From NCBI GenBank assembly GCA_002189035.1, contig NEEC01000004.1, positions 3,534,001-3,598,000 on the forward strand: a stretch of DNA of 64,000 bases, read 5' to 3'. Shown in pieces: positions 1 to 64,000 of this stretch. The notes below the pieces were generated by a model that saw only the letters and a program-made list of their open reading frames with translations, ran no database searches and had not been told where the DNA came from. Position 1 is the first letter of the stretch. Each line of letters begins with the position of its first letter. A program made the position numbers and the translations under genes. The stretch comes from Utricularia gibba. Its lineage: Eukaryota; Plantae; Magnoliophyta.

Positions 1-330
1 AATGCTTTGGTGTGTGCAGCCGAATCTACACCACGTGTTGAGGAATTTAACCGTGTGATGGAGACAGTACATTGCACACATCCAGGAGCATATCAGTACT
101 TTATGGATATACCGTTGGAAATGTAGACATTATTGCATGATAGAGGTAAAAGATACACACTTTTTATTATTTTTAAACCATATCATCAATTAATTTTCAA
201 CTTTACTTTCATACATGACTTCTAATTCTTGATATTCAGATTTGGTATTATGACTACAAACCATGTCGAAGCGATCAATGTGGTTTTTCGAAGAGAGCAT
301 CGTCTGCCACCTACATCTATTGCCAAGGTA
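1..330 (+). mobile_element. Degenerate Mutator-like (MULE) transposase fragment
   Basis: Frame 1 reads NALVCAAESTPRVEEFNRVMETVHCTHPGAYQYFMDIPLEM*TLLHDRGKRY, then after an intron-like gap RFGIMTTNHVEAINVVFRREHRLP. This resembles the MuDR 'RYgxMTTNxxEsxN' motif. It contains an in-frame stop. Confidence 0.7.
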
Positions 331-2448
331 TGACATTCACATATCTCAATTCTTCTAAGACTTCTCAATCCTATGATCTTATAAAATTCATGTAAAAAGA
401 TTTGCACAATATCCTATACTTGATGATTTTTTCAATGAATTTACAAATTTGTTATATATATTCGAGGGCAACAATCATACTCATAATACCAAATGTTACT
501 TATGCGGATGTAGATGATTAATTTCCGAATGAACCGCTATTAGAAAAAGATGAACAATATTTTCTATTATTAGATAAAGATAATACAGAGATTGAATATT
601 GTTTTAATTATGTCAATTACTCATGCTCTCAAATTAACTATTATCATGGAAATCATCAAGAACTAAAAGTTGGAATGTATTTCATGTAGAGGCAGTAAGT
701 CACCAACACTATAATGCACTAGAATATCATAATTGATCAAAAGTAATATTATATGATGTATTGATAAACAAAAACTTTAGCAATTTTGTTTAAATTGTAA
801 ATTTACATATCAAATAAATTTATATCTTAATTCACAATAAATCATATGATGATCGGTTGAACACAAGAAGGTATGTGCTTGTTGTGCAAAGGTTGATGCA
901 TATTTTTTTTTTCTCACAGTTTAGAAATTTAGTCAAAGATAAGAATAAGGTAATTCGACGATAACATGTAAAAAAACAGTAAACAAGTAAAAGTAAGTAT
1001 TTATCTAAAATTAATCAAGATGATATCCTGTGACTTCTAGCTCTATTCAAACTCTTGTTTTTTTTATAATTTTTTATCTACCTCTAATTATGATTGTTTA
1101 ACTGTGTGTCATTACCTCTATCCTAGTTTGTTAAAGAATTGATGTAATTTATGACTAACAAGATTAAAATGATGACTTGTACATTAGCCTTTTTGGTATC
1201 AAATTACACCTAATTGTTTAACTATTTATACTAATAGTAAATAAAACACTTCCATAATATAATATGAAAATTATTTTTATTCCACAACTTAATAGCAAAA
1301 AAAGAAATAATAAAATAAGTAGTAATTGAAATCGTAAAAAGTTATGCAAAAAAACTAAAATTATTTGAGGGTGAAACACATAAAGTTTTCACGTTGATTT
1401 TGTTGATTTTATGATCGATTTATTATTTGGTATCAATTATAAATAATAGTTATTTTTGAAAATTAATTCAATACTTCTAGAATAAATTGTATTCTATTAT
1501 AATTATTTTTAATTTTCAAACTATACTCAATTAGATTTTATATGAAACCATTTTTTTGAATCAATATAATTGTATAGAGGATATTTTTATGAAAATTAAT
1601 TCTAAAATTAAATTTATAATTATACTTATTTTTATTATTAATTTTAATTCATATTATTGCAAATTTTTGAAAATATTTAGCTTTTTAATTTATAATTTCA
1701 ATATAGATCTATTTAAATTAAAATAATAGCATAAAATATAAAATATAAACTTATAATATAATTATTTATACAAATATATTTATTAATTTATAGATTTAAA
1801 AAATATAAATATGAATAAGTATTGATATCTATGCTATTTACTTATAAAATTTATTTATTCAGTTCTATAATATTCACTATTTTAATTATATAATTATCAA
1901 TTTTATAATAGGCATTTCATATATTTTTTGCTGCCCTGGTGTAAAAATCATATACAATAATTCCATAAAAGAGGTCAATAATTCTGTATTTTTTACTATC
2001 CTGGTGTATCTTGAAATCGTTTGGTCAAATGAAGAGTTGAACCATTTAACCAGCACTTGGGACTCGGTCAATTAATCCACCAACTAAATCACAACTTCAT
2101 ATTAATTTATCCAATTATAATAATTTCATTGATTTAATATCCTACTTCAATAATATATCATACTTGAACCCCAAATTTATTAGAGAGTATACTAACATGC
2201 AGTGCTAATTAAACTCGAATTCAAATGAAACATACTAACTTTTAACCGGATTATAGATCCAGCAAGACTTGTGCAGCCAAAACAAAAAAGACATGAATAA
2301 AATACAAAAACCACCAGAACAGACAAAAAGTGCAACCACCGACGCAAACTTAAGCTCCGCCCCAGCGAGGGAAAACCGCCAACGTCCGGATTGAACAGGA
2401 TGAAGAAATAAGCAATGACCACTTTGACGTAGAAGGGAGTAATAATGC

Positions 2449-4685
2449 TTACTGTTGCTTGCATTCAGGAGGCCGCTCCCCTGATTGGCCTTCGGCGGCT
2501 TGCCCGCTCACGTTTTTCTGTCAAAAACACACAGGAAATGAGCAAGCATAACCGGCGTACATCTGGAGTTGAATGTGGCATAATTAGCATACCTTTGTTG
2601 CAGAGGGCTGGAATAGTTTTGACATGTGAAGGACGGACAGACGGACCCAACACAGCTGGTGAGCATGTGACGGAACAAAAAGCAAGTATAACTAGACTAC
2701 TGTTAAACGCTATCACATCTCACCTTCTTCTTGCTCTTGAAGACCTCTTCCTCCTCATCTTCATCCTCGTCCTCATCATCGTCCTCATCGTCCTCTTCAT
2801 CATCATCATCGTCCTCGCCACCCTCATCATCTATGTTGATGTCTTCTCCTTGAACAGCTTCTCCAGTGAACCACGAGACAGCATGAGGGATGATCTTATC
2901 TCGAATTGTTGAGCTGGAAATGATGGATTCTAGTGACGAGCTGACGAGAATGAAAAGATTCCATGTCCCTCGGGAAAAAAGAATGTACTCACCCAATATC
3001 ATAATCTTGTTCCATCAGGTTTTGAAGCTCTTCAGCCTGCCCATATGAATAAAAGAACAAATGCATTTAAACTAAAACCACCGCTAAGGCTGATTTCTCT
3101 TCTTTAATTCACTTCAATGAAGCAGTTAGAAGTTACCTCCTCTTCATCAATGTCATCTTCATCATCAGGGACCTCAGGTGGGCTGAAAAAGTTGAAAAAA
3201 CTTTCACATTTTTCGGTCTTTATTATTGGTTTTGCATTCTTTGAGCCCTTTTTTGGCTTTTTCTTCATGACCTTCTGAGTCAAGCATTTCCCTGGGTTCC
3301 ACTCTATCTGTGTTCTGAGAATACCAACATATTATCATACACTAACTTTTATGCAAAAGAATGAGAAATGCGATCAAACAAACGATCCATAAGAAAGAAT
3401 TACCCAATCGCCTTCTCCAAAATTGGCTCATCTTCATCAATCATATGGTATGTTTTTGAGAGTACAGTGTTCTTAAAGAAAGGATTTGAATCAAAAAAGA
3501 ACTCGAGCTTAAAGCCCTTGGGATTGTCAATCCGAGAAGACCTGATATCCCTAAGATAATTTAGTGCCTCCTCGTCACGCTCTGTAATCTGAAGATACAA
3601 ACAAGAATGTTGAGCATAAAGGACAAAAAAAGCAACTAAAGATATCACGTTCACGGCAGCAAACCTCTTCAGCCAAAACTTCACTGTTCTTCATTGCCGT
3701 CAGCCAAAACTCTGGCACACCTTTAGCTGAAATTAAGCTTTTCCAATATTAGAAAGCTGGAAAGTATGTAAAATGGATAGCCAACAAAAACACACTAGAG
3801 AATACAATGCAATCTAGCCAAAGAGAGCAGCGATAGCCAGTCAACTACCTTCATCTGATTTAGCATCCCCCTGAACCGAGGTATCAGCCACTCCCACTTC
3901 CACAAAACCGTTTACAATTTCATAACGCTACATTGAATTTGCAAAATTGGTCACACCAATAAAGAGGAAAAAAAAAGAGGGAAATAGGCGAGTCCAAAGG
4001 GTCATATAATGTGCCTTTCCACTGAAAACAGTCTTACTTTCGTATATAGGGGTTCGTAAAGTTTCTGGTACTTGGCTTCAAGCACCGCTTTCTCCTCTTG
4101 GAACTTCGCCTCGAGCTCATCATGCTGACCCTGCATATAGCAATACTCCTTACACCGTATGAACCCAATACAACGAATGAACAACGCAAAAATAAACGTG
4201 TGAGAGAAACCTCATAAGTCCTACCCTACTCAAACGATAAACGCGGAAGCTACGTAATAATTCATAATCAGCACAGTTAGTAAGACATCATGAATGAAAA
4301 ATCACCCAGCACCTGAATCTCCCTCAAGAACTCGACTCGTTTCCTAACATTAGGCGACAGAGTCTCCATGACATCCACATGCTGCCGAGAAAAATTTTGT
4401 AACTTATCCTGCAACCCTCGCAAAACAAATATATACTTAAATCACGACATGAAACCAGATAACAAGTAACAAACACAAATGTTTCAAGAAACCTTAAGCG
4501 CATTAACTAATCCAGCACGATCTTCCGCACTTAAAGCTGCGCACGACAAAATCAAGCATAATCACAAACCTACATCATCCGAAAACCAATCGGAGTTTGA
4601 AAAAAGAAACATCACCTGCGGCGGCGGCCGGTAGAGAAGATTCGAGTTCAGACATGTCGAAATTGTTCCTGTCGGGATTGCTCAT
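2449..4685 (-). CDS. NAP1: Nucleosome assembly protein 1 (NAP1 family), 11 coding exons
   Basis: Exons traced with GT-AG borders: [17 protein letters not shown]..., [46 protein letters not shown]...[18 protein letters not shown], an acidic D/E tract (2730-2850), and C-terminus ERPPECKQQ* (TAA at 2449-2451). CKQQ is the known plant NAP1 CaaX farnesylation motif. Confidence 0.97.
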
Positions 4686-5013
4686 GGTGCTCGCAAATGG
4701 AAGGCAGTAAAGAGAGGGGCCAAAAACCTAAAGAAACTATCGGTGGCGGAGGGAATATTCCAATCCAGAGTCATTTATATATGGCTAATGGGCCTCACCA
4801 TTAAACTGGGCTTACAGAATCTGAGCGCGGCCCATTTAATATTATTGGCGCACCCCACACGTCACATGTGCTAAAAGCGGAAACAATATTTTCCCAACTC
4901 AAAAAGCTGCAACAACAAACGCATGACAAAATAAGGAAAGTGTGTGGGACGAGGCCATCATCATCCCAGATAGATAAATAATAGTGTCTCATGTATATCA
5001 ATTTAATCACTAA

Positions 5014-5358
5014 ATGTGTGTTTGGTATTATAGTATAATTAATCATGTGTTTTGAGTTATTTACATTTAGGATGTGTTATGCGATTAACATTAAAATTTG
5101 TTTAATACATAAATTTTGAATATATGTGTTTAAAATAATATTATATTTAATATATATATATATATATATAATAAATATTTAATATTATTGGATTATTTAT
5201 GAAAACTTACTTAAAATATGAGTTTTAAACTAACTGGTTTAGTGTGCTGTACCATAGTTTTGTAAAACATTCATATATTGTTAAATTAATATATCAAACA
5301 TATATTATTATAAATGCACATATGATTAAATAATAAAACCAACCTACCAAACACCCCC
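5014..5358. mobile_element. Tourist-like (PIF/Harbinger) MITE
   Basis: Left end atgtgtGTTTGGTA, right end TACCAAACACCCCC, flanked by TAA on both sides (5011-5013, 5359-5361). AT-rich interior with a (TA)n run at ~5150-5170. Confidence 0.6.
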
Positions 5359-6712
5359 TAACATTTGTCTGTATCTTATTCTTTTTTGATGTTATTCTGA
5401 TTAAAATACTTTTTATTTAGATATATGATGCACATTGTGTATCCCTTTCTTTTTTGTAATATTAGATAAATGAACATTTATTTAACCAATTTTGCTTATC
5501 TTTATTTAAATTGAGAAATAATAAACTTTCTCCTTGGACCATTAGCAAACGACCTTGTGATACAATTCATAAGCTCATGCATCATGAATAATCTTCTCAA
5601 TAGTGCAAATTGTTTTTTATTTCTTACATATCATCTTCCATCATTTTTTATTCTTGAATTTGCACTTGTAATGCTTAGGGCATATGGTGCATGGACATGT
5701 TGGAACTTTAACTATGGTGAGATGGCCACTAGATCAATATATGTATTATTCGTTTTAAGTATCCATTTTTTTTATAATTTTAAGTTTTTTTATTTTTTTG
5801 GAAAAAATCTATTACAAAGTTAATAGAATCTTTATATTTCTCTTATCCTGTCTATAACCATATATATTGTATGTATAAATATATACACAACTATGATTAT
5901 ATCACTCTCATTTACAATTATTTAGATTATATGAATATAGATAAATACATTAAAATGATTTTTTTTAAATGGATACAGAATACGAATATCACTTTTGTGT
6001 ACAATGAAAGGCAATTACAACGCATTTATATCAAATGATGATGCATTTCGCTTTGTTGGATTATTTTATGGAATCTACTTATTCATTTAATCATTTTTCG
6101 TTTAACGTTTAATTGGTGCAATCAATTATCTAAATTTTCAAACCATAAATTAAACTGAAACCGATAAATTCATTTTGTAAAACATTTAATTTTCTTTATC
6201 ATATATATATTTGAAGCTAATTTTAATGAGGTATTTCGAAAAACTAAGTATATTTTGTAATAAAAATATTATTTAAAGAATGAATCATGATTATGTGTTT
6301 GATATAAAATTTAATAATTGGATTTATCCAAAATAGCACTAATATTTTGTTGAAAAATTAATAATTAACATATTATATAGAATATGATAAAATATTTATA
6401 ATTTAATTTAAAAAATAAATGTTTCAATATATCTTCATAATTGTGAAAGATTTAAGACAAATAATCAATTAATATCCAAAAAAAAATAATAGTTAAATAG
6501 AAAAAGGCCTTGCCTATTAGGGGTAAAAGTGTAAAATGTTCAAAGCCTGGGGATTGAATCAACAACTACCAAAAATTGGTGTTTCCGAAGAAACCAGTAT
6601 CGCTTGGCGCTCCCTCGGCCATGGAGATTGGCTTCCCTTGAGACTTTTTCATTTGAGTTTTCGGCAAACACCGGAGAAAGAAGTTGCATTTGTGCTCCAA
6701 TTTTAAATATCC

Positions 6713-7871
6713 ATGTCGTGGGCGAGTCCCGAAGACGTTTACCGCTCCACATCTCTCGCCAGTTATCTGGATAGTATGTTTTTTTTTTTTTTGGCTTATT
6801 TTCCCTTGTTTTCATCGCTGAATTTTACAAAATTCGACTGGAGGCATATGGGTTTTGTTGCCTGCCAATATGGTCGCTTACTAGTCGGCCAATTTGTCTT
6901 TCTTTTTTTGTTTGAAATCATGATCGTATCATCTTTTGGACATGATCAAGATACTTGGCCCTAAATGCCTCTAGTATAGCTGAAAGGTTACTACTATAAT
7001 TCGTTTGTGCGTGTGGGGGCTTCTTTGAGTTGGATATGTGTTTTCTTGCAGAGAAACTTCTTGTATTGCTACGGGACGGCAGAAAATTGCTTGGGATACT
7101 TCGTTCTTTCGATCAATTTGGTAACATTTTTGTAGCATTTGTAGTATATATTCCTGTGTTATTGTTCCTGATTTTGTGGATTCTGACGAAAATGGGTATC
7201 TTATTGTAGCTAACGCTGTTCTAGAAGGTTCGTGTGAGCGTATCATAGTTGGGGAACAGTACTGTGACATCCCATTGGGCCTGTATGTAATTCGTGGGGA
7301 AAATGTTGTCTTAATTGGGGAGCTGGTTAGTGATGATCTCAGCTTTTCAAACTAAGATGTTTTTTGTTGCTCAACTTGTTAAACATTCAAAGTTCTGCTG
7401 TCGTTGGATAGGACGTGGACAAAGAGGATCTCCCACAACATATGACTCGTGTTTCCGAGGCCGAGATAAGAAGGGTGAGCTTCTTGCCTTCAAACAGATA
7501 TGCTGCTTCCTATTTTTGAGTACAAGGAGGCTCCCTGAGCGCCCCTGCTTCTGTGGGTTTGAGCTTATTTTGTGGACTTGAACTCAGTTATGGGATGCCT
7601 GTTTTTGTACTCAGTTAAGGACACTTGTATCAAATAAGCTAAGAATTTCATTACACTTATGCTTACTGTGTATTATAGTTTGATAAGGTGTATTGCAGTT
7701 TTGAAGGGTAGTTGTAGTAATAGCAACTGTAATCAAACCTCACCTTCAACGTGTTACTATTTGCTTATACTGATGCTGTTTTTCCATGCGCAGGCACAGA
7801 AGGCTGATAGGGAAGCTTCAGAACTCAAGGGTACAATGAAGAAGAGGATGGACTTCCTTGACATGGATTGA
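6713..7871 (+). CDS. LSM1: Sm-like protein LSm1 (mRNA decapping LSm1-7 ring), 5 exons
   Basis: Spliced product MSWASPEDVYRSTSLASYLD|KKLLVLLRDGRKLLGILRSFDQF|ANAVLEGSCERIIVGEQYCDIPLGLYVIRGENVVLIGEL|DVDKEDLPQHMTRVSEAEIRR|AQKADREASELKGTMKKRMDFLDMD*. All introns GT-AG. Confidence 0.96.
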
Positions 7872-8507
7872 TGTATACACCTGGGTGCGTGCAATTCTCT
7901 TCTTTCTGCATACATTGAGACAAGCAAAGCATGGGCAGAGTCTGGAAGTTGGATGCACCACTTTCTTCATCCTCTTCTTCTTCAGATTTTTGACTTGGAG
8001 ATGAAAAGGGTGAAGGGATGATTAGATGAGACCTGCCCGTGGAATGTTCTCATTGGACGTCCTTCACTCTCAGATTTACTCCATTTTTTTGTCACCCAGG
8101 TTCGGGAAGGTTGCTTGCTTAGTCTCTCTATGTTTGATGCTTGTGTTCCATTCTATTTCAACTCCATCTGCTTCTACATCTTCGATAGTAAGATCCATCC
8201 TTGCTGAATCCAAATTCCCAAAGTCAGCAGAGTTCTCCGGTTGGGTTCATTATACAGCAGTTTCAAAGTCAGCAACGTTTGGACATGCAGTGTACAGAAG
8301 ATGATTTTGTTAACAAATACAGCATGCATTTCCAGTATGAACAAGGCGCCGGAAAATGGCGAAAGAAGCGGAATCCGTAAGCTGACAACGCGGACGAAAC
8401 ATGAGACACCTCGGGCCCATGAGCAGAAGAATCTGATGAATGGTGGGGAGTGTCCTATATTATTCAGCGCGAGTTCCCAAGGAAAGACAAGGAAATGGGT
8501 ATGGCTA

Positions 8508-10727
8508 CTAAATGCTCGGCGCCGGCAAGGAGATGGAGCATAGAGCTAACACATTATGACATCTCGAAGGCGAAACTCTTCCGCCCGGATTGTTCTCCCA
8601 AACTATCATGCCGTCGCCACGATTGCGTTGCCGCCGGCGGAGGTCGATCGCTGTATCCATCTCTAAGCGACGGCTGGATCTCAAAAGTCCTGGATATACC
8701 TTCGCCGCCGCCCCGCCGCTGCTACTGCCGTCAGCCTCGATTAACCTGATAACTTCTTTCAACTCGGGCCGTTGATCGGGGTAGCTCTCCGTGCATGCTG
8801 CGCCAATATGTAGAAATTGCTCCATCTCGCCAACGGATGTAGTTGTGTTCACGACATCCGGATCTAGCAACTCCGTGACTCTACCATCGGCGATGGCGGA
8901 CCTCACCCACTGAATCAGATCCGTTCCACCTTGCCCGCTGTTCATGTATTGTGATGGAAATTTTCCGGTGAGGATTTCGAGGATGATGATTCCTAGACAG
9001 AAAACGTCGCACTTGGGCGAAATCCGATTATGTTGCAATGCCTCCGGGGCTTTGTATGCCGTTAGACATTGAGCTGCTTGCGTTGGATTCATCAACGAGC
9101 ATAGTCCATGGTCTGATAACAATGGTTCATACTCCGGGGACAAAAGAATATTGCTGGATTTCAAATTTCCATGGGGTAAATCCAGAACTGCGAGTTCTTC
9201 GTGTAGATACTCCAATGCACGAGCTGTTCCTTGAATTATCTTCTTTCTCACTGGCCAATTCAGTTCACTGTGAGAAGTGCCACGATCCCCTGACAACAGT
9301 TTCATTCAGTACCGGAAAAGATTAAGGTAGGCAAGTTCTTTTTTTTTTTTTTTTTTTGCAGAATGAATCCTACCGTGGAGTATATACAACAAGCTGCCTT
9401 TTTGTTGGTACTCGTAGATCAAAAGCTTCTCTTCTTTTCTGTAATGATATGCCAGCAATGGAAGAATGTTCCTGTGCTGTAGATTCCCAAGCCTTGCCAT
9501 CTCTGTATCAAAATCATCTCTTCCCATTTTAAGCATTTCTTTAGCTCTTTTAACAACTACTGTTAACCCATTGGTCATCATGGCTTTGTATGAAGGACCC
9601 ATGGCTCCGTTCCCCAGGACTTCTGCGGCTGCTTTCATCAAATCGCTCATTCCAAACTCCCCCTTTTCAGTGTTTGTGATTATGAGATCTCCCACTTTTC
9701 CACGGCTGGATCCTTTTTTGCTGGACCCTGATTTGCTCATTGATCCATCCTGTTTCATGGATCCTTTGTTCGATCTCCCTAATGAATCGATGGGATCGAC
9801 ATTTCTATGCATTTCACCGCTGTAGTTCTCGTTTGCTCTCCTCAATATCACTATTCCAGCAACTGTGAGTAGTAGAACACCACCAAAGGCTCCTAGTAAC
9901 CCAAAGGCAATTACATTCTTTTTGTCTGAACTTGGTTCGCTTTGCAGTGGAAGGGCTTGGGAATTTGCAACTGATGGATGGCAGGGATTACTCAAATTCC
10001 CCCCACAAAGCCCTGGATTTCCCATAAATGAGTCAGCACTGAATCTTGCCAGGCTTGTGGGGATTTCTCCTTCAAGATCATTGTTTGCGAGGTTGAGTGA
10101 TGACAGGGTATTCTGCTCCAGAGAAGGAATATTGCCGGAGAAATGATTGTTATCCAAATGTAAGTCGATCAACTGCGGCAAACCCTTGAGAGAAGATGGA
10201 ATAGGGCCTGAGAAGTTGTTCCTGGAGAAGGAAACTTTCTTCAACCCCATCATTTTGGTGAAGTAATCTGATGGAATTTCACCCGAGAACTTATTACCTG
10301 AGATGTACAAACCCTTCAGAGCCCCAAGTCGATTGAATTCAGGGATGGGGCCGGAGAAGGCGTTGTACATCAAACTTGCACTCCTCAGGCCTGGAAGTAA
10401 AACCAATGCATCAACATCTATCTTTCCTGAGAGACCCATTTTCCCGAGACGGAGCCCTCCAACAACACCGTTTTTGTTGCACAAGACACCAACCCACCGG
10501 GCCTTTTCAGCACAGGGCTCGGTCCCAGGCTTCCAGGAGTCAAGAACATGCGTGGTGATGGTGAATGACTCCTTAAGCTTCAAAAGGGCCTCAGAATCAG
10601 TTGCAGTGGAGACGATTATGAAGCAGAGAAGGGCATAAAGGTGAAGGATAATGGCCATATGATCAACATGAAACAACAATTTTGTTATCAAGCGTTGACA
10701 TGCTTGTGAGATGAGGATGCCAAACAA
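8508..10727 (-). CDS. Pollen receptor-like kinase (LRR-III, PRK3/PRK6-like), 2 exons; start at 10727 or 10658; C-tail possibly frameshifted (alternative stop at 8554)
   Basis: Signal peptide, LRRNT (DSEALLKLKESF...LDSWKPGTEPC), LRRs (LxLxxNxLxGxIP), TM helix, 'FGMSDLMKAAAEVLGNGAMGPSYKA' and kinase 'HGNLKSSNILL', 'KCDVFCLGIIILEILTGKFPSQY'. Single intron 9290-9373. Confidence 0.92.
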
Positions 10728-10774
10728 GGGGTTGGTGCGCGGAGAAAGTGAAAATTGTATGTTATCTCATGGTG

Positions 10775-10818
10775 AATGGAGCGCCACTCGTTCACCAATG
10801 GAGCGCCACTCGTTCACC
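10775..10818. repeat. Perfect 22-bp tandem duplication (AATGGAGCGCCACTCGTTCACC x2)
   Basis: Read directly at 10775-10796 and 10797-10818, just upstream of the kinase start. Confidence 0.95.
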
Positions 10819-11183
10819 AGAGGGAGACCGCTGTTTTCTCTGTTCATCTCCTATTCTTCAACAACCTTCAAAATCACCGGTGCCTCCTGATTTCCTCTAA
10901 AAAGAGAAGGGGATGGTATGTTAAGGCGCAAATGGTGAAATTTCATTTTCCATGGACCTCCTAGATGCACTAGTGATTGATTATTTAGACAAAGTGAAGG
11001 GAGTTCCAACGTGGCTGAGAAAAACACTGCTGGTTAAACCCAACTTTCTCCTACTCACTTCACTGATCAATGTCATCTAATCTATACATTCTGGGATGAA
11101 CCCATATGCTCTAGAAACATAGATATATCCATCCCTTGATCACTGAGCTGATACAAGCGACTCTCTCTCCAGGACAGGGCACC

Positions 11184-13745
11184 TTAGGAGTGGCTGAGTT
11201 TGGTGGTAGCAGGGTTTCGTCCAAATTGGATCACTATAGGCTTCCCCTTGAACACATATCCGTTTACCGCATTCTGCACTCATTTCGACAACATGCATAA
11301 GATCATTGGATGATAGAAGAGCACCAGGTTAAGAATAGGACGCTTACCAGAGCATTTCGTGCAAGTTCAATTGTTGGGAAAGTGATAAAGGCTTGGCCTC
11401 TCATTCTCCCTTCCTGGAAATGAATTCATACAACTGAGTACGGGGTATTACATGGGGATGATGGAAGGAGGAATTGGCCTCTGCAGCTATTCATGCTGGC
11501 AAGGCTCACCTGCATCAATTTGACCCCAAGGTTGGACTTGGCAGCATCAATGCTCCCGAATAATGATCCTGTATCAAGGGAGGAAGATCCAACAATTACA
11601 ATGATTCGTGAACTCATCACCCCAGTGCAGCCATGGAGAACACAATTCACGGATATGGGCACAATGATGATCACTTGAGAAACAATGATGGTGTGCCGTA
11701 CCGAATATGAAGTAGAAGTCATCAATAGCCACATCTTTTGCCAAATTCTTAATGTACAGTACAGGACTCGGGTCACCTGCTGTGTAGTTCTATGGGGAAG
11801 TGAAGATTCAAAAATAATAGCAGACAAGAGAGGAGGTACTGTTTCCTATCACTGCATGCATGGTTTATCTTCCGTACCTTGAACCTAGGAAGTGACAAGA
11901 TTTCCTCAGGAGGCAGTTTTCCAGAATTCAATTCCTCAAGAGTTGCGAATGGTTTTTGATCAGGAGTTTCAGTACTTGGATTTTGGCTTTCCTTCTCAGA
12001 AACGTCATCCTTCCGTGTAGATTGACTCTGCTTTGATGCTATTTTTATCTGAAAGTACGAAAATATCAAATGATCACTAAAAAGCCACCTTTTTACTTGC
12101 AATGGTGGAATGCCAGAGCTAATGCCTGTAGGACAGGGTTCTTCTTCTTGATAATCGGCTTCTCTTTTGAGACAAGAGGAACTGATTTCAGCCCAACAGC
12201 CTCATGATCCACATCTTTGTCCAAAGCAGGACCAACAATCACTTGTCGCTTAATTCGTTTTTTCTCAGGCCCACGAATATCCTAAATTGTACACAATGAG
12301 CCATACATAAAGCAAAGCCTGAAAACAAGCTGAAGAAAGGGAAAAAATACATAATCTCCTTCCCATAAAAGGAATAAACTCATGGAAACTACCATTTCTA
12401 GTTTAAAAGTAGTAGCTCGATTCTAACCAGTAAGAATAAATACAATGATCACCTCATCAGAGGATTCCATTTCTGATTCACCACTAGATAAACCTCCAGG
12501 TTTGGTGGTGAATGATTGGAGAGGAGGTGGAGCAGAACCGGGAACCATGGGAAGTGCCGGTGTAGGAAGCGCTTTGCCAAATGGAGCAGGAATACTCATC
12601 TTGTTCATCAAGTGTAAAACCTACTTCATCAATGCAAGGAAAGAGATACTCAGCAGGAATGTCAGAAAATATGAACAAGTTACAAGATGAAATTTCAAAG
12701 ACGAGGGCATCATATGACAGAAGAAGCCTAGATATGTACAGCATGAAACATATAACATCATTATCTAGCATATAATTTTCATGAGAATGACTGCTTCATT
12801 TGCATAGTTGGTTACTAAGGACTCTGCCTACCGACACTATGATTTTGTAATGAAAAACGAGAAAAAGAATAACAAGACGGGCCAGATAGCTACCTGACCT
12901 GTGTATAGAAGCGAGGAACAGCAATAAGGGCGTTTACAATATTGGTGAGAATGTGACCATCAGGTGGTGGGTAAGCATACTCAAGGTGTGGTGGAAACGG
13001 GTACTCCACACCAAGCTTTTTGGCTATGGGCTCACTAGCATGAAAAGAGAACCCCCGGAACCATCAGGAGCGCCCTTTTCGACTACAGATTCTTTCACAG
13101 TAGGATTGGGCTCCTTCCTAATTTGTTTTCCACTCTCTTGATGGCTACCCTCTAATTTGATGGCCCTCTCGACAGACAAGACCTTACCAAGAAACCGCAG
13201 CCTGTCATCAAGTCATGGCACTCAGAAAATTGGAGCTGCTAATGGATATATTTTTAACCATAAAAGATGCAGGAATTCATAAAGAATACCCATTCAGCTG
13301 CATTTGAGCTCGGGATGCCAAGGCTTCATTGTTAAAATCGATGAAAGCACAATTTTTTACCCTAACCAAAAGCAAATATCATCACCATCAGTAACAAATG
13401 GAGATTGCATTGATAGCGTTAAAAAACAAGGCACGGAAAACATCAGGATGCATCGTGAATTCTAGTAGTTGTAATACAATTTTCCAATTCTTGTGCTGAA
13501 CCAAACAAAACCCATAAGAAACCATATAGTGATCAAGCAAAGCAACATGAAATCCGGCAATGGACACCAGAGCCAGAAAAAATGGAATGAAGGTTGAACC
13601 TTCCGTGAGAGAAGTGGCGAACAGAAGAAGCGCCATAGTGAGAGAAGAGCCTGTTAAGCACATCACTTGGAACCGCCTCAGGGAGATGGCGGACCAACAA
13701 GGTGACCCCTGATTCTCCATTCTGACGCGGCAAGGCCTCCGCCAT
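11184..13745 (-). CDS. U11/U12-65K: U11/U12 snRNP 65-kDa protein (RNPC3 ortholog, two RRMs), 10 exons
   Basis: RRM1 'VTLLVRHLPEAVPSDVLNRLFSHYGASSVR...NCAFIDF...QLNGLRFLGK', central 'FPYPPPDGHILTNIVNALIAVPRFYTQVLHLMNKM', RRM2 'VLYIKNLAKDV...EGRMRGQAFITFP...NGYVFKGKPIVIQFGR'. Stop TAA at 11184-11186. Confidence 0.93.
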
Positions 13746-14090
13746 CTAGCGGTTAAGCGTCGGAATTTCGGAAAAGAGACGACGACGGAGAATGGGCCAA
13801 CGCCCTCATCTTTAGTAAGGTGGGAAAACCACAACAGTCTACAGCTAAATTTTGTTGCCCAACATTGAGGCCCAGGTTTTTTAGGAAAACCTAGTGCCAA
13901 GACCACCGGCCGTGTTTTAGTAAGGTGGGTCTGGCCGTTGCCACCACCATGTCTTACGGTTAACGGGCAATGTTTCGTGCCAGGCTTACAGGCTGGGTGG
14001 GCGGACCTGTGCCCAGTTGTAGTTCTCCGTCCCTCTCCCGATGATTCTTTTTGAACCGTGTGGCTAATTTACATAATCAGCGTGCGGCAG

Positions 14091-15677
14091 ATGATATGGA
14101 AATGGGGCGTCAAGCTCCTGGCAAAGACTGCTTTCCCAGGTCGTAAGCGGCGGCCGTTGACTGCTGGTCGACATATTAGCAATCCGGCAAGTTTCTTCTC
14201 GCCTCAGGCCACTGTCTTGTCTCATCAGCTTGTACTGACCACTTTGCGCTTTTGCCCGTCTGATTTAGTTGCCCTTTCCTATTTCTTTTGGTGTGCACGG
14301 CAACCCCATTTCTTCCACGACAAACCCACCTACCATCACATGGTAAGCGTTGTTTCAGAACTAACTCGTAAATGTGGAACCATGAAAGGGATCATTTTGG
14401 AGTTGGAAACTGTTGGTTGTGTCACAAAGGCGCAAACCTTTTTGCTTTTGATGAGAATTTACTGGTGTGGGGGTATGTATGATATGGTGTTTCTGGCATT
14501 TGATGAGATGATTAATTATGGTTATGTGCCAAATACTTACGCAAGAAACATTTTGTTGGATGTATTATTTAGGGTTAAGCGAGTGGACATGGCTCTCAAA
14601 TTTTTAGCTGAAACCCCAAATCCCAATTTTTTGAGTTTCAACATTGCTATTTGCAATCTATGCAAACTCAACAATCTCAGAAATATTAAACAAGTGGTTA
14701 GGCGAATGATGAGGGAAGGTTATTATACGACCCCTTACACCTATATAATGATCATGAACAGTTTCCGAAAGTTTTCTAGGTTGAAAGAAGCATTTCAGGT
14801 GGTGGGAATGATGATCACTTTGGGTTTGCCTGTTTCTTTGCATGTTTGGGCCACTCTAATAGATTGCCTCTGTAGGTCTGGCCAGGTGGAATATGCAGCT
14901 TTGCTACTGGGAAAAATGGATGAGGTTGGATTTTCACCTAATATTGTAGCATATACATCAGTGATAAAAAGTTTTTTGGAATGTGGGAATCTTGGAAAAG
15001 CTGTTGGAATTCTTGGAATTCTGGAGTCAAAAGGTTGTATTCCTGATTTGGTTTTGCATAATGTGTTGATTGACCGTCTCTCTAAGATGGGATGCTACAG
15101 CCATGCCTTAGAAGTTTTCTTTGGTTTGAGGAAACATGGGCTGATGCCTGATGTGTATACTTACTCTTCTATCATATCCACTGTTTGTTTATCTAGAGAA
15201 TATGTTCTTCTGCCTTTGATTACGAGTGGATTTGCAATACAACCAGACTTGGTCGTTTGCAACTGCCTTCTTAGTTATTTCTGTAAAGCTGGTATTCCAA
15301 AGGGTGCGGTTGACTTCTTTAATGACATGATACAGAGGGGTTTTGTACCAGATAAATATAGTTTTGCAGCAGTGTTGAGTGCAATTTTCCAATTGGGTAA
15401 GATTAAAGAGGCAGTTGCTTTGTACAATGGTATCATTCTAACCAATGCAAACGTTGATGCTCGAGTGCATAGCATAATGATTAAGGGTCTACTGAAATCC
15501 GGTTGCTTCAATTCTGCCATGAAACTCTACAGACAAGCTGTGGCTAACAATTTTCATGTAGATGTTATTTCATACAATGTTATTGTTGAAGGACTGATGA
15601 GGAATGGTCAGGTAAAAGAGGGATATGACTTAAGTTGTCATATGAGAAAGATGAATATGGCACTGAATCAGCGTTAG
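14091..15677 (+). CDS. P-class pentatricopeptide repeat protein (At1g16830-like), intronless, 3'-truncated
   Basis: ORF with 'CPSDLVALSYFFWCARQPHFFHD' and multiple 35-aa PPR motifs (e.g. PNIVAYTSVIKSFLECG, PDLVLHNVLIDRLSKMG, PDKYSFAAVLSAIFQLG). It ends abruptly at MALNQR*, where the last Arg and the stop come from foreign sequence. Confidence 0.9.
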   Translation: MIWKWGVKLLAKTAFPGRKRRPLTAGRHISNPASFFSPQATVLSHQLVLTTLRFCPSDLVALSYFFWCARQPHFFHDKPTYHHMVSVVSELTRKCGTMKGIILELETVGCVTKAQTFLLLMRIYWCGGMYDMVFLAFDEMINYGYVPNTYARNILLDVLFRVKRVDMALKFLAETPNPNFLSFNIAICNLCKLNNLRNIKQVVRRMMREGYYTTPYTYIMIMNSFRKFSRLKEAFQVVGMMITLGLPVSLHVWATLIDCLCRSGQVEYAALLLGKMDEVGFSPNIVAYTSVIKSFLECGNLGKAVGILGILESKGCIPDLVLHNVLIDRLSKMGCYSHALEVFFGLRKHGLMPDVYTYSSIISTVCLSREYVLLPLITSGFAIQPDLVVCNCLLSYFCKAGIPKGAVDFFNDMIQRGFVPDKYSFAAVLSAIFQLGKIKEAVALYNGIILTNANVDARVHSIMIKGLLKSGCFNSAMKLYRQAVANNFHVDVISYNVIVEGLMRNGQVKEGYDLSCHMRKMNMALNQR

Positions 15678-15737
15678 CATCATTGTGGTGATTTCTGCTT
15701 ATTTTATATTTCCTTTTCCAGTAGTCACTTTGAGTTG
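15671..15737 (+). repeat. 67-bp copy of MED8 intronic sequence (21196-21262)
   Basis: gcgttagcatca.t.tggtg.tttctgcttattttatatttccttttccagtagtcactttgagttg occurs at both sites; 64/67 identical. Confidence 0.93.
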
Positions 15738-15746
15738 ATGCCCTGG

Positions 15747-16878
15747 GAAGTGGAAGTCTTTGGCGTATTCCGATTCGCTATGGGAATCGATTTGCACAAG
15801 GGAATGGGGCAGATCGCAAGTTGATGCCCTGGAAAGCTCTAATCATCGTAATTCCACTGTTCCATGGATGAAGCTGTATCAGCAAGTGCAGTACTTGGAC
15901 TCGGCCTTGTGCCGGAGACTCATCCCTTCGGAAGAAATTATTCCCAAACCCAGAGCTTCCCATTCGCTCAATTTGGTCTCTGGGTGTTTGGTTTTGTTCG
16001 GGGGAGGATGCGAGGGAGGTCAGTTTTTTGCTCTAACCCTTCTTCTTCTTCTTCTTCATCTTCTTATTGATCATTGGATTTCAACTTGTGGATGATGATT
16101 TGTGCTGTATCAGGGAGGCATCTTGATGATACATGGGTCGCCTACATCGGGGATGAGTGGAGGAGGAGGATACCATTGCAATGGCGAAGAGCTGCTTCTG
16201 GGATTCCCAGTGGGAGATTTGGCCATTCAAGTGTAGTGACTGGGAGTTGTGTTGTGGTCTTTGGGGGATCAATGATCATGGGATTCGCCAGAACGATACT
16301 TGGATTGGGCAACAGATATTGGATCAAGCATCTCTTGGCTTCACATTCTCCTGAAGGCTCCTTGAAGTTGGTTCCACTGCACCACAGCCAAGGGGGGCGC
16401 ATGCTGGATGCTCCATTGACAACCATACGATGCTGATTCATGGAGGAATCGGACACTCTGGTCTTAGACTGGATGATACATGGGTTCTGCGTCTGTCTGA
16501 GGATCTCCGTTCAGGGACGTGGACAGAACTTGTGACTTGTCGTCCATGCCCCTCATCACGATCAGGGCGCACGCTGACGCACGTTGGGCAGCGCAGTGTA
16601 TTCTGTTTGGTGGGAGAGGCCCGAGGTATCAAGTCCTAGATGATGTCTGGCTGCTTGATCCAGCACAGGGTAGCTGGAAATGGGCTAAGCTGTTATTCGA
16701 AACGGGCGATATTCCCCACGGCTTCTCCCTTCCCAGAGTCGGGCACTCCGCAAATCTGGTAATCGGGCGTAGGCTGTTGATCTATGGGGGTGAAGATTCG
16801 TGTAGGCGCCGGAAGGATGATGCTTGGATTCTTGATGTTAGCTCGGTGCAGGCACAGGATGGAGACATAGGCAGGATG
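15747..16878 (+). pseudogene. Inverted partial duplicate of the F-box/kelch gene (35678-36811), intron retained
   Basis: Colinear reverse complement with only a handful of substitutions. Intron 16019-16113 is retained. Two 1-bp deletions in G-runs (~16263 and ~16587). Lacks the start codon, most of the F-box and the native C-terminus. Confidence 0.95.
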
Positions 16879-18659
16879 AAGATCATATTGAAAATGTTCG
16901 ATATTAATAGCAAATCCATCATTTCCGATTCTTTCGGGAGCTAAATCTGTGATATCTTCACCATCAATTTTATCCACTAAAACATACTCTTCCGAAACAC
17001 AATAACGTATATGAATCTTCTCCTTAATATTCATCTAAAAAATAAATAGAAATTAATATATAAAACATTAGTAAAGAAATTATAAACTTGTAAAAAAATT
17101 AAATGAAATTTTTAAAAAATAAATTAAACTTTTTACAATGTTAATCAAAAAAATAATACATAACTATAAAAAAGTATTACATATCAACTAAATTGTAAAA
17201 ACATTTTATTTTCAAAAAATGTGAATAAACTAAATTTATAAATAAATAAATTCGGATTTCTAAAATTTAATATAATAAATGAATAAATAAAAATTAAAAA
17301 AATGAAATACTACATATTATCTTGTGAAAAAATAGAAAATGAGTTAACATCAATTGACAAACTAAAACTTATATCTATCAATTACAATGGTAAAAATTGT
17401 GGAAATGAAATTCCTTTTATAATAGAATTTTGGAAGATTTTGAATTCAAAATCCAAACAAATGGAGGAAAACATTAGAAAATTGAAAAGTAAGGTCTTAT
17501 TTATATTATTGGAAATTGTGATTATAATATTATTTTATTATAATATAAGCCATTATTTAAAAAAAGTATTTGTGACCATTTAGTTTTAACAAACATACAT
17601 AAAATTTTCTTTATGATAACTACTGTTTTTTAGAATTAAAATATAATTATTATAAAGAATAAAATTACAAAAAATTGAGACATTATTTTAAATAAAAAAA
17701 ATAGAATTCACTCTATGTTCTTCAAACATGTAATGAAATGTTTGGAAGTAATATGTAAAAATCAATTGAAAATTTTTTTAACAATGTCTAGAAGTTTCTA
17801 GGCATTGCAACCATATTAAAAAAATATGGTTGCAATCATATATAACCAAATTAAAAAAATATTTTCAGACAATGCATCATGTGCTAGTAGTGTTTAGAAA
17901 TTTTCAGGCACTGCAATCACATGATACAGTGCTTGGAAATAATATGTAACCAAATTAAAATTTTTTTTCAAATACTACAATCATGTCATCTAGTAATGTC
18001 TGGAATTTTCAAACAATAATAATAAATGAAGCAGTGTCTAGAATGATTTTTTTTTGTTTTATTTTTTGTATAGTTATCATAATTTATAATAAAATATATT
18101 TTTTATCTATAAAACAATGTTAAGGTTTATAGAAGTTATAAAAATTATTATTAAATTGTTTGGTTTATTTAAAAAAAATCTATACAAATAATGAAAAGAT
18201 TTAATGATGCATAAGATACTCTAGACTTTATTGTTTCAGTGAGTTGAAAGAATAGTTTTCAAACACTTCAGGTTAGCTTTTTGTTAAGTGCCATTTCTAG
18301 TTATTTATTAGGTATTATTAAGTGATAATCTAGTATTAAATCGCCCAAATTAGGAATCTTATTATTAAGTATTTGATTTTTATTACAAAATTCTTATTTT
18401 CCTATTTTGTATTTATTTTCTATCTTTTTTCTCATACTTTGACTGAGACATGTCAGGAGACTGTCGCGACTTGGAACAATTGTGGGCGGAAGACTGACAC
18501 TGGTTAAGGCCCCTGACTTACGGCATTTCAGAGTCTGCAACAATGATTGGGCATTAACTTGCATACAAAGGAAAGTTGCTGGCACATGCAAGACATAAAG
18601 AATGATGGGAAGGAGATCCAAAGGAGTTAGTGCACGTGGGGAATGATATAAAAGCCACT

Positions 18660-19450
18660 TGTAGCACTTAGTTTCGGACTTTTGAACCTTGTTTTCTAGA
18701 CTTAGAACTTTTGAGTTGTTCCTCCCCCCTTCAATGAGGAAGAACACTTAGCTTTCTTTTTGTTTCTATTTTTTATGGCCCTTTCGGGCTAAAACCCTTT
18801 AATTTCTGGGAGAAGATGAAATTTCCTTCCAAATCTTGAGCAATACACTCGATTTTTCGTCGAATTCAATTCGGATTTCGCATACTTCCACGCATCTTGT
18901 TGCAGTCTTTCTGCAACGATTCCTAGTCAAGGTCTATGAGTAGCAGACCACTCCTGGCGGATTTTGATGAAGATCAAGGTGAAGAGCACCAACTCCAACT
19001 CTACCGGTTCGAGGGAAGTAGCGGATTATTTGTGGCCTAGGTACCGCGACAGTGGATAGGTTGGCAACAGTTGGGCACACGCATGCAATTCGATTTTAAA
19101 AGCAATCAAAGGCAATACTCTTGTCTTCCTAATCGTCCAAGGGGGAATTACATGAGGCTATTTCCGTGCCTCCTTGTCAATCAGAGTGTAAGGGAGAGTA
19201 GACTATTCCTTGCTCCTATAACCAGCTATTCGGAAGAAATCAGTGAAAATCGAGGCAAGGATAAACAAAGGAAGGAGACGGAATCTTATTCCCAAAAACT
19301 ACGCCCCGTAGTCAAGACACATCACTTATGTTATAACTTTTATTTCTACTCTCAAAAACCCTTTTTTACAAAACTGTGACATTTTTTAGAATTTTGTTAC
19401 AAAACACTTTTCATGAAAAACAATTCTCTGAAATCGATACTGGTACTACA
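18660..19450. mobile_element. Candidate solo LTR (Ty3/gypsy-like)
   Basis: Starts TGTAGCAC and ends GTACTACA (7/8 inverted termini). GC-richer than the flanks. TSD is imperfect (cact/catt). Confidence 0.45.
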
Positions 19451-20509
19451 CATTTTGTGTTTTATGTTTTAAATATTTAAAATTTGTTGAGGAAACGACA
19501 CGCAACACTTCTTGTCTTGAAGATTTAATGAATACCTACATTGAGTCATCATTGGCGTGAAATTTCTAGTTATATATAGTGTTGTATTGTTATGGATCTG
19601 AGTTCTCAATCTAGTGATTGATTCTGTTAATGGGGAGGAAGTGCTTCAAAGTGAAGAGAAAGTTACAAAAGAGTACTTCTTGCAAGACCTTATGACTAAT
19701 TCTCATGAAGAATACAAAGCACACTCAATAGAAACAAATTCAAAGATTAAATATTATATCTATTTTCTCTATTATATGATCTTCCCTAACATAAGGTACT
19801 AGACACTCTCTTAGGTCTGTCATAGTTGTCATATGCTGATACATTATATTCTTAATAGGTGCATTTTTTGATTTTTAAGTCTGGTGCATTTTTCCTATGT
19901 CTTGGTCAATTTTATCAGCAAACTCATTTGAATTGTTAGGAATACTAACAAATCCAAGTGAGAATATTAGATATTAGTACTAGATATAATTAATATAATT
20001 GGATAAATCTAGTTTTATATATTTCACACATGTAGAATTAGAAAAAATAATTTAAAATTTATTAATACATTTATTAATTGTGAAGGTGGAGAAGTACTAC
20101 AAAAATTTATATTTTGTTTGATATGGTTTCTCCAGAAAATTAAAAGTTGAAATTTTTAAATTTTCAAAATATAAATTACCCATGATAAGAAAGCTTCATT
20201 CAATTTTTCTAAATTATTCCAAACACAGTCTTAATTTAGATTTCAATAAAGTTAGTGATAAAAAAGCTAGAAAAATGCATTGGATGAATATTAATAAATA
20301 TATGATATTATTAATGTATTTAAAGAATGATGGAGCCAATAGTAGCGATCGGGAGGTCCTTCGAAAAAGTTGGCGAAGAGAAGGGGGTTTAGAGAGACGA
20401 GCATCTGCGGGTGACTGGCTAACATGAGCAGTTTTCTCTAAAGATGTTGTTGCTAAGAGTGACGACACAAGATCATCCACATTCTAAAGATGCAACCAAC
20501 AAAAGATCT

Positions 20510-23500
20510 TCACTGTTGGTTCCGTGGTCTTTGCTGCTGGAAGTTGGGATGATTCTGAACCGCTGCGTTTTGTTGCATGCTGGCTTGTATGTTCTGAGCA
20601 CCCTGTGAGACGAAGGAACCTGGATTACCGTGTTGCGCCACCTGCGGCATCATTCCGCCGGCATTCGATGATCCAATGTTGTAGACTGGGGCAGCAAATA
20701 AAATTTACCTTTAGTACCGAGACTTTGAAAAACTCAGAAGCAAGACATATAAAATAAGAGACCCTACTCTGGTCAGACAGGTTTTGAGAAGGCAGTGTTG
20801 TTCGGTTGACACCCACCATTCCCAACTACAAAGGGGAGGAACAAAACATATAACTCCATGCACGACTTCATAAGTTAAAATGCTCTTATAATCGCTACCA
20901 TAACCATCAGAATTGAAGCATTTAGTTGGAAATTGCAATGACTGTGATGAAGAGTCCTTGTGATCGAATTGAATGGAAAGCCACAGGTAAAAATAGTTTC
21001 GCACTCTGAGTCAGAGAAGCTTAAAAAAAATGGAGCCTGACCTGCATTCTAGGCATGACAGTTTGTGAAGGCATCATGGCTGAAATGTTGGGGATCTGCG
21101 TAGACATGTGTTTAGTAAACAAGGCGTGACATTCTTCAGTGAGCAGGAAATGTTTACAAAGACTCAGAAATTAAACAAAAGTTACACCATCTCTGGCGTT
21201 AGCATCACTATGGTGTTTTCTGCTTATTTTATATTTCCTTTTCCAGTAGTCACTTTGAGTTGTTCCTTGGTAAGGTTATTTGCGCATACTCTAGCTACAA
21301 CTTTAAAAACATCTAACTATCATACTCCTCCATTAATGGCATCCTTTCGCCTTATTTCCTATCCTTAGGACTTAGTTCACTCCAATTTTTAAGCGTGTTA
21401 TGACCTTATGGAATTTGAGCTATCCTCCACTTTCTCACCAACATTTCTATTGAGCTGAATCCTAACACTGAAAATAAGTAAACAAAAAGCATTGTGAATA
21501 GAAGGCTAATCAGAGGAGTTTGGGTATATCTGACCATCTGTGACCCCGGAGTGGTCTGTGCAGCATTATAGAGTGCATTATTTGCTGCGCTAGAAAACTG
21601 GTTCAGTTGGCGGTTCAGCTGGCTTCCTTGTGTAAGCTGGGTTTGGCCCATATGCATCGGAGCTGACACAAGTTGACGACCCTGCTGAGCTGCTAACGAT
21701 TGAGAATACTGCATATGCTGCTGACCGTGCATCTGCTTTGCAACAGAAATCCATAGTGTAAAAGAAAATTCTGAAATCATGATAACACGGGCGGCCATGA
21801 AAGATGATATCTAAAGCTGCCATAAAAAAGTATGTACTGTCTTGCAAGGGTGCAGAAGTTACAAATTACTTGGTTTCATTAAAACAACCTCCACGAAAAG
21901 GCTAAAGCTGAAAGTAACATTCCTATTGAGAACTTTAAAAATGCGTTACCTGCTGAAATTTTTGTTGTGCCTGGGTTGAAATGTCGGGTAGCTGAGACAA
22001 CTGGTTCTGAAAACATACACGTTTAACCCGACACATTTATGTTGTTTTACTGTTCATCATATGATAAAAATACAAGCATAGAAAGTGAGTTCAGGGTATA
22101 ATACAGTAAAAGAATATCCTGGTTTTCCAGGACAAGATACGTACACTTTGAATGTCGAATCTAAACAGCTATAGCATATATAAAATGAACCATCTCCATG
22201 GTTGAATACACTATCTAATCTTATTGTCATACCATTCATTTGACATCGAAAGACAAAAAATCCAGCAACACTCTAGATAAGCGATAGGAAAGCACAGTAT
22301 CTGGTGCAATTTCATAAGGAATACTGCTTACTTGCCCCAGTAGAGGTACTGATGATGGCCTCAACTGTGGATTATTCAGAAGTTGCTGCTGATGTAGAGG
22401 TAGTTGCATGATTTTCTTCTGCTGCAACTGCCTCTGTAACTGCTGATTGGACTGCTGTTGAGGAGATGGGATGTTCACGATGTTTGAACCAGATTTAGGT
22501 GAAATAGCATATTGCATGGAAGATGCTGTTGTATTATCAAAATTGTTGCCAAGAGCAGTAGATGGGGAAGCTGCTGCTCTTCCAATAACTTGGGCTCCAG
22601 GAGCCTATTACACAGTAGAGATATGAAGTATACGCATCAAAAGTATTAAAGAACTGTTTCTGAGAAGCCTGCTCATGATAATAATTCAAATGAATAGAAA
22701 AGGCGACATGCTGATCAGCAATCAGTAGTTCAAAGCTGAAAGAACACGCAAACAATATTTTGAGGGAACGAAAACCTTTGCCATAGCAGCATTCACGAGG
22801 GCAAACAAATCAAACCACACTAACAGAAAAATAAATTCGTAGCAAGTGAACCCATAACACTATATGGATTGGTTATTAATGATATTGTTTTCATGATGAA
22901 TGACCCACCTGCAACTGAGGAGTGTTACTATTGCCATTAAGGGGTGTGCTCTTTTGGTACAGGCCTGAATAGAAAGAAAGAATGATCACTAAATGCTCAA
23001 TCAAAGAACCAATCACAGAAGCTGACGACATTTTGAATCCATAATTAAACACACACACACACCAGATGGTTCTGTGAAGGAGTACACTCCTCCATCACCA
23101 GAACTGAGTATATCTGCCAAATGAGCTGGAAGTGTCGATGTCATATGCCTTTGCTCGCTGGGCAATCTTAAACCTACATAGATTTTTATGGAAAACATAA
23201 GGAAAATAAACAAAGAATCTTGGAATGCTGACATGTTTATGTAGCAGAAAATAGGTCTACAGAGAAGAGAAACGCCAATCCAATATATGAGGGAATAAAT
23301 AAATCTGTACCTCATGCTTCTCTGGTGCAAAATTTCAATATTCAGGATACCGTAAAACTATGAAAATTACAATCCTAAAACAACGACAACTCTTGGAGAA
23401 AAGTTACAGAATATAATAGGGATTCCGTTGGCCAAATCACATATTGGAGATAGTCACATCTATAGAGCCCATTTTTTGCAAAATGCAGGAAGTAAATAAG

Positions 23501-24609
23501 GAGAGTTCTATTAGAAGAAAATTTACACCTTCTCCATGATTAACAGCACTTCGAAGTGAAGTTTCCTGTTCTTGTATTTTTGCTGCCTGAGCCTTATCGA
23601 CAGCTGGAAGAAGATTTGGCCCCTGTCGAGTACCAAAATATGTTTTGCGTGTGTCAGCTATAATCTTCTCAGCACTTTCACATGCTGCTGCAATGGCATC
23701 AACCCTACCCTGTACCAAATTAGACAACAACCGTTTTATAATGAATGCAAGTTGAATCATATATTTTTTTTTAACAAAAAACTACCAACCTTTAGCTTGT
23801 CGATTTGTGATGCTATTGGCAAGCCCTGCATACCAAGTAATAACTGCTCTCTTTTAGAGTTATCGTCCATCTCCATTTCAGGCAAAAGCTTGGATGAAAG
23901 CATGACAGGCAGAACTGTAAAATAGATAGTGGTTGGTATAACAACGAATGTCAAGAACGGACAGCACTCTATGCCTTGAGAGCTATGCTTTCTGTTAAGT
24001 AGAATATTGCACAAAGCCAAGTGACAACATAATGTAAATGTCTTCTTATCAGTTTGACATTGTTGCATTCCAAAACTTGGTTCACTGCTGTACACCAATT
24101 TTGAAAAACAAAATAAAGATCTTTATTTCCAACACATTATTCAAAATGAGAAACCATTCCACTTTCAGCAGATTAAAGGCAGTGAAGAGACATACTTGAC
24201 GCATTCTCCGCATTAACATTCTTTGGGTGCACAATAAAAGCCTTTGAAACGTTCTTAATATCTTCAACAATATTGAAAAGCTCCAAATTCACCATCGAAA
24301 ACTGCCCCAATATATCATGCCTATAAAATGAGGAACCAAACAAGGAAGTTACTAAATGTATTTCATCATCTTTTCAGTAGCTGTATGTATATACAAAAAA
24401 AAAAGTTTGTTAAAGCTTGGGAATCACCACTTGGGAGCAGAATTTGTACGAGCTATGGCATCGAAATCTTCAAGGATGCGAGAAATAGCCTTGAAGAGGC
24501 TGATAGCTCGCGTCTTAACCGAATCAAGGTTAAGTTGCTGCTGAACTGCCGGATTAAGTCGCTCCACCACTTTGGGCTGCTGCTGCTGCTGTTCTTGAAT
24601 TCCAATCAT
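20510..24609 (-). CDS. MED8: Mediator of RNA polymerase II transcription subunit 8, multi-exon
   Basis: MIGIQEQQQQQPKVVERLNPAVQQQLNLDSVKTRAISLFKAISRILEDFD..., ILGQFSMVNLELFNIVEDIK, VLPVMLSSKLLPEMEMDDNSKREQLL, DKAQAAKIQEQETSLRSAVNHGEG. Q-rich C-terminal exons end HPNFQQQRPRNQQ* (TGA 20510-20512). Confidence 0.93.
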
Positions 24610-27600
24610 TGTTTTCAGCGGATGATGGAGCAGCGAAGATCCGGAAAGTCTCAACTCACGGAAAAGAACGCCGCACAACCTCTGTTCACTCCAGGAGAAG
24701 CAACCGTCGATCGGATTGTGAAAAAGACCTTATCGTCCTTGGGCCCCAACAATCAAGACTGCTGGCCCAAGATGCAACATCAGAAGCCCAACCCATGCAC
24801 GCAGCCCTGGTAATCCCGCATTGCACACAAGACAGATGAATAGAAGGACTACTCTACCGACTGAAGACAACGGTCCTATTCTAGCCCTGACATGATCCCA
24901 ACGGGCAACTCATCTCCGCTATATAAGATCCTGTCTAATCTATGTAACATATATACTTGTTTTTCGATCCAAAATAATAGTCAACATTCAACAAAGCTCT
25001 GCAACATTTTCTCAATGTTCAACAGAGTTTCAACAAGCCAAGACGACCAAAAAACACTTTTAATTATCACTGCCCCAGGATGAAATCTTAACCACAGACC
25101 ACAAAAAACGAGATTCATTCGAAATTTTTAATTCCACCTTTTCAAATCTTTATAATTCCACAACTCAAACGTTGCTATTGTAGTGGGCTGCTCTGTGGAT
25201 CAAATAAACAGGCCCACGACCAGCTGGTCTCACTCCAAGAAGCCCACCAAAAATAACGGTTACCGTTATGAACCCCTGAAGCTGAAGCCGTGAAGATAAG
25301 CAAGGGAGCTTAACAAGAAGCACAGCGCATTCTCTTTTTTCACAGTAGAAACGAAAGGCTGCAAGGAGCCTTCTCTCTACAGACTGATCAAGAAAGGAGA
25401 GGGAAATTTCAGTCGTTGTTATCAGTCTTGTTTTGCGATTACCCTGGTATGGGAATGGGACAGGCTGCTGACTGTTGTGTTTAGGTTCTTGAACCTGATT
25501 GGAACTGTGATTGTTCCTATAATTCCGAAAGGTGATAGTGAAGCTGTTCAGCCTGGTATGGAGCACCCGAGGTTTTTCCCGAAAGGGTTTTCCTCGTTAA
25601 AATCGTGGAGTTCTTTTTATTCTTTCGGCTGCTATTTGGTTACTCGTTGCAGGCGCAAATTCACTGATACGCCTGAGAGTGTTCTTATAGATTTGTCTCT
25701 TATTGTTAATATCCTCACAGCTATAAAACCAAGCCCACAGTATCTTTTGTTGCTGTAGAAAACCTAGTGGAGAACATAAACCAAACTCCAATGGCATCAA
25801 ATCATGGAATGCCGCCGATTCTAGGACTTAGATACAACGGGAAGACGATTGGAGCTTTATGGTTTAAACGCTTAATTTCTAATTTCTTAATAAAATTGGG
25901 TGGCTTTGAAAATTTGTTTTGAATTGTGATCACATTTGTAAGAGTATCTTTATTTATTTTTCAAAATACATAAGCTCACATCACATTACTAACTTTCCAT
26001 AAACTTAATAAATGACTTATTACTTTTATTAATATCTCATTTCGAAAAAAAGTTAATTATAAATATGAAAAAAATTAAAAATTGAAACATTATATATAAC
26101 ATAAATTGAAAGAACTAGAAATAATCAATATAAAAAATATTAATTGAACTTTGCTCAAATATATTTGATAAAATATTTTTAAATGGTAATAAATATTAAC
26201 ATTATGTGACTTGATTACTTTGTTCAAACAATTTTACATATTCAATCCAACATTTCTATAAATTTATGGCGGTTGAACTATTGAAAATTTATCATATTCA
26301 TCTTTAATATTGATTTTATAAACAACATGGAATTTGTCTTCTAGAATCATATTGTACAAAATAACACATGTATATAAGATATCTCTAATTGTTTTTCAAT
26401 CACAAGCTCTTTTAGGTGTTGTGGGTATTGAAAATTGGCATTACAAGTGTTTTTGATATATGTTATGAGTATTGCTAATAGGTATCCTTAGTTACAATAA
26501 AACACATCATTAAAACATATTTAAAATTTAGGAATCAGTGAAATATATCAGAAAAATCTGAAGCATTTAGGAATAAATTTGTTACGTAAGTCTAAAACAA
26601 CAACTCGACAAACAAGAAATACATTCAAAAAAGAGATGAAAAAAATAAAATGAAATAGCAACTAGTTGGAAACAAACGTGATCACATCTAGTGCATAATC
26701 TTGAATGAATATGAAGAAATTAAAAGAAATTTACCTATTATATGTGTAACCTAGAAGAAGCAAATTTGAATAGAGAATAAATGAAAAAAAAACTACACTT
26801 GATGTTATTGAGTTTATAGGCGTAAACTCGATTTTCTTCAAAAATTCAAAATGGTGCATTTATTGATGTTGAAAATGTTAATAACTAAAAATATACTACC
26901 AGTAAGCATTTTTAAAAATGAATAAAGATGTTCTAATAACTAATAACTAACGTCATTCGGTTTATAATATTAATTTTATTATGCTATTGTGGGCCAAGTA
27001 TTGGGTTAAAAGAATTAAATGTCATCCCATGATCCATTACATGAAGATGGCCGACGCCTTTTCAAAATTACAGTGAATTAAGTAGGATTTAATCTGTCCT
27101 TTTCTGCCTTCATGGATTTATTGATCCCTGTGATTATGTTCTCCCATTTATTTTACCTCGATCAGCCTGTGTTTTATAAATGTTTTCCCTTGGTTTCGTA
27201 TTAGGAGTATAATAATTGCATTTTTACTCTTCTAATAAATTCGAGTAGATCTAGATTAAATGGTGGTTGGGATTGGTTGATTGCTAGCTTGATTCATCAA
27301 AGAGCCCACACGCGTACTTGATCATTAAGAACAAGCTTGGTCTTTAATGGAAAATGTGATTAGTAGAAGATGGATGCAGTCCATAAATGTGTCAACCATC
27401 AAGAGCTCATCATATATAATTAGATAAGGATAACTTCATTTGCTTTCATCATATTACCTATAAAGCCAATAAAAGAGACTTTTGATATAATCCTCAATAC
27501 AAAGTCTGTTAAAGATAATATGATCACTCTCATTGGTTTATTGAACTATAATATTGTTGTTATAAATCAGATAAGAGGGGATTTGTTGATTTCTTGAGGG

Positions 27601-27759
27601 CAAATCAATAATTAGAATCCAATTTTCCAAAATTTAATTCCAGTTTTAGTTATTGAGAAAACGAGAAAATGACATGGAATTTTTTTACGTGAAAATTACT
27701 GTGATGAAAAACCACAGAACTAGGGGATACAAGGATTGCAATGAATGCAAAATGCTCTT

Positions 27760-30700
27760 CCTCAGATCTGGGCTCCTGTTGACATATAATCATCAAATGC
27801 ATAAAGCAAGCTTACTCTTAAGATAGAACTTGCATCTTTCAAGTATAGGGAAGGAACACCAATGAGAGACTATCTTTCCAAGTTCAAAGATCTAGACGAT
27901 CAATTGGAAGCTGTTGGAATAAAGATGGATGATGAATCATGAGCTATTCATTTGTTTCAATTGCTATTTAAAAGTAGGGAGTATCTTGTTATTGCAATTA
28001 ATACCACTGCTTTGCAATTTTGAATAGATCTGAAGTTGGGCACAGTGATAGAATCATTGTTGTAAGAAGATTAAAGAAGCAAGAAGATAGGTAACAATAA
28101 GGCTACTCTTTCTTTAAGTGAATCCTCTAAGGATCAGAATAAATAGAAGTACAAAAATAAAAAGCAATAAGGAAAACCATTGAAAAGGATAAAGATAATG
28201 TTCAAAGGCAAGAGTAGAAAACTTACAAAGAAACTAAGTCTTGTTTTAACTGTAGAAAGAAGTGAAACCTGAAAAAGAACTACAATTTTCCTCTAAGAGC
28301 AAACAGTAAAGAATGGAAGGAAAAGCAAGATAGTGAAGAAGCATCGTGAGAATCAAACTCAGTTCATTTCACTGCAAATCACAACACTACTACCTCAAAG
28401 TATGATATTTTGATGTTGTTAGCTGCTAAGCATGAGAATGACATAAATGACAAACTATGGAATGTTGACTTGTCTATATCTTTTCATGCAGTTCCTCACA
28501 AAGTCAGTATAATCAACTATAAAGAGTTGGAATCAGGTGCTAGAAAAATGAATATGGGGAACCAATCCTCATCTAGGGTTATAGGAATTGGTGACTTAAC
28601 AATTACTGATAACACACATTTTTCCTAAAATTCATAACACAAAATAGCTATATTTTATCATGATTTAGGTTAGATAAATGTGGTTTTTCATGCTTTAGTG
28701 GTGTTTATGTTAATCCTATGTGATTATGTTGAAAAGTGGACTAAATCCTTTGATTTAGTCCACAACTCTTTTTACTAATGTTTCAGTAAGTTCAGCAGGG
28801 AGATGAGCCAAAAATCAGACTTGCAAACATGTAAAACAAGTAAAAAAGGGGCGCAAAATCCGGAGAAGGACAAAGAGCACTGTTCCGCCGCCACCGCAGT
28901 CTGCAAGTTCAAGCCGGGAACAGTGCTGGCAGTCGGGAACAGTACTGGCGGACAGCAACAGTGCAATGGAGTGAAGGAAAAGGGAAATTGATTTTTTGAA
29001 AAAAGAGGACAAGGCGCGAGGAGGAATGCAAGGGGTCTTCTTCCCCAACGCGAAAAACCAACCAGGAGGGGGAAGAAACGCCTTCATCACCTAGAAAAGC
29101 ACCGGAGCCCAGTCCAGCGCTACTGTTCCGGGCTGTGAACAGTAGCTAACGGCGCGGAAGAACAATCTTTATTTACTTTCTAGTTTTCTGAATATTTCGA
29201 CTTTCTGCACTTTACTTGTTTACAATGTTTCTGCCATTTTGGCCAACTTATATAAATGAAATCGTGTTTTATTTCCAAAGCATGAGTGGCTAGAGTCTTA
29301 GGGATGCCTTAAGGAGAAGTGGGTGGTATGTGCTTAGATTGATGATGAAATTTAGTTGTTTTCCTTAACTCTTGTTTCTAACAAACCATGGGTAGACCTA
29401 AGGAGGGAAGCAAATAGTTTCACAACTTAGATGTTTGGTTTAGAAGTAGACCAACAAACCAAGATAGGATCAGTCGGTGTTAGTCCAAGGTAGAACCAGT
29501 AGAACCGGGTAGACCTAGTTCTATATGTGTTGCATGCGGGTAGACCTAATTGCAATGTTGGTTATGATTTGGGGGACTAGCTTAAGCCAAAAATATGATG
29601 AATGATCTGGGTAGACTTAGGTTATTCAAAGTTGTGAGTGTAGGAAGATAGCAAATTAAGTTAGGAACCTTAGTATGACACCACCCACAGATCCTTAAGG
29701 CGTCCTCGTATTAGTCTGAGTCAAAACCAGTACCTGTTACCTTAGCGTCAATACGTGATATTGCTTACCTACTTTTTTTTACTGAACTTGTTTACCACTA
29801 TTAGTCCGAGCTTAGACTAAGACCTAATGTTATCCAAAATTATGCATGTACTAAAACACTTAAAAAGCACAAGCTCTTCGTGATCGACCCCGATATCCAC
29901 TATACAAGTTTTCCAAATTTGTATTTTTGTGTAGATTAGGGCCTATAAATTTATTTTATACGAATTTTCTATTTTTATTTGCAACGATATTAGAAAATTC
30001 CCGTTTATCAATTACCACAAACCGAGATTTCGAGATTATGTTAAACGATGTGAGGCATGTTCCGACACTTGGAATGAATCTATTGTCTATAGGGGTCTAG
30101 GATACAGAAGGGTATGCTAGCAACTTTAGAACTAGAATTTGAAGCTTAATCAAGGGAACTTCATGGCACACTTAATAGAAAAAATGTGGAAATTCAGAAT
30201 CTTCATGTTTTAGAATAGTCAAAGAAAGCATAACTCTAGCAATATAGGTTGGGACACCTATGCGAAATTGGAATGTAGCATTTGATTCGAAATAAGTTCT
30301 TGAATGATTGTGAGTATGAGAAGCTGGGAATATGCAATAGATGCATGTTTGGAAAACAACACCGAGTCAGTTTTCAAAGCTCTTTTACTAAAAGCAAGGA
30401 TAATCTTAAAATTGTCTTCTCTGATGTTAGAGGATCGATGAACATACTCACACTAGGTGGAAAGAGCTTCTGCTTGATCTTTATTAATAATGTTATGAGA
30501 AAATCTTTGGTATATCTTGTAGAAAGAAAATCAAAAGTCTTTAAATATTTCAAGGAATTCATGAGAACAGTAGAAAGAGAAATCAATTGTAAATTTAAAT
30601 GTCTTTGGATAGATAACAGAGGAGAGTACACTAGTGATGAGTTCAAAACTTTGTATAGAGGAATTGAGGTCAAGAAGATTCAAATGGATCAAGAAACCCC

Positions 30701-32960
30701 ACAATACAACCCTATTGCTAAATGATTTAACAAAACTCTCTTTGACAAAGTGAGAAGCGTGACAAAGACCTCTAGACTAGCAAGAGAGTTCTATGGTGAT
30801 GCAATATAGATAGCAAACTATCTATCCAATAGATCATCAAAGACTATACTCAACTTTGATGTATTAGATCACTTACAAATAGAGAAGTTGCTTGCGTGCA
30901 CCCTAGAAACAATAGCTTCATCTTCTAGGCAATTTGAAATGGATAAACACATTGGTGCTAAAGAGTCTTAACCACTTGAGTTATCTGAGCTAGAACAAAT
31001 TCAAAATGAGAAACATCAATAGAAACCAACATAGGGAAGTGTCTTTGATGACAGTATACTTTTCTATCACTTTTTACAGATTATATTATGATCATTGAGG
31101 ATGAGAAACTTAAAACAATTGCTTAATTCATGAAATTTACTGATAAAGAGTTTTGGATGGTAGCTAGGACCGATGAAGTAAAATCATTGATACAAAATCA
31201 GATATATTAACTAGTAGAACTATCAAAATATAGAAAAACACTATCAAACATATGGATTTTTAATCAAAAGATAAATGCAGATGGTTCAAGGCTAGAATTG
31301 TGATAAAGTCTTATAGTAAGAAACTAGGATGAAATTCTCAACCATCATATTTTATGTTCTTGGTAGCTCACTTGGATCTAGAACTAGAGCCACTAGATGC
31401 CAAGACAACTTTTTTTCATGAAGATTTATTCAAGGAGTTATGCACAAATCAAGTGCCTGGATTTGAAGAGAAGGGGTGAGAGTAAAAAATGTGTAGGTTA
31501 AAAAAGAGTCTATATGATCTAAAATAGGCATTAAAAATATGGAATGAAAAATTCAATTCATTCATATTGACAATCGACTTCAAAGTATTAGTTTCAGACC
31601 CATGCGCTTACTAGAAAATTTGACCAATTTGTGATATTAGTGATATACGTTGATGACCGTTGCTTGCAAGTCAACGGTTGAGTTTGCTAGATCAGAAAAA
31701 AGCAAAGATGAGCAATATATTTTGACATAAAGGATCTTGATCCTACAAATAAAATTTTAAGAATGAAGATAAAAAAGAACAAATAATAGAAGGTGCTAAC
31801 TCTCTTGCAAATTGCTTATATTTTTCAGATATTAGACATGTTTAAAATGCCAGAAGCAAAGCTGATAACTACTCATCTTGAAAATCATGAACTGTCCATA
31901 GATTAATGCTCAAAAATAGATTCGAAAAGGTTTGATATGGATAGAGTGCCTTTTGATTCAGCTGTTGGATGGTTAGCATCAAACTAGTCATTGCATTTGC
32001 TGTGAGCAAAGTGAGCAAATTTTTAACAAATCCAAGTAGAGCTCACTAGGAAGCAATTAAATGGCTAATGAGGTACTTGAGGGTACTAAGAATTTTGGTT
32101 TATGTTACAGGTCAAGATCAATGACATCATTGGTTTTTGTTGATTCAAATATGAATCAACATTCGAGATATAGAAACAAAAAAAAAGAGTGATCACCCTA
32201 TTGGGAGGCATAGGTGTAGGTTGGAGCTCAAGGTTTTAGAAAAGTGACATGTTCTCTACAATGGAGGCTAAGTACGTTACACTAGCTAGAGCAATAAAAG
32301 ATGACATTTAGATTAAAATGCTGATGCAAGAGTTTGGCTTCAAGGGATACAAGCCACAAGCAAATTGTGACAGTTAAAGTGGTATTGCTTTGAGCAAAAA
32401 TGCAATATTTCACTCAAGGACAAAGCATATCGATATAAGAATGCATTGGATCAAGGATATCATTGGTAAAATCTTGTTTAAGAAAGTTAGCATTGAGAGC
32501 AAAGTTGCTGATATACTAACTAAACCTCTATCAAGTGAAAAACATTAATTCTGTTTTAAGGAAGCATGACTGATTTCACTACTATGATCAGTATTACTTA
32601 GCTTGGAAGGAATAATATTAGATATGTTTAATATTTAATTTGGACCAATTGAATATGTCTGACCCAACTTATGTGCAAGCTAAGTGTATCTAGCCCATGG
32701 ACTTCTTTTGGGTTGTATAAAGGAGTCAATAAGAACTTGCTTTGCGCACCTTCAACTTTCTAAGAAAGGAAACCTAACAAATTTGTCGTGAGTAATATGA
32801 TGTTCTACGAATCATGAGTAATAAATTATAAAATTAGATTTGTTTTTTCTTTTATCGTAATTGACTTGCTGAGTGCAGCCAATTTGATGTACTGCTATTG
32901 ATATTACACTAGTGGATCAGTTTACCTAGTGTGGTGAAACAACCCAAGTTTTTTCCTTCA
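27760..32960 (+). mobile_element. Highly degenerate Ty1/copia element (gag, integrase, RT, RNase H, probable 3' LTR ~32616-32960)
   Basis: Gag-like 27760-28000; integrase 'LWIDNRGEYTSDEF...ETPQYNPIA' (30600-30720); RT remnants 31.2-31.8 kb; RNase H 'KNAIFHSRTKHIDIRMHWIKD' and 'ADILTKPL' (32397-32530). Many stops. Confidence 0.85.
28607..30010 (+). mobile_element. Athila-like solo LTR inserted in the copia remnant
   Basis: TGATAACAC...CGTTTATCA termini, perfect 5-bp TSD ATTAC (28602-28606 / 30011-30015). Same terminal motifs as the LTR at 52885-54039. Confidence 0.92.
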
Positions 32961-34263
32961 AGTTTTTTAATTAGTCTCATTCATATATATCATAGTAGTA
33001 TGAAATATGTATTTATTTCCACCATCCTCAAGTGTATAATGAAATCTAGAAAACAATCTCATGCAAAAACTTCAGTTCAGTATCCTATTTTGCAAGTTAT
33101 GGAATTTGACCTATTATTTCCAATACTAGTGTTAGAAATCAAGTTTTCTATCTTATTGGTTTGCTTATTATGTACAGCACATTGATATTTTTATTAGGGG
33201 GTGCTTACTACATTATAGTTTTTCTCTATTATTGATAAATTGAGACTTCTATCTTCCACCCATTCTATGGTTTACTCTTATTGGAGACAATTCAAATTCA
33301 ACTGCTTGTGAAACAAGCTATAAAAGACAATGCATGACTTTAGTTTTGGACATGTTCATATGTTTTTTGCTTGTAGTAAAATAGAGATTGGAGATTTTTT
33401 TTCCAACTTCACCTCTAACATTTGCTTTTCTCTCTTTCTCTTTAATCAATATAAACACTTCAACTCAAAGAAAATAAAAACATCGCTATAGAATAACTAA
33501 AACAATATGCATAATATCTTCTTGTTAGGATATCTTTATCAATTGACAAAATGATAACGTGGTTAAAGATTATTATTTATTAAATATATACATATATGAA
33601 TACAATGATAATTGTATATTTTTTAAAATCAAATCAAGAAAAATAGGTGTTTTTATCTGGAAAATCATTAAATTGGATGCTTATTTTCTTTCTTTTCATT
33701 CCTTTCACTTTCTTCTCTGATTCTATTAGGAAGTGGGAGCCAAAGGAGAGGAGGGCTTTCGATTTTCTTTTCTAGCCATTTTTTTTGAATATGTTGCTGC
33801 AATTAGGTTCTATTTTATAGCTGCTTTTGTTTTTGATTTTTTAAATGTCAACTCTATTTTTTTTTGTGATGCAATTTAATGATTTTGTTATAATTTTTGT
33901 TTTAATATTGTATTGTAAATTACTTTTTCCTTTATTTGATATCTTTTATGATGTTGCTTAGAGATTATATTATTAATTTCTGTTGTTTTTAATTCATTTG
34001 TTTTTTTTTGAAAAAATTGACAACTTGATAATGTCGTGATAATGCCAGTTTTTGTAATATAAAATTATATATTACTATCATTTTAGTTTTTTTCATTTAA
34101 TTTTGCATGTCCAGTGCTCTATTTTGAGATTAAAACAGTCAACTACAGTGATTATACGTTTGAATTTTCCAACGCCCCAAAAGGGGGTTTCGGATTCCGA
34201 TTCAGATTCGTTTGAATTTCTTGTTGAAAAGAGGAAATCGAAATCGGTAGGAGGTGAAGAAAG

Positions 34264-34530
34264 ATGGCGATGAGGGCCTTCTACAACGGGATAAAAGCTT
34301 TGAAGGTCAGGGATTTACCGGCGCACCTAAAGCCTATGTTCACAATTGACTACCTGAAGAACGCTGGGAAACGTGGGCTTGATGCGTATCACGCAAAGTA
34401 CATAGAAACCAACTCCGCTGATCCTCTTTATCACATCTGCTTTGGTGGGATGGCGTTATCTTATCTCGTCGCCCTCCCTGAGGAGCGCCGACATCTCGAG
34501 CATCAGCAGAAGCATGGTGGTGGTCATTGA
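34264..34530 (+). CDS. Plant mitochondrial ATP synthase subunit f-like protein (At4g30010-like), 88 aa
   Basis: MAMRAFYNGIKALKVRDLPAHLKPMFTIDYLK...YHAKYIETNSADPLYHICFGGMALSYLVALPEERRHLEHQQKHGGGH matches the family as recalled. Confidence 0.85.
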   Translation: MAMRAFYNGIKALKVRDLPAHLKPMFTIDYLKNAGKRGLDAYHAKYIETNSADPLYHICFGGMALSYLVALPEERRHLEHQQKHGGGH

Positions 34531-35479
34531 TTCTGCTTGGGCACCGTCAAGGTGTCGCCTTTTCTTTCCCTCGACTGTTTTGGGCTGTGTTACATATTTT
34601 TTTTGCGTGCTGTCTTTGTTTCGTTGTTTTAAAACAGCGAAATCGATTATTTTTAGAGATCTAAGCTTGGGGAACTTGTTTAGGTCTTGCCGTGGTAGTC
34701 ATTAGTTGCCATAGAATAGTTCATTTTGGAGGTGTTTTCACATGGATATAGATTCCCTTGTGTAACTTGGAAAGAACCTCAAAATGGTTATAACATATTG
34801 ACACTGCTGTGCTTATCATAAAATGGCGCTGTGATGTATTGCTGATTATCGTCATACTCTAGCGTGGTTTTGGATTGATCGCTCTGGGGATTCTTTACCT
34901 GCACCTTAATAATGTTGGTCATCACGTCTTAGGGGGGTGATGTTAGCATCTGTGGATCTTTGATGGTGGCTGATTTTTCACTATGACGATTTTATGATTC
35001 TCTTTTTTCGCCTACATTTTATGATTACATTGCACTCTTATGTAAAGCAATGTAATCAATTCCCATGTTCACTCTGCTTATCCCAATTTATATCTGCCTA
35101 CTTTGTCGTGAGCCATTGGGAATCAAATTCTACTGCTAGTCTGCGATGAATTCTAATTTTTCTCACCGGGTGCCTTAATTCAGATCCATTTGTTTTCAAG
35201 TGCACTTGGGGGCACCTGATTCCATTTCTGTTCCTGCAGCTGGGTCCTAATGCGCTGGTCATTCGTCCCTTTGGTGGCTCCTCTGACACATTACTGCTTT
35301 CTTTTGTTTTGTTTGCATCTGGAGTCTAGGCTTCCGAATAAGAAGTATGCGCTGTGGGTGCTACCTAAACCATGCTGTTGTGAATCAGAGTTCTTTTTCT
35401 CATGATAAGTGGCTTTGCGTATCGTAAACTGAACTAGAAAGAAGGTGCACCCTTTTGGTGAAATGAATAAAAGAAAGCA

Positions 35480-36921
35480 TTACAACAAGCGCGTATGTTG
35501 CAAGAGATCCAGCATGAAACATTCTCCATCGAACCTCAGGCAATAGGAATCAGCCGGCTTCACCACTCCATCCACCATCCCGCAACAGAGGTACAAGAAA
35601 CGCCCCGATGGATCGGCGCAAGCACCATGAAAGGATCTGGAGACAGGTATCTCCCCCTTCAACTCAAGCCTTCTCCACATCCTGCCTATGTCTCCATCCT
35701 GTGCCTGCACCGAGCTAACATCAAGAATCCAAGCATCATCCTTCCGGCGCCTACACGAATCTTCACCCCCATAGATCAACAGCCTACGCCCGATTACCAG
35801 ATTTGCGGAGTGCCCGACTCTGGGAAGGGAGAAGCCGTGGGGAATATCGCCCGTTTCGAATAACAGCTTAGCCCATTTCCAGCTACCCTGTGCTGGATCA
35901 AGCAGCCAGACATCATCTAGGACTTGATACCTCGGGCCTCTCCCACCAAACAGAATACACTGCGCTGCCCCAACGTGCGTCAGCGTGTGCCCTGATCGTG
36001 ACGAGGGGCATGGACGACAAGTCACAAGTTCTGTCCACGTCCCTGAACGGAGATCCTCAGACAGACGCAGAACCCATGTATCATCCAGTCTAAGACCAGA
36101 GTGTCCGATTCCTCCATGAATCAGCATCGTATGGTTGTCAATGGAGCATCCAGCATGCGCCCCCCTTGGCTGTGGTGCAGTGGAACCAACTTCAAGGAGC
36201 CTCCAGGAGAATGTGAAGCCAAGAGATGCTTGATCCAATATCTGTTGCCCAATCCAAGTATCGTTCTGGCGAATCCCATGATCATTGATCCCCCCAAAGA
36301 CCACAACACAACTCCCAGTCACTACACTTGAATGGCCAAATCTCCCACTGGGAATCCCAGAAGCAGCTCTTCGCCATTGCAATGGTATCCTCCTCCTCCA
36401 CTCATCCCCGATGTAGGCGACCCATGTATCATCAAGATGCCTCCCTGATACAGCACAAATCATCATCCACAAGTTGAAATCCAATGATCAATAAGAAGAT
36501 GAAGAAGAAGAAGAAGAAGGGTTAGAGCAAAAAACTGACCTCCCTCGCATCCTCCCCCGAACAAAACCAAACACCCAGAGACCAAATTGAGCGAATGGGA
36601 AGCTCTGGGTTTGGGAATTATTTCTTCCGAAGGGATGAGTCTCCGGCACAAGGCCGAGTCCAAGTACTGCACTTGCTGATACAGCTTCATCCATGGAACA
36701 GTGGAATTACGATGATTAGAGCTTTCAAGGGCATCAACTTGCGATCTACCCCATTCCCTTGTGCAAATCGATTCCCATAGCGAATCGGAATACGCTAAAG
36801 ACTTCAACTTCTTGCAGGTCATGCCCACACAGAGGATGGATTCAATGGGTAAGCGGAGCAGGATGGAGAAGAGATGATCTTGTGGGATGTTGGTAATCGT
36901 TGATTCGGTGGTCACCGCCAT
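35480..36921 (-). CDS. F-box/kelch-repeat protein (At1g51550-like), 2 exons
   Basis: MAVTTESTITNIPQDHLFSILLRLPIESILCVGMTCKKLKSLAYSDSLW (F-box), then kelch repeats (PRASHSL...LFGG, GRFGHS...VFGG, PRGAHAG...IHGG, SRSGHTL...LFGG, PRVGHSA...IYGG). One GT-AG intron; in-frame stop upstream of the ATG at 36921. Confidence 0.95.
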
Positions 36922-38815
36922 GGATGGGCGCCGCGATTTTGCTCCGCTCCCGATTTCAAAGTCCACGTCTGTTACCCTCTCTACCTTCTTGAATCTCTTT
37001 TACCGCTGCGCCGGAGAGCAGCGCTTTTCCCTTGTATTTTTCAAATAAAAAAAACCCAACAAAACGCGATTATCCAAAACGTGGATTTTTTAGATCAGGC
37101 CCGTAGCGCCATTGTCATTACAGCGTCGATGGGATTTCCTTGTCATTCCACATCCAGACAAAGCGATGAACACATCACCTTTTGCCTTGTCAAATGAAAC
37201 TAACATCAAATTTTCCACTTGCCCCAATCCAGCTTCCTCATTTTAATATTATTTTAATAAATATCGGATCTTTTTCTGGGGGGAAGTGCAGCCAAGCATA
37301 TCCTGAGATCGCCAACGTGGACTAGGGGGCGTTGATCAAATCATCATAAATGATGATGAGAGAAGACCAGCAAATGCAACTTTTCCTTTTCCTGAGTGTC
37401 TGTTTTTCCAAAACGGTGGCTTTGGAATGCAGTTCCAGATAATCAGGTGCCGCAATTTGCCTCTCATTTGACAAAAATTTATGATGAGTTTGCTGTCAAG
37501 CGTTTAGTGCATTCCCAGCTGTATTCTAGCGTTGAAACTAAGAACTAGATTCTAGTTATAAGCAACTGTTCAAAAGCTAAAGTCTTTGCGATCATGAATA
37601 CGTTCTTCCAGTGATAAAGATGCACGGCGTCGGGCTGTCGCCATTTTGACTTTGTGGGCTTCTTCTTCACCTCACCATCCATTGAAAAAATAGAATGGAC
37701 CATCCATTCCAACCGCTTTTGTAGTTGTTTCAGGGACGTTTCCCCGGACAGTTTCTTATTGTCTCTAGCTTGTGCATATTGGCTTACATCTATCCTTCTC
37801 CAGCTGCTCCTTATCAGGGTGTTTGGTGTAATTTTAGTAGCTTCTAGAGTGCCTTCTTGGCCTCCTCCAGTGTTTGGACGCTCTGTCTGTATTAAAAGGG
37901 ATTCTCTGACAGAGAAATGGGATTTGTTGTGAACGTATCTATGCGCCTTGGAGACACAAATATAGTGTCGATCGATATTATGCCTCTGACTCCTTGGATA
38001 AAAGGCCGCTTGGAAAGCATCACGTTTACTTCCTGCACCCAGTAAAGTGGATTGGGAATACCAAGGAAATTTAATGCAAGGGGATACACAAACTTATTGA
38101 AGAGGAAGGGAGAATGTTGGTTATTTTCAACAATCTCAACATCGGTCAAATCGGGCTGAAGGGTTTTGTACTCTCTAACATTGACCCAAGCTACACTTCT
38201 AAAGCCTCCAACGAAGTATATGTCGCTGCCATGCATGCAATACAGAAAAAAAAATGTTTAAAATCTCTCCAATCCCCACTCATAGGCAGCTTTTTGGGGT
38301 CACGTGGCATTGTAGTTCCTCTGAATTTAATTTGGAGATTTTTTTTGTCTTCATTTCAAATTTGGTATTAATTTTATCTTTTTTGAGGTAGGGGTATTTT
38401 TATAAATTCATCTATTGACTGCCCATTTGAGAACCCACCTCCAATTGTTTTTCCCACGAAAGTATCAAGAACTGGAATGGACACCATGTAATCTCAATCT
38501 TGAATTCAGTCTCGACAAAAACAAGTAATGGGGTGGAAGACCATCCTTGAGAGGCATGGTGGATATATACCTAATGATAGTCCACTACGTTATCAAGGGA
38601 TTTTGCTTGAGAGATATCGTGATGGGAAGGCGTTTGATTTTACTACGTTAACAAGCAAGATATGGGGTTATATGTCTAGTTTTTGAATCATAATTTATTT
38701 GATGTTTTTTTTCAGAAAAAGAAAGGTAGCGGAATCAAGAGGAAGCACACGAGGGCATGACCTTGACCATGTTTTAGGTGTTGTAGTTTTTATTTTAAAT
38801 AGGTGATGTTGTTTT

Positions 38816-38910
38816 TACTCCTTTTGTACCATGGTGATACAATGCAGTGTTGGTATACTCTTTTTGTACCATGGTGATACAATGCAATGTTGGTATACTC
38901 ATTTTGTAAC
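38816..38910. repeat. 40-bp tandem repeat, ~2.3 copies
   Basis: tactc(c/t)ttttgtaccatggtgatacaatgca(g/a)tgttggta repeated at 38816, 38856 and partially at 38896; lies in degenerate TE-like sequence. Confidence 0.85.
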
Positions 38911-41900
38911 AATCTATTTTGGTATTGTAAACTATGTCATGGTTTTTTGTAAGATTACCTCTCATTACTACTGTAATATTAATGTTTAGCTTTATCACAT
39001 TGTCATTTACATTGCTTTTGAAACACCAAATCTGAATCACTTGAATTGAAAATGGCATTGTCGATTACAGTTACAGTAATAAGGATAATGACAACAACAA
39101 TTGATTGAAATGATAATCAACATGGTCTTTAACAATGCAAACATAACAATACACTTAACTCTAATTCGCAACACAGCAGCATACTTCTTCTTCAATCATC
39201 GACACTCCTACCAAGCTTATCTTCCAAACTAACATGAAATTATAATGCAAAAATGAACACAAAAAAATCTTTAAGTTATACAACAACACATACAAGCATC
39301 TTACAATGAAATCAATACACAAACACATGCTTCGGATATCTTCAATTCAATCTCGCATATCTTGTCAATTAGACTAAGATTCTCTTTCTGCAAAGCCTTT
39401 ATCTATGTGTATAACAATATATAAATCAGAAACCCAATTTATAAGGGCAAATGAGCCAACATGAACCAACCTTAGGTTTAGCTTTTGCAACCGACGGGAT
39501 GCTGATGCTTCGTCTGATCATTTCATGCTTTAGATCTTCCATCACTTAAATCAAACTATCCGGTACATTATCAAGTGTATACTCCTTATTCAAACTCTCA
39601 TCCTGACCCAATTATGATGATTCCTCCACTTCAACAACCAACTCTTCTACCATTGTTGTCTTATGCTTATGCCTAGGTCCATATGGCTGTTGGAATCAGA
39701 ATGTACACCTTCTCCAGTTGTATGATTTCATCATTTTGCACTAAAAGTAGGGTTAGGGTTCTTGTGAATTTGAGGGAAAAGGAATTAGCCGGCGTCAACT
39801 GCCTGAACATGAGATTTTATACTGTTGCATTGGGTCGACCTGGTTTAATCGAGTACTTCCATTTGTTCAATTAGTTTTTGGATGGAAAAGATTAAGGTTT
39901 TTCGAAATTGCTCAATAAAAGATTAAATTGTTACCAAAATGAAAATGTGAACTAAAAAACTACATGTATCAATAAGGGATTAAATAAGAGATTTCTCTGT
40001 TTTTTTTTTTTTTACATACTATTAGAATCTACAATCTTGAATTCCTTGAAAATCCACCTAGATCAATGTTCAAACTCTCAACTATTCTTATTCATAACTA
40101 TTGGCACTACATCTTGAGCAGCATATTCAATCTTTTAAGATTCTAATGATGATGACAACAATTCATTATGATCGTGAAATTAAAACTAGAAAGAGGCCTG
40201 ACCATGGCTACGGTTGGTGTTAGGACATGCAATTTCAGCAATATATAGAGACCAACATGATATAACTTGCTCCTCTACTTAGATTAGGAAAAATAGTATT
40301 TTATAAGGCAGTAGAAGTTCCCTCACTATTGGGAGGAGGTGTTGTCATGGTGTTTTGATGTATATTGATGATGAGCTCATTCCTAGAATTGAAAATTGCA
40401 AGTTAAATGATAGTTTTGTTATATGGCATACAAGATGAACATGGAAAGTACAGATAAAAATGATCATACTACATTAGTGTCTAGACCAAATGTTGCAAAG
40501 AAGTCTCTACCGAAAACTCTTGCTTCTAAGAGACCAACAAAAGAACACATGCTGATTCTAAGACTACACAATTGGAGTTCATTGTCCTTTTGCAGGGTAC
40601 AAGGTGTTGGATGATAATGCTGAAATCAAGACGAATCAAAAATTACAGAAGTTTGAGATAGAACAACATGAGTCAAGGGAAGAAGACGTGAGGGAGGAAG
40701 ACATGTACGAAAAACCCTCTATAGGGAATGTGGAAAAATACATATGTTAGGCTCATCATTATAGGCCCAATCAATAATATACTACATTATTTAGATAAGC
40801 AAAAATATATTGGATCTAGTGAAGACCCAAGTACAATTCAATAGAAGTTACTTTTACAAAAAGAGCTGATTATTGAACTTGCAAAAGAAGAACCAACTTG
40901 AAATCTGTAATCAAAAGACAAAACATCTCAAGATATTCAATCTTTATTTGTACTCTTATAAATACCATTTCAATATAGAAGAACAACAAGCTGTAGTTTT
41001 GCGATTCTCAATACAATACCCAAGTTCTCCAATATTAACATCTTGTTAACAATAACATCCTTCTATCAACAACAACTACAATGTTTTTTCTCAATATATA
41101 TTACCATGTTCAAAGTTATTCATTCAGTTATTCACCTTGTTCAAACTTCTAACACAGGGGATCCTAAATATAAATAAAAGGTAATTATATCCTTGTTCCT
41201 CTTGGTTTAGTTGGACGCAGATTCCATGCAGAATACCCTTGACAATATCATGTTTTCATCCTCAACTCTCAAACACTTCAGGTAAAAAAATGTAATCTTA
41301 GAGCTAAATAAAATTTTTTTGGATGATGGCCTTCTACCATCTACATCAATCCTCACAAAGGGAGAACATTCTATGCTACTATGACTTTTGAAATCATGCG
41401 GGATACGTCGTTAACATTCTCTCTTTGAGAAGCAGTGTTTTTGTCCCTTGAGTGCATAAAACTTCAGATAGTTTTAATGATCAGAGACAAAAATGCAACT
41501 TTTATAAATACTTGCTCAAACTCTAGATATGAGGAGAACGAGCACTAAAATACTACAGGCAAGTTTAAAATGCTTTTTCTTCTTCCCATTTTTGTAGTAA
41601 ATAAGTGATATTCAATGCATTTATACTGGGACATGTAGGAGATGTGAAAATTTGTAGCATACTAATTGAGAGACTAAGTACTTCAAGAGCTTTTGAATCT
41701 ATATAAAGTGTTTTTTCACTTGTATTCATGATTTTTCATTTACATGTCTTTCTTCTATTTATAGACAAATGTTTCATGACTGTTGGTTGTAGATACAGAG
41801 ATTCATTAGTGTAACATTACGCTAATGGCTTGCTCCATGGACAGTGATAGAAGTAAGAAGTTTCTTGGATTAGCGGTATACTACAGGAAGTTTGTGGAGG

Positions 41901-42169
41901 GATTCTCCAATTTGGCCAAGCCCCTTACACTAATCACCAGAAAAGAAACTACATTTATATGGAGCCAGGAATGCGAGGAAAGTTTTCAAAAGCTCAAGGA
42001 GAAGCTTACTTCTTCTCTGATACTTGTGCTTCCAAAATCAAACAAAAATTTTTCAATATACACAGACACGTCCAAGGAGGGTTTGGGGTGTGTTCTTATG
42101 CAAGAGGGGAGAGTCATAGCCTACACATCTAGGCAGCTCCGAAAACATGAGATGAACTACCCAACTCAC

Positions 42170-42623
42170 TGTGGAATAAAACGCACTAACACTTTTATTC
42201 TCAGGCTAGAAGTGTGGAGAGTGGTGTCTTCCATGTTGTGCAAGTGGAGCAGTTATGCTATGTGGGTGCTGGAGGAAGTGGGAGGCGCATGCACTAGTTT
42301 TTTGGCTGTCATAACTCTGTCTGTTTTGGTGTGATGCGGTGTGAGTTTCAGGGGTTGGAGGATTGGGTTCCAACTGATGTGATGTGTCTGCGTGTGTTGT
42401 AAAGCTGCTGTCTTTTGTAAGATGTAATCAAAGCATAGTGAATTGATCTCACCATGAGGTGTCCCACATTGGGTTTTACCTGGTTAATTCTGGTGTTTTG
42501 TGTTTGTTTTACTTTGTTTTGAAACCAGCGCTCAAGTTAAGCTAATCATAATCAACACTGACTCATCAAGCCTCAGAGTCTCACGAAGACAGCAGACTGG
42601 GCATCAACCTATTAGAGCCAACA
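42170..42623 (-). mobile_element. 454-bp solo LTR inserted in the RNase H domain of the chromovirus
   Basis: TG...CA termini (TGTGG...CAACA), perfect TSD CTCAC (42165-42169 / 42624-42628). Removing it rejoins the NYPTH|DMELAVVV motif. Strand is inferred. Confidence 0.9.
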
Positions 42624-44737
42624 CTCACGACATGGAACTGGCTGTAGTGGTCAGAAACTTCTTATAAGGACGGTGTTACGACCTTTTCACCGATCATCGG
42701 AGTCTAAGGTACCTGTTCACTCAAAAAGAGCTGAATCTAAGACAACGCAGGTGGATGGAGTTGCTTAAAGATTATGACGTAGAGATTAAATATCAACCGG
42801 GACACGCAAATGTGGTAGCTGATGCGCTCAGTAGAAGGAGGCACGAGTAGATGCATCATCACTGAGAAGAGGAGCTAGAAAGATCTGAACACAAACCATC
42901 GGCAAGAAAGGAAAGATTAAACTATTTGCGACTCGAACCGGATCTGATGGGAGCCATAAAAGAGCTCCAAAGCTACCCAGATGCCGTAAGGTGGAGGACA
43001 TTAGCAAGGGATGAAAGATTGACCTTCAAGGTGGATGAGGAAGGTGTTGTTAGGTTGAATGGTTAGATTTGTGTGCCACGAGACTACACCTTTCGACAGA
43101 AGCTATTAACAGAAGCCCACTGTTCCAGGCTCACCATTCACCCTGGGGAGAACAAAATGTACCGAGATTTGAAGGCCTCATTCTGGTGGCCAAAGATGAA
43201 CAAGGAGATCGCAGCGATGACAGCCAAGTGCCTAACCTACCCTACCAGAAGGTCAAAACCGAATATCAAAGGCCTGGGGGATTATTACAACACATGGAGA
43301 TCTCTACTTGGAAGTGGGAACACATCACCATGGATTTTGTGATTGGGTTCCCTTTGACACCATGGAGACATGACGGAGCATGGGTGGTAGTGGACCGACT
43401 CATGAAAAGTGCGCACTTCCTTCTGATTCACACGAATTGGGGGATGGAGAAGCTCGCCCAGATGTACATCAATGGGATTATCCGACTCCATGGAGTACCG
43501 AATAACATAGTATTAGACACGGATGGGAAGTTTCAGTCTCAATTCTGGCAGACGCTGCAACGAGTGCTGGGAACTAAGTTGAACATGAGCACCACTCACC
43601 ACCCCAAACCAACGGCCAGTTAGAGATAACAATACAAATACTGGAAGACATGTTGAGAGCATGCCTGTTGGATTTTCTGGCCGATTGGGAGAGGTATCTG
43701 TCCTTGGCAGAATTTGCCTACAATAATAGCTACCACTCTAGCATTGGAATGACCCCGTATGAAGCTCTCAATGGTAGGAGATGCATGACCCCCTTCTACT
43801 GGAACGATGTGGGTGAACGGAAGTTGGTTGGATCAGAGCTGGTAAATGATGCCGAGGCTAAGGTAAAGATCATAAGGCAGCAATTGAAGGAGGTTTAGGA
43901 CCGGTACAAGAGCTGGGCAGACAAGAGAAGGAGACCCTTAGAATTTGAAATTGGCGGAGACCCTTAGAATTCAAAATCATCGACAAGGTGTTCCTCAAAA
44001 TATCCCCAACGAAGGGGTGGTGAGAGTCCCGAGGAGTAAGAAATTGGGACCAATGTTCGTGGGACCGTATGAGATTCTCATTAAGTATGGAAGGACAGCA
44101 TACAAACTTCAACTACCACCTCAGCTGAGCCCTCTCCATGATGTATTCCACGTGTTGCACCTCAGAAAATACATTTCGTACCCGTCCCACATCCTACACC
44201 CGGAGCCACTGGAGATCGCTAAGAATTTGACGCTGCCGGAGGAACCACAACGGGTAATATACAGCAAAATCATTAAGCGTAAGCTTTGAGAGGTGCCCAT
44301 GGTGAAAGTACAGTGGACACGGCAAACTGAAGGAGAGTCAACGTGGGAAAATGCCAGGGAACTTAAAATATGAGGGGTAGAGTGTAACATTACAGGCTCC
44401 TTCGGGCCTTGGAAAGATGTGAGGAGGCGAATTAGGAAAAGATTTGGGTGATACTATTAAGAGGAAGTAGTTAGTGACATAAAGGAAATTGCGAATCTGT
44501 AGGATTCGAGGGGATTTTGGCGGTGGGAGACCCCATATGCTATAAAAGGAGAGGCGGTGAAGGGAGTAATGGGGATCCGATAGTGGAAGAGGAGCAGGAT
44601 CGAGGAGCTGTGACGGTAAGGTCGAAATGTGATAAGAGCTTTAGGAGTTTTATTGATGGTGGAATTCTGTGTAGGGAGATCAAGTTTATACGTGAAGGGT
44701 AAGGAAGTTCAGCATAAACCCACTTGCTCCACTGCAC

Positions 44738-46185
44738 TAGAGGTGGGTTCGGTTCAGAACCATATGGTTTCGGTTTGGAACCAAACGGTTCCAACGAAAC
44801 GTTGGTTCAAAAACCGCGGTTTGCTGTGGGCAACAGTTCCGGTTTCGGTTCGGAACCGTATCCCGAAACCTTGAACTGAACTAAAACTGGAACTGTACGG
44901 ACGGTTTCGGTTCAAAACCGGAACCGAAATTTGCGAACCGAACCATAACTGAAACTGATCAATTACTATTTATAAGTGTTTTCTAGGCACCCATATGAAT
45001 CATTGTGGGTGTTTGGTAGTGAAGTTTTAAATATTTATTAATTTTTTATGTTTTGATACTATCAAACAATATATTTGATAATATTAATTTTGTATTTAAC
45101 TAGATATATTATGTAATATACTATGTTAATTTATAAAAGATCTTAATTTAAATTACTTGATAAAATATCTAATAAAATATAATTTAAATTAATATAATTT
45201 GTGATTTAAATAAATTAAATAAATGACTAAATTATTAATATTTGAATGTACATTTGATAAAATTAAATTTTTTGAAATAAATACAACAAGATTACAAATT
45301 ATATAAAACGAATAGAATTATTATTTATATATTATTTCTTGAAAGTATTGTGTATTTTTCAAATTAAAATCAAAATATAATCTATTTCATGAATTTTTTT
45401 CAAACTTCATATATTTTGAAAACAAAAAAAAAAACAAATTAAATTTACAAAATTAACATAACATATTTCATGTTTGTTGTGCGGAATAGGTTCCAGACAC
45501 CCTAAATATCTAGAGAAGATCCCAAGCACCCTCATTAATGGATCAGAGTGCCTGGACCACCTATAACCACAACCCTAACCACAAACTTAAAGCACACGCT
45601 GTCTACGCACACTTAACATTTTTGGAAATAAATACAAAAATATTACAAATCATATAAAACCAATAAAGTTATTTTTTTATATTTTAATAGCAAGCTTTTA
45701 TATAATCTTTTGTAAATATTATGTATTTTTCAAATTAAAATCAAAATATTATTTATTTTCATAAATAGCGGGAACATTTTTCTAGACACCCACAAGCCAC
45801 GGAAGAACATTTGAGACCATTCCCCGACCACCCACATATGCTCATGTAAGTGTGTCGTGAGAGCGTCTGAGACCATTTTCCAAGCACCCACATCCCTCGT
45901 GAGTGTGTGTCTGGGAAGGGGTGTTTGAAAAGATTTTTCAAGTACTCACTTTCGTCATATGGGTGTCTAAAACAAGTATATGAAATCATATATATTTATT
46001 TAATTTTTTTTAATTTTTTAATCTAAACTGTACAGTTCACGAGTCGAAACCATTGGTTCCACGGTTCCAATTATATCGAATTGAACCGAAACCGTACGGA
46101 CGTCGATCTACTGGAATCAAACCGGAACTAGAACCGACAGTTTCGGTTCGAATCGCGGTTCTGGTTCGAACCGAACCCACCTCTA
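44738..46185. mobile_element. Non-autonomous hAT-family DNA transposon inserted in the chromovirus 3' LTR
   Basis: Perfect 18-bp TIR TAGAGGTGGGTTCGGTTC; 8-bp TSD CACTGCAC/CACTGCAT; dense subterminal AAACCG/GAACCG motifs at both ends; AT-rich noncoding interior. Confidence 0.9.
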
Positions 46186-46263
46186 CACTGCATTCACAAT
46201 CATGGTCAGGTTTTATTCTCAGAATTGAGACCAAGGACTGCCTTTGGTTCGGGTCTAGGCTTC

Positions 46264-49200
46264 TGTTGGATGAAGTTGATGATCAAATTGAAGGCACTTT
46301 GACAATTTCTATCACTTCTGTACCTGAAAATAAGGATTCGGTCGAAGAGAGTCTCAACGAGAAGAAGATGAAAATCTACTCTCTTCGGAAGCTGGGTCTG
46401 ATTGTATTGGGTTGCAGCCAAATGAAGTGTAAGTCAACTAATGGATCTGATGTTGAGCCTAGTCCTCCAAGCCCATTGACCCAATGAAGACTGAAACATG
46501 GACTACTCTTGCTGAAGCCTATGGAAAAAATCAACAAACCTTAGTTCTGGAGAAGGCAATGAAATAGCAGCTATTTGAGAATATAAAAATGCTTCCTGTT
46601 CAAAGCATAGCAACCTTCTCGGACTCCTTGAATAAAGTGGTACATAATATGAAGCAACTCGGCGAAGTAGTGGATGACAACCGGATTCGCATAAAGATTA
46701 TAAGCATTGTTCCTCCTCAATATGCCTCTACCATAAATGCCTCTATCTTTGATGGCAACATTCATACCATGACACCTAAACAAGTGGTGAAAGGTCTCAA
46801 AGGAGTAGAAATGCGCCGGCAAAACTACGAGCAACAGCACTCTCATGAAGCAACATTCAAAGCTCAAGTCACACCTACCTCCCCTGCAGTGCAAAAAAAA
46901 CGACTCACCACAAGCTAGGCTTGCACCTGTCAGCACAGAGAGTTTCAATCCTTAGATTCAATGCCCGTTCTGTAAACAGAGAAATCATCTACCCTCTACA
47001 TGCTGGTGGCACCCTGAAGCAGTGTGCGCTTGCTGTAAGCTGCCGGGTCACATGGAGAAAGTATGCCCCCTAAAGAAGTATCACCTGCTAGGTGGGAAAT
47101 CTAAAAGCATAGAAAAAATCACAGGGAAATTATCAGATGTAACCCTTTCAGAAGCTTCTAATAAAAGTGCTGTGGAACTGGAACTTTACTCTATGTGTCG
47201 AAGCACTCTACTCACATCCTTTACAGATCTAGGAAAACAAGGAGCCTGGCTGGTTGATAGTGGGTGCAGCCACCATCTCACTAATGATCTCTCTCTGTTC
47301 AACACCTTCTCATTCTCATAAGGTAAATACGTTCAAGTTGCTGATGGAAAGAGTATACCAGTCAAGGGACAATGAATCGTGTGCATCGAGACACCACAGA
47401 AACTTCTAAAACTCAACGATGTCTACTATGTGCCGGATGCTTCACACAATCTATTGAGCTCCGGACAACTAGTAGAGAAACAATTCAAAGTGCATCTACA
47501 AGACAATCAGTACATAATAAGAGATATCGACAACAACATTGTACTCACCTCACCTATGGTAGAACACATCTTTCCTCTCCTCAGCTCAAACAAAGTCGAA
47601 AACCTTCAATCTCAAGTTTGTTACTCAGCAGCTAAAGACTCAGCACTATGGCACAGTAGGCTAGGCCACCATTATTATGGCTCTATAACCACACTTTGGA
47701 GCAAGGGTCTAGCCACAGGTATTCCTCACCTTATACACCAAGAGAAAACCTGCAGTGTTTGCCTTCAATGCAAACAAAGTCGAAAACCTTTTCCCAAAAC
47801 TGGTACAACAGCATCTCATAAGCTTGATATTGTCCTTTCAGATGTCTGTGGACTGATGAGAATGGTCTCCAATGGTGGAAACAGATATTACGTTTTTTTC
47901 ATAGATGCCTACACTAAGTATACTTGGCTCTACCTTCTCAAGAAAAAATCAAAGGTGCTGCAACATTTTTTGGTCTTCAAAGCTATGGCAGAAGCACAAA
48001 GCAGAAGAAAGATTCTTACCTTAAGATCTAACAATGGAGGCGAATACGTCTCAAATGAGTTGAAAAATATCTGTGAAGTAAATGGAATTGTACATCAGTT
48101 TGCCGCTCCTTACACCCCACAGCAAAATGGGATATGCGAGAGAAAGAACCGTACTATTATGAATATGGCCAGATGTCTCCTACACGAAAAGAAGTTACCT
48201 CTACAATTCTGGGGAGAGGCTGTTAACACAACTTTCTACATCCTCAACCGTCTTCCCACCAAAGGAACGCAAGGGAATAAATCACCATATGAACTTTGGT
48301 TCAATAGAAGACCAGATTTAGAGCACCAGCGAATTTTCGGATCAGTATGCTACATCCTTAAGCCAAAAGAACTGAGAGCCAAGCTAGATACAAAATCTGA
48401 TATGAGTATATTTATAGGCTATTCAAACACAAGTGAGGCGTAGCGGGTGTTAAATCTCACCTCCCACAAGGTTGAAATTAGTTGAGATGTTCAAGTATAT
48501 GAGTTTAAAATTTTTGATTGGAAGAAACTATCAGCCATCTTCAAAACAGACACTTCTACATCTCATGTGCTCAATCTATTTCCTGAAAATGAAGACAGGA
48601 ACTATATTACCTCAGAAATTCCGGGGAGCTTCAACCTCTCTAGTTTCTCTACAGCGACGCGGGTAGATACTGATGTATCCAACACCAACTCTCTCCTGAC
48701 TGTTAATGATGATTCTATACAATCCAGTGCTAGTCGGGAGGACCCTACTGTTTTTCTTTATGAATAGAATCAATGCAGTGCAGAACTCAATACTTCTGAC
48801 AACATTGAAGCTCCTGTTCCCCCAGATGACAACATAGAAATACCCAATCACTCTAAACAATATTTGCCTGAAACGTATGGCACTGCTTCCGATATCCCTG
48901 GAACACACCTCCTGCTGAATGAAGAACTCGACAGAGTATCTCCTCATCTCCAGACTGTACCTGAAAATATTACTGAATTAGCAGAGGATTCTGATGCAGG
49001 AGGAAACGAAACTAGTGATGCAAATACACCACAAGGAATCATTCCCAGAAAACTAATTGAAGTGACAAATGAATATTTGGAGAATATAGTTCACGATTAT
49101 GAATCTGATGACAACTTAACTCATCACTTCCAAAGCTGCAACTCAAGTGACAATGAAGACTATCTAAGCGACTCGGATAAGCCTCTAGTCCGAAAATACA

Positions 49201-51211
49201 AACTACTCAAGGACATAATTGGCTGTACTCATCTCATGATTGAAGATCGAGATATTGCAGCACGAATGAGATGTCCAAAATGGAAAAAAATCAATGGATG
49301 AAGAACTCAACTCAATCCAAGAACATGGTATGTAGGAGATGGTCGACAGACCTGCTAGTGCCAAAATCCTAAACTTGAAATGGGTGCACAAGGAGAAATT
49401 AAATCCGGACGGCACCCACAACCGCTTCAAATCTCGGATAGTGGCAAAAGGCTATCTTCAACAAGCCGGGATTGATTACTGCGAGACATTTGCTCCTGTT
49501 GCCCGTCTTGATACCGTCAAGCTTATCATCGCCTTGGTAGCCTGCAACAACTGGAAATTGCACCATTTAAATATCAAGTGTGCCTTTCTAAATGGAGAAT
49601 TACATGAAAACATATATGTCCACCCGCCTCCAGGTTACCAACTTAAGAATGGGAAAGACAAAGTTTTGAAGCTCAAGAAAGCACTCTATGGACTAAAGCA
49701 GGCGCCTAAAGAATGGTATTCTACCATTGATTCTTATTTTATTGAGCAGGGGTATAATAGGAGCAAGAATGATACTACCCTCTATGCGCTTGAGACCGAA
49801 GCAGGGAAAGTTATAATATCTCTCTATGTAGACGATATTTTGATTACGGGAAGCGATACTAACCTTATTGAGGAACAAAAAACCAGACTGAAAAGCCGTT
49901 TTGAACTGGTGGATCTTGGTCTAACTCGGTACTTTCTAGGCCTAGAGATCCTGCAAAGCGAAGATTACATATTTGTGAATCAAAAAGGTATATTGAAGAT
50001 TTACTGATCACATATGGTCTTCACGATGCTAAGGGATGCAAGTTTCCATTCCCACCAGAAGCCAAACATAAACTCAGAAATTGTGAAGATGAATATCACA
50101 GCCCGCAAGACTATCAACGTCTCATTGGAGCCCTTCTCTATCTAACCGCTACTAGGCCTGATATTACTTTCGCAGTAGCCTACCTATCAAGATTTATGCA
50201 TAAATCGTATACTACCCACATGGAAGTAGCAAGGAAAATCCTCAAGTATTTAAAGTCATCCTCTGACCTCGGTCTATACTTTATAATAAGCACTAACCCT
50301 TCATTGAAAGGTTTTGTGGATTCCGATTTCGCAGGTGATGAAGATACTTGTAACTCTACCACAGGATATCTATTCACTTTGGGCTCAGCAACCTTTGCAT
50401 GGAACAGCAGAAAACAAAGCACCATCACTCAATCCTCGGCAAAGGCCGAGTATATAACTGGTGCAGCCGCGGCGAATCACACTCAATGGCTGATCAAACT
50501 TTGCGAAGATCTGCACATTCAAATCAACAAGCCAGTCATTCTAAAAATTGACAATAAATCGGCTATCAGCATAACACAAAATCCTGTGATGTTCGGACGC
50601 ACCAAGCACATAAAGATTAAGTATCATATCTTGCAGGAATATGTGAAAGAAGGATCTATCAAGCTTGAGTACCTACCCTTTGAAATGCAGGTCGCAGACA
50701 TTTTAACGAAGTGCCTCTTTTCCTCAAACTTCCATAATTTGCGAGAACTATTAGGGTTGAGGAGGAACCCTTCAGAAACTGATGAAGACCTTCAATTAAA
50801 TCATCAAGGAGGAATGTTGGAAGTTGATGATCAAATTGAAGGCACTTCGACAATTTCTATCACTTCTGTACCTGAAAATAAGGATTCGGTCGAAGAGAGT
50901 CTCAACGAGAAGAAGATGAACATCTACTCTCTTTGGAAGCTGGGTCTGATTGTATTGGGTTGCAGCCAAATGAAGTGTAAGTCAGCTAATGGGTTTGATG
51001 TTGAGCCCAATCCTCCAAGCCCATTGACCCAATGAAGACTGAAACATAACGACAGGACAACGGCTCACTCTGACAGAACAATGGCTATTTTCTCTTATAT
51101 AAATAAGCCATGTAACATCCAAGAATTGACTTGCTTTCTAAGCCCTTCATACAACAGCTCTCAAAGTTTTCTTTAGCAATATCAAATCCTTGCATCTGTG
51201 GCCATATAACA
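46264..51211 (+). mobile_element. Ty1/copia element with half-deleted 5' LTR (46264-46499), interrupted gag-pol, and 3' LTR 50815-51211
   Basis: Zn knuckle CACCKLPGHMEKVCP, protease WLVDSGCSHHLT, LWHSRLGH, integrase LRSNNGGEY / TPQQNGICERKNRT, RT YVDDILITG, RNase H RTKHIKIKYH / ADILTK. PPT caaggaggaa. The LTRs share ~235 bp with ~8 substitutions and one 3-bp indel. Several stops and frameshifts. Confidence 0.95.
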
Positions 51212-51821
51212 CCCCAGAGGCAACGTGGCTTGCCGCGGAATGCAATTCCCTAGGACATCAGGGCGCCAACCCCATGAATTCACAAATCCTTTTATTTAAG
51301 GCTTAAGTGCCTTCTTTTCCGATTTGCTTAATCGCAATGAATGTGACAGTCTAAGTCCTTACTTTGCACGCAGGGTAGGAGCACCTGGAGGGGGCATTCG
51401 ACGCTGAGAACCTCTGATCCATCGGGTTGAGGAAATGAGCATGCCCCTATGCCACTCATCTTGAGTGTGAAATTTTCATTGACATACTTTTATTTAAATA
51501 AAATGTTAAGACCTTCTTCCCTTAATGTCTCGATGAAAACGTTTTTATTTTTGTTGTGATTTTATTGCCTCTCGTGCGATGTTGCTGTTTCTTGCTATTA
51601 GTCAGGCTGTTAGCCGCCTTGCGGCGAGTGGGTGAAACAGACGTGGTAAATTTATGATGAAAAAGGCGTGACAATAGCAATCAATCCATTGTAAGTCCCA
51701 CCATTGCACCACTGCTCAACCTCACCCATTTCTCCCATAAAGATGAATGAGTGCAACCCCTTGTCTAGTCAGTGGGTTATTTTCTTGAAATGCTCCATTA
51801 TTCACAATTCTACATCCAATG

Positions 51822-54039
51822 TGATAAACGAAAAATAGGCTCCAAATATCCCATTGCCTTCACATGTTCTTCCTCCATCAATTCGGGACATTTATCAACG
51901 ATGTGTCCCATTCTGTGGTAGTTCCCGCAGGGCATATTCTTAGCTTGGAATAAAAAGAGTTCCTTCATCATCTCAGACATGGCTGCCACATTTTTCGTCA
52001 GCTCATTTTCTGATGACTTTGGCTTGTATTCCAGCTCATATACTCTTCTATTCAAGGCCTGTTTTCTGATTATGTGCCTGGAATGCTCAGCCAACTCCTC
52101 AAGTAGCGCAAGAGCTTCTGTGGAAGTTTTTTTTCTCAAAAATCCACCTGTTGCAGAGTCCACCAAGGCCCTATCTATGTATAGAAGACCATCATAAAAA
52201 TACTTGATCAATGCATTGGTCTGAAATCCATGGTGTGGACAGGAGCCTAGCAGGTTTTTAAAGCGTTCCCAATATTCATGTAGAGATTCTCCACTTGTTT
52301 GCTCAATGTCACTGATCTCCTTCCTTATTCCTCCAGCTTTTGAAGCAGGGAATTATTTGCTGAGAAATACATTCTTCATCCCACTCCAATCTGTGATACT
52401 TCCCGGCTTCAAAGAGTTAAACCATGTTTTTGCACTCCCTTCCAGTGTAAATTGGAATGCCCTCAAACAGATGGCATCCTCAGTCATACCAGCACTCTTA
52501 AAAGAGGTGCAAACAGCAGTCACGTTGTCAAGATGTTCATGGGTTCTCACCCACTTTTCCATAATACTTGGGCAGAAAATTAATCATAGCTGGCTTCAAT
52601 TCGTTGGCTGTGTCATCAGAGAACCTAATACACAGCCCTCTGTACGTATGGTCAGCTGCATCAAGCTCATTCAGGGTCTTCTCCTATTCTGCCATATTGA
52701 AATTAGTTTGAGCAACAGCAGCGAGTCTGCTCAACCTTGCTGCTTCTCTCACTCTTGTGCGGTTCTTGCTGATAGTTCTCTCGATTTCTGGATGGAAAAC
52801 AAGATCACCTACACTAGAAGAACGCAAATGCATCAACCGAATCACAAAACAATTAAACACCGCTCCCCGGAAACGGCGCCAATTTGATAAACGAAAAATT
52901 GTACAAGTCGTTAATTGCAAATTTTCCTATCAAATAAATTTATAACCTAACCCACATTCAAGTATAAAACAATTATGAGCATAGTGATTAGGGTCGAACA
53001 CGAAGAGCAGGTGCTTGTCAAGTGATTAGCCAAAGCATGAAATCAGTGTCATGTTGGTAAAATTGGTCTTAACTAGGACTAACTCAGGACTACAACGAAA
53101 TACAGTAAAGAAAAGTAACAAGTTTGGATTCGATAGTTTCTGGAATGGAATGGGTGATACCTTGGAACTCTTAAGGGATGTATGCATATCACTAAACAAG
53201 CTCACATAAATCAAAAATCATTCAACTAACTCACAAGATCTAGGTCTACCCAGATTCTTGTTTTTCCCCCTAATCTTTGGTCTACCTCTAATTAGGGTTG
53301 TTAGTTGGGTTTCACTACTTCCCCCTCCTGGATCTATCCTGCTTTGTTAAGGAAGTAGTGTGACTTATGATTTATTAGGTCTAAGGATGGATTAGCATAT
53401 TTCTCCTCTTCTCACCCCAAGGCATCCCCTGTAAGTGCTTAGCTACTCATGGTAATGGAAAGTAAAACATCTTCATAGCAGATACTGAGCAATATCTTGG
53501 CTACAAATGCTAAACAACAACGAGCAATATGAAGCAAAAGTAGGACAAACACTTCGTTCACATAGGAAATCCAAATCTAGTCTTAGCTAGGAATAGTAAA
53601 CATGAAGAACGAAAATAATTTTTCAAGAGAAGCTGTGTTCTTCTAGTTCGTCGTCCCCTCCTTCTTCTTCTCTTAGAAAAATCTCCAGAAACTTCTCTTG
53701 AAATCTCCAAAGGGAGATCTCCTTCTCTCTCCAACTTTCCTCCATTTTTGTTCAAAATCTTCCTTTTTCACCTCCTTGGACTTTGTGTGTACTCTTCTTC
53801 AAACTTCTGTCACCTTTCCTGCCACCACACTATTCATACTCGGCTCCCTTGGATTTGTGCGACCCATGCTGCACTACTCGAAAGGAACTGTTAGAATTGC
53901 GATTTAGTCCCAACTAAGACTAAAAGTGCACTCCTACAATACTTATGTGCAAAAATATAGAAACAGGCAATTAAGCTTACTTTTTGTAGCATAAAATGAG
54001 TAAATTCCATGCATTGAGCCACTAAAAAATGTGTTATCA
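51822..54039 (-). mobile_element. Internally deleted Athila-like Ty3/gypsy element: 5' LTR 52885-54039, PBS, gag, 15-bp stub of 3' LTR
   Basis: LTR TGATAACAC...CGTTTATCA followed by PBS aattggcgccgtttccgggga. Gag 'EDAICLRAFQFTLEGSAKTWFNSLKPGSITDWSGMKNVFLSK' and 'YFYDGL...DSATGG'. Ends ...TTTTTCGTTTATCA at 51822 with perfect TSD CAATG (51817-51821 / 54040-54044). Confidence 0.92.
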
Positions 54040-55100
54040 CAATGCTATCGGGATTTTGTCATTTTCCATTTCAACTACTTTTTCATTTTTCTTGGACACT
54101 TCTTTTTATTGCTTCAGGTTGGTTTGGGCAATATTAAACATAATATGAGTTGATGCTGTGACACGGATTATAATAATTAGAAAACAAATTAAGTTTATAA
54201 ACAATCAAAATTTGACTTATCAAAAAATAATAAACAACCAACGTTTAATTTTTTCAATGTTTGACATTCATTTTTATTTTTATAATTTTATGTAATTTTT
54301 ACATTTAACTTCTTTATAGGTTAAAGTGAGCAATATATTTGAAAATATTTGATTAAGAGAATCAATAATAATAATAAGTTAATTTTATAAACGAATTGTG
54401 TATGAAATTGTTTTTTATAATTTTTTCTAAACACAAAGATATTTTACATATTTTTAAAGAGGGGTAGACTTAAAACTTATTTGCCGAAATTTAAAAATAT
54501 ATATATTATCAATGAAGAATTAATATAAATAAGAATAAAGTGTAAAATTATCTTTTTATTAATTGGAATTAAACTATCTATTCTAAATATGCATGCTATT
54601 TTAAATATATATTGGTAAATATATATATTTTCATTATATACTACCTATTATTTAAATACAAAAAATTAAATATTTAAAATACTCTTTCAAACGCAAACTG
54701 TTTATTTTAAAAAAACTCAGGTAAAATAATCGAGTGTGCCTTAATTGCTGTCTGGAAATTTAAACAATTTTATGAATTAGAAAAAAAAAAAAACGGAGAT
54801 GCTTCTTCTTCTTCTTTTTTTGTTTTGTTTTGTTTTAACATGGATTGTGCATGAGACGGCAGGGGCACCCCGCAGATTTGGGGAATGCTGTTTGAACCGT
54901 TCGTCATTCCATTTTTCTCTCGACCGATGCTCTTCACTTCTTCTCTCGTTTCTCTGCAATGCATTCCTCATTTCTTCTCCATCACCTCGACGCTGAACCT
55001 TGTTTCTACCACATTTTCACCTAGAACAAAACCCATTTCTCCAACGGAGTGGTTGCTCTGTTGATCGGGGGTGCCATCACTCTCGTCTGTGGCCGGCGAT

Positions 55101-56356
55101 ATGGCTTCCGTTAACAACCATGCAATGGACGGCGACCACCCAGATATCGAGAATGGCGCAGATGACTGGCCCATCGACCCGGATTTCTCCGATCCCTTCG
55201 ACATTGCCAACACCAAGAAGGCGTCGCGAGAATCGCTCAAGCGTTGGAGGGTAAGATTTCGAGCATCCTGGTTTTTATTGCAGGAACTCGTGTTTTTCTA
55301 CCACCCGAACTCCTCTCATGTTTTTATAACAGCAAGCTGCGCTTGTGCTCAATGCTACCCGCCGGTTTCGATACACGTTAGATTTGAGAAAAGATGAAGA
55401 GCAAGATAAGAGGAGGCGTATGATTAGAGCGCATGCTCAAGTCATTCGGGTGATGAAGTCTAAATGCCATCAACTACCATTTCATTCCTTTTTAACTTCT
55501 TGATGTTAAACTTGCAATTCCATCGTAGGCTGCTTTGCTCTTCAAATTGGCTGGGCAGAGAGCGATAGGTGCTTCTGTATTCTCTATCTTCTGCTTTTGT
55601 GATAATTCGAAAATCATCATCTTTAAATAGGGTTTCATTCAGTTCTAGGTACTTCAGTTTCTCCTCCCTCTCCAAGTGGGGAGTATGGCATTGCACTTGA
55701 GCAGCTTGCTTCAATGAATAAGGACCAGAATGTTTCTGCACTGGAGCAGTATGGAGGGGCAAGATGACTGCATCCTTTATACCACTTTCATGTTTTTCTT
55801 GCAATGCGTGTACCCCACAAACTAATATCAACACAACTTCAGGTTAAAGGTCTATCAGAGATGCTGAAGACAAACTCTGAGACAGGGATTGATGGAGATG
55901 ATGTATTGGAAAGAAGGAAGGCCTATGGGTCAAATACGTATCCTGTGAAAAAAGGAAGAAGTTTCTTGGTAATGATTCATTTGTATTCTATGGCAATAAG
56001 TCTTTTGTCTCTTCTATTGTATTTTGGAGCTTTTGTTCACATCTTTTTTTTTTGAACATTCCGTTTCTGCTCCTTACCCAGTTATTTTTGTGCAGATGTT
56101 CCTATGGGACGCTTGGCAAGATTTGACTCTCATTATCTTAATCTTTGCTGCTGTAATATCATTGGTTCTTGGAATAAAAACTGAGGTTATTTTGCCTTCT
56201 CGGAGATTCGACACACTGTTGTCTAGATCATGATGAACCTGAGCTGCAGTCATGCCTAATTTGAGTAATTTCTGTTGCGTTTATAGGGCATCCAACAAGG
56301 ATGGTATGATGGGGGAAGCATTGCCTTTGCAGTTTTTCTGGTTATTTTTGTCACAG
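55101..56356 (+). pseudogene. ACA9: Truncated autoinhibited P2B Ca2+-ATPase (ACA9-like), exons 1-7 only, copy 1
   Basis: MASVNN...DPFDIANTKKASRESLKRWR|QAALVLNATRRFRYTLDL...RRRMIRAHAQVIR|AALLFKLAG...|VKGLSEMLKT...GSNTYPVKKGRSFL|MFLWDAWQDLTLIILI...|GWYDGGSIAFAVFLVIFVT. Intron 7 is cut at 56600. 'MIRAHAQVIR' is the ACA9-type motif as recalled. Intron 4 (55759-55842) is GC-AG. Confidence 0.9.
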
Positions 56357-56600
56357 GTGATTCCAATTTATTCTCCATCAAAGTTGCAAACATTCTGTTC
56401 TCCAATTTATATTTTCTTTTGACACCGAGGAAGTATTAACTATGAACTGTAATTTTTTAAAAGTGAGGCTCTTTTCTCAAATTTTTTCAGCCTAATGATT
56501 TTTCTGATTGGTGTGTTTGATTCATAAGTGATTTATTTGATTCTATTTTGATTGCATTCATTAATTTAAAATTGATCTGTTAGTGATGATGCACATTCAT

Positions 56601-58506
56601 AAAAATCCACCTGTTGCAGAGTCCACCAAGGCCCTATCTATGTATAGAAGACCATCATAAAAATACTTGATCAATGCATTGGTCTGAAATCCATGGTGTG
56701 GACAGGAGCCTAGCAGGTTTTTAAAGCGTTCCCAATATTCATGTAGAGATTCTCCACTTGTTTGCTCAATGTCACTGATCTCCTTCCTTATTCCTCCAGC
56801 TTTTGAAGCAGGGAATTATTTGCTGAGAAATACATTCTTCATCCCACTCCAATCTGTGATACTTCCCGGCTTCAAAGAGTTAAACCATGTTTTTGCACTC
56901 CCTTCCAGTGTAAATTGGAATGCCCTCAAACAGATGGCATCCTCAGTCATACCAGCACTCTTAAAAGAGGTGCAAACAGCAGTCACGTTGTCAAGATGTT
57001 CATGGGTTCTCACCCACTTTTCCATAATACTTGGGCAGAAAATTAATCATAGCTGGCTTCAATTCGTTGGCTGTGTCATCAGAGAACCTAATACACAGCC
57101 CTCTGTACGTATGGTCAGCTGCATCAAGCTCATTCAGGGTCTTCTCCTATTCTGCCATATTGAAATTAGTTTGAGCAACAGCAGCGAGTCTGCTCAACCT
57201 TGCTGCTTCTCTCACTCTTGTGCGGTTCTTGCTGATAGTTCTCTCGATTTCTGGATGGAAAACAAGATCACCTACACTAGAAGAACGCAAATGCATCAAC
57301 CGAATCACAAAACAATTAAACACCGCTCCCCGGAAACGGCGCCAATTTGATAAACGAAAAATTGTACAAGTCGTTAATTGCAAATTTTCCTATCAAATAA
57401 ATTTATAACCTAACCCACATTCAAGTATAAAACAATTATGAGCATAGTGATTAGGGTCGAACACGAAGAGCAGGTGCTTGTCAAGTGATTAGCCAAAGCA
57501 TGAAATCAGTGTCATGTTGGTAAAATTGGTCTTAACTAGGACTAACTCAGGACTACAACGAAATACAGTAAAGAAAAGTAACAAGTTTGGATTCGATAGT
57601 TTCTGGAATGGAATGGGTGATACCTTGGAACTCTTAAGGGATGTATGCATATCACTAAACAAGCTCACATAAATCAAAAATCATTCAACTAACTCACAAG
57701 ATCTAGGTCTACCCAGATTCTTGTTTTTCCCCCTAATCTTTGGTCTACCTCTAATTAGGGTTGTTAGTTGGGTTTCACTACTTCCCCCTCCTGGATCTAT
57801 CCTGCTTTGTTAAGGAAGTAGTGTGACTTATGATTTATTAGGTCTAAGGATGGATTAGCATATTTCTCCTCTTCTCACCCCAAGGCATCCCCCTGTAAGT
57901 GCTTAGCTACTCATGGTAATGGAAAGTAAAACATCTTCATAGCAGATACTGAGCAATATCTTGGCTACAAATGCTAAACAACAACGAGCAATATGAAGCA
58001 AAAGTAGGACAAACACTTCGTTCACATAGGAAATCCAAATCTAGTCTTAGCTAGGAATAGTAAACATGAAGAACGAAAATAATTTTTCAAGAGAAGCTGT
58101 GTTCTTCTAGTTCGTCGTCCCCTCCTTCTTCTTCTCTTAGAAAAATCTCCAGAAACTTCTCTTGAAATCTCCAAAGGGAGATCTCCTTCTCTCTCCAACT
58201 TTCCTCCATTTTTGTTCAAAATCTTCCTTTTTCACCTCCTTGGACTTTGTGTGTACTCTTCTTCAAACTTCTGTCACCTTTCCTGCCACCACACTATTCA
58301 TACTCGGCTCCCTTGGATTTGTGTTGCGACCCATGCTGCACTACTCGAAAGGAACTGTTAGAATTGCGATTTAGTCCCAACTAAGACTAAAAGTGCACTC
58401 CTACAATACTTATGTGCAAAAATATAGAAACAGGCAATTAAGCTTACTTTTTGTAGCATAAAATGAGTAAATTCCATGCATTGAGCCACTAAAAAATGTG
58501 TTATCA
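56601..58506 (-). mobile_element. Second, 3'-truncated copy of the Athila-like element (LTR 57348-58506, PBS, partial gag)
   Basis: Near-identical to 52138-54039; abuts ACA intron 7 of copy 1. Confidence 0.93.
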
Positions 58507-59566
58507 CAATGCTATCGGGATTTTGTCATTTTCCATTTCAACTACTTTTTCATTTTTCTTGGACACTTCTTTTTATTGCTTCAGGTTGGTTTGGGCAATA
58601 TTAAACATAATATGAGTTGATGCTGTGACACGGATTATAATAATTAGAAAACAAATTAAGTTTATAAACAATCAAAATTTGACTTATCAAAAAATAATAA
58701 ACAACCAACGTTTAATTTTTTCAATGTTTGACATTCATTTTTATTTTTATAATTTTATGTAATTTTTACATTTAACTTCTTTATAGGTTAAAGTGAGCAA
58801 TATATTTGAAAATATTTGATTAAGAGAATCAATAATAATAATAAGTTAATTTTATAAACGAATTGTGTATGAAATTGTTTTTTATAATTTTTTCTAAACA
58901 CAAAGATATTTTACATATTTTTAAAGAGGGGTAGACTTAAAACTTATTTGCCGAAATTTAAAAATATATATATTATCAATGAAGAATTAATATAAATAAG
59001 AATAAAGTGTAAAATTATCTTTTTATTAATTGGAATTAAACTATCTATTCTAAATATGCATGCTATTTTAAATATATATTGGTAAATATATATATTTTCA
59101 TTATATACTACCTATTATTTAAATACAAAAAATTAAATATTTAAAATACTCTTTCAAACGCAAACTGTTTATTTTAAAAAAACTCAGGTAAAATAATCGA
59201 GTGTGCCTTAATTGCTGTCTGGAAATTTAAACAATTTTATGAATTAGAAAAAAAAAAAAACGGAGATGCTTCTTCTTCTTCTTTTTTTGTTTTGTTTTGT
59301 TTTAACATGGATTGTGCATGAGACGGCAGGGGCACCCCGCAGATTTGGGGAATGCTGTTTGAACCGTTCGTCATTCCATTTTTCTCTCGACCGATGCTCT
59401 TCACTTCTTCTCTCGTTTCTCTGCAATGCATTCCTCATTTCTTCTCCATCACCTCGACGCTGAACCTTGTTTCTACCACATTTTCACCTAGAACAAAACC
59501 CATTTCTCCAACGGAGTGGTTGCTCTGTTGATCGGGGTGCCATCACTCTCGTCTGTGGCCGGCGAT

Positions 59567-60822
59567 ATGGCTTCCGTTAACAACCATGCAATGGACGGCG
59601 ACCACCCAGATATCGAGAATGGCGCAGATGACTGGCCCATCGACCCGGATTTCTCCGATCCCTTCGACATTGCCAACACCAAGAAGGCGTCGCGAGAATC
59701 GCTCAAGCGTTGGAGGGTAAGATTTCGAGCATCCTGGTTTTTATTGCAGGAACTCGTGTTTTTCTACCACCCGAACTCCTCTCATGTTTTTATAACAGCA
59801 AGCTGCGCTTGTGCTCAATGCTACCCGCCGGTTTCGATACACGTTAGATTTGAGAAAAGATGAAGAGCAAGATAAGAGGAGGCGTATGATTAGAGCGCAT
59901 GCTCAAGTCATTCGGGTGATGAAGTCTAAATGCCATCAACTACCATTTCATTCCTTTTTAACTTCTTGATGTTAAACTTGCAATTCCATCGTAGGCTGCT
60001 TTGCTCTTCAAATTGGCTGGGCAGAGAGCGATAGGTGCTTCTGTATTCTCTATCTTCTGCTTTTGTGATAATTCGAAAATCATCATCTTTAAATAGGGTT
60101 TCATTCAGTTCTAGGTACTTCAGTTTCTCCTCCCTCTCCAAGTGGGGAGTATGGCATTGCACTTGAGCAGCTTGCTTCAATGAATAAGGACCAGAATGTT
60201 TCTGCACTGGAGCAGTATGGAGGGGCAAGATGACTGCATCCTTTATACCACTTTCATGTTTTTCTTGCAATGCGTGTACCCCACAAACTAATATCAACAC
60301 AACTTCAGGTTAAAGGTCTATCAGAGATGCTGAAGACAAACTCTGAGACAGGGATTGATGGAGATGATGTATTGGAAAGAAGGAAGGCCTATGGGTCAAA
60401 TACGTATCCTGTGAAAAAAGGAAGAAGTTTCTTGGTAATGATTCATTTGTATTCTATGGCAATAAGTCTTTTGTCTCTTCTATTGTATTTTGGAGCTTTT
60501 GTTCACATCTTTTTTTTTTGAACATTCCGTTTCTGCTCCTTACCCAGTTATTTTTGTGCAGATGTTCCTATGGGACGCTTGGCAAGATTTGACTCTCATT
60601 ATCTTAATCTTTGCTGCTGTAATATCATTGGTTCTTGGAATAAAAACTGAGGTTATTTTGCCTTCTCGGAGATTCGACACACTGTTGTCTAGATCATGAT
60701 GAACCTGAGCTGCAGTCATGCCTAATTTGAGTAATTTCTGTTGCGTTTATAGGGCATCCAACAAGGATGGTATGATGGGGGAAGCATTGCCTTTGCAGTT
60801 TTTCTGGTTATTTTTGTCACAG
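59567..60822 (+). pseudogene. ACA9: Truncated ACA9-like Ca2+-ATPase, exons 1-7 only, copy 2
   Basis: Same exons as copy 1; intron 7 is cut at 61066. Confidence 0.9.
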
Positions 60823-61066
60823 GTGATTCCAATTTATTCTCCATCAAAGTTGCAAACATTCTGTTCTCCAATTTATATTTTCTTTTGACACCGAGGAAGT
60901 ATTAACTATGAACTGTAATTTTTTAAAAGTGAGGCTCTTTTCTCAAATTTTTTCAGCCTAATGATTTTTCTGATTGGTGTGTTTGATTCATAAGTGATTT
61001 ATTTGATTCTATTTTGATTGCATTCATTAATTTAAAATTGATCTGTTAGTGATGATGCACATTCAT

Positions 61067-62972
61067 AAAAATCCACCTGTTGCAGAGTCCACCAAGGCCC
61101 TATCTATGTATAGAAGACCATCATAAAAATACTTGATCAATGCATTGGTCTGAAATCCATGGTGTGGACAGGAGCCTAGCAGGTTTTTAAAGCGTTCCCA
61201 ATATTCATGTAGAGATTCTCCACTTGTTTGCTCAATGTCACTGATCTCCTTCCTTATTCCTCCAGCTTTTGAAGCAGGGAATTATTTGCTGAGAAATACA
61301 TTCTTCATCCCACTCCAATCTGTGATACTTCCCGGCTTCAAAGAGTTAAACCATGTTTTTGCACTCCCTTCCAGTGTAAATTGGAATGCCCTCAAACAGA
61401 TGGCATCCTCAGTCATACCAGCACTCTTAAAAGAGGTGCAAACAGCAGTCACGTTGTCAAGATGTTCATGGGTTCTCACCCACTTTTCCATAATACTTGG
61501 GCAGAAAATTAATCATAGCTGGCTTCAATTCGTTGGCTGTGTCATCAGAGAACCTAATACACAGCCCTCTGTACGTATGGTCAGCTGCATCAAGCTCATT
61601 CAGGGTCTTCTCCTATTCTGCCATATTGAAATTAGTTTGAGCAACAGCAGCGAGTCTGCTCAACCTTGCTGCTTCTCTCACTCTTGTGCGGTTCTTGCTG
61701 ATAGTTCTCTCGATTTCTGGATGGAAAACAAGATCACCTACACTAGAAGAACGCAAATGCATCAACCGAATCACAAAACAATTAAACACCGCTCCCCGGA
61801 AACGGCGCCAATTTGATAAACGAAAAATTGTACAAGTCGTTAATTGCAAATTTTCCTATCAAATAAATTTATAACCTAACCCACATTCAAGTATAAAACA
61901 ATTATGAGCATAGTGATTAGGGTCGAACACGAAGAGCAGGTGCTTGTCAAGTGATTAGCCAAAGCATGAAATCAGTGTCATGTTGGTAAAATTGGTCTTA
62001 ACTAGGACTAACTCAGGACTACAACGAAATACAGTAAAGAAAAGTAACAAGTTTGGATTCGATAGTTTCTGGAATGGAATGGGTGATACCTTGGAACTCT
62101 TAAGGGATGTATGCATATCACTAAACAAGCTCACATAAATCAAAAATCATTCAACTAACTCACAAGATCTAGGTCTACCCAGATTCTTGTTTTTCCCCCT
62201 AATCTTTGGTCTACCTCTAATTAGGGTTGTTAGTTGGGTTTCACTACTTCCCCCTCCTGGATCTATCCTGCTTTGTTAAGGAAGTAGTGTGACTTATGAT
62301 TTATTAGGTCTAAGGATGGATTAGCATATTTCTCCTCTTCTCACCCCAAGGCATCCCCCTGTAAGTGCTTAGCTACTCATGGTAATGGAAAGTAAAACAT
62401 CTTCATAGCAGATACTGAGCAATATCTTGGCTACAAATGCTAAACAACAACGAGCAATATGAAGCAAAAGTAGGACAAACACTTCGTTCACATAGGAAAT
62501 CCAAATCTAGTCTTAGCTAGGAATAGTAAACATGAAGAACGAAAATAATTTTTCAAGAGAAGCTGTGTTCTTCTAGTTCGTCGTCCCCTCCTTCTTCTTC
62601 TCTTAGAAAAATCTCCAGAAACTTCTCTTGAAATCTCCAAAGGGAGATCTCCTTCTCTCTCCAACTTTCCTCCATTTTTGTTCAAAATCTTCCTTTTTCA
62701 CCTCCTTGGACTTTGTGTGTACTCTTCTTCAAACTTCTGTCACCTTTCCTGCCACCACACTATTCATACTCGGCTCCCTTGGATTTGTGTTGCGACCCAT
62801 GCTGCACTACTCGAAAGGAACTGTTAGAATTGCGATTTAGTCCCAACTAAGACTAAAAGTGCACTCCTACAATACTTATGTGCAAAAATATAGAAACAGG
62901 CAATTAAGCTTACTTTTTGTAGCATAAAATGAGTAAATTCCATGCATTGAGCCACTAAAAAATGTGTTATCA
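61067..62972 (-). mobile_element. Third, 3'-truncated copy of the Athila-like element (LTR 61814-62972)
   Basis: Near-identical to the first two copies. Confidence 0.93.
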
Positions 62973-64000
62973 CAATGCTATCGGGATTTTGTCATTTTCC
63001 ATTTCAACTACTTTTTCATTTTTCTTGGACACTTCTTTTATTGCTTCAGGTTGGTTTGGGCAATATTAAACATAATATGAGTTGATGCTGTGACACGGAT
63101 TATAATAATTAGAAAACAAATTAAGTTTATAAACAATCAAAATTTGACTTATCAAAAAAATAATAAACAACCAACGTTTAATTTTTTCAATGTTTGACAT
63201 TCATTTTTATTTTATAATTTTATGTAATTTTTACATTTAACTTCTTTATAGGTTAAAGTGAGCAATATATTTGAAAATATTTGATTAAGAGAATCAATAA
63301 TAATAATAAGTTAATTTTATAAACGAATTGTGTATGAAATTGTTTTTTATAATTTTTCTAAACACAAAGATATTTTACATATTTTTAAAGAGGGGTAGAC
63401 TTAAAACTTATTTGCCGAAATTTAAAAATATATATATTATCAATGAAGAATTAATATAAATAAGAATAAAGTGTAAAATTATCTTTTATTAATTGGAATT
63501 AAACTATCTATTCTAAATATGCATGCTATTTTAAATATATATTGGTAAATATATATATTTTCATTATATACTACCTATTATTTAAATACAAAAAATTAAA
63601 TATTTAAAATACTCTTTCAAACGCAAACTGTTTATTTTAAAAAAACTCAGGTAAAATAATCGAGTGTGCCTTAATTGCTGTCTGGAAATTTAAACAATTT
63701 TATGAATTAGAAAAAAAAAAAAACGGAGATGCTTCTTCTTCTTCTTTTTTTGTTTTGTTTTGTTTTAACATGGATTGTGCATGAGACGGCAGGGCACCCC
63801 GCAGATTTGGGGAATGCTGTTTGAACCGTTCGTCATTCCATTTTTCTCTCGACCGATGCTCTTCACTTCTTCTCTCGTTTCTCTGCAATGCATTCCTCAT
63901 TTCTTCTCCATCACCTCGACGCTGAACCTTGTTTCTACCACATTTTCACCTAGAACAAAACCCATTTCTCCAACGGAGTGGTTGCTCTGTTGATCGGGGG
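62973..64000 (+). promoter_or_regulatory. Promoter/5' leader of a third ACA9-like copy whose ATG lies just beyond the window
   Basis: Near-identical to the upstream regions of copies 1 and 2 (from 54040 and 58507); the window ends ~30 bp before the expected ATG. Confidence 0.8.

Follow-up and report, generated by a model that had tools for sequence, protein, structure and literature searches.

The pump exons described here fit the gene structure of the ACA8/ACA9/ACA10 clade of Arabidopsis plasma-membrane P2B Ca2+-ATPases, which is one of many small exons. As the first-pass annotation of this DNA had stated, and as the literature bears out, the N-termini of these pumps bind calmodulin and are autoinhibitory, and ACA9 is required for pollen-tube growth and fertilization in Arabidopsis. 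It is well established that silencing in plants can be triggered by direct repeats in tandem and by converging transcription; the tandem repeats at maize b1 and the inverted repeat at PAI in Arabidopsis are examples of such loci. MicroProteins and truncated dominant-negative paralogues have been reviewed (PMC3794426), and background is available on eccDNA-derived or rolling-circle segments that are re-inserted into chromosomes (PMC9324142, PMC10948907).

At the right end of the window (the whole 64,000-nt stretch of Utricularia gibba DNA that was analysed), a 4.46-kb unit is repeated in which a gag fragment, a primer-binding site (PBS) and a long terminal repeat (LTR) are followed by upstream DNA and then by pump exons 1-7 (Table 1). 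Like young 3'-truncated tandem gene duplications in plants, the locus consists of head-to-tail DNA copies that retain promoter, introns and 5' exons, share a single novel junction and show near-zero divergence; it differs from them in having more than two copies (at least 2.66) and in that nearly half of the unit is the 5' end of a retrotransposon in the opposite orientation. We infer that the array is probably a real amplification, physically present in the genome. Our preferred reading, to which we give a probability of roughly 0.6, is that a chimeric segment was truly amplified in tandem, at the DNA level and very recently, and that the extra copies likely have no evolved function.

Table 1. 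Features of the tandem array and its left flank (window coordinates).
Feature	Position	Strand	Remarks
Left flank, gag C-terminal part with degenerate zinc knuckle	51810..52137	-	ORF continuous into unit 1
Repeat unit 1	52138..56600	+	4463 nt
gag N-terminal fragment and 5' leader	52138..52863	-	repeated in units 2 and 3; PF03732 Retrotrans_gag
PBS-like 18-mer	52864..52881	-	3 nt from LTR end; also at 57327-57344 and 61793-61810
Probable 5' LTR	52885..54039	-	1,155 bp; inverted termini TGATAA...TTATCA
Pump upstream region and 5' UTR	54040..55100	+	1.06 kb, AT-rich, 28% GC
Exon 1	55101..55250	+	50 codons; start codon and first half of autoinhibitory domain; GT donor
Exon 2	55333..55449	+	second half of autoinhibitory/calmodulin-binding domain
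Exon 3	55529..55568	+	40 nt; placed by AG/GT sites and frame; 13 codons, too short for its own search
Exon 4	55649..55758	+	ACA8 (8QMP) residues 85-118, E=4.6e-6; GC-AG intron follows
Exon 5, Cation_ATPase_N	55843..55968	+	PF00690, E=1.2e-9; ACA8 residues 120-162
Exon 6, end of Cation_ATPase_N and TM1	56096..56185	+	PF00690; ACA8 residues 164-192; peak hydropathy 3.2
Exon 7, first ~15 hydrophobic residues of TM2	56287..56356	+	ACA8 residues 193-215; ends in phase 1
Intron 7, first 244 nt	56357..56600	+	terminates at novel junction with gag fragment
Repeat unit 2	56601..61066	+	4466 nt; against unit 1, three indel sites and no substitution
Repeat unit 3, partial	61067..64000	+	six private homopolymer indels at 63035-63791

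Self-BLAST and MAFFT alignment gave a repeat period of 4463-4467 nt with all copies head-to-tail, which establishes the array in the form first proposed, with boundaries exactly at 52138, 56600/56601 and 61066/61067. Its copy number of 2.66 was likewise reproduced ((64000-52138+1)/4464.5); unit 3 is truncated by the window end 30 nt short of its start codon, and the array runs on beyond 64000. The two internal junctions are identical in sequence, and the ORFs that span them are just 25 aa long. Tandem Repeats Finder reported no array, only because its longest period is 500. The near-absence of substitutions claimed earlier proved to be a complete one, with none among the copies across ~11.9 kb aligned; the differences are confined to 12 gap columns, comprising eight 1-nt homopolymer-length indels and one 3-nt non-homopolymer indel. 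The latter sets unit 1 apart from units 2 and 3, suggesting that these are physically distinct copies.

This same pattern bears on an alternative origin in the assembly itself, in which the assembler made the junction or most of the copies and the genome has one or far fewer. Zero substitutions, with nearly every difference a homopolymer-length error, would also be expected from a noisy long-read assembly with a mis-estimated copy number, and unit 3, in the interior, shows more noise than the first two units, as happens where reads lack unique placement; thus, at least the copy number is soft. However, a precise non-homologous junction that is repeated identically requires read support for its consensus, the repeat is direct rather than inverted, lies inside a Mb-scale contig and is bordered on its left by native sequence, and the 3-nt indel distinguishes unit 1 from the others. 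The usual artefacts of long-read assembly are inverted chimeras, concatenated circles and two-copy haplotype duplications at gaps, and several direct copies that share a single exact new junction, lie more than 1.3 Mb into their contig and run on past 64000 are not of that shape. One identical novel junction common to head-to-tail copies beside a native flank is as expected of genuine tandem amplification, and we consider an artefact unlikely. Nine ATG-start ORFs of the unit and the flanks, together with one copia ORF, were looked up by exact sequence and gave no match (0/10) in a collection without proteins of this organism; a PPR word search there likewise returned no near match, the best, at 61%, being in Lamiales.

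The left edge of the array lies within a retrotransposon. A 133-aa minus-strand ORF (51810-52211) is unbroken across position 52138, and its counterpart in units 2 and 3 is shortened to 25 aa by the junction; as this gag ORF extends 328 nt outside the array, the left flank is native. The gag of the element is split into three ORFs, and ORF 52353-52562 matches PF03732 with E=7.7e-6. Together with the PBS beside the LTR end and the short inverted termini, this gag domain identifies an LTR retrotransposon of the Ty3/gypsy type. The PBS-like 18-mer presumably corresponds to the 3' end of tRNA-Asp, with 1 mismatch; the window holds no tRNA genes for comparison. Sensitive self-BLAST detected no second LTR in 1-52137, its only matches outside the array being three weak ones (~70-130 nt, at 761-1154 and near 29.9 kb), and the outer edge of the LTR was placed by the terminal inverted repeat, since the window has no further copy of the LTR outside the array. 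There is also no minus-strand pol to the left of the array, and a complete element was not found; thus, what lies at the left edge of the array is a 5' fragment of an element. The space to the left of the array is occupied by a plus-strand copia element.

The orientation of this fragment raises the possibility of an RNA-silencing locus, in which a leftward LTR and a rightward pump promoter would yield double-stranded RNA, small RNAs or repeat-induced DNA methylation that dampens the intact pump gene. The geometry is as this would demand: gag and PBS place the LTR on the minus strand, so its transcription would run leftwards and leave the same unit's pump exons behind, and from unit 2 onward each LTR aims into intron 7 and exons 7-1 of the preceding unit. 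Like silencing loci of the kind exemplified by maize b1 and Arabidopsis PAI, the array has many direct repeat copies beside a gene that they resemble, with promoters opposed inside it, but the likeness is one of geometry only. Against such a locus, LTR activity is hypothetical, the element is truncated with its gag in three ORFs, and an Rfam search of the unit returned no match. We regard silencing as a rather improbable explanation of the array.

The plus-strand part of the unit was assigned to the pump exon by exon. The N-terminal domain for calmodulin binding and autoinhibition (Pfam PF12515) is split over two exons, with positions 3-21 in exon 1 (17.2 bits) and positions 22-45 in exon 2 (31.2 bits; cut-off 25), and exon 2 matches the ACA8 peptide complexed with calmodulin (4AQR_D) with E=1.1e-10. 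Exons 2 and 4-7 are colinear and gapless with ACA8 residues 30-65 and 85-215. These matches uphold the proposal that the coding part includes the calmodulin-binding autoinhibitory N-terminus of an ACA8/9/10-type P2B pump; ACA9-like motifs fit the exons, but we take the choice of ACA9 over ACA8 or ACA10 as a lead only, ACA8 being the sole solved chain compared. The seven-exon model stood in its exons and frame, with intron 4 needing a GC donor (GCAAGA at 55759) to keep the frame, but its total is 703 nt rather than the 709 nt first given. As had been described, exons 1-7 are complete in both full units, which are cut inside intron 7, and they are identical between the two. The statement that only the autoinhibitory N-terminus has been amplified is too narrow: the retrotransposon 5' end (gag fragment, PBS and LTR) makes up 43% of each unit, and the coding part also includes Cation_ATPase_N, TM1 and most of TM2.

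Compared with the ACA8/ACA9/ACA10 pumps, the units stop inside TM2 and are missing the remainder of the actuator domain, the phosphorylation and nucleotide-binding domains and TM3-TM10. No part of this catalytic core was found, and pump-like sequence continuing from exon 7 does not occur within 52138-64000. Because the unit stops 244 nt into intron 7, where the gag fragment restarts, no unit encodes a pump; each is a 3'-truncated half-gene carrying a putative promoter. If intron 7 were retained, 27 extra codons would precede a TAA at 56437-56439, giving an ORF of 261 codons, in agreement with the read-through tail and ~260-aa product predicted at first. If exon 7 were spliced onto exon 2 of the next unit, the frame would shift and a stop would follow after 21 codons.

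One could imagine the 261-aa product, supplied at higher dosage through the array, as anchored in the membrane and soaking up calmodulin, perhaps also BON copines, or as inhibiting the full pump in trans. Exons 1-2 together encode all of the PF12515 module, and exons 1-3 the stretches that align to both calmodulin sites of ACA8 (residues 42-62 and 74-96); TM1 is intact, ~1 kb of upstream sequence is kept in every unit, and isolated N-terminal segments of ACA proteins (residues 1-101) bind BON1-3 in assays. As in microProteins, a regulatory or interaction module is kept in the predicted product and the catalytic part is absent. Unlike microProteins, however, this product would be membrane-embedded, would come from reading through an intron and not from a short gene proper and, at 261 aa, would exceed the classical examples. 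Its shortened TM2, followed by 27 intron-encoded residues, makes misfolding and degradation likely, retained-intron transcripts with early stops are typical targets of decay, and the array is too young to have been shaped by selection. A decoy of this kind is thus very improbable. The fuller proposal, that the array supplies at amplified dosage a membrane-anchored fragment of an ACA9-type pump, with both calmodulin sites and the BON-binding segment, and that this fragment sequesters calmodulin or copines or inhibits the intact neighbouring pump in trans, we consider more doubtful still. If true, such a fragment would retune Ca2+ extrusion, for example in pollen tubes, and a P-type ATPase would have acquired a natural dominant-negative regulator through partial gene duplication.

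Under the preferred reading of a young tandem amplification, the presence of introns 1-6, the promoter region and the retroelement 5' end inside the unit indicates that DNA was copied, not RNA. Retroposition or LTR transduction was rejected as an origin, given that the unit retains its introns and promoter and that element and gene are transcribed in divergent directions. The starting event would have been one non-homologous join, which connected intron 7 in a pump gene of the ACA8/9/10 type with the gag region of a gypsy-type retrotransposon, itself truncated and lying in opposite orientation just upstream of the pump promoter. The chimeric unit may then have been multiplied through unequal sister-chromatid exchange or through a circular or rolling-circle intermediate. 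A multimerised circle, as in eccDNA-derived insertions, would likewise give identical units with one closure junction; this pattern is not specific, however, as one duplication followed by unequal exchange gives the same, and the discriminating right end lies beyond the window. Computed with mutation rates of 7e-9 to 1.3e-8, zero substitutions limit the age of the array to less than about 2-4 x 10^4 (roughly 20,000-36,000) generations or years in each lineage.

Every transcript of a unit would end early, at the stop in retained intron 7 or at the frameshift stop, and we take the additional copies to be, most likely, by-products, either silenced or giving unproductive RNA, rather than an evolved regulator. 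We base this lack of function on the youth of the array and the truncation of its units; intact putative promoters and a complete calmodulin-binding module leave room for some effect.

Under either reading, genuine or artefactual, the array is not a new kind of system. Should it be an artefact, it would serve as a warning on copy number in this assembly. If it is physically real, it offers a view of a structural mutation very soon after its origin, in a plant with a compact genome. One illegitimate join of a gene intron to a neighbouring retrotransposon would have been amplified over no more than tens of thousands of generations, leaving several half-genes with promoters, and LTRs that fire outward, next to a Ca2+ pump of an essential type. 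It would then provide a natural test of how such arrays form and of what fresh partial duplicates do, be it nothing, silencing or the production of a dominant-negative protein.

The head-to-tail array at the right end of the window is, in our reading, a genuine amplification of very recent date, its additional half-genes being by-products that are either silent or unproductive (probability roughly 0.6). A repeat finder returned three-copy families spaced 4462–4467 nt apart from position 52133 to the window end, and self-BLAST of 52001–56700 against 56601–61166 and 61067–64000 gave identities of 99.89% and 99.66%, respectively, with zero mismatches in both matches and gap openings only. The unit boundaries emerging from self-BLAST and MAFFT (52138, 56600/56601 and 61066/61067) are exactly those of the first-pass annotation, and its figure of 2.66 copies was reproduced exactly; this count covers the window only, the right end of the array lying beyond 64000, and in the partial unit 3 the window end falls 30 nt short of the would-be start codon. 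Tandem Repeats Finder did not report the array because its period limit is 500. The MAFFT alignment of the three units contains 12 variable columns, made up of eight 1-nt homopolymer-run differences and one 3-nt indel, while the exon sequences of units 1 and 2 are identical. Six homopolymer-length differences private to unit 3 fall within an AT-rich 760 nt (63035–63791) where units 1 and 2 agree, a pattern that fits weaker consensus polishing inside a long identical array.

Features of the array unit (coordinates of unit 1) and of the neighbouring Ty1/copia element
Feature	Position	Strand	Details
Ty1/copia element	46272-51047	plus	apparently complete; LTRs 228 bp, 96.5% identical (46272-46499, 50820-51047)
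Ty1/copia ORF	47379-48443		integrase/GAG-pre-integrase
Ty1/copia ORF	49339-50007		RVT_2
gag fragment and leader	52138-52863	minus	PF03732, E=7.7e-6
Primer-binding-site-like sequence	52864-52881	minus	18 nt
Probable LTR	52885-54039		1,155 bp; termini TGATAA...TTATCA
Pump upstream sequence	54040-55100		1,061 nt, 28% GC
Pump exons and introns	55101-56356	plus	seven exons, six introns
Exon 1	55101-55250	plus	
Exon 2	55333-55449	plus	
Exon 3	55529-55568	plus	
Exon 4	55649-55758	plus	
Exon 5	55843-55968	plus	
Exon 6	56096-56185	plus	
Exon 7	56287-56356	plus	
Intron 7, start	56357-56600		first 244 nt, abutting the next unit's gag fragment

The array had been described as amplifying only the autoinhibitory N-terminus of a Ca2+ pump; the N-terminus is indeed present, but "only" is too narrow because retroelement sequence fills 43% of the unit. 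Exons 1–7 total 703 nt and end in phase 1, which agrees with the earlier frame but not with the earlier length of 709 nt. Intron 4 is of the GC-AG type (donor GCAAGA; 55759–55842 in unit 1, from 60225 in unit 2), and no in-frame GT donor was found nearby; the GC donor is thus required, and is the sole one that preserves both the frame and gap-free colinearity with ACA8. Protein evidence was gathered one exon at a time. The N-terminal autoinhibitory domain of Ca2+-ATPases, PF12515, is split between exon 1 (profile positions 3–21) and exon 2 (positions 22–45; 31.2 bits, cut-off 25). The peptide of ACA8 that was crystallised in complex with calmodulin (4AQR_D) is matched by exon 2 at E=1.1e-10. 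PF00690 spans exons 5–6, and exons 4 to 7 match ACA8 (8QMP) at residues 85–118, 120–162, 164–192 and 193–215, abutting and gap-free. On these exon-wise matches, exons 1–7 are predicted to encode the whole of the regulatory N-terminus, followed by the Cation_ATPase_N segment, TM1 and some 15 TM2 residues; the PF12515 and 4AQR_D matches bear out the proposal of an autoinhibitory, calmodulin-binding N-terminus. The predicted fragment shares every feature testable in exons 1–7 with ACA8/9/10-type P2B pumps, and by these it belongs to that family. Motifs of ACA9 fit the fragment, and are a lead toward ACA9 over ACA8 or ACA10.

In the retroelement half, the primer-binding-site-like 18-mer is presumably the complement of the 3' end of plant tRNA-Asp, with one mismatch; no tRNA genes were found within the window. 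A gag ORF with a degenerate zinc knuckle (51810–52211) crosses the array edge unbroken, extending 328 nt leftward, and unit 1 therefore sits in its native retroelement context. Neither a minus-strand pol nor a second LTR was found left of the array within the window, so the gag-bearing element at this edge is a 5' fragment only. About 760 nt without long ORFs separates it from the Ty1/copia element, just left of which two pairs of ~60-nt AT-rich direct repeats (45267–45758; spacing 351–371 nt, 86–87% identity) suggest a small, older local duplication. Further left lie a gypsy-type RT_RNaseH_2 fragment (41825–42334, plus strand) of a degraded element distinct from that of the array, and a weak match to the inner array LTR (761–1154, plus strand; 68–78% over 76–133 nt), possibly the remnant of a related element.

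Two other genes were seen in the window. A long intronless PPR ORF, At1g16830-like (14058–15677, plus strand), has at most 61% identity to any protein in the collection searched, and its best relatives are from Lamiales (Paulownia 61%, Genlisea 60% over 82%, Sesamum 58%; also Castilleja and Buddleja). An F-box and Kelch-repeat gene (35480–36966, minus strand) appears as two adjacent ORFs (F-box 36463–36966, Kelch 35480–36484), a split that could reflect an intron, a frameshift or a dropped assembly base.

An assembly artefact, toward which the near-exclusive confinement of differences to homopolymer errors and the greater noise of interior unit 3 would point, seems unlikely. The intron 7::gag junction is the same at both internal joins, and an exact novel junction must occur in reads to enter the consensus; moreover, the array lies >1.3 Mb inside the contig with a native left flank, and the 3-nt indel, which is not a homopolymer difference, sets unit 1 apart from units 2 and 3. 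The repeat is also direct and multi-copy, whereas a missed adapter yields an inverted chimera and a false haplotype duplication has two copies, placed at a gap. We consider it highly probable that the array is physically real, its exact copy number being uncertain. ORFs spanning the unit junctions are 25 aa, and none of ten ORFs from the window was present in an exact protein-collection look-up.

Retention of intron 7 adds 27 codons before a TAA (56437–56439), giving an ORF of 261 codons and reproducing the read-through tail predicted earlier, while splicing of exon 7 to the next unit's exon 2 would require an intron of 3,442 nt and would put the reading out of frame, ending at a stop 21 codons on. 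Unlike functional P2B pumps, the units lack the catalytic core; they are not pumps, and none is able to make one. The LTR was confirmed to point into the preceding unit, where, on an alternative but rather improbable reading, antisense transcription driven by it would give rise to small RNAs. ACA8, ACA9 and ACA10 form a single plasma-membrane clade, ACA9 is expressed in pollen and is required for fertilisation and the growth of pollen tubes, and BON copines are bound by N-terminal segments (residues 1–101) in isolation (PMC6032332); the literature premises of the first-pass annotation on the ACA8/9/10 N-terminus and on ACA9 in the pollen tube and fertilisation thus hold. Its idea of a decoy, in which the truncated protein would act as a sponge or trans-inhibitor, is nevertheless very improbable: the predicted fragment keeps calmodulin- and BON-type N-terminal modules and TM1, so that such action is possible in principle, but TM2 breaks off early and continues into residues encoded by an intron, RNA decay typically acts on transcripts of this type, and selection has not had time to shape so young an array.

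Retroposition and LTR read-out transduction are ruled out, as the unit includes promoter and introns and transcription of the element runs opposite to that of the gene; copying therefore took place at the DNA level. Because a single non-homologous join, intron 7::gag, is common to all units, we infer one founding event followed by multiplication. That join would have formed once, and multiplication could have proceeded by an initial duplication and then unequal sister-chromatid exchange, or by multimerisation of a circle; both fit. With 0 substitutions in 11.86 kb, a star tree bounds the age at <~36,000 generations (mutation rate 7e-9) or <~19,000 years (mutation rate 1.3e-8) per lineage. The array adds a case to a known class, recent tandem duplications of part of a gene, here entangled with a retrotransposon; the decoy reading, if shown, would be interesting.
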